From: Bugula neritina
Taxonomy: Eukaryota; Animalia; Bryozoa
Direction: 5' to 3'
Assembly: GCA_964035545.1 (NCBI GenBank)
Contig: OZ037767.1
Location: 5,658,707-5,722,706, forward strand
DNA: 64,000 bases
Shown here: in pieces, positions 1 through 64,000 of the stretch
How positions within the stretch are numbered: position 1 is the first letter of the stretch
How the letters are laid out: each line of letters opens with the position of its first letter
Made by a program: the position numbers and the translations under genes
The notes under the pieces: generated by a model
What the model saw: only the letters and a program-made list of their open reading frames with translations
Told to the model about the DNA's origin: nothing
Database searches by the model: none

Positions 1-2
1 AC

Positions 3-183
3 TCTCATACGAGCTTATAGTCACTATCCCTGTGAGAATCCCTGACGGAAAGGGTTCTTTAAAATATACTAAGGAGCTTTTCTACTGTAGAAAATCATGA
101 CTAGATGCTCTTCCTAACATCAACACTGGTATTCAGACTCGAGCCACTGACTTCGTGTTCACTATGCCACGGCTGCTCCTTGG
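3..183 (-). mobile_element. tRNA-derived SINE (same family, degenerate)
   Basis: TAGTCACTATCCCTGTGAGAA and ATGACTAGATGCTCTTCCTAACATCA are reverse complements of the family tail and core. Confidence 0.75.
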
Positions 184-249
184 TCATTTATATACTATAT
201 TACTATAAAACTATTTTTATAAAAAAAAAACAAAAAGTAATAGAAAACA

Positions 250-310
250 AGTCCTTGGCCTGCTAAGAAAAAAATTTTCCATCAGGGGTTCTAACAGGGA
301 TGGTAACTAT
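250..310 (+). mobile_element. SINE 3' fragment interrupted by the LTR element
   Basis: CCATCAGGGGTTCTAACAGGGATGGTAACTAT matches the family tail and resumes after 7604. Confidence 0.7.
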
Positions 311-1301
311 TGTAGTAAAAAATATTATTAGAGCCATCGAGCAGTACACGTTGCGTCAAGTTGACGGCCCTCAATAACAATATTGTGAATATAGAGACTA
401 GGTCAAGGTGATTTTTATCGGACTTGCAAGTTAAATCATTCTGGCAATAATTTAACTAACTCAAAGCTAGGTCAACTAATTTTGATATATTGTGATTGGT
501 TGATACAAGTTGTAATGCTAATTTTATATTAAATTTGTTGAGTTTTATAACATTTTTGTATGTAAATAATTGGTTGTACTCCAAGACGTCCGTTTTGTGC
601 TCCAAGACGTCCGTAATATGGATATAAATAGAGTTGTAATTTTTAGTAGCAGTCAGTCGACTGTTGCCTGTTGTAATGTTTATAATTGACTCTTATAAAT
701 ATAATAAATTTTATTCTTTGCGAAATACTCTGCTCTTTGATTAGGTTGCTATTGAGTTGGCAATAGTGGTGGTTAGTTTCTATAGGTTTGTCAATGGTGA
801 TTACTTGCGCTGCAATTCCTGTTGAATCTCGGTGATTCAAATCCCAGGAATCTGATTTCTGTCACTGTCTCTGACTACAGCTGCTGTGATATAAATCGGC
901 GAACCATAGCCGTGTCCCTGTCACGCTCCAGCACTGTTACCGAACACCAGAAATCATTTTTCCACTGTAGTGACTCTCTTGCGTTGCAGAATTCCTGTCG
1001 AGTCTCTGCGATTCGAACATCAGGAATCAGATTTCTGTCACTGTCTCTGACTACAGTTGCTGTGATAAAAATCGGCGAACCATAGCCGTGTCCCTATCAC
1101 ACTTCAGCACTGTTACCGAACACCAGAAATCAATAGTCACTGGAAAATATTAAAATCACATTAGCAAATAATTTGGCAACAAACAGTATTAGATAGTTTA
1201 ATTAGTTTTCCGCACAAGGGAATTCTATTCCGACCCTCATTGTTAAGTGAGATTACTTACCGTCAATAGTGACACCTGGTGTCAGACACAAATTTACTTC
1301 A
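311..1301 (+). repeat. 5' LTR
   Basis: Starts TGTAGT, ends ACTTCA; direct repeat of 6610-7600 with no differences noticed by eye. Confidence 0.97.
579..708 (+). promoter_or_regulatory. LTR core promoter and polyadenylation signal
   Basis: Twin CTCCAAGACGTCCGT repeats (579-593, 600-614), TATAAA at 623-628, Inr-like TCAGTC at 653-658 (30 nt from the TATA start), AATAAA at 703-708. Confidence 0.6.
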
Positions 1302-1302
1302 C

Positions 1303-1320
1303 TGGTGGCAGCGGTGGGAT
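1303..1320 (+). other. Primer binding site, tRNA-Leu (AAG/UAG type)
   Basis: TGGTGGCAGCGGTGGGAT, 1 nt after the LTR, is complementary to the 3' end ...ATCCCACCGCTGCCA-CCA of metazoan tRNA-Leu. Confidence 0.9.
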
Positions 1321-1355
1321 ATTTCTAGAGCAATACTAGACAACCCACTATAAAG

Positions 1356-2192
1356 ATGGCAGAAGAAGCTCTTCGTGAAGCCGCTGCAGGAATTCGAGAC
1401 ATGGCAAAGGAGGCTGCTACTATACTTAATCAACGGCAACATACTCGCCTACCACCCCCGTCATTTGATGGCACTACTGATGTGGACGAGTTCTTACGTA
1501 GGTTCGAACAAGTCCGAGTACTTAATAAGTGGGAGGATGCAGAAACTGAGCTACGTTTTGATATGGCTGTAACTGGTGCAGCAAAGCGCGGATTACCAGA
1601 GGGCACTTATAAACATCGTGCTGGTCAACTCCGAACCAGGTATCAACTCACAGAGCAAGGAGCCAGTCAGCTACTGAAGCAGGTCAGCTGGAACCCTAAA
1701 GAAAATATACACGAATTTGCCAACTATCTAAAAAGAATAATTCAGATGGCCATCCCAGAACTAGGTGAGGATGGTAGAATGAAGCGCACTATTAAAGAGC
1801 TAATAAATGCATTACCGGATGAGTATCAAACATTACGCTGGGAACTAAATCATCGCACACCAGAGACTGTGGAAGCCACCATAGACATCATCCACCAGTT
1901 TTCCCAACTACAAACAAACACAACCACAGTGCGTCAAGTGAAGAACGACAGTATGGTTGAGTTAGAAGCTCGGCTGGACCAATACATGGCACAGCAAAAT
2001 AAGATGATGCAGAAACTCATGGAAACTCAAGGAGCCATGCTGGAGAAATTGACCTTGTCAACTGCCTCGGTACAAAGCCGACCCCCTAGAACTGCGCCAA
2101 CGCCAGTTACCTGCTATGCTTGTGGAGAGAAAGGGCACTATGCAAGGAGATGTCCCCAATCTAGACAGGGAAACGATTTAGTTCGACACTAA
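1356..2192 (+). CDS. gag: Gag protein (capsid-like region plus CCHC zinc knuckle)
   Basis: 278-aa ORF just after the PBS. PPSFDG..DVDEFL..FE motif; CYACGEKGHYARRC matches CX2CX4HX4C. Confidence 0.95.
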   Translation: MAEEALREAAAGIRDMAKEAATILNQRQHTRLPPPSFDGTTDVDEFLRRFEQVRVLNKWEDAETELRFDMAVTGAAKRGLPEGTYKHRAGQLRTRYQLTEQGASQLLKQVSWNPKENIHEFANYLKRIIQMAIPELGEDGRMKRTIKELINALPDEYQTLRWELNHRTPETVEATIDIIHQFSQLQTNTTTVRQVKNDSMVELEARLDQYMAQQNKMMQKLMETQGAMLEKLTLSTASVQSRPPRTAPTPVTCYACGEKGHYARRCPQSRQGNDLVRH

Positions 2193-2229
2193 ATGACCCA
2201 GTCACTGTCGAACTGAATCCTATGGGTCG
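2168..2229 (+). promoter_or_regulatory. -1 programmed ribosomal frameshift signal (slippery heptamer plus pseudoknot)
   Basis: G GGA AAC at 2168-2174 in gag phase. Stem GTTCGACA (2181-2188)/TGTCGAAC (2206-2213); loop GACCCA (2195-2200) pairs with TGGGTC (2223-2228). The -1 frame is open into pol. Confidence 0.85.
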
Positions 2230-5200
2230 AACACATGTCCGGTTAACGAAGCAGAGAACCGCCTACTATGTTCCAGTCAAGATTGGAACCCAGGATGAGG
2301 TTATGTTACTTGACAGTGGGTGCACACAGTCAATCCTACCTACATCAGTAATACGTCAAATTGCCGACCACTGTTATACGCCTCTCATTCCTACAACAGG
2401 GCACTGCACACTCGCAGATGGAAAAAGTGTCAAACTGGAAGGTACCACATGCCTCACCTTTAAACTGGGTTCTACTGTCTGCACTCATCAGTTCCTAGTA
2501 GCCAATCTAGACAACCAAATACTACTGGGTCTCAATTTCTTCGAACAATTTCACTGTTACATAGATTTCTCTAATTGCTTGTTCCGAATGGGAGAACAAA
2601 CCATAAGCTGTTGTGATGAACGACGGCAGCCTTTCCACGCCAACGTACAGGCTAAATATGTTACAGTTCTGCCGCCCCGTGCAGAGAGTCTTGTGGAGGC
2701 CCGCATAGTTCGGCCATGGAATCGTCAACATGCTTTCTTGGAGTCAAAAACTTACACTGATGGGGTGGTAATCGCCAGTGCACTATACCATCCTCAGCAG
2801 CAACCAAAGATCTATGTGAGGATGCTTAACCATACAACGGAGCCAGTCACCATTCCACCTGGAAAAGTGCTCACCAGATGCTGTACTGTAGAGTCCATTG
2901 AATCTCCGCAATCCGAAGGTGCTACCCCAGATGCATTTGAACAAGAAGTGAAGAAGTGGTGCCAGCATCTGCCCCCATTAGAAAAACAAGCAGCTACACA
3001 GATGTTGAGGCGACACCGGGGAGTTTTTAGTGCCCACAAATATGACATAGGTCGCACAGACCTAGTAAAACATGAAATCCCTCTAGTGTCGGGGACTCGA
3101 CCCCTCAAACAGAGACCTTATCGTCATGGCCCTGTCCAAGAAGAAGAAATTGAAAGACAAGTGGAAGAATTGAAGGCCCAAGGACTAATCCGTGAAGGGT
3201 ATGGTGCATGGAGTTCACCAGTTGTATTAGTACAGAAGAAGGATGGTACCTGGCGCTTCTGTGTTGACTATCGCAAACTTAATGACAGTACACACAAGGA
3301 TGCTTACCCCCTCCCACGTATAGATGACAGTTTAGATGCGCTGGGAGGCAGCAAATATTTCAGCACTCTAGATCTAACTAGTGGCTATTGGCAGGTAGAA
3401 CGGGAAGAATCAGCAAAGGAAAAAGCGGCATTCTCTACTAGGTCCGGCTTGTGGGAGTGGCAAGTCCTGCCTTTTGGGTTAACCTCAGCGCCCTCTACAT
3501 TTGAACGATTGATGGAGACTGTCCTGAGAGGGTTACATTGGCAAACAGTCCTAATATATCTAGACGACATCATAGTCTTTTCCAAAGATATGAATAGCCA
3601 TCTTGAAAGGCTTGCTGAAGTTTTCCAGCGTCTAACAGCTGCTGGACTTAAATTAAAGCCTCAGAAGTGCACCTTATTTGCCGAACAAGTCCAGTATCTA
3701 GGCCACGTTGTCAGTCAGAATGGTATTTCAACAGATGATTCAAAGGTACAGAGAGTACAGGAGTGGCCTCGACCCCAGCATAAGACAGATGTCAGGGCAT
3801 TCCTGGGTACATGTGGGTACTATCGACGGTTTATCCCTAGGTATTCCGAGGTATCTCGTTCCCTCAGCCAGTTATGTTCAAAAGATTCCAGATTTCAATG
3901 GGATAAGGAGTGCGAATTGGCTTTCAACAAACTCAAGGCTCATCTAGTTACTGCCCCTATTCTTGCATACCCTGATTATGCTAGAGAATTCATACTTGAT
4001 ACAGATGCTAGTCAAGTCGGTACCGGGGCTGTCCTGTCCCAAATCCATGGTGGCGAGGAGAGGGTGGTAAGCTACTACTCTAAGATGTATTCCAGCGAAG
4101 AGAGCAACTATTGTGTCACCAGACAGGAGTTACTGGCAATAATTAAAGCGGTCCGCCATTTTCGGCCTCAACTCTATGGCCGCCAGTTCCTTGTAAGGAC
4201 TGATCATGCTTCACTTGTTTGGCTGCTTCAAAACCCTGCCCCGACAGGACAATTGGCAAGATGGTTGGAAACGCTATCTGAATACAACTTCAGGATACAG
4301 CATAGGAAAGGGCGAAAACATAACAATGCTGATGGACTGAGCCGGCAGATATGCAAAGAATGTAAACAGTGTGACCGAATGTTTCCATCACCTGAGAAGA
4401 AGATCAACCTTTCCCAGACTGCTTTACCAAACAAAGAACCAAGATTCCACTCCACTGCTACCCAGACGGACATAGTGCAAGGAATAACGACTGTACAGGC
4501 TGCACAATTCCCTATTTTCCATCCAAAGACGACTGAGCCACAAGAGTGGTCAGAATGGTTGAAGCCCCCAATGACCCACGTTCCCATGAGTGTAGTACCC
4601 AACGCGGTGAATGACCAGAGAGTGGAAGTTGCTGCGGAGGTTACTCATGTTGCAGTTAAAGCTGTGCCACAGATGAATGTTGAAATGGACACCATTCGTC
4701 AAGCCCAAGAAACAGATGCAGTCATTGGTCCAGTTTATCGCGCATTTCAGAAAGGAGTGAAGCCTAACGTGGACCAAGTGGGCGGAGAGACTAAAGCACT
4801 ACTTCGCTGGTGGGAAGAGCTCAGCCTTCTTGGAGGGCGCCTGATGATAAAAATGAGGCACCGCCGGGAGGGTCACATGGTGACTGTTTTACCTCGTGCA
4901 TTGAGAAGTGAAGTAGTAGAGTCCATCCATAAACAGGCACATTTAGGAGTCAACAAAACGTTACTTGGTGTACAAGAAAAGTGGTATTGGCCTGGAATGT
5001 CAGCCGAGATTAGACGACAAGTTCAGGGTTGTCAACAGTGTCAGCAAGCTAAGCCTGTCCCTCATCGATCCTCCAACCCCCAGAATCATCTTCATGCCGG
5101 ACGCCCCTGGCAGATCCTTGCAATTGACCTCTGTGGACCATTTCCTGAAACAAACCAAGGAAACACACAGATACTGGTACTAGCAGACCATTTCACCCGG

Positions 5201-6676
5201 TGGTATGACGCTATCCCAATAAAAGATGGGACAGCCACAACTGTCGCCCGGGTGCTTGATGAGCGGGTCTTCAGCTACTTTGGAGTCCCAGAATGCATCC
5301 ACTCTGATCAAGGAAAGCAATTCACATCCCAAATCTTTCAGGAGTGCTGTTTGTTGTGGGGCTGTGATAAGACACGATCATCACCGTATCACCCACAAGG
5401 AAATTCCGTGGTCGAGCGGCTAAACAGAACCCTAGGAAATTCCCTGCGTGCCCTTCTAGCCGAATCTCTTCACAGGGAGTGGGATTTGCTAGTTCCACAA
5501 ATCCTGCGGACAATTCGAGCTACACCACACCGAATCACCGGCGAGACCCCAAATTTTCTGATGCTAGGCAGGGAGGTGAAATTGCCTGCAGATCTTTTGT
5601 TCCAGCAAGAAGACCCACAGGAGTTACCAGTGGAAGAGTTTGTGGATAAACTCAAAGAGAGGCTACAACAAGTCCATGAGCGGTTGAGACAACAACAGAT
5701 GGAGATGCCTCAACCTGAAGAGGAAGACAGTCCATATAAGGAAGGCGATAAAGTCTGGTTAAAATCATACTACCAAGGACAGGGACGAGGTGCTAAGCTC
5801 CGTCCTAAATATGTGGGGCCCTACACCATCACTAAAGTGTTGCCGTTCCAGACTTATCGTATGGTAAAGGATGGCAAATACAGTGTTCAACATGAAGGGC
5901 GTATCAAAGCATATGTAGAATCAACTGACTCCAGACAAAAGGATAGAGCACTAGCAGCCACCCCACCTGTTCCAGCGGATACAAGGCCACCTACTGTCGC
6001 AGAAACACCACTGCCCACTATACCATCTCAAGACTCGGTCACCAATGGCTTCATTACAGAGGAAGAAGACGATGTAGAGATCCTGCCTGTCGCACCCCAA
6101 TTATCAGAAGACCCAGCCGTAGTGAGACCTCCCGGAGCCTTACCAGATGCAGAACCCGATGTTGACGTACATAATAGAACTGATGTAGAACCAGAAACCG
6201 ACGGATTACCATCTACCTCCAGTATGAAGGAATTGACCAAGGAGGAAAGTGTTGATGTAAACCGGAAAGACGATGACCATCCCCAAGAAGGCGAGTCTGC
6301 AGCTATAGAGGAGTTAGAAACATATGGTGAAGAAATCCACTCAGCTGATCCTGGCTTTAGATCAAACCGCCAAAGACGCAAACCTGTTCGGTTTGGAGAC
6401 TACCACCTAGATCGAGTACACTCCTGGCCGAAGTCTAACTATACTAACAGAGTTGTGCCAAAGAAGTCAGAGACCCAAACCATTCTACACGCTGACTGGT
6501 TCAGTAACTACCATGAAGAATTTCCTGCATTAGTAGAAGCTGCCAACCCAATTAAAAGACTTAAGAAGGGTCCAATTCCGGGACGGAATTCTATCTCCGG
6601 AGGGGATGGTGTAGTAAAAAATATTATTAGAGCCATCGAGCAGTACACGTTGCGTCAAGTTGACGGCCCTCAATAA
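2222..6676 (+). CDS. pol: Pol polyprotein (protease, RT, RNase H, integrase, acidic tail), probably made as a Gag-Pol fusion
   Basis: LLDSG protease; LPFG and YLDD RT; DAS/TDH RNase H; HHCC, D-D-E (IDLCGP, HSDQG, VERLNR) and GPY integrase. No stops over 1484 aa. Confidence 0.97.
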   Translation: MGRTHVRLTKQRTAYYVPVKIGTQDEVMLLDSGCTQSILPTSVIRQIADHCYTPLIPTTGHCTLADGKSVKLEGTTCLTFKLGSTVCTHQFLVANLDNQILLGLNFFEQFHCYIDFSNCLFRMGEQTISCCDERRQPFHANVQAKYVTVLPPRAESLVEARIVRPWNRQHAFLESKTYTDGVVIASALYHPQQQPKIYVRMLNHTTEPVTIPPGKVLTRCCTVESIESPQSEGATPDAFEQEVKKWCQHLPPLEKQAATQMLRRHRGVFSAHKYDIGRTDLVKHEIPLVSGTRPLKQRPYRHGPVQEEEIERQVEELKAQGLIREGYGAWSSPVVLVQKKDGTWRFCVDYRKLNDSTHKDAYPLPRIDDSLDALGGSKYFSTLDLTSGYWQVEREESAKEKAAFSTRSGLWEWQVLPFGLTSAPSTFERLMETVLRGLHWQTVLIYLDDIIVFSKDMNSHLERLAEVFQRLTAAGLKLKPQKCTLFAEQVQYLGHVVSQNGISTDDSKVQRVQEWPRPQHKTDVRAFLGTCGYYRRFIPRYSEVSRSLSQLCSKDSRFQWDKECELAFNKLKAHLVTAPILAYPDYAREFILDTDASQVGTGAVLSQIHGGEERVVSYYSKMYSSEESNYCVTRQELLAIIKAVRHFRPQLYGRQFLVRTDHASLVWLLQNPAPTGQLARWLETLSEYNFRIQHRKGRKHNNADGLSRQICKECKQCDRMFPSPEKKINLSQTALPNKEPRFHSTATQTDIVQGITTVQAAQFPIFHPKTTEPQEWSEWLKPPMTHVPMSVVPNAVNDQRVEVAAEVTHVAVKAVPQMNVEMDTIRQAQETDAVIGPVYRAFQKGVKPNVDQVGGETKALLRWWEELSLLGGRLMIKMRHRREGHMVTVLPRALRSEVVESIHKQAHLGVNKTLLGVQEKWYWPGMSAEIRRQVQGCQQCQQAKPVPHRSSNPQNHLHAGRPWQILAIDLCGPFPETNQGNTQILVLADHFTRWYDAIPIKDGTATTVARVLDERVFSYFGVPECIHSDQGKQFTSQIFQECCLLWGCDKTRSSPYHPQGNSVVERLNRTLGNSLRALLAESLHREWDLLVPQILRTIRATPHRITGETPNFLMLGREVKLPADLLFQQEDPQELPVEEFVDKLKERLQQVHERLRQQQMEMPQPEEEDSPYKEGDKVWLKSYYQGQGRGAKLRPKYVGPYTITKVLPFQTYRMVKDGKYSVQHEGRIKAYVESTDSRQKDRALAATPPVPADTRPPTVAETPLPTIPSQDSVTNGFITEEEDDVEILPVAPQLSEDPAVVRPPGALPDAEPDVDVHNRTDVEPETDGLPSTSSMKELTKEESVDVNRKDDDHPQEGESAAIEELETYGEEIHSADPGFRSNRQRRKPVRFGDYHLDRVHSWPKSNYTNRVVPKKSETQTILHADWFSNYHEEFPALVEAANPIKRLKKGPIPGRNSISGGDGVVKNIIRAIEQYTLRQVDGPQ
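6599..6609 (+). other. Polypurine tract
   Basis: GGAGGGGATGG directly before the 3' LTR. Confidence 0.85.
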
Positions 6677-7600
6677 CAATATTGTGAATATAGAGACTAG
6701 GTCAAGGTGATTTTTATCGGACTTGCAAGTTAAATCATTCTGGCAATAATTTAACTAACTCAAAGCTAGGTCAACTAATTTTGATATATTGTGATTGGTT
6801 GATACAAGTTGTAATGCTAATTTTATATTAAATTTGTTGAGTTTTATAACATTTTTGTATGTAAATAATTGGTTGTACTCCAAGACGTCCGTTTTGTGCT
6901 CCAAGACGTCCGTAATATGGATATAAATAGAGTTGTAATTTTTAGTAGCAGTCAGTCGACTGTTGCCTGTTGTAATGTTTATAATTGACTCTTATAAATA
7001 TAATAAATTTTATTCTTTGCGAAATACTCTGCTCTTTGATTAGGTTGCTATTGAGTTGGCAATAGTGGTGGTTAGTTTCTATAGGTTTGTCAATGGTGAT
7101 TACTTGCGCTGCAATTCCTGTTGAATCTCGGTGATTCAAATCCCAGGAATCTGATTTCTGTCACTGTCTCTGACTACAGCTGCTGTGATATAAATCGGCG
7201 AACCATAGCCGTGTCCCTGTCACGCTCCAGCACTGTTACCGAACACCAGAAATCATTTTTCCACTGTAGTGACTCTCTTGCGTTGCAGAATTCCTGTCGA
7301 GTCTCTGCGATTCGAACATCAGGAATCAGATTTCTGTCACTGTCTCTGACTACAGTTGCTGTGATAAAAATCGGCGAACCATAGCCGTGTCCCTATCACA
7401 CTTCAGCACTGTTACCGAACACCAGAAATCAATAGTCACTGGAAAATATTAAAATCACATTAGCAAATAATTTGGCAACAAACAGTATTAGATAGTTTAA
7501 TTAGTTTTCCGCACAAGGGAATTCTATTCCGACCCTCATTGTTAAGTGAGATTACTTACCGTCAATAGTGACACCTGGTGTCAGACACAAATTTACTTCA
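6610..7600 (+). repeat. 3' LTR
   Basis: Copy of 311-1301; preceded by the PPT and followed by the TSD CTAT. Confidence 0.97.
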
Positions 7601-7906
7601 CTATAATAAATTCACAGGAGTTTTATACCAAAACTGAAACTTTAAAAAACTAAATTTGCATCCTTATTAGTATAAGCAGTTTCTGATTGTTTTAATATTA
7701 AATAAAGCTCTTCCATTTAAAGAAAGTATTTCTTATATATTTTATCTCCTGTGTTGCTTCATAGCTTTTTAAAAAAATTGGGTTAAAAATCAGTAGTATG
7801 ACAACTCCTAAATAAGTTTCAGCACATGGCGCCAGCCTTTCATTGTTTATTGTGATGACTGTAAAGTAGCCAATCACAATTGAATAAAATTCTTGCTGAG
7901 TTTTAC

Positions 7907-10900
7907 CTCAGGTGTAGGGTTGATCGACTCGATGCCAGCGGAGAACTCATGCTGCTGAAACTGTCTAAAGAACTTAGCAGAAGCAAACAGCTGGTAGATT
8001 TTGCGTCTTTCTGCTATGAAGTCAGCATATTCTTCAGCTGTTAGTGTTGATGTGTATGGCACCTTGACACAGTAGTCTCCTATGAACCACACCTGCAATA
8101 TTATGCAACCATTAAGCTGTATAAATAATTTATTGGCAGCAATTTACCTTACTAAACACAATGCGTGTGACAGAGAATATGAATCAAGTGCAACCCATTC
8201 CAATTAGCATATAAAATTAAAATGATAAAATGAAAATAATTGTAGTATATCAAAACAATAAATAGCTTTAAATGGGTATCAGTTGCGTGATATTTAAATA
8301 ACATCCGCCACAAAGACAACTTTTTATGCAAAATGTTATGCAGCACTACATCATAGTGCCAAGATCACACATATATATTATGCTATACAGCACTACATCA
8401 CGGTACAGATATCATATGAGATATACAGTATTACATCGTGGTACAGGGATCATATACATTATACAGCAAAGTAAAGATTACTTTAATATATCCCCGTGAG
8501 TCAGCGCTAAACAGATGTAGGTTTTTCTTGTCCACTGCCAGAGAAGTGATAGCATCCTGTGGTCTGTGTGACCCCCTGAACTGACCAAGAAGTCCACTCC
8601 TGTAATGCAAATAAGCCCTGTAATGCGCCAGCTTGGGTATGCGTCCCTTCAATTACATTCTACCAACTATACATAACACATCAACTATGCACATCTATTA
8701 TACAGTATCTCAAAGATACAGCATCTTAACTACACATAGTTCTTCTACTATGTGAATTTGTTAATTCTTCAAAAGATTAGAAAACATTAAGCAACTTGAA
8801 GTCTTAAATTATTTATGTTTAAATTAAGTTTATTAAACTATATTATTTGCGACTTCTCCCATTGACCACTAGAATGTTCTAGCAGACCCATGAAATCTTT
8901 TATTATTGCTGGAAGAATTATGACTAAGTTTTAGGCAGAAAGACACTTCTCTGCATGTCTAAAGAACCTTTCACCACTTTTATGCATGTTGATAAACAGC
9001 ATAGCATGGTAAATGTGTGAAGAAATTACTTTAATATCAACAGATATAGTATTTAGCAAGAGAAAAGGCATACCTCAATATGAAGAACATTAAAATAAAA
9101 TCAATTAAAATAATCTCAATATGAAGAACATTAAAAGAAGCATTTTGAATGACACACATGATTAGAAATACATTAAAGGTTTGTAAGATGAACTGACTTG
9201 TAGTGAATAGACCAAGCTCTTATCCACCCATCTAGTCCCCCAGCAAACACTACTGCGCTCTTCTTATCCACCTTCCTGTTGTGAAGGGAGACAAGACACT
9301 CTATACTGTTGGATGCTATCAGCTGCTGTGGCCCCTGCCATTATTTACACACAAATACCAAAATTACTATTTGACCTAGAAATTACATGAAATATATCAA
9401 AATAGATTAATCTGACATCTGGCTTTTGTGCAGAAGTTTATCAAACAGCCTATTTAACAACCCTGTACATACACTGCACATTGGTAACCTAATGTATAGC
9501 AATGAGTATAAAACAAGAGCGTGACGTCTAGTGCTCAGTGTATCATTATTTGTTTTCGGCATCTTTGGTCTTAGTCTCAAATTTTCACAAATTTCAATAG
9601 AATGTCAAATGCCAAAAATATTACCAACCGAAATGCTAAAAGACTGACAATTTAAAAGGAAATTATTGCAGTGTATTCAGTATTAAGTTTAGCACTACAA
9701 TGACTACCAACCAATAGCAACCAAGCATGTGACAACTAAGCCAATCGCAAGCAAGCAAGCAAGCATGTGACACCTTGATTGCTGCGTTAATAACGCTGGC
9801 GTTGGGACTCATGGTGAGTTTATCAGCTTCTCGGCGCCGATCCCTGAGGCTAGAGTTACGTAGTTGCCAGATCTTGTCCTTCAAATTAGGCTGATCCCTT
9901 TTACTGGACTTCCTGCCACCATTTTTATCACTAAAAGACACGGTTCACTGTAATGACTTGCTTATATTGCAAGTCGTTTGTTAAAATTTAGTAATTGGGT
10001 GTAAGAAATTGCAGGCACTAAATATTCAGTTATTGTTAAAGAAAGTTATCATCAACTATAATAGTCTGGCAGAAAAACACCAATTTTTGACTTAGGTTCG
10101 CAACCCTGGATAAAGTTTTTTTCTCTTCTGATTATTCAAATATAGGGTCTAGGTAAGTGTTTCCAGGTGGGTGTGGACTTCTTACCCTTGAGCATTTTGA
10201 GAAATTCAAGATGGCCGCCAGGCACCAGGCGATTCTTTATAATTCAAATGTATCTACCCACTGAGGCTAAATTTAAGGCTTCAATGCTTTGAAATCTTCA
10301 GAAATTGATATAATAAAGATGCATGTACCTTCATCATGTGTTTTATTGAGTAATAGGCAAATGATACCCAATGGTAACTAAGCTAAGCCTTAATCATTCA
10401 CTTTTTTAAAGTTTGATTTAGCCTTGCCGTGTTTATAATTTCCTTGCATCTCTGCATATCAGTTTGTTCTAAATTCATGAAAATTTACTATATGGGGGTG
10501 ATACTATATGCTGATTACAAATATGCCCAACAAATAAAGCTGAAAGGGGTTCTGCAAAATTGAAATGCAACGTCATTGCCATATGAGCTAAATAGCAATT
10601 TATTTCAAACTAGCATGGCTATCAAAAATTTTGTTGAGCTGCCAATTTAATAGTTATTTTCTGTTTTAAAGTTTTAGCTACGTTTTTAAAGTTAGAAAAA
10701 AAGGTGAACAACTTTGATAACACAACACCATGGCTTCTTAAAATAGTTTAATTGCTTTATTATGGACACATCGTTAATCTAAATATTGACTTTTTGCTTT
10801 CGAAAACTACTTTTACAATAAGCACATTTGACTTTTTCTTTAAAAACATTTGTAAACAGTTTTTTATGAATGAGAATCTATTTCATGCTGGGGGAAGTAA

Positions 10901-13900
10901 TACATTCATTGGAACAGTGGCCCCTTCCCCTTCCCTACCTTTTTCATACCAATCCCCTTTTATAAACGTTTACTATTAATTTCTCCCTTTCAATGACCTA
11001 TGTTGGGTGCACTGGAACAATAATGATTGAAACTGATTTGGTAAAAGTAGTTAATTTTACTTTTGGTGGTTTCCTCAAAATGCTAAATGAAAAAAGTTTC
11101 TCCTGAATGTACCGGGCCTGAGAATATTGGTGGGAGAGCTGTTGAAGTCAGTCTTTGATAAAAGTGTAATCACTAGCATGGAGGACCTTAACAAGATGTT
11201 GACTAAGATTTCAGAGAGCTGAAGAACAGCAAAACTGTGGGTCATGTGCTTTATTAGACCAATTTTTTCCATTAACACCCACATCATGGCTGATAGAGAA
11301 GGAGACTGGGCCTTACAACTAGCAATGAAAAAGGAAATGTACTTATATCTGTGTAGCATGAAGGTCATACCACAAGATGTAAGGATTGAATTTGTGGCTG
11401 GTAACCACACAATGCATCATAAACGCAGCCAGCTTAGACATGACCATTGAGGTGATTTTCGTGAGATTTGGTCACAGCAAGGGAGAATCATTGGCATCAC
11501 CACTAAATCCGAAACTCTCAAGGTGTGGGTGTATAGCACTTCTGCATGCAACAAGATACAGTAAGGCTTCAGTGACATCAGGGATGAGTCTGAAATAAAT
11601 GCTTCCACTACTCATAAGGGTGAGATGCAATCAAGAGTCCACTCTGATTCAAAGGACAGGGAGTCTGTTCAAAGATTGAACTCTGCAATGACCCACTCAA
11701 AAAAGGGTGCACAAGAAGTTAAGAAAATGTCCACCAAGCTGGAGGTTTTGTTATACAAAATGGCAATAAACTACACTGATGTATAGATATCAGACATGGC
11801 CACTGACTCAAAGACAAGAGAACAAGATAAGTGCAACTAAGATGAAGATGCTTTGTCACATTTACAATATAGAGTAGAGAGACTATATAACAAATGATAA
11901 TATAAGGAGGAGGCCAAAATAAGTCATCGCAATAGGCATGAGGAAAAGACCTCTTCAATGGTATGGACATGTGCGCCGAAGAGATAGGGAGGAAGATATT
12001 ATAATGGTGGCTGAGATGAAGATACAGAGAAAGAGAGGGAGGCCAAAGAAAAGGTTAATGAATACAGTGAAGGATGTCATACTGAAATGTGGCCTCTCAG
12101 ATGAAGATATTGACAACAGAATCAGATGACACTCTCTGATAGCACTTGGTGCCCTGCAAAACCGCCACCCATCTTAGACCACAGCTACTAGGTGAGAAAG
12201 TCCAAGACAAATTCCTATAATGGACAATTTGCTGCCGCCCCATGGCCTCTCAGGGTGTGATGTAGTGGCAACAATGTAAAATATTGGAAAAGGAGTCATA
12301 CTAAATGTCTTGGTAGAAAGAAAGTGTGATTTGGTGACACTAGGGCTTTTTTCAGGATGACTATTCATACAAGCTACCAGGTTTACGCTATGTTGCTACG
12401 CTTATGCAAAGTGTTCCTCCATGACATCTACAAAACAAAAGGCTTAGAAAACCAAGGTCAGCAATGCTATTTGCGATGTGCCTTTAGCTTATGTACTTTG
12501 CCTGCTACAGATGAAGCTATTGAACAATGTCACCAGAGCCATACGAAACTGCGGCATCAAACCCACTAGAACCGTGGCAATTTTTTACAATTTAGCTACT
12601 CTTGTGTATAAATTTTAGCCTCAAACTATTGAAATTTTAGCAAACAAAACTGAATATTTAAGGCTTTTTCAATTATGCATGATTTTCTATGCTTTTTCCT
12701 AATTTATTAGTACATTGAGATATATTATATGAACCATGATGGTTCACAAATATATATTTAGCTCCTATGACATGACGCCGCGCTTAAATGTTGCAGGACC
12801 TATTCCCAGTGTTTTTGCTATGCATAGTTAGAATCAGCAAATTCTATTACTCTATAATAGTAAGTTTTCATGAATTTTGAGTAAACTTAAAAATTTTTGA
12901 TCATAATCTGTTGATGTGTGCTAAATAAAATAAAATGGCCTAAATTCATTAAATGCTTCTGTGGAAGCCAACAATCATGCAAAACAACGAGATATAGCTG
13001 TTCTAGTACATCTATCCCATGCACAGAGTTCTGTCCTTGTGAAGCAGTAACAGGAGTGTGCTGCAATAAACTAACATGTCTAACAAATGCTAATGATAGA
13101 AAAAAAATGAGAAAGGTGGTTAATATGAACATGAGCGAAAGTTTGTCACATCTATTTATACATATGTTTCATTTTAATTTTAGCTGAGCAATATGCTTTT
13201 ATCTTTTTCACTTTTTCTTTACTGGCAATAAGCAATGTTTTTCTTTATATATCTGTCCAAACAATTATTCAAAAACCTTGTATCATTTCTCTGCACCATA
13301 TGTGATGTTTTATTGAAGCAATTTCGATTTTTGAACTGAGCAACATGTCTCTTGGTTCTTTACTTTGGTTTTATTTGCACTGGCATGGCAAATATTCATT
13401 CCAAAAATACACATCTATTTGAATCATCAAAAAATTTTTGTTTTTGCAACATAATATAGACTTTATGCCTACTAGATTACGATTTTCTCATAATTGGCGG
13501 CCATCTTGGATTTCTCCAAATGCTCAAGGGTGGCAGGTTCACACCCACCTGGAAACAGATACCTGAACCCTCAAGATAAATAATCAAAAGAGAAAAAAAC
13601 TTTATCCGAGATTGCGAACCTAACCCCCAGTTCTGCCAGACTATAAGTGTATATGTATACATGTGTGTACACACACGAGCATTTAAGTATGTGTACAATA
13701 TACAATATAGATAAAGAAAACATAAAAATGCTAGGTTACTAATCTAGCAGTAGTTAACACAGGAAAGCACACCTTTCTACCAGCTCACTGGTGGGTTGAA
13801 CAGACGTGGATCCTTGGTTCTCGGCTTCCGTAATATTACTCAGTTTCTGAAATCAAATACCACTTATGAATTAGGCAGCATACGCAAAGTTATGTGCTTG

Positions 13901-16900
13901 TAGAAAAAACACAGCCATATACAGAACGTATAACATTCATTGGCAATTATGGTGATGTTTTACTTATTATATCGGAGCTCTGTCCCTCCCCCCCCCACCG
14001 GTTGCCAGTTTACACATAGGCCACAAATGAGTGGTAGAGATTTGATACCTTTCTTTAATTGCTGCCAAATCTACACACACCTTAGTTACAATCATAGTAT
14101 TTCGGTTTTGTGGATGAACCATTCAGTGCTTTACAACTTAAGTTTGTGAAATCAGCATCAAAAGTATTTGCAATGAGAATATTAGCTGAGAATAGAAACG
14201 TGTCTTACCTTCAAGAGATTGTGTAGCTGAGGTTTGCCATCATCTGAGTTGGAGGAAATAGACATAAACTTGATTAATGCAGTCGCGTCCTTCTCCTCTT
14301 GTCCACAGGTGCAGAGTTGATGCTCTTCAAACTCCTGACTTGCAGGATCATCAGGTGAATGAATATACTTCTGACAGTTGGGGCATCTGAAAGACATACA
14401 TACGGAGGAGAGAGTAAAATATTAAATATAGTGCGACATGCAGTAGTCCATGACATGTTTGCAGATGAGGTTAATGCAAAAGAAAAGTAGAGTAGATCTT
14501 AAAGCAAATTAGAGTAGAACTCCAAGTAAAGTAAAAGTCAGAGTAAAGTAGAGTAAAGGTTAAAGTAAAAAAGTAAAATAGATGTCAGAGTCAAGCGGGG
14601 CAGGGCAAAGTAAGTGCAAATTTGGTAGTTTTTAGAAATGCCTCATATGGAATATTCATTTGCTGTCTTCATAGTCAGTAGAGTGAATCTGCGAGATACA
14701 ATGTAGTGTTGAGTTTACCCAGTAGCCTCCGTGGTGTAATGGTAGCACACTTGCTTGCAAGCCAGAGGACTTGGGTTCGATTCCCAGTGGGGGCAATTAT
14801 TTTTTATACAACTACTACATAAAAAGCAAAGCAGCGCTGTAACTGCACATTATAAGCAAAGCAAGATAGGACAGAGTAGAGAAAAGCAGAGCAGAAAAGA
14901 GTATTGTAAAGTGAATTGAAAAAAGTGAATAAAAATACATAGTGCAGACTTGATAACTGATGCATGTGCAGTAACAAGGAGAAATTGAAAAGACCTGTAT
15001 GTTCCAGATAAAAATTGATGCAATAGAAGTTATGCTCTCAAAAGAACTTCAACCCACATCTTAAATCAAAAGTTTTTAAAGGCTAAAAAAACTTAAACCA
15101 ATGAAATTTCTTTGTCACTGCACCTAAATATATAAAAAATGTAGTGTAGTTTTTTACGAATAAAATAGAAACTACCAGAAACTAACTCAAACTACTGAAT
15201 GAGCTGTTTACCTTTGCACAGTATCTTCTGCTGCTAGCTCAGTCTGAATACTCGGCTTAGCTGACAAATTCTTTAATCCTTGCAGAGCGACAGACTCATA
15301 GCTTGGGGTACCTGTTGACGCTCTAATTTCTGCGGGTAGCTTCTTCAACCACCCATCAATAGGCTGATCATTCACAGAGTGCTTCCTTTGCTGGTTTGTT
15401 TGAAGCCATGAATCAAACTCATTGGTTATTGTTTGAGCATTGACCAGATCAAGAAAACTAAAACAATATGATAAACTTTATATGCAACTTTAAAAACTCA
15501 TAGGTCTCTGCAGGCATACAAAATCTTTTTTTTAATAGTCCCACGCCTGAAGTTCTAGCATATTGAGTAGTAGAATGTTTGATTTATAACATTAAATATA
15601 ATATTTCCAACTAATAACACATGCTACACAAATACACACCTGCATATACATGCATATACAAATATAGAAATGTATATTACTTATATGTAGGAATTGTATA
15701 TATACACATACACGCACGCACGCGAACACACACATAAATTTATATAGCTTATATGTTATATAATATAAATATATATAATATAAAGAAATATATATTGCAT
15801 ATATGTATGAAATATATATATATATATAGATATATATTTAATTTACTGTAGTTTGCCCGGCTCAGCTTCTAAATTTGGGAAAATGGCTTTTCGAGCAAGG
15901 TCATATTTCTTGGCAATTAGAGAACGCTGTGACTCAACTCTCTTTGGCCTCTCTACACCCAACAGTGGCTTTATGCTTTCTGTGCAGTTTAACCTGTAAT
16001 TGACTTCAACTTTTACAACAATGGTATCTAATGCAAATGGTTTAGTCACTTCATAACTGTCATGTGTTGGTCCATTTTCAAATAGAACAGTGTGGGCCAT
16101 TTTCCACCATAAAAATATGTTTAGTTAATATCAGTACATAACAAATGCATTAGATTAAGAATAAGTTTAACTTGCCTGCAAGCTACTTGGTTAGTTTCAG
16201 TTGACCAAACCATGAGATCACCATCATAAGATGCGGTGAGCAGCACATTGGGATGATGATAGCACATTGCAAGTATATCTTCCTGGTGTTTTTTCTCCCA
16301 GATCTTGTTCATACTCTCAGTTTCATCTGCGTCAATAAAAGCAACAACCCGTCTGTTGAATCCAGCAACCAGAATCTTGCTCGCCAATGACACTATACTG
16401 GTTATCTACAACAATGTTATAGCATGTTTACAGAGACACTTTGGGTCGTATTGATAGATTATTTGAGCTAAATGTACAAATAATTTGCCTATTAGTTAAT
16501 AATCAAATTATTCTACAATTGAATGTATTATCAACAATATTTGATCAACACATTCAATATTTTATTCTTTTATTGAATATAATACCAACTATTTAAACTT
16601 AGAAGTTACTGTCTTGGCTGATTATGATGCTCAACTTAGTGTCATACACCTGTCAGTCAAGTTAGATATAAAGTGGTTGAATATCATAGGCTACAATGTG
16701 AAAAATGCATAAGAAGACTCCCAGCAATACAGATCTACGTTTGCTCTACCTAAAGGAATATTGATAATATTATGGTTAGAATAAGTTTGGCTTTATAGAC
16801 TTTTCACATATAGGGTATACTGTAATATATTGCAGAATCAAAACATTGAAATTCATCAAAGTACATGAAGTTCTAACTCATATTAAAACAAGGAGTTTTT

Positions 16901-19900
16901 TATTTGTGGTGCCCAAATTTTTTAATAATAAAAATTGTTACTATAATATAAAAATAAACACTCATATTATGAACGCAATTTATAAATTATTTTGAATAAA
17001 GAATTCGCAGTAACTTAAAACACTGCTAACTAGCCGTTTGGCTTTTGTAAATTCACAGATATATTTTCATTACAGAGTATCAATAAGAAAAATGTACAAC
17101 ATTTACAATAAGTCATAAAGTCATATATAAAGCAGTAACAGCTTGTGTTGCCATATTTATACACAATATAAGCAAAGACTGTAGAAACTGTACACAAATG
17201 AAAGTTATCCACCTGTAATATAGAAACTACTAAACATCCTTCATCTTAATTTGTCAGAATTCAACTTCAGCTAAAATAAATTTTAATTCAAACTACTTTT
17301 TGAAGCAACACTTGCAGTCATTGAAGTCAAAAATGCATTACACAAATCTTATTTTACATTAGATAAAGAATTGATCAACCAGAAACAAATTTATGTGCAA
17401 CATGTTTGTTAGACAAAGCAATATACAGTAAGGCTCAACAAAAAGCTACAACTAAAATTTATTCAACTGCTGTAGCATATCAGTTGCCATTAATAAAACA
17501 GGAAAGTAGAAACTTGGTGTTCACGACGTCTCTATAATATTGTGTCTGAGGGATAAGGTAGCCTGGTCTTCTCTTTTATTATAATTACAAGATTCCTCTT
17601 GATTGGATTGACTTTTTGATATGGCATTAGAACTACCTAAAACAAGCACGCACCAATCTATTTATCTCAATCTTACATAATTTAGATGTCAAGTAATTCT
17701 GTTACTGTAAGATCAATAAAACTGATAAGAATACTGACCAAACCGTTTCTGTCTGATAGATTGAAGATGCCGAATGAAAGATGGAGACAGGCCAGTGTAT
17801 ATCAGTGGATTACTAATGATCGTACACAGTTCAATAAACTCCACTACATATGCAGTCTTATCATAGCCAAAGGTGGCCCCTGACTCGCCCCTTAGTCCCA
17901 CTACGTAGTAGGCTATGGATGGTAAGCAGAGCATTACATAGACGATAGGCAGCACGGCGGATGCAATGGCTTCTCTGTCTTTCTAAAAACACAACAAAAA
18001 TGGTGAAGTGAGACTACTGCAAGGGTCAAGGTCTCTTTCAAAAGTCAAGATTTATTGCAAAGGTCAAGGCCTACTGTTGCCTAGCACTCCGTTTTATCGG
18101 GAAGCTTTTAAAAATATATTCTGTATAAAGACAAGCGTACACAAAAATAGCTCTTGTTATAAAAATTATTCCGTGAGTGCACTCTGTGAGGCTAACAATA
18201 ACTTGATACTTATTTTGAGACACTTGTAGCTTTTTAGTTTTGTATTTTTTATAGTTTTTGATTTATTTTCAACCTAAATTTATACATTTTTTATATATTT
18301 ATGTTCCTAATTTATATATTATTTATATTTATTTATATACCTATGTATAAATATTATATTCTATATTTTTAGTTTTCTACAGTATACAAAATATTGCATT
18401 AGCTAAAATCATGAATTCCTAAACTTTCTAATGATACAAAAAAGTGCAGGTGGAAAAACGTGCTTCAATAAACAGATAAAAGGTTTGCAACCAATTTTTT
18501 CTAGACTGTCGAAATAATCTAAAATACGGTGATAGTACTAACTTTGTTAGATTGACCAGAGAACTTGGAGTTACTGCCAAAGGTAGCCAGTCGGTCTCTC
18601 TTTCTCTTTACCAGAACATAGATGATGGCAGAGTAAGAAGAGAGTATCACAATATTAGGGATAACCATGTTAAACATCAATACTGACCACCAAACAAACT
18701 ACAAGCAGTTATGTAAACAACAAACTGTACAAATTATAAAAAGGTACATGTCAAAACAATTATATCTAAATTCATGAATGGCTGTTTTAATTATGTTAGC
18801 ACTTAATGCATTTGCCAGTTGTTAGATAGCAAGAGACTTTTTAAATAGGTTTGAGCTCATGATACTTTTTAAGAAAACAACAGTTCTTTTACCGTTTTCA
18901 AGTCAAAAGAAGAGCTGCTTTCGAAAAAACAAATTTCTTTGTGAGCAGTGCATCCAAGATGGCCGTCAGAAGGTTCTAGATATATGGGTTGGAAAAACCC
19001 AGGATTCTGATCAAGCATCGTTCTGTTTGGTTTCAACTGTACTTTGTCTATCAGAAAATAAATTCATAAGCCTACACTATAAATGAAAAATAGAAAGCCA
19101 ATAACTTTGGTTGAAATAGTTGTACAATAAAATGTGCATACACTGGCAAACTGTATGTATTAGCAATTTGATGATAAGATTAGCATTAGATAAATTTCAA
19201 GCTCAACTTTATGTAGTAGTTATATACTAACCAGTGCTACAAAATACTGCTGAAGGAACTCCAGTGCAGATCACAAGAGTCCAGGTAAATATTATACGAG
19301 CAAAGTTCACAGAGGTAGAAAATGGACGTAACTTAGCTGCCATCAATGGCCATCTTACAGCTATTAGTCTGCAAAAGATAACAACCAGTATAAATTGAAA
19401 ATCTTCAACAAAATAAATATACTAGCTACAGTTCAAAAACATAAAGAAATAAACTATCAGCCAATTATCTACATACATGCCACTCATTTGTAAATATGAA
19501 GATTCAACATGAATATTTGGTTCAACTGACTACATATAGTATTTAGTTCAACTTATATCTATATTGTATGGTCTTTAGCTCAGCTGACTATATCATATAG
19601 TATTTGGTTAAACTGTCTATAGGCTATTATATTGTCTCTGGTTCAACTGTCTAGTATATTTTGACAATTAAAATAAGTTTACTATATAATTATTGCTGAA
19701 GAACAAGAAATAAGTCAGTTTTAAATCAAGTTTTAAGCATTTTTAAATCTGCAATAAACAAAACTCAAACCAAGGCATATTCTACTCCACAGCTGAATGT
19801 AGGCCTTTCTAAAAAGAGTATAATTTAAAAACGAGTGGAATGATTACAATTACAATGACAATTACCACTACTAGTTTTGAACTTATTTTTTCTGCATGTG

Positions 19901-22900
19901 ACCATTATAATAGCTTAAACATTTTTTGAAATTTAATCGAGAGTCTTGAAATACAGAGTGTAATAAGCAAAAGTCTCGTAAACACTAACCTTGAGATAGC
20001 AATAATGACCATTGAGGTCTGACCCAATGTTCTAGAGACAGTTCTTGTGAAGCAAGACACCTTACAGTAGGTATTAGAGCTTGACCACAGTGCCTCCAAC
20101 TTTGAACCATACATCCACTGCACAGAATATCATCTTAAGTTTGAATAACTGCTAATAGCCGTTATTTAACAAAAACTTTCTTTTAATAATTAAAACTTCC
20201 TTATATGTTAAAGAATTATCTGTGGTGCTTTTTAAAAACCAATTTTGTAAATTTTCAAGAACAGCATTTTTAAAAAAAATAAACACTCAAATTATATGTT
20301 ATTTATGTTTGCTTATATATGTCACTAATCGCAGGTTAAAAAAGAATCATTTTATCAAGTATGTCTTTATTTAGTAGCTGCCTGCATGTACCATGCCTGA
20401 CAACTCTAAATGAATTTCTAGAAAAAAAACTTAAAGAACAATTTCTATTCAAGTAGTAATCATTCTAAAGTGTGAAACTTTTATACAACTTCACAATTAA
20501 GTATTTATAAACTAATGTAAAAGTGTGAGGAGTGCAGACATTTAAATGCAATACATTAAACACTAGTATAGTGAAACCAACAATGGTAAGCTTATCTTAT
20601 CTTTGAGAATCAATAGATAATACAAAACATAGATACAAAGTGGGAACATCAAGTCAATATGGTATATATTTATTTCTGATTTCAAAAGCTGAATATAAAA
20701 TTGTCCCATCAATAATACTTACTATAGCTCCAATTCTAACGGCAGATCTATATATATCTCCAATAGTTAGTGATATCAAGAACACATCTAGAGGCATGTG
20801 TCTTTTCTTGCGAATTCTGTATATTATGTAACATAGTTGAATAAGATTAAACAAAATCCCAAAACTTCCTACTACTGCATAGGCGACTATGAAACCTTTC
20901 TACAAAATAGAAACCAAAAGTGTAAGAAGCAAGATGGTAAAGTGTTTGCACTAGAAAGGCATTGGCAGGACATATTATCCTGAACAATGAGTACAAACGT
21001 GTAAAAAAAATCTAATAGCTCTCAACATCTTCCTCATTAGCAAAAGTGGATTGAATGCATTTGGGTCAATTAATTACTTTTCTAACCTATTGAGCAAGCA
21101 ATTTGCTTAGAAGAATGCTAAAGTTGAAATATTAAACCAATTGCAAAACTAAACAATATGGGGATGCTATAAAATTTTTAACATTATTTCAACAGTCATG
21201 GTATGCTTAGACCTAGATGAACCTTGGCTGTGATCAATTTCCCTCAAAATATTTAACCGTTTGTAACTTTGAGACTTAGTCTAATAACATAGATAATTAA
21301 TTTTTGAAGTATTTACAGTTATAATGTCAAAAAGGGGTTCCATCACATTTCTCTCAGGACTACATGAATAAATAGTTCATTTTCATACAAGGTAAGCTTT
21401 CTAAATATACTGCATGATTAACACAACACTTACCATGTCTCTATCAGGCATTATAGCTCCTCTTTCAAAGAAGATAGACTTATTTTCATAACATGGCAAA
21501 ATGTGATTTTGAAAAAAATTAAATGAATTTGGGTTATCACTACACTTCCGGAGTATTGTTTTCAGCGACGGTTCTTCTTGATCATACGAAAAATTACATG
21601 CACTTGTCATACTGAATGCTGAGATACACACGATGTGTACAAAGTTTTCTAGTGACTGTTATGAACTGCATGCATGCAACTAGCACAACGTGGATATTGC
21701 CACTAGTAAGTAGCTAATCAAACAGATAACATTAAACTATCAGTATCATTTTTAATTAAAATCATATCTAATTCAGATAAAGCTCATATGAATGATAAAA
21801 TAATCACAACTGGCATTGTAAAAGTAAAAGTATATACTAGTTTGTCACATGAGCTCTCAGTGTATATTGCTAAACAGTGTAAAAAGACACTAAAAATAGT
21901 AGGGAAACAGTAAAAAATGAAATAGCCTGCTATCACAAATTTATGTTAATAAGCAGTTAGACAAAAGGCACTAAGTGCAATTTGTGTCTAACTGCATTTA
22001 CTCTTGGCAATTGCTGGTCTTGATATTATGCAAGCTACAAATTTATTTCTCATAAAAATTACCTCAAAACAAATACCGTACTCTGTTATGCAAAATATAA
22101 TTACTTTACTGCCTTATAATATACGTTATAAAATTACTTTTCACCCATATATCTTAAAAACTTAAGCAGTGAAATAATATGCAGCAAAACTAAAACATTC
22201 GACACAAAATCTTAGTGCATTTTTATTACCTTGCTGTGAACACTAGTGGTAAGGTTTAATATTATGCAATTATGTCATTTTATTATTACTTTTTATAACA
22301 CAACATTATAAGCACAGTTCTTTTCTATAGAGTATAAGCCATCACTAACCAAACCATAATAAAAGAGCACTGTGATAGAATACGCAAAATAAGCACCCAA
22401 TATAATCTAACAACACTATACACAACTTAATACCATATGATAATACAATAACATAAAACAACAAAAGAAAATTAATAAATAATATAACAATACATTACAA
22501 TAAAACAATACAAATACATAACACAATAATATATTACTATTACATAACATAATAACACATTAGAACAACACAATACATTTAAATGATATAGTATAGTAAC
22601 ATACTACAATAATACAGCATAGTTACATAAGAGTATAATAAAATTATACAGTACAATAACATAATACAACAATATATTACAATAATACAATACAACTACA
22701 TGATATAAAATATAGTATAATAACACAATACAATTACATAATAATATAACAATAATATACCACAATAACATAACACAAAATAACAAATGATTTTCAACAC
22801 TCACTTCTGCTTTCTCCTCCACACTCATGATTCTCAGACAGTCACCATTATGGAAGTTCCAGATTTTAACAGAGCCATCCCTGCCCCCAGTAATCAGTCT

Positions 22901-25900
22901 TCTGTAAGTGTGGTCAAACGACATGGCTGTTATATCCACCACCTGGTGTCAGGAAAGACAACGTCTTATTGTCAGACAACTCCTAACTGTGTGATGCATA
23001 CATATCCTTATACTATATCATTCGCTGATGAGAAAATTGTGGAGTATACTTTAAATAACGGCAATTTTTTTCAGCACAGAAACTTATGCCTATACTCATG
23101 CAGCATCTGTACTTAACACCATTACAGATGCTACATGAGTAGAACTCAAATTATTGTTTATTGTCAACAGTCCATATTTCTATATATAAAACTGTAACAA
23201 TTATTTTCTCAATAAAGTGAAAGTTATGCGCATCTTCATACAAAATCAAAACCATGAGTAAATTGAATATACAGCTAGCTTTAGCTACACTAATTCATAC
23301 CATACATTGATAGCTAACATTCAACAAGCTATTGCCAAAAGCTTTCACAAAACTCTTACAAAAAAAGCTTTGACAGGAAAAGCTCCTGTTACAGACCTAT
23401 TATATGAAAATTTTATATAATTTACTATCCCTGTGAGAACCCCTGGTGGAAATGGAAAGGACTTATTAAGATGAGGTACAGGAGCAATTATGACTGGATG
23501 ATCTTCCTACCATCACCGATGGCCTTCACTGGGATTCAAATCTATGACTTCGTGTTTACTAGGTCAGCACTCTAACCCCCCAGACTACGGCCCTGATCTC
23601 TTTTTAACATTATATAAGAGGGCCAATTATATAGTAAGAACATTTTTAGATTCTATAAGCATGAACCGCGCCTCTGAGCAGCAAATTTTTTCATAATTTG
23701 GTCAATTTGTTTGCTACTGTAACTCACAAAACATGCTCATGCCCTAGAGTATATGATAGCTTGCAGTCCTACCATTTCCTTGTTATAGAGGGTGGTCACA
23801 TGAGCTTTATCGAACATGAGCTTCTTTTCACCAGTTGTGATATCCCAGACACATACACTAGACCCACTGCTAGCACTTACTACGAGGTCATACATGGGGT
23901 TATAGAGTATGGAGCAGATACTACTCTCATGGCTGTTGGACCTGCAAAGAAAAATCAGGAAAAACTTGGTTTAGTGACAATTTTTCAAAGTTATCTTTTC
24001 CAAATTGCTTCAACATGACTTGGACCTGGTTTATCTGCATCAATTATAGTTATGAATCAATATTAAATTTTTATTTTTAGTTATTAAATCATTAATTAAT
24101 TAAAATTTAATTTTGACATTTAATCATAACTTAAACTGGTCAAAAATTAGACAAATTAATTTTTAGAATATGCTACTTTATAAAGTTTAAAAAAGAAATT
24201 TATTATTTTTGAAATCTTTCAACTGGGGTTGTATACCAGTTTCTTCATTATGCACAGTACATCTAATTGAAGATAAAATAGTTTAGCTCTTTGCCTCACT
24301 TACTTCTTTGTGTCTTCACTTTCTAAATCCGGAATAAATAAGTTGAGATCTGTTGTTCCGACTATAAGTACTTGACTGTAGTTGTTAAAGAAGGCGGAGC
24401 TTATTGCTTTGTAGCCAATCTGCTTGGGGAAACTTCTAGAAGGTATAGTCTGAACTAAAAATAGAATAAAACCAGTAACTAGAAGCTAGAAAATGATGAC
24501 AAGTGCCGGAATTTCCAAAAGGTACTTTGTTTTGAGCATTCTGAATAGACAATATACACATACACTATTGTCTACCTCCAAAGCTGATTTGCTTTTATAA
24601 AAGAGTAAAAAATGAAACAAACATGGAATGGGTCATTTTACTTAATTTAGTACACACTGAAATCTTTATTTTTTAGCTATTTTTCACAATTTAGCTGGTA
24701 ATAAACATGGCTTTTTGCTAAAACTAATAAAACACTAATAAATATACCAAAACAATTAAGGTTCTTCTTAATTTTGCTTGATTTCCCATGTTTTTTCTTA
24801 TATATATATAGCTTATTAGGAGTGAGGACCGTTACGAAAAAACCGTAACGGCCGCAACCAAAAGTAGCTGAATAATTAGGAAAAAACATGGGAAATGAAG
24901 CAAAACTAAAAATAACTTTGATTATTTAGGTGTATTTATTAGTGTTTTACTAGTTTTGGCCAAAAAACCCGTGTCTATTAGCAGTTAAATTGTGAAAAAT
25001 AGCTAAAAACTGAAGATATCCAGTCTGTACTAAATTAAGTAAAATGACCGGAATGCAATCAAACGCCAGAATGCTAATCATGTAAAAAAGTATTTTGATG
25101 TAATGACACTAAATTACATTTAGGAGCAGTAGTGGAGAAATTGAGATAGCCTCAGTTCTTTAATTTTATTAAATTTTTGTTTAGGGCGCGGGTTGAATTT
25201 CCTGTTACACCTCTAATCTAGAACACAGGCTTTTTTCTCAATTTTTCCATTACTGTCGACCAAAACATGGCTCACCCAAGGTCTGATCTTTCAGACTGAA
25301 CACAGAGACATTTTTGTCTCTGCTGATGGAGATACAGAGATCTCTCTCGTTGTTCACCATCAGATGGAGTACAGCACTGGTTCCCTTCAGTCTGAATATT
25401 GGTCCTGTGTTGATGAACGGATTCCATCCTCTTATGTTCTGCTCTATTCCACCACAGATCAGGATATTCTGTTTCTGAAAGCAAAATGGAACCCCATCAG
25501 TGGAAAGAAAACTCACAAAATTGATGTTACATGAGCCAGCAATTTTGAAACTATGGTAGTAAACTAGATAAAAAAAGTGTCTCTACTTATAAGGCTTAAA
25601 CTGCTCTCCATTCTAATCTAAATTTAGTATGTACTGTTTTAGGTGTCAAGAAACGCCTAGCTCTCCAATTTATTTCAAAAGCCATATTTTTAACATTATA
25701 TGTACTTCTAAGAACCTTTCACCTTTTATTACAGAGTGTGTGGTGAGTAAATGCATCAACTAATACACTATCAACTCTTATTGAAGTCAAACAATTTTAC
25801 TATTTACTAGGTGCATCAAATGGTAACTTCATTAGAACTATTATCTTAAATCTACTGCTAAAACATAAAAACTCTAATATATAGATATTTGAATTGTAGA

Positions 25901-28900
25901 ATAACCAGATAATAATTTTTTATTTGTTACACAAAGTAACTGAAAAATACATAATTATAGTAACTCCAATAACTAAAATGGCCCACTAATATTGATATCC
26001 TACATATATATAAAATATGTTCATCGACAAATAAATAAACTATAATAAACTGTGAATATTTTACAAATATATTCCAGTATATCAAATTGTATGTCACTAT
26101 GAATATTAATCATACACTTACTTTGCTATAGTCAAAGCAGACAACTCCTTTACTGACTACAAAGTATTTACTCTTGAGGTCATGCATTGAGGTCAAGGCC
26201 ATAGCAGTGCTGGTCTCACAACACGCACTCACTACTGAGTCTAACTCTGGTAGGTACTGTATAGAGCGCACCCAGTCTAAGTGCAACCTCTTCACTTTCT
26301 GTACCTACTTTTCCAAACGAATCTTTCTATAAGCAGCTCGGAGTTGGGGTGACAGAGTGCAGTATTTTGGGACAGTTTGGAGTTGGGAGTTTGGGGTTAA
26401 AGTTGGAACTTCAAACCTCAACTATATACTCGAGGCTCCAAACTACTGCACTCAGTCACTCCCAACTCAGGACTGCTTATAGATAATTTGCTTCCAAGCA
26501 GAGATATGAGTCATTAGCTTTATACAGTAAAAATAGCTGCAGTACAGTTTAGCTGCAATTTGAAGTTGTTTGCACAATGCTATGTTTCCAAACGTTTCAA
26601 ATTTATGCCTCTATTCTCTTAAACTTTAAAGTCTAACACTGCAAAAAGTAATTTTTTCTTAAGTAATGAAAAACAGTTTGATTTAAACTAAAAATAAGTG
26701 TAAACAATTTTAGTTTTCTTCTTTGTTTACTCTCAATGTTAGACAATCAGCTACAGATATGTCAAGAGTGTAAGCCACATTCAGGGTTATGTTCTCATGT
26801 TAAACTTGAACATTCAAGCATGTCATGTGCCCTGTTGTCAATTATATAATAACAATGTGTAACCGAAATCTAATGCGTTGTTGTAAAATTCATCTTCCTA
26901 TGTTTACAAGTAGACTTGAACTTACATGGTAGTGGTTTCTGTGTCCAAACTGAATGTCAAGGACAAACTGCTTCATGGTAATTCGCTTCTGACTAGCCAC
27001 TCCATTGAACAAACTTCCGGCTAAGCATTTCCAGAAAGTGAGGATATAAATATTACCCCCTGTATCGCCCCAGAACAGTCTGGCCTGTCGAATAACATAA
27101 TAATCACAATGAAGCTCAGGAAACTAAGTTTTTCCGTTAGTTCATCATTATTATGCATTGAGAGAGAATATCATTGAAGGTAATTAAGAATTGACACAAA
27201 TATCTAATCTATTAATAATAGAGAAAAAATTTAAACATCAAGCTTAACTTATTAATTATCCCAGCTTTGTTATATGGTTGCTTTTTCATAAGACAATGAT
27301 TATAAATGCCTGTCATAAATCATAAATGATATAAAAATGAATAAAGACCAATAAATTATTATAATATATTCTAAAAGCAAAATCTGCCAATTTATGTAAG
27401 CCAAAATATTCTTCTTTGATTATTGATTAATTATCAAAACAACAAAATTATTGTAATAATAAAATGAGTGATTCAACAAGGCGACATCAAGTCATTGAAG
27501 GCACAACTATAAATATTATATAAGATACTTTTTTCTCTGATCTTGTAATCTGAAGGACCCTTGACATGCTCATAAAAGAAGGCTGGATAATTTAATAACT
27601 AAGGTTCATAAAATATTATCATATCCAATCAAAGAAAGCAAGTGAAGACATTAGCCAATCAGAGAACAGAAACTCGCTATTACTAAAGTAACTAAATACG
27701 AGATCAAGATGCAGACGTTAATCAAGCAGACGTAACGATATAATGATCGCGCGCAGTCAACTATAGCTAGTCCAGTGAGAATACACTATACCGCGTGAGG
27801 AGATTAACGTGTTTGGTGCAGACTTTATGTAGATGAACTTAATATCTGATCATTATTTACATTCTGCAACTTGACTGGTGCCAGTAAATTAAAACTCTGT
27901 CCATTAACTTTTCAACTGCCTTGGGATCGGGACATCAATATTGGTAATATATACTCTACTACTGTACGGTTATTATGAAGATGAGGGTCAAAGTTCTTTT
28001 AATCTTGTACCTATTTTATGGAGCTATGTGTGGAGGTAAGTTTCATTTTACTATTATTTAACAATTTAAGTCGAATTGTCAGAGAGTTGTAAATTTGGAT
28101 TACTAAAATTTACGCTAATCTCACCATCAGCAAATTATTGGTATTTTCCTTCATAAGTTACCAGAGTTAATTTCTAATTAAAAATAACAATAACTCTGCA
28201 GCATAGGAGCAGAACTTGGTAATATACATACAGATCTGAAAAAATTATGAAATAGGTAAATAGTTTTATTGCAGAATTGAGCAGTTTTATTTAGAACCAC
28301 TGCATGTGACGAGAATCTAATTGTTGGGAACTTAGTCTAAAAATTACAGAGTAACCAAGTGGATCAGTAATGCCGCACATCCTGTAAGGAAATTCGCCTC
28401 AAATGAAAAGCCAAACATGGACTTTAGATTTGTTCTTCACTGATTGATGTAGTTGACGTAAGTGCTGAGTGTTCTACTGTGCAAGCAGGCTGTCGGCCGA
28501 ATGAACATAAATGACTACTAATCAAAATTCCGCATTTAAAAGTAAAGTTAAAAGTTAAATACCCAATAGGTATTACAGTACGGTGCACAAAGTCTAACTG
28601 TACGTTCAGCATGTTAAATTGTTAGTTTGGTAGGCATGCGATGTGTAAAAAGTAATCTTCTTTCAATAGATTGATTTTCAAAGAGATTTCAAAAGGTTTA
28701 ATTGTGTAATAGATTAATAAAGACCACCAACCATGCGAGTGTACTTCCTTAGAGAAATAAATAATATTGTGTGTATGCAACAATTAGTCTATTGCTAAAC
28801 TCTAAGAACAATGAATATATCCAGCTTTTAATTAGCTGCATACTTTTCAATTCTACTTTTACATTTCAGTTGGCAATAAAACAGAAATGAATGCCTAAGT

Positions 28901-31900
28901 GATATTATATAATGTTGAAGTTTGTAACTAATTATCAAAACCATGTTGATCTTATTTTCACACCCTAACAAAACAAAATAGCATTTTGAAATATTATAAG
29001 CAAACAAAAGGGAGGAAAACATCTGGAAACTAGCAGACTGAAGGGGGACAATAAGTCACACTTTAATGTTGACTCAACATAAATCCCATTCTAATTTACA
29101 TATTTACAACAAATATAGTTGACTTTCATGGCTGATTCGTGACAGAATGTTTAGGTCTTGTAACCACAAACTCCAAGAGAGTATAACCTAATCCAGTCCA
29201 TATTTGCATGCTACACACTTAAGCTACACTGACTATACTGCAAAGATAATCTTATTAAAACCAAACCAAGATTCTCATCTCTCTGTGAACTGTAATTCCA
29301 GACAATGGCAAACAGAGCCGATTTCAAATTTCTATGGAAACAAAGCAGCTAGTCTTGGGGAAGGCTCATCTGTATTTAATGTCAATGTTTGCTTCAGGTT
29401 TAAACTTAAATCCATTATTTGGTGTATGGTCATACTTTGATGTTTATTCTCTTAGTAGGTAAACACCAAACATTATAGCATAGCCAGTCTGATGCAGATT
29501 TTCAGTTGCTTAGAGTTTAAGTTTATAGTGTTCCTACCTTGTTTTAATTCATTAAACAGAGCGAGAGCTATTTCTAGAACTAGAGCTATGTCATAGAGCA
29601 ACCATGTGCCTCTGTAGCCGTGTTGACTAAACCTGTTCCAATTAATATATTAAATATTTATAAAAAATCAACACAATACTACGAAAGCTTATCAAAAGAC
29701 ATTATCAATTGATATTTTTGACTTTTAATCACAAAATATCTTACAATCAAAACATTCATTGCATCGCTTTACATAACACGTTTTCACATATTTAATGTTT
29801 TGATATTACCATAAAATAAAGAGCATGTATTACAAAGTCTATAAAATAATAATCTCAACCTATCTTAGAAATTAGCATAAAAAGAGGTAAAACCACATAA
29901 TATTTTAAGGTTTATTTAGTGATAAGGTGAAGTCAAGAGGCACAAACATATTAGGGGGGATAATTACAGAGAGCATGTGCCTTGCGTATGTTGCTAATTA
30001 GTCTTCATTTCCCTATCATCACTTTCCTACTGATGTTAATTTCAACTAATTACACATGTAAACACAGCCAGTGCAAAACCATACGATACATGTCTGCTGG
30101 AACCACATCTTTAATAATGAATAATTAGTTTTAATTTTATTGTGCATTTAGAATAATTAGCAAGATGTCAACATCAGCTAGCTATTGGTAAAATTTCAAA
30201 ATCATCTGCTCCCATTACCTATTGATTAGAGTCAGTTTTGGCTTGTAGAAAACATGGAGGCTAGTGAACAAAGTGAAAATAGTAATTAAAAGAATAGAAG
30301 AAATGCCTTGTTTTAAAACTGTAGCTAATGTTGCTAAACATCTGAAGCCAAACAAATGCTACTGAAGCACATCTCAATGTAGCTATAATTATAATATAGG
30401 AAATCCCGTTCTAAATGACTCCACTTGTAATTGCAAACATAAGCATGCCTAGTCTATTTATAAACTACTCAAGAACAATAAACAATGCACAATGTAGAAA
30501 CAGTCATAACGTATCCTATACAATAACAAGGCATTTGCCTGTGAGTCAGAATTTATCTCAACCATTTCCACCACCCTACAATGTGGCATTGCTTTAGTTT
30601 CCAGTTTAGATTTACTCTCTTAGTTTGAGGTTTCATTAAACAAGGTGATGTGAAAACAGAAATTAGTGCAAGAATAAAGCACTCTCTGAAATAGCACGTA
30701 TTTCATACCCTGATAGCCAGCTGCAAATAACTCTGTATGTTTGGTAAACATATATCTAACTGTGTTTTATTATAGTTGCCGAAAGTCACGGGTTTGAGAA
30801 GATGAATGCTGACTTTCATGTTCCTATCTACTTTGACTTTTTAACAAGCTCTACGCTGGTACTGAGTCAGGGCACAAGCCTCTCTTTGGTAGAGTTAAAC
30901 ACTGGATTGATTATGCCGCTGGTGGGATCAGAGACGGCAGGTGGTTACGTGGATGGTGAGAGTAAGGAGGCAAGATTCGCTGACATCACAGATGTGGTGG
31001 TACAAGGTGAGTGTGAGGCTCAGCATGCATTAGATTTCACTTTCCAAGTAAATTAAACAAAATGGATTTTAATCGAGAAAAAAAGCAGTAAGAGTGGAAA
31101 GCTTCTAGAAATGCTAAATCGCTGAAGTTTTAAATTTAGTTTAGCCATAGAAAGAGCTTCTGGAAATTGCTATTTCCAGCAGTGGCGTGGGTTGATAACA
31201 CAGATAATGGGTTTAAACAGGGTTAACAGATGAGCAAGGGTAACAGGCCTGTATGGTTATGCAGATATCTATATATAAAATACAAGACATAAATAAAGCA
31301 GCATTCTAGCTGTATGGTTCACCAGCCAAATACTTCCAGTTCATTCACTTCTAGAAAGGCATTGGCAGGGGATTCTACACCTTGCAAGCCTCCCCACCTT
31401 GCTTGTATCATGTGAAACAATTTTGAAATGCTTAGCATTTCAGCTGTTAACAAAGGTTATATACCTAACTTCACAATCATTTTATATTTCAGAGTAAAAT
31501 GTAGAGTTTGATTCATTATTTAAAGCAAATAATGATAAATGGTATTATAGTATTATATTGTATACGTGTCATAAACTAGTAAATGTGCTATATGAAACTG
31601 GTTTGAAAGTAAACAAATATATCATTATCATGCTGCATATAATCTACAATAAACTTTACCCACAGACCGGACTGGGTTCAAGCTACTCTGTGAGAAAATA
31701 CAATGCTGAATCAACTTATATTATGAAAAACCAAATATTAAATTACGATTAATAGCTAAAATAGAAGATTGGGATGAAACTAGGTAGGCAAATTTTTTTA
31801 CTACACTAAGCTTTTCTATGAGAAGTGCTAGCAAATGTAATGATAACTATTACTATTAGCACATCCTAACCACATAAAACTGAGCCAATAAAATTATATA

Positions 31901-34900
31901 TTCTATTATATAACTGTTTTGGCTTTCCAAGAGCTGGGTGGGCAGCAACTGCAGCTCTTGTTGACTGCTTCCCTATTTTATTAGCAGACACACTAATTGG
32001 ATAATAAAGAATAAATATTATCATAGCTATGATTGCTTAGGCTACACCAGAATGCAAGGTACTTTACTGAGCCAAAGGAGTTATAAGGCATTTTATATAA
32101 TTAATTTTTGTGGACTTTTACACTGGTTTACAATAAAATTTGTAGCGTTCAATTTTTATCTAGCTAAAAATTATAGATTCTATTGAACTAATTAGCATAC
32201 ACTGTGCATAAATATGTTTAATAGCCAGGTTAAGCTTGCAAAACATCATAATTTCTGAGTTCTTGCATTTAGAATAGCATCTGCTTTACAAGAATTGGTA
32301 TTTGTCAAGAACGAATTAAAAGTTAATATTCTCAAATGTAATCTCTTTATTTTAAATTAGAACACAAGAATATCTTATAGGTTTTAAAGTTTTGGCTAGT
32401 GTAGGTCTCTACTTTGAATCCAGCTGAATAAGCTAAATTTCAATTAACTTACTCGAGGCTCTGTGATGCTACGACCACCATGCAAGTATAGGCTAATGTT
32501 TTGGCATTTCATAACAATATTATTTTTAATATGAATTACACAATCTAGAGGGTAAAAGCAAGCAATCCAATTTATTTCAAGTACTGATGTGTATGCAACA
32601 AGAGTAGCACTTGAGTATCACATGTTAGTAAATACTAATAAGATAGTAGAATAGTTTAGCATATAATATGTTACCCTACTAACTGCAAATATAAGTATAG
32701 TTTTGTGTGCATGTTCAAGTACACTGCCTATGTCTAATCAAAGAATTGTTTGTATCAACAGTTGCCAGAAGCTTAGGGGTGCTGGGCAGCAGTTAGCATG
32801 CTGCTTATACAGCTAGGGTAGCGTAGCAGGCAGCATTGACATCTGCTGTTAATATATCACAGAAAGGATATATCAATCACCTGAATTATGTTTCATTATT
32901 CACGCTAGCCAATCTACACACAACCTATAATTGTCATTGTTGTTTTTCTAGTGGTCTTTACAATTTCAAGTACCAAGACACAAGCACCCATAGAGTCTCC
33001 ATAGAGATTGTGTAAAACAATTATTTTTGCTAAGCATTCCCTTACATGATTAATAAGCATATTATGTTATGCAAATTAAGCTATAGTGCAGTAAAGGTAA
33101 CATTTTAATATGAATACATGTTAGGCTGGCATGTGCTACATATCTCACCTTTCTACTGATAAGTTAAAAAACTAGTCTACAGTTTTTGTCACATTTTAAA
33201 GAAGCTAGCTACAGTTCAGCATAGAAGATTTTGCGTAGCCTATTTTGTTGTTGTTAAGTTGAAAACAACAGACTGCCAAAGTTTTAAATCAATTATCAGA
33301 GAAATGTATTTACCAACTAGTTATTGAATAATTAGTTATTGGGAAAAATGTTATACTGATTGAATATGATTTCCTGTACAAATCGTAGACTCTAATGTGG
33401 CATGTATTCAATCGCTCTGAACAAACTATTGGGTTTCATTAGAACTGTGATACACACATAAGAGTTTTTCCTAAGCTTACAACGGAGCCTGGAGTTGGAC
33501 TTATTTAAACTTATTTCCTAAATCATTCTGTGGGAGGAAATAAGAAATAAGTTAAATAGATCATCCAATTAAGAAATTTGTAAACATTTACAGTAATGCA
33601 AATCAGAGCAGCAACAGAAATATCAAATACTGCCTATCCAATAATCATGTTTCAATGGTTATGATGCACTGATGGGCAAATGCCACATGCATATAATTTG
33701 CTATAACGCCATTGTTACAAAACAGTGAAAAATAAGTGCTTGATACAATACCAGCACCCAGTCTGTTATATAATTATAACATTTACCTCTATTACAACAG
33801 CTGTAGCCGAGAAATACCTCCATTGAATAAAATGGAGGAGAAACAATACAATGGAGATAAAAGTGTACATTAATTATTTAAATTCACATTTTGACAGCCT
33901 GATATGCAGAACTAAGGCAAGATGAATTATTGAGTCTTTAAAAAATAGATTTCGTATTGACATTAGCACTGGGTGATTGCATAATAAACAGCTCTGTACA
34001 GATAGTAGATGGAAGTTCACTGCTGAGTCAACATCAGGCATTATTCTGAGGTAAACAAATGTGGAGATCCTTCCAGCTGTATTCAAGTGATAAACACTAC
34101 TACTTCACTGAAATGCAGACTAGATTCTGAGATTTCTTAACTCAAAGTGAGCCCTACAGTCCCTTTCAGACAAAAACTCTCACCAAACAACATCCATTTA
34201 ATGAGCTGACGATGAAAATTGAAAATCATTTTTTCAACAAATTCTAATGATTATCAGTGATTTGAGTCAGTCATCCTATTTCCCCATTACTTTCTGTTGT
34301 ATTATACATTTCACGGTACTTATAGAAACAGCTTTTTAAATATATTCAAAAACTCATATGATCAGAGCAGCTTTAAATATTCTCGTGAAGCAAAGAGTTA
34401 TAGTTGGCAATTGGAGACCTATAATGAAATTGATAGAAACATTGTGTACTGATTGTAAAGATGTTAGTTTTGATCAATATTGACAGTCATTTACTGTGAT
34501 TTGTCATACAACTTTTAACAAAAGATATATAATTTTTATTATGTGTCACTATATTATTATTATTATGGTGTACCTTAAACCTGCATAAAAATAATTCAAG
34601 AAAAATATTGAAACAGTGTGGATTATATAATTTCTGAAATGTAATATAATATACAAATTATATTGTTGACATCCTTTGATTTCATCCAGATAATATTACA
34701 CTGGAATTCTCACAATTTTATTGTCATTTTTATTAACTTATATAAGGATTAGCCTAAAATTATTATTTTAAAGTGATTTCACGCATGCATTGTTTAAGCA
34801 GTTGATAGATTCATATTTTGATAGTCACAAAATACGATCTACTTGGAGACCATTCAGTGTTCAGTCCACTAGTTTAACTCTGCATTTATTATTCACTGCC

Positions 34901-37900
34901 TACAGGTAACTACATGTACATTGCTGACTACAGTTGTATAAGGATATACGACATAGAAAGGAAGTTAGTGGCTACGCTCTCTGGAATATGTGGCAGAATG
35001 CATGAGACAGCTACAGCTTCTGTAGCTCCTGAGACGTTTAAAGGACCATTAAAGATGGCCGTATCGGCTAGAGACTTGTACGTTTTAGACGGGAACAGGG
35101 TGATCCGATTGGACAAAGAGACAGGCGCTAGCTGGCCTCTCAGCATCGGCGAGAGATTATCAGAAGGAAAGCCTACTAGCATAGGTAAATGAGGCTTATT
35201 ATGTTCATAGCATGTCACGTAATAGCTAATAGATGTTACGAATCAGTGATGTGACAAATTTTCAAATTGATTTCTTGATATAGTCATTACATGTTGGCTC
35301 TCTACACTGTTATCATTAGAAGAATGATTTTCATTCATTCAGCTGATTTCCTAATTTTTTCCCAAAATTTATCATTAGTACAACATTCCTATTACAATAA
35401 ACCAACAACTTTATATTCTTTACACAATCCAAAATTAGTCAAAAATTTGAAGGCATTCTTCATTCTAAACACAAAATTAAGAAGTTCATGTATCAATTTT
35501 AGAGATAGACAAGTACACTGCCCAGTTATTTGTTACGGTGGCCACGGCCAATGAGACACGTGTAATATCTATAGACATTGCCAGTGGTCAGCAAGGCTTA
35601 TACTCTACCATACAAACTCTCAGTAACAGCCAGATTCCAGGTCAGTGGTTTCAAGGTGTTACCAGCCAATAGGTAGGTGACATTCGGGGACAAAGAGTAA
35701 AACTGCGTCAGGCAATATCAGATGTTATACATTAGTTCATCTGATACAGATTTTTATATCCTATTGAGCTGATAGTAAACACTTTATTATAATGTGATAA
35801 TTCAAGTCACATTTATTAAAACATGATTTTATCACAAATTCAATCAAAATTATTAACTCCCAATCCAGAATACCTGCAATTATTTGGCAATGGTACATGG
35901 CACTGCATCTCCAAGAATGTTCTCATTGTTTATCACAATTTTATTATATTAGAAGACACAGTGAGAATGTTTTTCAGCAGTATGCAGCTAAGAATGGAAA
36001 CACTCCAGTTTCATGCACTAGTAACGTGTTTTATGACAGATACATCGTGATTGACATTGTTTTATTAAACACTTCAAATTATTGTAATAAAATATAATTC
36101 TAGTGTCTATATAAAGGAACTCTGGAGTTATTCCAGATAAATTTCCCATACACCTTGCTAGCTGATCAAGGAATACCCAAAAAACATACTAACTTTGCTA
36201 CTAACCAACTTGGTGCCACTTTCATTCAGTGAAATTTACCAGAAACAACGAAAAATAAGCTGGAATCAAAGAATAAAACTTGGCATATAGCTAACCATAT
36301 ACCCATATTACCAGGTTTGGCTGGAGTAATGGCAAGCATAGATATTGCACCTAACGGCACAATCTACGTGCTGCAACCCAAAAACTTGTACTCCATGGAC
36401 AGGAAGTCAATTAACTCCAGCAAGATTGAACTCGGTGACTACGGTTACCGGCAGGTGGCCGCATCTTCTGAATATATCGTTCTCTCACAAGAATATTACA
36501 GGTAAGTTTACCATTACATGAATACAGGGAAATTTGCCATTACAAAAAACGAGAGCTCCATATAGAAACATGGTATTAGACCTTTCCTACATCACTAGCT
36601 TTCCATGGATCGATTTCAGCCTACCATGGCAAGCCGGTGCACATCTACTCTATGTCCCAATGGGAGGCAGCCTATCGTGTTGTATTTTTCCTATTGGCTA
36701 AAGAAAGTTAAGTTGGTGTTTAGTACAGCTGATGGCATTATGAGTGGGAAATTCAGTGCTTAGCAAAGGTCTAACGGTTTAGAAAATATTTGTAACCAAA
36801 TGTTTTACGATAAAGAGAGGATATTAGTTCATGCAGCTTTAGTTACTGGAAATTAACAGCAAATACTGTTCTGTATTTTACAGTCGCATGTATAGTATGC
36901 ATATACTAAAGTTAGGAGAAGACGAACCCTCTTCCACAAGACAAGGTGCCAGCAAAGAGGACCCTGGTATAGATGACACCAACATGATGGTGAGCAAGAT
37001 TTGGCTTTTGTAAACACAATTCGAAAAAGTGCTGTGAAGAGATGGTCAAAAGCAAGATTGAAGGGGGCCAGTAGGGTCACCTGAACAATGCACTCTCATT
37101 ATTACTGAAAACTGGTCAATACTTGAAAAGTACAGGTTCTAAAGTACTGAGTTTGCTAAGTTTGAAAATGACGAGTAATAAAATTTAAAGTCAGAAAATG
37201 AAAAATGCCATTAATGGAAGGCCAATATAATATAATACTATATTGTCTAATTAAACTGTTGATGTTCTCAATAAAGGTGCTATTAAAGATATTCATAAAG
37301 CTATATCAAATATTTGTCAAAGGCGTTTCGCTGTCAATTCCCATTTCCACTGCCAAAATGGCTAAAAATGAGTATTTTAACAGTCTATCAACACAGTTAT
37401 CATTTTTAACAATCTGCTTTAATTATAATATAATATCCTAAATTACATTTAAAATAATTATCCACTTTCACTTTCCCTTATAAGATGGCGCTGTCAAATG
37501 TAATAATCTTTCAAGGAATAAAATTTATGGCACTGATTGGGTAATTTCAATGTTAAGAAGGTGATTAATGTTTCAGATGAAACTGTTTCAATCACAGACT
37601 TTCCATCTAACCATAGTGTTTCCCAGCATTCTATTCTTAACCTTGATCATTGTCATCATATGTGCAACGAGAAGAATTATGAGGTAAGTTGTAAGCAGCT
37701 AATAATATGTTTGGGTAGAAAAGTTTTGCATGTTCCAACACAACATAGGTATCAAAAGTACTAAATATGAGCAGGTTAAACAAATCATGCTTCTCGTAGA
37801 GTAAAAATAATATTTTTGAGGAGGCTAGACATGAATATCGCTGTCTACTTACCACCAGCTTCTTATTTAACAAATATTCAGCCTTTGCCATTTACATAAA

Positions 37901-40900
37901 TGTTACACCCATATAATTATGCATAACACACCATATCTTAAAATTAGATTTATAAAGATGCTCTCAAAAACTGATTAGTGTGCGAGTAGAAAATACTAAA
38001 TTTGTAAGAATGTAAAGGAAAATGCCAAATAATGAATATGTTTGCACCTAACAAGTGTAGAGTTAGCTCAACCATTATAACATCAGCTGTCAGCTTGGCT
38101 GCCTGACCTGGTTATGGTATTACGAGTAGACTATTTGTGAACCCTAGCATCAAACCCTAACAATTGCTGTTACACTTCACTCTAGTATTATAGTCTAATA
38201 GGAATATGTAAGTGAAGATTGATACAACTGAGTAGACTACAGAAAGCAATTAGGGCAATCTGTGAATCTATTATATCTCTATAATACTGCCCTATATGCA
38301 CATAACAATAGTACTTATTATTCCTATTAATAACTATTTCTACTTTATACTCCTGAAGTTATGAGCACTTACATGTATTATACTATGCAGAGTGTACAGT
38401 ATGGTAAGTTTAGTAGATACAATGTAGTATATAACCATAGCATGTACACTATATATTGTATTATATCATATAGTTTGCTTAGTATATTATTTTGACAGTC
38501 TTATTAAAGTGTATCAAAATAATTCAATCAAATACATGATATAGCGTGTATGTACAGTCCACTGCTATCATTCAACTACTAAAATCTACTTGCATAAAAA
38601 CCCTTCTTTTCATACATGTGCTTTGTATCCTCACATTAGTTACCCAAGCATATTTAAATGTGAAACTAAAAAGTATTATCAGTGTTAGAATAAAACACAC
38701 AGAAATCTTAAATAATTCATGATGCAAATACTTCATGTTTTCAAATAATTTCTCAACCAGGCTAATCCACATTATTCACAATTTTTTTCAGAAAACGCAA
38801 AGTTGAAAAAGCCCAGACCCGGCCTACATCAGAGACATCTTCAGAAAAGTACTTCCTAAATACTGAGAACACACAAACACAAGACTCTGGCTACTGGATG
38901 TAGAGCCGATAAAGGGGAGACAATCTCCAAATCTCTAATTAAAACTCTACTACTACTACAAGAATCTCAGTGTTGGCCCGCTTACACCAGAATGGCTACC
39001 AAGTATCAATGCCGCCGGAAAAATACTTAGCAAAAGAATTGACAAATTATGGTTACACAAGTCTGTTTGAATATAAATGCTGTCATTTGTGATTACACCC
39101 CAGCTTCATTATTCAAAGGGAAAGATAACTCTGATAGACATTTTAGTTTGTGTATAAAGTTACCCAGGTATATAGTCATAAAATAATAATAACAATTTAT
39201 ATTATTAGCATCATAAAAAAGGTTAAGCTTTATTTATTATATATATCTGAAACAAAGTATTATGTGCACAAGTTTCATTTCAAATCAACAATTGGGGGGC
39301 TGATGCTAATTTTTATTCCAAATAACCTTTTTATTCAGCAATTTAGACTGTTGAGGACCTACATGTAATTACAGCTTAATTATTTTGTCTTCTTTGTTTT
39401 TTCTTTTTAATTGTGCTTTTGCAATTTTGTATTTTTAACTAATAATATATTTTTATAATAATGTTGTATATAGAAACTGAGGGTCATTTAGTATGATATT
39501 TAGTATGCTATCTTTCAATAAGAAAGAAAGTGATGTGCATTATAATATCTTCTAATAAAATGGGAAATTGTGTATATAATAATATCTTTCAAGAATTAAG
39601 GAATTAATGTATGTACTTTAACAGCTCACAAACCAATGAACAGTAGAACGGCAGATACTAAAACATATCTAGCAGAGTTCCAGTCACAAAATATTACCTA
39701 TCACACTTGCTTTCAACATCATCAACTGATTGATTGTTATTAAATCTCTAATCTATAATTCAAGTTGATATGTTCCCAAAGATTATAGCTACTTGATGAA
39801 ACAAAATCAGTTTCTTTCCATATGACTAGTTTGTGAAACTAAGACTTCTCAATTTTAAGTCCGAGTGAAAAAAGTTAACATTTCTGATGGGCAACATTGC
39901 AGTCTAACATATTTCCTGGCACACCAATTTTAGCAAATGATAATATAATATATGAGAGTTATTAGTTCAATTGAAAATAATATAGTGTCTTGAACACTGG
40001 TGCCATATAGTTTGCAATTTAGAAAAACAAGATTGCCAAAAACAGTATTATTAAACCATAAACAATCCATTCTTTATAGCCTTCCTATGTAACAAATGAA
40101 ATCATTTATCAGTTGACCATATCTTGACATAGAATCAGGAAACTTCAAATTTTCTAATGGTATATTGGAGACATTTTATTGAAGAAGCTATTTCAATTCA
40201 AAAGTTGCATTCTCTCGAAGCTAATGGTTAACCACAAAATACACACACACAATCACACACACGCACGAACACACACCTGAAAGGTTCACAATTGGCTGTA
40301 ATATAAAGCAGTAGCGAAAAAATATTACTAAGCACATTTTTCTTACAAATAATATAATATTGGGAGAAATACTCATCTAAGAGCTTAATTAGCTGTATAT
40401 ATGATTTTATGCACAGTTACCTTGTTCATATTGTCAGGCTCAAACCAATAATCCATACACAAGACCATACTTTTCAAGTCATAGATGGTCATCACTGCTT
40501 CATACCGTGACAGTCCTAAATTAATTAAACATAGTAAAACTGTTCCCATAATCTAGCAAAAAATTATTAAACTATTATTTTGAAAAGTTTTGTTTTAAAT
40601 GTCTTTTTCGAGTACTTAAAAATATAAGCATTCAATAAAACTGAATTGTTTTTTTAAAACATTCTTTTTAAAAAAAAACTTAAACATATGAATTCCTGAT
40701 TCTATTAATGCCCATTAATGCTAATGCTCATTGCTCAACAACTAAATATTTGACAAAAAAACTATGGCACAAAACATTAAATTATGACTCATACAACAGA
40801 ACACCTGCACTGACCTGACATCTCATAGAAGCGCAGATCACTTTGACTGGTTGACACAACTATGCAGTTGACATTGGGCATGGCAGCTAAGTCTGTGAAG

Positions 40901-43900
40901 TATATGGAAACAGCTTTGTTAGCTTCCAAGTTGTGTACTCTTAGACAATCCATGTCTTGCTTCCAGAAGCAAACCGTACCTGCAACAGCATAAACATAGA
41001 AATATATTACACAAATATTTTAGTTTTTGACTTAAACACAATTTCTTAACAAAAAAAATGTTTGCATTTCTGTACATCTTTTGATAAATTTAAGGATTGC
41101 CTGTGGCCTCGTAATTTTGGTATCATTAAAACAGCTGAGATGCACTAAATATAGCTAGTACAGAAATATATGCATCAGAGAGCTATACTCCTCAACACAT
41201 AGAATGAAACAGTGGTCTCAAATCGAGTTTAATGATAGCATAAGATATCATATGGTCACTATTGATGCCACCAGTATTGGAAAGCACATGTATAAAATCT
41301 ACAGTTGACTACAAGAAAAGCTCACCATCCTGACTGAGAGAAATGTACCTTCCAGATCTGACGTCCCATCTCTCATTTCTGGTGCCTCTGTTCAGCAGAG
41401 TAGGAGTGAAACGTATTCTAAATATCAATTAACAGCACTTGAAAATGATCACATGCTACAGGCTTCATGACTTGTGAAAACATGTGTGCTCCAGTATTGG
41501 AATTATCTTTTAAAGATACATAAAATCTAAACTGCATACTTTAGTAGTGAGTAACAGAGATTGACGAAGTTTGGGGAGATAACTCTTAACAGTCTGCATA
41601 TGCTTTAGAAATCTAAAAAAGCACTTTCTAAACTTTTAACTAGAGAAATATTGCATTAAACGTGTTAAATATATAAACTAATTATTGTGAACAGTGTCAA
41701 ACCTGATAATAAAATTGTGATGACGGGAGATTATGGTGGAAGTGACATCATCAGGGAGTGGGTTGTCATTCTTGGTTGACTGCATGTGATCTTTCTTCTG
41801 CAACTCGCAGAGTAAGAACGAGATGTACTCGCTCCAAGTGATCACTTCGTCACAGTTCGAATCTATCTTCATAAACATCATCATCAACTCTCGCTCACTC
41901 ACCTAAAACAGGTACATGACAGCAAAAAAACTCAAGAAACATCAAATAAATTCGGTTGTAAGAGAAAAAAATTAAAAGTTGTAAAATGATATGTTAAATA
42001 AAGAACAACTAGAAAACAATGTTATTATAAGGGGTGACTTCAGAACAACCAAGAAATAAGACAACTTCTAATTAAGATTAAATTCGCACTTAGATGTAAT
42101 ATTTGCAATGAATGTGACCCTTTCATGATATTATTTGATTTCAACAACTTTCATTAGAAAATAACTCCACCATCATATGGAGAGAATTCTATTATAGTCT
42201 ACATAAAGACTATAATACAGGTGTGTATAGTATTTATGTCTCCCGAACCCCAAATCAAAATTTGACAGGAAATATAAATGTAAGCAGTAATATATTTCAG
42301 GATCACACGATTCAGTGAGACTGTATCAACCAGCAAAGAAAAACACGTGTTATAATACAATATTCATGATATCCAAACTCAAACTACAAACATGTGTTAT
42401 AATCCAATATTCATGACATCACCACGAGCAACGCTGACCAAAGCTCAAAACAAACCTGGTGCCCGAGAACTGCCTGCAGGACCATCTTGAAGGTGTTGAA
42501 ACACAGCGGACCTTCTTCCTCTTCGGCAATCTTAAACACGTACTCGAGGCGAGCCATGCACTTAGCTGACATGTCATCTAGGTGAACCGTTTGAGGGGGA
42601 GGGGGCGTAGAGGAGAGAGAAGTGTCACTGTCAAACGTCGGGTTCATTGCTTCAAGTTTCCTGTGACATCACAAATATCTCTAAAGCATCGCATCTTGAA
42701 GATGCAACTTTTACTAAAGGATATCATGCAAAACACTCTTTCAGAGTTTTAACTGAAAGCTTTAAAAATGAAGATCTTAACTGTTCTTCACAAATATTAA
42801 AAAATAGGACATCATATTTATTGAGAGAGTAGTGACAATAAAAGCATTCTTTCAAATTAAATTTGATTCAGTATCGTAAAAAGGTTGCAATTCTTTACAG
42901 TTGGGCAAAAAAGCTTCAGTAAGCGTAAAAAGGTTTTTGATGGAATTATTTACCCCCTTTACAGTTTAGATGAGTTCGAAGATTTCAAACAAGAAACTGT
43001 AAGAGACAACTTCAAAAATAAATTCTAACTGAGTACTGCCATCTGCTAGAAGCTGATACACATCCTAAAACACTATGCATGCCTACAGTGAACAGTGAAA
43101 TCGTCAAGTAGTCATTTCCACTCACAATCTTTGAGACACGCTCACGGGCAGATCCTTCAAGTTTCCAGAAAAAGACGCAGCAAATGAGCTGTAATCCAGC
43201 GTCTCAGTAGAACTTTCATCCCAGATGGAGGTGCTCCAGCCCTCACCTTAACACACAATCAAAATGGCTCTCCAATGGTGATAAATACTTTAAAAGATCC
43301 TTTATTTTAAATAATCCAACAGAGTTCTGACTTTTTTTCCCAGTTTTCTTCATGCCTACTTATTATATAGCTAGTATTAACGCCGAATTCCGCAACGCAT
43401 TTTCATGTCTGTGATATATAATAAATAAATAAATAAATAAATCAATCAATTAATCAACTCATAGCTTTGTGTAGCAAAAGAACAATTTGACTTATAAATG
43501 ATATTTTATACCTGATCTTTTTGAAATGGCAGATTTGGTTTTCATAGATCTTGCTTTTCCAGACCTGACTGTAGGTAAAAGACTTCTTTCAACAAAAGTC
43601 GTCTGCTTACTAGCCAGCCGTTCAGCATTCTGCAGCCTACCGGAAGATCTGTAGGAAGACTTACTCTTCAGCGCCGGCCGAAGGGCTGGTTTACTCTTGC
43701 TGGAGCCTTTTACAGACTTAGCAAAGTGTACGCTCACCTTAGGAGCTTCTGATGTGGAAGGTGGAGGAGATGCGGGGCCTTCAGCGGCCTGCCCCGCACC
43801 TCTTCTAGCTATCGGAGACCTGGCAGACGCGTTACCATACAATCTTGGTAGATACTTGCCACTGTCTGCATAATGAGAAAGTTTAGAATGCCACAGATCA

Positions 43901-43923
43901 TTTCTTCGAGTGACAAAAGACAT
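7907..43923 (-). CDS. EF-hand plus WD40-repeat protein, WDR49(CFAP337)/EFCAB8/WDY-like; 3' end outside the window
   Basis: 22 phase-compatible exons: 43923-43512, 43246-43126, 42660-42456, 41902-41703, 41417-41326, 40979-40815, 40515-40421, 27084-26926, 26304-26122, 25474-25276, 24454-24304, 23941-23773, 22942-22805, 16405-16176, 15993-15847, 15457-15212, 14386-14209, 13846-13773, 9930-9774, 9334-9198, 8599-8482, 8092-7907 (3762 nt). EF-hand FMKIDSNCDEVITWSEY; WD blades such as RLITGGRDGSVKIWN and LLTASYDGDLMVWS. The exact paralogue is not resolved. Confidence 0.88.
10062..13643 (+). mobile_element. Decayed Academ (AcademX-type) DNA transposon
   Basis: About 150-bp imperfect TIRs with TAG...CTA termini (TAGTCTGGCAGAA / TTCTGCCAGACTA) and 3-bp TSD TAA. 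Broken coding remnants: DREGDWALQL (~11290), XPG-like HGLSGCD (~12240), LPATDEA (~12500), Cys-rich CFC..C..C..CTEFCPC..C (~12955-13065). Confidence 0.8.
11720..12200 (+). mobile_element. 5'-truncated RTE-clade LINE fragment inside the Academ element
   Basis: Degenerate RTE C-terminal motifs (LMY..QTW, MKML, LQWYGHVRRR, RKRGRPKKR) with stops and frameshifts. Boundaries approximate. Confidence 0.8.
14480..14930. repeat. Degenerate (AGAGT/AAAGT/AAAGC)n simple repeat split by the tRNA-like insert
   Basis: Pentamer periodicity at about 14480-14610 and 14820-14930. Confidence 0.65.
14725..14795 (+). pseudogene. tRNA-like element (tRNA pseudogene or SINE head)
   Basis: Acceptor stem GCCTCCG/TGGGGGC, D arm GTGT/GCAC, T arm TTGGG-TTCGATT-CCCAG, T6 terminator at about 14800. 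The anticodon arm is defective (mismatch, 6-nt loop TTGCAA). Confidence 0.7.
17713..21610 (-). CDS. Orphan class A (rhodopsin-like) GPCR, 399 aa, nested in an intron of the WD40 gene
   Basis: 7 GT-AG exons: 21610-21434, 20899-20723, 20117-19990, 19368-19232, 19047-18893, 18698-18543, 17982-17713 (1200 nt, no internal stop). TM1 GILFN, TM2 FLISLTIGD, C3.25, TM3 SRLIAVRWPL, TM4 W..P, TM5 P..Y, TM6 CLP, TM7 NPLIY. Confidence 0.9.
22400..22790. repeat. Degenerate (ATAAC/ATAAT)n simple repeat
   Basis: Pentamer-periodic, G-poor tract. Confidence 0.8.
23423..23592 (-). mobile_element. tRNA-derived SINE (same family)
   Basis: Reverse complement of the head, core (GGAGCAATTATGACTGGATG on the + strand) and tail. 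Confidence 0.8.
24631..25049. mobile_element. Foldback MITE with long TIRs
   Basis: GGTCATTTTACTTAATTTAGTAC... / ...GTACTAAATTAAGTAAAATGACC; imperfect arms of about 170 bp; 6-bp TSD GGAATG (24625-24630, 25050-25055). Confidence 0.85.
26318..26490. mobile_element. Small MITE
   Basis: Imperfect inverted repeats of about 50 bp (TCTATAAGCAG...GAGTGCAGTA / TACTGCACTC...CTGCTTATAGA); TTCCAA occurs on both flanks. Confidence 0.7.
27975..38903 (+). CDS. Type I membrane protein with NHL-like beta-propeller ectodomain, 406 aa, nested antisense in an intron of the WD40 gene
   Basis: 8 GT-AG exons: 27975-28035, 30776-31006, 34906-35184, 35503-35640, 36315-36501, 36884-36989, 37577-37683, 38792-38903 (1221 nt). 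Signal peptide MKMRVKVLLILYLFYGAMCG; NHL-type GYVDG..ARF..GNYMYIADY.CIR; TM IVFPSILFLTLIIVIICA followed by RRIMRKRK; short tail. Confidence 0.82.
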
Positions 43924-45537
43924 TGATAAAACTGAAACTGTAACAGATACTTTAAAAAGTAGCATGGAGGCAGCTCAAAATGTTGCAATAAATAATAACA
44001 AACATCGATTACAAGAATTGGGTTGTGCAAATCATAATGTAAAGCACAACAGACAGGGGTTTTTGAAACAAATATAAACTAAAAGTGCACAAAATATTGA
44101 AACATAGTGTTAGTATTATAAATTATACTTTCTGGGATATATCATAGCATATTCGTAGATAATATTATAAATATTACTATAACCCATTTGGGCATCTGAA
44201 AAGCTGGGGCCACACATGGTGTGAATTGAACAGCACTTATGACCTTGAAACCTAATAATACTCTTTAATGTTTTAAGGTCGGTGCAAATTATTACATTAT
44301 TGAGATCGCTAAAATAATTTCAGAGAAATGCAAATTATTCTAAAGCATGTTGGGAAGTCTCATGACAACTAAAGAATTCACTGTTCATAATGATAATGAT
44401 AATGACCTGTGCATTTTCCCTACAAGCTATCAACTACCTTGAACAGTAGCCTAATATAATACTACAAGATGATAATACCTTCTGTAATGTCAAGGTAAGT
44501 TCTTGGTTTAGTTCTCCTACTGGATGGTAACATCATCAACAATGAAATCCAAATATTGTGTCTTTCTTTGATCAAATTTTAATTAAAGTAACAATGGCAA
44601 TTACTGAGTAGTAAATGAGATTTACTGAAACATTAGATTTGAGTCTTTGTAAATGGAGTTGAGTAGAACAATGGGAATCCTTCAACTGAATTTCTGTATT
44701 GCATAATGTTTGATTAGCTATAAGTTTCAATAAAAGTAACTAATAGCTCATATGTATATCTATTTGTAACTCTTTGAAAACAACCAATCAAAAATTGTCC
44801 AGTTATCCCAAATTACAAGTATGAATTTCTAGCACAAATAATATAATATAACACAGCTGACAATATAACAAAATAGGGTTGAACTTTGATCTACACTATG
44901 GCTAGGATATATTATAAAATAAGTTTAAATTTGTTTTTAAATTCTCATCTAATTTTTTTATTATCATCTAGTGAATCAATAAAATTCCATAAAGCATAGA
45001 GAAAAACATTTGATTAACTACTGCATATTTTTGCATCCAGTAAACTAAAACAAAGGTTTATAGTTGGAGAAAAATTCAGTATACATGTAAAAGTAACATT
45101 CCTGAAAATTATAGATAATATCAATGGACGGAAATTGATTTATAGAAAGATAGTTTTGCTAGCTACAATTACAAGGCAATATATAGATATTGTTGTATAC
45201 TGGATATTGAATAAAATGTGGGCAAAATTGCAGGATAAAGAAAGACAACTCCCTAACTACATTCTTTAATATTCCAAGATTTATAAGAAATCAGACTGTA
45301 TGCAACAAGTAAACTTGAAAACAACTTTTTAGAATATTATTATAAGCCAAGACAACAAACTTATTGAGCAAACAACTCCTACAACTTCAATTCAAAAAAA
45401 CATTTTGACACTTGAAGATGTCAAGTGCCAATAAAAAACCACCTGCTAAGTATGCCATTAGAAGAAGAGCAAGTAATAAAACATGTTTACAGTTGGTGTT
45501 GAGTACAGCTGTCATTTGTGAGTGTATGGGGCACCTA

Positions 45538-48500
45538 CTATGGAGTGGACACCTGCCTAAGTATGTCAATACTTCCTGTTATGTTTGCATCCTGTGACAC
45601 CATATCAGCTTTGAGAGCATTGAGGATTCCATCCACTACAGCAGTGTTTGCTCTAAAAGTTATACACAAAACAAACACTATGACAAACAAATCTACAATT
45701 CAATACACAGTTATCACCAACATTGTACCCTCTCTCTCACTGACAACGGTAAGAAAAGAGGTGATGTTATTGTATAATAAGTTTTACAGTGGAAACGATT
45801 TGTTCTCATGTTATATGCAGCATTTTTGCAAATGGCAACTATATTCAAATATTATTATATAGAACTATGGTCACCTAATTAGATATAAACAAAATATTAA
45901 CTGCTGGTATAAATTTGTTTGAATTTTCTCAAAATATAGATTTATAATATCAAGTCTTTAAGCAAATTGAAGATAACAAATTTTTTTTTAAAAGCTGAAT
46001 GTGTTTTGGAATTATCTTCTTCCAGGTGGTATGCAAACTCACTAAAACCTAGACTGTGAACGAAATGACATACTTTCACATAAAAGTTGTCATAGCCTTT
46101 GCTATTTCATACTGATATATTTCACATTCTAACATACTGAAATAGTTGGCTTTTAAGAAACCAAATGAAAGTAAAAGTTGAAAACTTCTCAAGAATAAAG
46201 AAAACAATGAACATTAAGAATAACGAAAGAAGCTCAACTATTAGTCAGAAAGAGATGATTAATAAATTGGGACCAGCATTACCTACAGCAAAGCTCAGCA
46301 TACCTTGCATATACCATTGCTTACTGTATAGCAGAATGCATGCGGTGATGTACCAAGACTATTTATTACCTGTTGTACAAGTTTACTAAACATGGCCGTG
46401 CAGTAAGCTGGAATAAAACAAGTCAAAGGGTACAGAAAATGGTTCAGATTTGTGAAAAAACTCAACTGAAAAAAAAGGAGAGTGGAAAATATCTAATATT
46501 TAAAATATATAAGATGAAAATTTTCATAAATTTCCTATAAGACTTATATAATCTAATATGGACACCTTTTGTCAAATGATAGAATAGCTACTTTCATATC
46601 CATAAACCTGTGTGGTGAATAGACTGATGCTGTTGGATGAGTGCTCTTATTGCATAAACACTGGTGGAATAAACCAATCAGCATAGACGTTATAAAACTT
46701 GAATCTTACCTGTGAGCTGAAGTGTCTCCCCCTCCACCAACTTGACATCTAAGAAACTTCACTTCAGCAGCCAATATATCAACTTCTCTTTTATACTCGG
46801 AGGTCTTTGCAACCATTTCATTAGTCTGTAACAAACTAGCAACACTAACGCAAACTGGCAATCGCTACATAAGCTAATATTTATCACTTGTGAATGTGCA
46901 TCCATTGTTGGCTTACTATATAATGGCTAAAGTTTGAGAGTTACCGAAACCATCACCAGGATTTGTAAGGCAGAGAAATGAGAGAAACAAAGAGTCACTA
47001 GGAGTACACCAGGCTAAACCATTTTTTACTTTTCCATAAAGTAGAATATATTAGAAAGTAGAGTATACTATACAGAGTAGAATATATTAGAGAGTAGAGA
47101 ATACTATACAGAGTAGAATATATTAGAAAGTAGAGTATACTATACAGAGTAGAATATATTAGAGAGTAGAGTATACTATACAGAGTAGAATATATTAGAA
47201 AGTAGAGTATACTATACAGAGTAGAATATATTAGAGAGTAGAGTATACTATACAGAGTAGAATATATTAGAAAGTAGAGTATACTATACAGAGTAGAATA
47301 TATTAGAAAGTAGAGTATACTATACGGAGTAGAATATATTAGAGAGTAGAGTATACTATACAGAGTAGAATATATTAGAGAGTAGAGTATACTATACAGA
47401 GTAGAATATATTAGAGAGTAGAGTATACTATACAGAGTAGAATATATTAGAGAGTAGAGTATACTATACAGAGTAGAATATATTAGAGAGTAGAGTATAC
47501 TATACAGAGTAGAATATATTAGAGAGTAGAGTATACTATACAGAGTAGAATATATTAGAGAGTAGAGTATACTATACAGAGTAGAATATATTAGAGAGTA
47601 GAGTATACTATACAGAGTAGAATATATTAGAAAGTAGAGAATACTATACAGAGTAGAATATATTAGAGAGTAGAGTATACTATACAGAGTAGAATATATT
47701 AGAGAGTAGAGTATACTATACAGAGTAGAATATATTAGAGAGTAGAGTATACTATACAGAGTAGAATATATTAGAGAGTAGAGTATACTATACAGAGTAG
47801 AATATATTAGAGAGTAGAGTATACTATACAGAGTAGAATATATTAGAGAGTAGAGTATACTATACAGAGTAGAATATATTAGAGAGTAGAGTATACTATA
47901 CAGAGTAGAATATATTAGAGAGTAGAGTATACTATACAGAGTAGAATATATTAGAAAGTAGAGTATACTATACAGAGTAGAATATATTAGAAAGTAGAGT
48001 ATACTATATAAAGTAGAATATATTAGAGAGTAGAGTATACTATACAGAGTAGAATATATTAGAGAGTAGAGTATACTATACAGAGTAGAATATATTAGAG
48101 AGTAGAGTATACTATACAGAGTAGAATATATTAGAAAGTAGAGTATACTATACAGAGTAGAATATATTAGAGAGTAAAGTATACTATATAGAGTAGAATA
48201 TATTGCAGCATTTAACATAATAATAAAAAAGGAGACAAAATATCTGTATGTAACCTAAATATGAGAATCACTATTATATATCGCATCATATCAATATTAT
48301 ATAATGTTATATTAGTATAGTATATCGTTATCATAAACTACAGTGTATTAGTTTATCATGTCATATTATCCCAAATGCTAAACCTCTGAGACTTATACAC
48401 AAACCTGCCGAGCTAGCGAATAGTTCTCCTCGTCCAACTGAGCAACTCTCTCTCGCAACTTCCTGTGAACATTCTCATTCTTCATTCCCTCACCGTCCAT

Positions 48501-51500
48501 AACTTTCAGCCGCTCCTTACACTTGCCAAGCTGTCTGCTGCACACCATGTTGTCATGCTTCAGTTGCTTATTCTCCCTCCTAAATTAAACATATAGTGTC
48601 AAATAGCATGGTGGTCTAGCGGCTAGAGCACTGCCTAGTAAAAACTAGGTTAGTGGTTCGAATCTCAATGAATGTCATTGGTGATGTTAGGAAGGGCATT
48701 CAGTCATAATTGCTCCTTTGCCACAACAGAAAATAGCCTGCTTAAAAAAAACCTTTTTATCAGGGGTTCCCATAGAGATGGCGACTAAAAACTCATGTGA
48801 ACGAGTATTGAACAGCCGGACTTATTGTAAAAAATGTTACCTCACAGTATTAAAAATATAATTATCCAGGTGAAACTATAAAGTATCGAGGACATATGGC
48901 TGGAGTGTTACCACACAATACTTACCTATATTTTGTAGACAAGTTCTCGATGATATCAGCCTGAGAGTGACATTCTTGTTTCAGCTGTTCCACGACACTG
49001 TTTTGTGCCACATACATGTTCTCCATCTCATTCAGCTGTTTACCTGCAAATATTCAACACCTCTACCTGTATTATAAAAAGGTAAGATAAATCCAAACTG
49101 CACATTAAATGCCTCTAACATCTAATAACCATACTATAGAAAATCTATACTATACTATATCAATCATAAAAAAGGGAGATGAAGAGAAGATAAATTTAAA
49201 CTTAGATAATATTTGATAGTTTAAAGGCTTCTGTTTTGCACTGCTTCCAAATTCCAGTCATAACAATATTCCTCGTTGAATTAATCGTTAATAAAAGAAA
49301 TCAAGATAGCATTTAGCCTTAGAACTCACTGTATCTAGCCTCAGTATCTGTGATAACCCTCTGCAGCTCATCCTCTCTGTTTTCTAACTTCCGGGTCAAA
49401 GAATGAAGCTCACCATTACGAGATCTGTCGACGTTATTAAAGGCCATCTTTGCCTGGTTTAGCTGAAGTTAAAGTTATATTTTCAAACCCAACATATATG
49501 ATTACATCAAAATAACATACAAACAAAGCTACATATGAGAACACATTATACTATATATTCACGTTAGATGCACGTTATAAAATATAAATATATTAAAAAA
49601 TAAAATGCAATTCATAATTCAGTAAGAATGTAACAAATAGTGACATATAATTGTATTGGCTGTAGTAATTTATATTTCTACTCTATAACAGGAAGTACCA
49701 CTAGGGTAGATAAAGCATTAATTCAATAAAACACAAGTCTTATTAGACACAAGGCTAAATAATCACGAGACCACAAGACAAAATAGAATATGAAACAAAA
49801 AAATTGAATATTTTAAAATCACAGCACATCAAGTTTTCACAGCGATATGTGATAACATAATATATAGTGGACAATGGTTTCTAATATTTTATTCAATAGT
49901 AAACAAGAGTTGTCTTTTTTATATACAAAATGCATGTGATTGCAAAGGGAAACCAGCTGCCAACATCAAATGCGTTGGCATGGAACCAAAAACATTTCTA
50001 CACATCCAAATTACATAAATTAAACCAATAACACTGACTAGAGTTATTATTTAAATAATGCACTTTGGATGTTCCACAACTCATAAACTGGTGATTATAA
50101 TTAACTACTTGTGCTTCATGATTACACAAAACCAAATTTCTTGCGATTGCTATACTTCAAAAAAAGATAGCTCCAAAAAAGATCTTAGAAGCTTTTTCCA
50201 ACACAAATACTTGCAATCTAATACATAAACAAACTATAGAAAACAGCAGAACTGAAATTAAATCATTTTAGCAGTTGAGTAGTTCAACACACCTGCTTCT
50301 CAAGATCTTGGTTAAACTTGGTCAGCTTTACGCTTTCCTCTCTCGACTGTATTACATCTCTCTCTGCAGCATCCAAACGGTTTCTAACATCTTCCAACTC
50401 TTTCTTGACACGTAGTATAGACTACAATAGGCGTTGTATGTCTTTACAGCATTGATACATACAGTTGAGAGAAGTGGCTTATTACTTCATCGGTAAACAT
50501 GAGGGCATAACTCCCAACACAGCTAGACTGGCACTTCATATCACACAGAGTTATGAGATTACCAAGCAACTAGTCCGTAGATCCAACCCATTACAATGAG
50601 AGGTGGGCATCTATATAACTTTTATATCGTTGACAAACTGACAAACATGCAGCAACTTTTTGACCAAATTTCGCAAGAGCTGAAAAGATGTATTTCTGAA
50701 CTTAATCCGCTTTTAGATAACACTTTACCTCATCTTTAACCTGCTCCACCTTTATAATTCTATTTCTAAGTTTGTTCTTCTCTTCTACAGCCATGTCTCT
50801 CTCACATGCTAGCTGTGTAAGATCTATCCTTCTACCAGTGGTGCTCTATTGTAGTAGAAATATTACATGAATACATTGTATAGATGCATTGCTATACGTC
50901 GTGCGGATGTGTTGGAATAAACTTGGCGGGTTTTCTGTACATGAGGTTTTTCACTAGTTTGTAGTCATGACAGATATTCATGAGCTTATAACAGTAAGTT
51001 AACCAGCTAACTAGTAACTACATGCAATATCAATAAGGAGCAGCCGCGATTTGGGGGTTAGACTGTTAGAGCGTTGGATTAGTAAACACAAAGTCAGTGG
51101 TTTAATTCCCAGTAAAGGTCATTGATGATGTTATGAAGAGCATCCAGTCATAATTGCTCCTGTGCCATATATGAATAAGTCTTTAGCTTAATGTAACAAA
51201 AACCCTTTCTATTGAAGGTTTCTCACAGGGATGGTGACTATAAACCTGCGTGAGCTTTTTTTACATACAATGCCAATGACTGGAGAGTAGATCTTAGTTA
51301 TCAGTAACCACAAACAACTGCTAGTTAGTAGTTAGCAGCGAATATTTAACAGTCAATAGTTAAAAGACAACAACTCCGAGCTAATAACTATTCAGTAACA
51401 GAGAAAAAGTAGAAACTAGCAGTGAGTGAATTAACATATAGTTATATATAATGAATGACTAGTAGTAGTCGCAGTTACTAACTACTAACTAACTAGTAGC

Positions 51501-54500
51501 AAGTATTGATGATAGAGCTAGTAGTAGAGTAACTTAGTAACTAGTGTGTTATATTCACCTCTACCATGCTACTCTGGTATATTGCCAACTCATTCTTATG
51601 TTTCAGTAGTTCAGAACTTGCAGCATCCTTTTCTCTAAGAGTTCGCTCCAACTGAACCTATCAGAACAACAGGCTAAAAATATATTTCTATTTAGCAGGA
51701 ATACCTGTTTCATATTACTGTAATATATATTATGTTACTGTAATGTAATATTACATTGCTGTAATATCGTATTATATTGCTGTAATATAGTCTTTTTTAT
51801 TGTAATATAGTATTACACTACTGTAATATAATATTACGTTGCTGTAATATAGTATTATGTTGCTGTAATATAGTATTACGTTACTGTAATATAATATTAC
51901 GTTGCTGTAATATAGTATTACATTACTGTAATATAATATTACGTTGCTGCAATATAATATTACGTTGCTGTAATATAGTATTACTTTGCTGTAATATAGT
52001 ATTACACTACTGTAATATAGTATTACATTACTGTAATATAATATTACGTTGCTGTAATATAGTATTACACTACTGTAATATAGTATTACATTACTGTAAT
52101 ATAGTATTACGTTGCTGTAATATTATATTACGTTGCTGCAATATAATATTACGTTGCTGCAATATAATATTATGTTGCTGTAATATAGTATTATGTTGCT
52201 GTAATATAGTATTACACTACTGTAATATAGTATTACTTTGCTGTAATATAATATTACGTTGCTGTAATATAGTATTACACTACTGTAATATAATATTACG
52301 TTGCTGTAATATAGTCCGTGTACCTGGAGTTGGCTGTTACTCTCAGTAGTCTGTTTCAGCCTCCGTTCCATCTCGGATATTTCATTCTTGACTTCAGTTC
52401 TCGCCGACATTTTAGCATTCTTCAGAGTTGTCTTATGCTCATTAGTTAAAAGTTCACATCTTTGCTTCAGAGCGGATAACTCCTCGGCCATCTGCTCTCT
52501 CTCAAGTAACGCCTGGAAATCATAAATAAAGTTCCACAACTATAAATCTGGAGTAAAGTTTTTACACGAGAACTAAATGGAATCAACTTTCACATCACAA
52601 GTTTTCTACTATTACCATGTTTTACTTATTGGCGGCCATATTGTTTCCTCCGTAAAATATTGATGTGAATCACTAACAAACCTAAAAGTATGCACATGGT
52701 AGAACCATGGAACTGCAAGATAAAGCTACAGCATGCACACATCAAACCTATACTTCAACATAAACTATTCAACGTAATGGAGAATTAGCTAACTACATGA
52801 AAGCATCACATAACAATGGCACATAACATAATCTCCACTGTCACCCACAGTACAGATTCATCTCATCAGACCACAACTCTGCTCCTTACAACTGAGTAGT
52901 CTGAAACTGACCTGAGCTTTCTCCGTGTTAGCCTGTTCTGTGATCTGTATTCCGACCTTGACCTTCTCAACAGCCTGAAACTCTCGCTCCTGCATATCCA
53001 CCAGCTGCCTCTTGATGTTTGACAACGTCTCTATCATCTCATTCTTCTCTCTGAATAATTCATAACAGTGTTTATAAAATAGTGCACCTGTATATTATGT
53101 AGACAACGACGGTATTTATACTAATTCATAGAAGAAACTCCTTCTTAAAACATTGCGCTGCATAGCATTATTTATTATTACATATATTATATATAATATA
53201 TATAATATATGTAATATAATAGGTAATGTTTCCATAAGCTAAATGTTGAAGTTGCACTGTAAGAGATATCTACTGTATTAACTAACAATCTAATAATAAT
53301 TCATGTGTAGCCTTTCACACTTTGTATATCGTATTTAGTATTTAGTCAAAGTAACTTGAAGTCTAACTAATATTACATAACACAGATATCTATCTAGTAA
53401 TACATCATACACATATCTAGTAATATATGATACACATATGTAGAAATACACATTTCACACAAATGTGTGTACGTAATGACTGCATACTCGGTGAGCTGAT
53501 GTACTAAGGAAGTAGGATCGCAATGGGCGGCAATAATCCCCGCGTTCTGTCCACATCTCACACAAACTCCGCCTCCTTTTCTAGTGCCTGTCCTGTCAAA
53601 CTCAGAGAGTGATTCCTGAATGAGGAGTTTGGATTTGTGTTCTTCCACTTTTTGCTGGGCAGCATATAGCGCCTCTCTGTATGAAGGTAGTGCGTACAGA
53701 TTACTGGATCATATCAAATTAGTTTAGAAATTATAAATGCACCAAAAAAAACAATTTTTCCAACTCAAATACATGGGAAATCTAAGAACTGAAATTATTC
53801 CTATTGCTACATAAAAGTTGAACTTGTTAGGTGCATATAATTTAGCAATAATATAATAAAAATACTTTGTGGCTGCTAGCTGTTGCTCCATAATCTCAGT
53901 CTTAGATGTATGGAGAGCTTTCAATAGTTCAAGGTCATTGATATGCTTAGAGAGTGACTGCTTAGTGGCTGGTGATGATGTAGAGTCGTCTCCCTTACTC
54001 TTGTTCAGCGCATTCTATCAATAGAAAAGCAGGCATACTATCACAACTATAATATTAGTTGGATGTATATCAGTAAACACAGTAGGTCTCAAACTTGATG
54101 GTCATATATTGCAATGACAGATTTCTTGTACTACATTTACCAACCCTGAAGGTTGAAACTCTCACTAAAAGTATATGACGCTGAGATACTTCAGTCTTAT
54201 ATATCATCTAACAATATAGTATAGTGCTCCCTCCGTATCTCACTAACCGCAATTTGTGACATAGTAGAATACCAGATTTAACTGAAGGATCGTTAAATTT
54301 GACTAGTTTGTCCCTATACACACACACACATAAGCCATAAAAACAGGGAGTGTCGTGAGAAAGAGGATCTGGGAGCTATGAAGGGAGTACTGTACTTCTA
54401 ACACACGTAAGCATCTAAAGCATCAAGTCCAGAACAAACCTACAGTCCCCACTAAATCTAAACTTTGGTTTTATAAATTACCTTGAGATCATATTTATAA

Positions 54501-55515
54501 TCACGGTATATAAGACCAGCAGGTGAGACACACTAACTCATGCCATTCATATTATCTTTTATATAAGAACTGGAAAAGGTAATACTATTGTTGTCAACTG
54601 CTACATACCTGAAGGATGGCTGAGGTCTGTTGAGCAGCTCCCAGTCTGGAGTTCTCCTCCAGCAGGTCATTCAAATGAGTCTTGTAGGTGGCCAGTTCAC
54701 CCTGCGTGGTGAAACGTACACAGATAAGACATGGAATACATAACATGAAGCTTATATGCCCCCAGAGAAAAACTCAGGTTGTGTTTATACAATCCTTCAT
54801 CCCTGTAAAACCCCCAGATGGTGGAAGATTTTTAGATGACTTTCACTAAAATCTAACTCAATCTGCGATATCAAGTACAAGTTGTTTACACATGATAGAA
54901 TTAGCTTTGAGAGTTTACATAGTGACTTAATAAACTCATACTACTGTACCTGAGTAAACTTGAGCTCTGACTCAAGCTGCCGAATGTAAGCTGACTGGTG
55001 TTGGATGATGCCGACAGCTTCCTCTGGGTTGGGCAAAGGGCGACTAGCCGCTGACGGCGCAGGTCTATTATCCACTGGCTGCCATAACAAAAAGTCATCT
55101 CAGAAAAATGCATAAACTTGTTATTATAAAATTGATAACAAAAAAGTCATTCCAAATAACATTTTTTTATAATAAAAGACGCAGGTATCATTCGGTAATT
55201 GAGGCCTTCGTGCTTGTTGTTTGTATTATTTATGTCAAATACTCTACTAGTATGTCACCTGAAATAAATGAGAATTATTACAATTTCAAAACAAAACAAA
55301 AGGGATTAAACTTTATGGACCAACAGTTGCTATCCATATAAGTACCTCTTGCCATAAACTAGGATTGTGCTCTTGTAAGAGTTGCCTGAGTCCATCAACT
55401 GCGCCTCTGTTTCTCTCCGGTGAAGATTCCGGTACTCTTCTACCAGACGGTGAAACAGAAACTGGCCTTCGGTTCAGCTTTGGTCTCAAGGCTGCCAAAG
55501 AGCGGTGAGCTCTTT
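45538..55515 (-). CDS. SDCCAG8: Centrosomal coiled-coil protein, SDCCAG8 homologue; first coding exon unresolved (candidate donors near 55795 or 56758)
   Basis: 15 phase-consistent exons: 55515-55346, 55078-54950, 54701-54609, 54014-53866, 53676-53488, 53050-52912, 52512-52324, 51657-51559, 50845-50729, 50421-50293, 49462-49330, 49043-48926, 48579-48405, 46825-46710, 45652-45538. IIQHQSAYIRQLESELKF, GGVCVRCGQN and MQEREFQAVEKVK..ITEQANTEKAQAL match SDCCAG8 blocks as I recall them. Confidence 0.85.
47041..48204. repeat. Intronic minisatellite, 36-bp unit, about 32 copies
   Basis: Unit GTAGAATATATTAGA(G/A)AGTAGAGTATACTATACAGA, highly homogeneous. Confidence 0.97.
48607..48802 (+). mobile_element. 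tRNA-derived SINE
   Basis: A box GTGGTCTAGCGG, B box GGTTCGAATC, core GGAAGGGCATTCAGTCATAATTGCTCC and tail ATCAGGGGTTC..AGAGATGGCGACTA shared with other copies in the window. Confidence 0.8.
51036..51255 (+). mobile_element. tRNA-derived SINE (same family)
   Basis: Core GAAGAGCATCCAGTCATAATTGCTCC; tail TCTCACAGGGATGGTGACTATAA. Confidence 0.8.
51713..52314. repeat. Intronic minisatellite, 21-bp unit, about 28 copies
   Basis: Unit approximately TGTAATATAGTATTACGTTGC with several variants. Confidence 0.93.
54222..54392. mobile_element. Tc1/mariner-type MITE
   Basis: TIRs TAGTGCTCCCTCCGTATCTC / GAGCTATGAAGGGAGTACTG flanked by TA. Confidence 0.6.
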
Positions 55516-56199
55516 CTATAAAAATATATTTTTACTGCATAATTCAAAGTTTAATGAAGCCATTTTTATCACCTAAAAAGTACTAAATGGATATTGTCTG
55601 TAACTACACAACTAACAATAATATAACTACAGAAACTTTTAGAATAACATGTTTGTAGTAGATTACTTTTAGTTGCCATCATGACCTAAGCTTGAATATT
55701 AATAAGTCAGTTGATTTAAAAATAGTTTACAAATTAAATCATGCTTTAGCAATGTTAAGAAGTAATTAGTAAAAGTTGAATGTATATCAATATACCTTTG
55801 GTCATGACTCCATCAGTTACAATTTATCATGCATAACGTATATGCAAAATAATTGCACCAAAAATATATGTTGTTTTAGTTTGGGGTCAGTACACTTTAT
55901 CAAAATTGAATAAACTCATTGACTTTGACTCATTCATTGATTTTAAGTTTTACAATTACTACTAGTATTACTGTTTTATTTTTACTCTTAGTTTACCTAC
56001 CAGCTACGTTATTATCCAACTTATAACAACACTAATAGTTTATTGCTTAAGTTATTGAATGATTGATATGAGCACTAGACCTAGCTCTTACAGTTTGATT
56101 TAGCGGTACACCAACTGCAAGAATTTGAATATTACAATACAAACTAACTGGGATTCAAATCAAAGTGAATTTGACAGTCTGAGTATTAAAGAAACTATC

Positions 56200-56440
56200 A
56201 CTATAACATTCACTATGACTATGAGAATGACTGAATGAGTATCGTCATCAGTGATGAGTCCCACTATCAGTATCAGCATTGAGTATAAGTATGAGTATGA
56301 CAGTATGAGTATGAGTATTACTATTAATATCAGTATCACTATCAGTATGAGTATCCGTACTGCCTATGGCTATGCCTATTGAGTACTAGTACTATTATTA
56401 TAAGTATAACTATAACTATTACTATTAATATTAGTATTAC
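56200..56440. repeat. Degenerate hexamer repeat (ATGAGT/ACTATT)n
   Basis: Visible 6-bp periodicity. Confidence 0.75.
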
Positions 56441-58929
56441 ACTTTGGTTTAGTTTTAGTTTTACTAACCATGCTCTGGAGTTTTTGGTTGCATCAAAGAT
56501 GATGGCATGCTGGCCTTTAAGTTTAATGTTACAACTTATGTGCAAATAATTTACTGATAAACTCATCAAGTGATGTTTTCACAACTTCATTTCAAATTGA
56601 TTCTTATAAGGCTTGTAAGAAACGAATGAGCTGAAGTCTCCAGATTTCAATTAAACAAGCCATTTTCAAGTTGACAATTATTTTTAAATTGATGCTTTAG
56701 TCTGAGAGACACCGCTTATACGATAAATAAATATTCGCAAAAGTTTATGAATATATACCTGCGACTACTAAAAAACAAACACGCATAGTTCGCTACGTTC
56801 TGTCCTTCTAGTGGGAAAATAAAAATTGGAAGATAACTTCGAGGTTACAGCTAAAACGCGCATTTATGAATATCGAATTATACGCCAGCCAACAATATAT
56901 TATTTTTTATTTCTATAACTTGCAAAATGCAGCCATATTTCTGTATGAGTGTCACACAGTGACTGTGTATAATAATCATTTAGATTACAGTGAGTCTATT
57001 TATGCAGGGAACATATTACTTGTCTATAATAGAAAATAAAATGTTAGTCATTTATTCATAGAATATTACATTGCTGTGAGCGGACATGGGGAATTTTTCA
57101 CTATGATGAGTTGTACTGATGTGATTAGATCAGTCGTGCTGAATCAGTATAACTCAAGGTTGTGTACAGAAAACATGCCTCTACAAAAAAACTGATTGAT
57201 TATGGCAAACAGATGATTTAAAGACAAAATTTATCTGATCTTGTATATAAACATCCAAATTATAACATCAAGTCTGATTATGACAAGACATTGGGTGCAA
57301 GTCATCATATATAGTACGTTGTTATATAATATGAGCTTATGAACAGCAATTTTATAGCTTTTTACAACATTTTTTATACATATGTTCATCTTTTACATTT
57401 TGAGGAGGGTAGGTGCATGGGTTTGGAATATGTCTATACTCTTGTGTGTGTTTATAATCATAAGCTCCTTCCTAATTCTTTAAATTCAGTTCCAATAATT
57501 CCTTGATCAGACTTATACATTACATAGGCCATGCATTTTGCTCAACAGGCCTGCCAGTGTTAGATCCTAGGACCTTAGAAATGCATTAGTGCCCTTTGAG
57601 CTTTGTTATTGCGTGCCAAGTGGATGATTGCCATAATTAATATAGGTCAGCTAAGCCTATTTGAGGTTAGCCAATGATGCGCTGCTTAAATGCGCGTCGG
57701 CGATGGTACAATACGTGCAATTATAGTTGCATAACCTTATCACGGTCACGATGACAACGTCCCAGTGCACGTGTATGCCACTACGTTTTACTTCTAGCAT
57801 GATTATTTGCAGTAGACCTACTGAGACAAGAAGCTTCGTATAATATAGTGACTGTCAGCCACATGTAAGTGAGATCTTAGATTGATGGAAATTTAATCTA
57901 AATCCTTGTTGATAAGAAGATTTAGCAAACTTTTAAGGTAATGCTTTACCTTATAACAGATGACCTGAAATTTATTGCATCTGCATGCTGTTTTCTTGTT
58001 TAAATTTAAATAAATCAATTGCTTTGTCACATAATAAAAGCCATTATTAGATTGTACTTCTCAAGTATTAGAATTTAATTTATCCAAATATATAAGTCAT
58101 TAATTTTAGGCAGTTATAGTAAGCAATGATGAACATACTATTACATTATTATTACTAATATTTATATAATTATAATATTAATATAACATATTCCTGTAAG
58201 CTAATGCTATTGAAGTTTGAAGTATATTATAATTAAACTGGTATAACTATAAATTACAAGTATAATATTTATTTGCTTTTTTAGTTATTATTACTGTATT
58301 GTTTACACTTTTAACAGATTGTTTTTTGTTTAACTAGAGGTTTGAGATTATATGCTACAAAGAAGCTTTGGGTAAATTTGGTATGGATCAAAGTAATAAT
58401 AATGTACTTCTTTCCTATTTCATGTCATACTATTTGAACTAGTTTGATATTAGTGTGATACGTGAAAAATATGCTAGCAATTTTCATATGCCAGTTATAA
58501 ATTGCTTAGAATTTAAAATATTTGGTCTTGAATAAAGTTGAAATTCGAAGTTGGAAAATCCCAGGTTTTATTACAAAACAACTGTTTCAAGTCTTTTGTG
58601 TGTGTTCCTAGGTTAACAGGGTTGAAAGGTATATAACTGGTTGGTCCGTGACCCCACCTTTCCACTACACAGACTAATAACCCCCAATCTTTGTTGCTAT
58701 ATTCAATATTTTAATCAGAATTTTAGTGACAGTAAGTACTTGGTTTAATGATTGACATTATTACAAGTCATAACCTACAGGCTCTATAGTAATATAGGTG
58801 ATTATTTATCCAGTTTTCAATTCTCAAACCATTTCTGAAGATAGTAGAATGTTCATTCACCCATGATCAATTCAAATGCCATCTTGGGTCAGGGTATATA
58901 AACTATAAATATACCACTTCTCTCTTCAG

Positions 58930-61900
58930 ATGATGAACGACACAAGTGTAAGCCAATCACAGATGTCTTTAGTAGTTGCTGCAGAGGTGAAAGATAAGAA
59001 AGCTGAAGATGCAGGCAAACAGGTAAGTCATATTCTCTCACATACTAGTGAAGTAGCTGCTACCACCACTACTAGCGTACATCATATATACTAGTTCCAA
59101 CTCACATTGAGTATGTGCTATTCTGTTAGCTCCACATCTCATTCAACTTGTTATAATACTGAACACATAGCTGCAGTTTTAAACCTGCTTTTTGATACAC
59201 AGTGTAGACTAGTAAATTTACACATTTGTGAAATAGATGGGCTTATTGTTTGAGTCCCATAGGATAGATACTCAATGAACACTAATATAGAACTGTAGTA
59301 TTATTGCAGTATTGATGCAGGTCGATATTCAAATGTGTGGTATAGGGTTGGGGTGTAGAATCCAAGTGTTTCATTTCACAATCGGACCATTTCAAACTAC
59401 AAATATCAGCTAGAATTTTCGCTATTTAATGAAAAAAACTGCAACTCTGGGATAGGTGCAGTAGTGAAGAAAATAAGAAAAGCCTGTGTTCTAGATTAGT
59501 AGTAGACATGATTCCGTGGAACCTAAACATACTATGTTACTAAAATGGCAGTTTAGTTTACTTATATAAAATTTTGATTGTCATTAACATAATAATTTTG
59601 TTACTTGTATCCTCTACTGGTATGGATGTAGGGATATATAGCATGTATATTATCATTTAGTATTGTCAACTTGTGTTGTATGTAGGCAGATTTGGAGAAT
59701 GACAATGAAGGCAGTATGAAAAGAGCCAATAAAGTAAGTATTTGGCATTTGTTTTCATCGTCAGATGTAGATATACTCTAATTATTATTATAAAACGTTT
59801 ACTGGCTAATTAGTTGTGAATTTGTGACAATTGCAATCACCAGCATTCACTCCAATTTAGTTTTTTTCTTTTCTGATATATATGGACTGGGGCCATTGAA
59901 GTATTTTCATTTCCATTATATTTTGTTCACTTATCAAGTAAACCAAAATACATATCAAATTAGGTAAGAATTTAAGCCTAAAATCAGTATTTCGTCAACA
60001 ATTATTATGATACTTCCAGAAGGGCAGCTCAGACGAGTCTAAACAGCCAAAGATGGCTGACGAATCTTCTGCAACTGAGTCTTACAGATATGATGTGGTA
60101 CTCTGGCTGTTTGGAATGTTATTCTTCAGCCTTCTTGTCTCACTGATGTTTGGAATTGGTAAGTAGGCAGGTGTGGTGTGATCAAATAGACTTTACTTTA
60201 ACTCACTTTATCATTCTTGATCAACGAAATATAATAGATAATGGCCAAACCAAAGTCCGTGATAAAGAGCACGTTAATCAACTATGTGAATAGGAATGAT
60301 ACTCGTGCGCATACTCGTTCTATTATCACTTATAATTGCGCATTGAACTAAGTAATGGTTATGAAACGTGGTTGTATAACAATGCTGCGTGGAGTGTAAT
60401 GGGTGCCTTCATTGATCATATAACAAGTGACTAGGCAACGTAGAAGTTAGCTGAATGCATGTGTTATGTTTACCCAGTGTCAATGTTTCATAACCATTAA
60501 TGTTTTATGCTCAGCTTTTCAGTGTTGAAAAGGTCAAAATATCTGTGCAGCTATAAAATAGTGTAGTCTACAAATCTAGCAATTAATCATTATTTTGGTG
60601 ATGAATTGATATGAGGCCAGTAATTAGAACTTTGCATTATTTAGAGATATCATACAGTCATACAATTTGACATTACTCTAATAACAGGATGTGTTGATCC
60701 TCATCTCTGGTGGGTGTGTCAACACAGGTCAAGGTCAAATAGAGCACATGAGTTGAATCCAGTTTTCACTGTCGATAAACTATATGATGCTATACTATAT
60801 ATTATGGCTTACTAATTATTTAATAATTGTAATATATTATATAAATTGCTTAATACTTTAGCGAGATTTAGCATAGTCCTATACAGTGTGTAATATAACA
60901 CTAGGTATTGACTGATGGCGGCACATACTTATATTGCATCTTTGTTATCTGAAATGTATAAGAATGATAAATTGCATAATTTCCCAGATGCTACCCAATA
61001 TTATACAATGTGGTATTATCATAAGCTTATATAACCCTCAGCATTATTATCAGCTTGTGTAACTCTTCCCACCACCTTGAGTCGTGATTTTCATCAGTAA
61101 ACAACTACCTCTGTTATCTAAACGGACTTGTAGATGGTAATAATTCAATACCTTTATGTTCAGAGTGTTTAGTTTATATCCCAGTTTACTAGATGCTCAG
61201 TTCATTAAGATATAAACATCCATCCCTGCTGCAAACCTAGTTTCTAGTCAAGTGGCTTTACGCTGTAGCTCAGTGTTAATATAATATGATATAGTGTGTG
61301 TTGGTGTTGTATATTACTATATGTTAGTTATATGAGATAATATTATTATATGTCATATAATATCATGTCATGTAAAATGTCATGTAATATCATTTAATAT
61401 GTTGCATGATATACATAGTATTACATAGTATATAAAACAGGTTTTCTTTTAACAGTCAAAATAAATGCTTGTTTTATTTAATCCATCAATAAATCTCCAT
61501 CATCTTGTTTTTTAAAATTCATGTGTTAAATTTAGAATTATTGGTTCATGCTTATGCTACATATTCCTTCCTTCTACACTAAAGCAGTCCATATAATGTT
61601 CTCTTTTACCATCACATGTAGATAAAGTATGCGTTGAGTTAACTCTTCATAGCCTACTAAACTTCACTGTTGCAGGGTCAATCAGAGGGTGGGATGCAGA
61701 CTCGGCCTACAATCATAATATGTCAAACTCTTCAATGGAGAGATTTCTGCCAGAGCCATTTACACCAGAACCTGGTGTCTACAAGCGGTAAGAAATCTGT
61801 CACTTTCTGTTAGTACCACAATGCAATGCAATAGTTCTCATGGTGCAATGATGTCTTGGTCAATTTATAACCATGATCATTATAAAAAAAGAATAAGAAA

Positions 61901-63599
61901 CTACATGCATGTCTCACATACCACATGTTGATAAACAAGTGTTATATGGTTTTATAACTTTTTTACAATCATAGTTCATGATTGTAGATAGATTTCCAGG
62001 CTAATGATAAGTGAAATAGTAAGATTGACAATGCTGTGTATGCTGATTTATCATGTGTACCTGCGTTTGCCTTAGTCTTAGCTCATAGTTACCCCAACCG
62101 CATACACAATACACAATCTGGATTATGTTACAGTGCTAATAGTGGTTTGCAGTCATGTTAGCTGAAGGACATTAGTGTGACTATAAGAACTTGTGGTATA
62201 AGATTCAGTTTTCTTCACTTCTAAACTGACTTGATACTCTCCTAGCAATAGACTACTGCATTGTAATACAACGTGTAAAGTAATGAGCTCTAATAGCCTC
62301 ATGAACCTCAACAAATATAAATATACCTTTCTGGGTGGTTAGAAGGTTGACCCTCTGTTCAGAAAATAAGATTCCAGCTAAGTTTATGGTGCTTAACAGC
62401 ATTAAACCATTTATTATAGTTGAGAGCAAAAATTACTTCATAATGTAATCATTATTAATGGAGTGAAACTTATAATTGATGAATTTAATTCCCTTTTAAT
62501 TACCTACAAGTATAATGACTGCTATAGCCAGAGATGTTGTGTACAAGTATGCTTATGTACTTACATATGTGTATACACTGATTGTACATCATTATACGTA
62601 CATGTATTTCAGATGCCACACGTAAATTGCCACTATACTTGAAACATAAAAATGAAATTGATATTTAATATCATGATATATTGGTATAATATTATGATAT
62701 ATTGATACGGTATTATGATATATTGATATGGTATTATGATATATTAAAATAATATTATTATTATGTATTGACATAATAATATGATATACTGATATACTAT
62801 TATGATATATTGAAATACTATTATGATAATATATTGATATATAATTTTTACCTGCAGATCAGATAAAGAGGCTGCCAGTAGATGGTATTACTGGAAGTTG
62901 AAGCCTGAGGATGTGACTCCAGGCACGAAATTGTTTGTGTGGTTCAGCTACTGTCTCCACAACCTGTCAGTCTGGCTGGTGCTCTATCTCCAGCATAAGC
63001 AGAAGGTTTGTCACAGAAGTAGCTACATTGGGGAGATAACTTCCATATAACTGTACAAAACGTGTTATACAAAATACAAGTGCAGGTCAAAATCAATGCA
63101 CTTAGTCATATCTACTGACATGTAGAAAGCAATAAATCAGACTTGAGACTCCTTAAACATTAAAACAGGTTGAATTAACTAATGCAATTGAGTACAACAT
63201 CATAGGTTTAAGCTGGTAAATTTGATTTTAATTTAATTTCAAATTGATTTTAATTTAATTTTAAATTGATTTTAATTGCTATTCCAAATGTTCAAGGGGA
63301 TCTATCTAATTCAATCATCAATTATTCAAGCCGGTTTTAAACCAAGATATTATTTTTAAACATTTTTTTTCAATGATAGCCTGGGCTTCTTGTAATTTAG
63401 TACTAATGATGAGCAATGTTTGCTTTTTAGAGCTTTTCTGACGTGAACGGAAAATATGAGAAGAAATATTCTAATACACCAGATAAATATAATCTGATAC
63501 TCTTTGGTTTAAACGTCTTCTTTCATCTCCTGCATCTGCTGAACACTCACACCACGTACGATGGTACGGCTGCTGATACTAGCGAGGCCAGTTCTCAAA
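58930..63599 (+). CDS. Uncharacterised multi-pass membrane protein, 5' part (continues beyond the last resolved exon)
   Basis: 6 phase-consistent exons: 58930-59022, 59686-59733, 60020-60158, 61676-61787, 62858-63005, 63431-63599. Three hydrophobic segments; motifs WYYWKL, WFSYCLHNLSVW, NVFFHLLHLLNTHTTYDG..D...SSQ. Probable 5'UTR exon at 58612-58731. Confidence 0.8.
62670..62845. repeat. 21-bp AT-rich minisatellite
   Basis: Unit approximately TATTATGATATATTGATACGG, several copies, ending just before the acceptor at 62857. Confidence 0.8.
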
Positions 63600-64000
63600 G
63601 TGAGTCAGTTTTTTCGTTTTGAAAATGAGTCATGCCGGTTACTTACATGCTCAAAGTGACTCAGCTACTTACATTCGCAGAGTGAGTTTTTGAGTCCATG
63701 CGAATGTTTTGCAACTATTATTTTTTAAAAATATGTCTGTACAAATTGTTATGAAATTATTTAATTTATAATTCTGAAGCCTAAATGAGTTAATATTTCT
63801 TTCATGAAAACTCGTTGTTTGGCTTTTTGAAATGATCTATTGTTTGACAACAGGTAGCATTTCTGGTCATATACCATATTCGTGTGCTGCAATCACGATA
63901 GTTGTTAAAATAATGATAAGATTAGCTGCCTTTGCACTTTTCTGCACAAAGTTAGCTTACTTCTGGATGTTTCATTTATTTTTAGATGTCATTTTATAAT

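Follow-up and report, generated by a model that had tools for sequence, protein, structure and literature searches.

The locus described here raises the question of whether a complete receptor gene lies, and has been retained, on the same strand inside one intron of a larger WD40 gene in the bryozoan Bugula neritina, or whether this arrangement is only apparent. Throughout, "the window" is the whole 64,000-nt stretch of contig OZ037767.1 that was analyzed. The host gene is an orthologue of the gene named "WD repeat-containing protein on Y chromosome" (WDY), a gene of sperm/cilia type whose protein carries an EF-hand ahead of its WD40 propellers; the Drosophila WDY gene acts in male fertility. 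Orthologues bearing this name in Lingula (XP_013411389.1), Anneissia (XP_033123331.1), Tachypleus, and Liolophura were colinear with the window exons by tblastn, and the named orthologues from other phyla showed 37-46% identity over the exon at 16405-16176. The parts of the host gene are as follows:

42668-23749, minus strand: upstream part of the host, from colinear tblastn HSPs of orthologues and ORF segments; boundaries approximate
42668-42414, minus strand: ORF within which a possible start-codon exon lies
~41938-41681 (EF-hand), 41434-41324, 41001-40801, and 40543-40424, minus strand: first four upstream exons, as HSP bounds
~27123-26944, 26304-26113, 25510-25256, 24458-24336, and 23934-23749, minus strand: other five upstream exons, as HSP bounds
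22942-22805, minus strand: exon 5' of the intron, a WD40 repeat (Pfam WD40 E 2e-6), ~50-75% identical to the named orthologues and 76-80% to the related lineages L003 and L004 described below
22804-16406, minus strand: host intron, 6399 nt, phase 0, holding the whole GPCR gene
16405-16176, minus strand: exon 3' of the intron, WD40 repeats, 63-71% identical to L003, L004, and L015
9313-9197 and 8619-8443, minus strand: two further exons, as orthologue tblastn HSPs

Unlike the WDY genes of Lingula and Liolophura, which have one intron, the host here has at least 13 exons spread over about 34 kb or more. About 250 residues at the C-terminal end of the orthologues were not located in the window by tblastn.

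The nesting depends on whether the two exons flanking the receptor belong to one gene. The host donor (GCAGAA/gtgagt at 22805/22804) and acceptor (ttgtag/ATAACC at 16406/16405) are both phase 0, and the residues on the two sides of the junction are adjacent, with no gap, in 10 full-length orthologues (tblastn; for example, Lingula 592-636 and 637-711, and Liolophura 556-600 and 601-675). Because these residues are contiguous, the stretch from 16406 to 22804 is a single phase-0 intron with no host coding exon missing between the two sides, and the join proposed in the first-pass annotation holds.

Within this intron, seven minus-strand exons between 21610 and 17713 assemble into 1200 nt including the stop, which amounts to an open frame of 399 aa:

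21610-21434, minus strand: GPCR exon 1, own ATG at 21610, 59 codons, predicted extracellular N-terminus
20899-20723, minus strand: exon 2, TM1-TM2 (N1.50, D2.50), with G, N, and D invariant in the exon 2 alignment (A2)
20117-19990, minus strand: exon 3, ECL1-TM3, ending in the split Arg codon of an S/T-R motif that replaces DRY
19368-19232, minus strand: exon 4, ICL2-TM4 (W4.50)
19047-18893, minus strand: exon 5, ECL2 with two conserved cysteines
18698-18543, minus strand: exon 6, TM5 (P5.50, Y5.58) and ICL3
17982-17713, minus strand: exon 7, TM6-TM7 (P6.50, NPLIY) and helix 8, with the TGA stop at 17715-17713
17580-17458, minus strand: two AATAAA hexamers, 132 and 249 nt past the GPCR stop, candidate poly(A) signals

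The GPCR introns are GT-AG throughout, with phases of 0, 0, 2, 1, 0, and 0 following exons 1-6; an alternative exon 5 acceptor at 19041 would give 397 aa instead. An in-frame stop lies 17 codons 5' of the ATG. With open frame, splice sites, phases, start, and stop all in agreement, the earlier claim of an intact, seven-exon, same-strand GPCR of 399 aa was confirmed. In both the window and L003, AATAAA hexamers fall in the stretch from the GPCR stop to the host acceptor, and the first of those in the window (132 nt past the stop) is not kept in the sibling lineage L002.

Synteny had been suggested as a check on this arrangement, and the same-strand nesting was found in three further lineages, represented by genomic contigs: L003 (SRR25757610), L004/L006 (ERZ4903317, ERZ1740065), and L015 (ERZ4903326). 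L003, L004, and L015 are called relatives on host-exon identity alone (63-80%). In all of them, GPCR orthologues occupy the same host intron on the same strand. As in the window, the GPCR coding region lies whole inside one host intron in L003 and L004, and L015 gives a partial view, with exons 3-7 at the same place. L003 carries two intact tandem copies (L003A and L003B) and L004/L006 one intact orthologue, with intron positions and phases conserved in both lineages. The exon 1 orthologues of L004, L003A, and L003B each have their own ATG and share a Cys/YED/YY pattern with the window, and the end of exon 3 shows the identical codon split in four genes (AG before the intron, G or A after it). 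The exon boundaries of the L004 model were fixed from conserved junction contexts; letting the splice sites of L004 combine freely gave 128 in-phase solutions and was too permissive to use. In more distant taxa, the same intron position lacks a GPCR (63 nt in L012, about 512 nt in L013). The intron is absent from WDY of Lingula and of the chiton Liolophura, so that synteny in these two animals is uninformative. A metagenome scan with the exon 7 profile returned nothing beyond a contig already known. Since the same arrangement is kept in at least three related lineages, the nesting is real and old, having been retained in at least four lineages including the window.

The first-pass annotation had made its reading depend on purifying selection on the GPCR exons, and such selection is present: in comparison to L002, exons 6-7 gave a dN/dS of 0.165 (131 codons, Fisher P 5e-5), and exon 7 gave 0.19. 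Exon 6 is identical to that of L002 at 129/131 nt, with one in-frame 3-nt indel, and the indel count between the two lineages is one in the exons (in-frame, 3 nt) versus 12 in the intervening intron. Polymorphism between L004 and L006 carries no signal, since these contigs are 99.9% identical.

Similarity searches and family scans were run exon by exon, and exons were joined for the frame check and translation only. Scanned singly in this way, nine exon pieces from the window gave no 7tm_1 match in Pfam, and the best of 10 orthologue exon pieces reached 12.7 bits, short of the 30.5 required; a six-frame PF00001 scan of the genome returned 143 matches, none at this locus. We aligned profiles of the individual exons with hhalign to an alignment of 12 PF00001-positive ORFs of 7tm_1 type from the same genome (A3). 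Profiles of exon 2 (A2, columns 2-36, P 0.0038), exon 3 (A4, columns 49-61 covering W..C3.25, P 0.015), exon 4 (A5, columns 96-123, P 5.7e-4), exon 6 (A6, columns 144-182, P 9.7e-6), and exon 7 (A1, columns 254-305, P 3.7e-4) fell colinearly along it, with a Fisher-combined P of ~1e-11. Among the best 60 of 100 listed PDB profile matches, exon 7 matched class A GPCRs only, at the corresponding helices; exon 2 matched class A GPCRs (FFAR2 and CCK-A at TM1-2) and one syndecan TM chain. A plain hydropathy scan showed five peaks above 1.5, with TM2 and TM7 placed by the profile alignments.

The receptor thus resembles rhodopsin-like GPCRs (PF00001, 7tm_1) in the colinear profiles of five exons and in the signature residues kept in four genes: N1.50, D2.50, the C3.25-ECL2 Cys pair, R3.50, W4.50, P5.50, Y5.58, P6.50, and NPxxY. 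It differs from them at position 3.49, which is S or T rather than D/E, and in the tryptophan of CWxP, which is not conserved (W6.48 is L, W, or V). Searched against its own genome, exon 7 matched only itself, and the exon 7 and exon 2 profiles recovered a single distant paralogous exon (L008). No subfamily or ligand class could be assigned from the best PDB matches, which were spread across peptide, amine, lipid, and chemokine receptors at E 0.004-0.05. We consider it likely that the receptor is a fast-evolving, lineage-restricted orphan of the rhodopsin (class A) family, carried by a separate functional gene nested sense-wise in an old, phase-0 intron of the WDY orthologue.

Two other readings would remove either the receptor or its nesting. 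The failure of single exons in Pfam and the silence of the six-frame PF00001 scan at the locus are what one might expect of a decaying pseudogene or a chance frame, and yet stop codons occur at 7.2% per codon in the host intron, such that 399 open codons would arise by chance with P ~1e-13. The low dN/dS and the intact orthologues with conserved intron positions in several lineages likewise argue against this reading, which is scarcely credible and, as far as sequence can decide, is refuted. The second reading divides the "host" into two genes, one N-terminal (EF-hand/WD40) and one C-terminal (WD40), with the GPCR un-nested between them. The length of the intron (6.4 kb) favors such a division; however, the break would cut through a WD repeat that is contiguous to the residue in the orthologues, the donor and the acceptor are canonical and are retained in L003, L004, and L015, and the same intron is only 63 nt long in L012. 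Moreover, the upstream part lacks both a stop and a terminal exon, and the downstream exon does not open with a start codon of its own, making two separate genes very unlikely.

Given one host gene and one intact receptor gene on the same strand, we considered how both might be expressed. A word search with exon 7 returned the sibling genomic contig only and no transcript-derived protein, and a word search with the host exon found no transcript, only three genomic exon ORFs. We propose that the receptor would be made from its own transcript, with a 5' end near exon 1 and its ATG and a 3' end at a poly(A) site within the host intron, and that the host mRNA would be formed by splicing 22805 to 16405 across the receptor gene. 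Interference would most likely be avoided through activity of the two genes in separate cells or at separate times. In all four complete GPCR models, exon 1 supplies an ATG of its own and encodes a conserved N-terminal segment, which argues that the receptor is translated alone.

The spacing in L003 is tight: 330 nt separate the host donor from the first ATG, 269 nt lie between the copies, and 170 nt separate the last stop from the host acceptor. Separate promoters would have little space here, and the spacing also fits co-transcription with the host, in which receptor mRNAs without a promoter of their own would be cut, operon-like, from the WDY primary transcript, by way of spliced-leader trans-splicing at an acceptor just 5' of the ATG and polyadenylation inside the intron. 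An AG dinucleotide is indeed present no more than 12 nt 5' of all four ATGs, but chance alone would place an AG that close in about half of cases, and the spacers in the window, at 1.2 and 1.3 kb, are ample for an own promoter and terminator. We therefore regard co-transcription, including the trans-splicing route, as unlikely. At a similarly low likelihood, we can imagine the WDY intron as an "intronic operon," in which promoterless receptors would mature from the host transcript through spliced-leader trans-splicing, with polyadenylation within the intron. Under this reading, the receptor would be expressed along with a cilia/sperm WD40 gene, perhaps acting as a chemoreceptor of sperm or ciliated cells, and the coupling would explain why the pair stayed together in several bryozoan-type lineages. 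More improbable still is a WD40-7TM fusion through a 22805 to 20899 junction, with the host using GPCR exons 2-7 as alternative 3' terminal exons. The first-pass annotation correctly observed that the host donor at 22804 and the exon 2 acceptor at 20900 are both phase 0; this is also true in L003 and L004, and the frame stays open across such a junction. The match is nevertheless trivial, since both sites are phase 0, the commonest intron phase, and carries little weight against the retention of exon 1, with its ATG and conserved N-terminal segment, in every complete model. In addition, a cytosolic WD40 half of ~600 residues with no signal peptide before TM1 would be expected to invert or block the N-out topology. 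A separate receptor transcript is the reading that we prefer.

The first-pass annotation began from the premise that most nested genes are antisense to their hosts, which is overstated: in mouse and human, nested pairs involve more than a tenth of genes, and same and opposite orientations are "broadly similar" in number, with a slight bias only (PMC11694760). Nested units can cause retention of the host intron, exonization, or premature polyadenylation (PMC3192792, PMC11694760). Like other animal host/nested pairs, the one described here consists of a complete gene in one intron of a larger gene, in this case on the same strand. It differs in that the inner gene has seven exons rather than being a short, intron-poor insert, and in that the pair belongs to an invertebrate phylum and has been kept over several divergent lineages, with a tandem duplication in one. 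Because same-strand nesting is common in mammals, the case is a new and well-conserved example of a known, unexceptional arrangement, not a new kind, and leaves the general picture of nested genes unchanged. For the phylum, which is poorly studied, it adds an unannotated, lineage-restricted family of class A receptors. It also provides a clean natural case in which to ask how good inner splice sites and a poly(A) signal are passed over in a host pre-mRNA; the question would become sharper if the animal uses spliced-leader trans-splicing.

A search with the host exon 16405-16176 against 1.84 billion representative proteins returned full-length matches (one stretch spanning the whole exon) in Lingula, Anneissia, Tachypleus and Liolophura that are named 'WD repeat-containing protein on Y chromosome' (WDY) and consist of an EF-hand followed by WD40 propellers. 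When ten WDY orthologues were aligned to the window by tblastn, colinear exons ran from about 41938 down to 8443. Residues on the host exons 22942-22805 and 16405-16176 are adjacent in the orthologues (592-636 and 637-711 in Lingula, 556-600 and 601-675 in Liolophura), indicating that 16406-22804 is a single phase-0 intron from which no host exon is missing, as the first-pass annotation had claimed. This intron interrupts a WD repeat, and its position, which is old, is shared by two more distant genomes that lack the GPCR, at 63 nt (L012) and about 512 nt (L013). The host gene in the window has at least 13 exons, one of its other introns (27124-40423) also being very long at about 13 kb, and the WDY genes of Lingula (L010, 3001-7258) and Liolophura (L011, 1001-5931) have one intron, near the 3' end; the brachiopod and chiton structures suggest either a massive loss of introns or an origin as retrocopies.

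Elsewhere in the window, an LTR-retrotransposon-like element at 800-7100 on the plus strand carries ORFs of 278 aa (1356-2192) and 1484 aa (2222-6676), and the same weak match at 783-649 and 7082-6948 suggests two LTR copies. Since the element is downstream of the last located host exon (8443), it may lie in a host intron or past the host gene. Long open frames of short-period repeats on the minus strand, of LYSI/LYSTLYSI type and YYSNVIL type (46998-48254 and 51775-52539), are tandem repeats within introns of an upstream coiled-coil gene and not coding.

The window lies at G000:C3:5658707-5722706 of the 216-Mb source assembly and is AT-rich animal DNA (about 33% G+C). Within the host intron, seven minus-strand exons join into 1200 nt with stop, encoding 399 aa:

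21610-21434, minus strand, GPCR exon 1
20899-20723, minus strand, GPCR exon 2
20117-19990, minus strand, GPCR exon 3
19368-19232, minus strand, GPCR exon 4
19047-18893, minus strand, GPCR exon 5
18698-18543, minus strand, GPCR exon 6
17982-17713, minus strand, GPCR exon 7

Each of the six introns has GT-AG ends and a pyrimidine-rich acceptor, and the phases following exons 1-6 are 0,0,2,1,0,0; an alternative exon-5 acceptor at 19041 (6 bases downstream) would give 397 aa. Stop codons make up 7.2% of codons in the intron DNA around the gene, so 399 open codons have a chance probability of about 1e-13. An in-frame stop lies 17 codons 5' of the exon-1 ATG, and AATAAA hexamers occur 132 and 249 nt 3' of the GPCR stop codon, with the host acceptor well beyond them at 1.3 kb. 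Directly behind the host donor and before the GPCR start is an AT-rich tandem array (22424-22785; period 13 nt, about 26 copies).

The first-pass annotation had proposed synteny as a check, and this comparison placed same-strand GPCR exons in the same host intron in three closer relatives. Their genomic contigs, whose host exons match those of the window at 63-80% identity, were reached through exon-level ORFs resembling the host exon, and the GPCR exons, with boundaries set from junction contexts, lie between both host exons on the host strand in all three:

L003 (Logan SRR25757610), copy A, 5274-7597, same junctions except intron 5, which is 37 nt and shifted to phase 1
L003, copy B, 7867-9374, phases 0,0,2,1,0,0
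L004 (with L005 and L006 from one species; ENA ERZ4903317, ERZ1740065), 5056-7919, one intact seven-exon gene, phases 0,0,2,1,0,0
L015 (ENA ERZ4903326), contig begins within the receptor gene, exons 3-7 visible

The copy A model requires an intron 5 that is unusually short. Copies A and B are in tandem, 34% identical, and both inside one 4.6-kb host intron; copy B has an AATAAA about 35 nt 3' of its stop. Exon 1, with its own ATG, stays coding in each of the four complete receptor gene models, and all junctions fall at equivalent protein positions, among them the split Arg codon (AG|A/G) that ends TM3. Between lineages, the receptor exons are 31-39% identical versus 63-80% for the host exons, so the receptor is fast-evolving, yet its signature residues, cysteines and exon structure are kept.

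Selection was assessed with L002, a 1111-bp JGI metagenome contig from a sibling lineage that runs from within exon 6 through intron 6 and exon 7 to 157 nt past the stop. Its exons differ from those of the window by substitutions and one in-frame 3-nt indel, and intron 6 by 12 indel events. Over 131 codons, dN was 0.027 and dS 0.166 (dN/dS 0.165, Fisher P 5e-5), with a dN/dS of 0.11 in the TM6-TM7 part; purifying selection, on whose presence the first-pass annotation had made its reading depend, thus acts on exons 6-7. The extreme C-terminus is free to vary, the L002 stop coming three codons before that of the window. The intact seven-exon, 399-aa, same-strand GPCR originally described is borne out by frame, GT-AG sites, orthologues, selection and synteny.

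Pfam scans and searches were made exon by exon, and exons were joined in scripts solely for the frame check and translation. Scans of single window exons gave no 7tm_1 match, and the highest 7tm_1 score for an orthologue exon was 12.7 bits against a cut-off of 30.5. Because an exon by itself is too short for Pfam, alignments of five exons with their orthologues (A2, A4, A5, A6 and A1) were instead compared as profiles against A3, an alignment of twelve uninterrupted PF00001-positive ORFs from the source genome:

Exon 2, A3 columns 2-36, TM1 Asn and TM2 Asp, P 0.0038
Exon 3, A3 columns 49-61, Trp and TM3 Cys, P 0.015
Exon 4, A3 columns 96-123, TM4 Trp, P 5.7e-4
Exon 6, A3 columns 144-182, TM5 Pro and Tyr, P 9.7e-6
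Exon 7, A3 columns 254-305, TM6 Pro and NPxxY, P 3.7e-4

All five matches were strictly colinear (Fisher-combined P about 1e-11). Among the PDB matches listed for the exon-2 and exon-7 profiles, there were class A receptors only, at the matching helices, bar one syndecan membrane helix. The receptor keeps N1.50, D2.50, C3.25, R3.50, W4.50, P5.50, Y5.58, P6.50 and NPLIY but has S/T instead of D at 3.49 and lacks a fixed CWxP tryptophan, and the comparisons pointed to no assignable subfamily or type of ligand. In its own genome, the exon-7 profile found a single other match (E 7.5e-7), L008 (G000:C2:20464926-20468153), where a TM5 exon (595-771) and a TM6-TM7 exon (1495-1776) share the exon break of the nested receptor, which makes L008 a distant multi-exon paralogue. 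The receptor belongs to a lineage-restricted branch, hitherto undescribed, of a known GPCR family.

Word searches with exon 7 and the host exon, and a protein search with the host exon, found no transcript-derived sequence for receptor or host. Two transcription units are the simplest reading: transcription of the receptor would start inside the host intron, and the host mRNA would be formed by splicing across the receptor gene, probably in different cells or at different times. The short spacers in L003 (330 nt from host donor to first ATG, 269 nt between copies, 170 nt from last stop to host acceptor) would equally suit a receptor that is co-transcribed with the host and processed out of its transcript; we consider this improbable, and if it were shown, the finding would gain interest. 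A WD40-7TM chimera, in which the host is spliced to the GPCR exons, is indeed in frame, as the first-pass annotation had noted, but it would place a large cytosolic domain ahead of TM1, and nothing supports it.

In mouse and human, more than one in ten genes belong to host/nested pairs, and pairs on the same strand and on opposite strands occur in 'broadly similar' numbers, the latter being only slightly favoured (PMC11694760); to regard most nested genes as antisense, as the first-pass annotation did, is therefore too strong. Nested units can interfere with their hosts, and the documented effects include intron retention, exonization and polyadenylation that comes too early (PMC11694760; PMC3192792). 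With orthologues, selection and synteny behind it, the nested GPCR arrangement in B. neritina is real; the arrangement itself is of a known type, and this well-conserved case is new.
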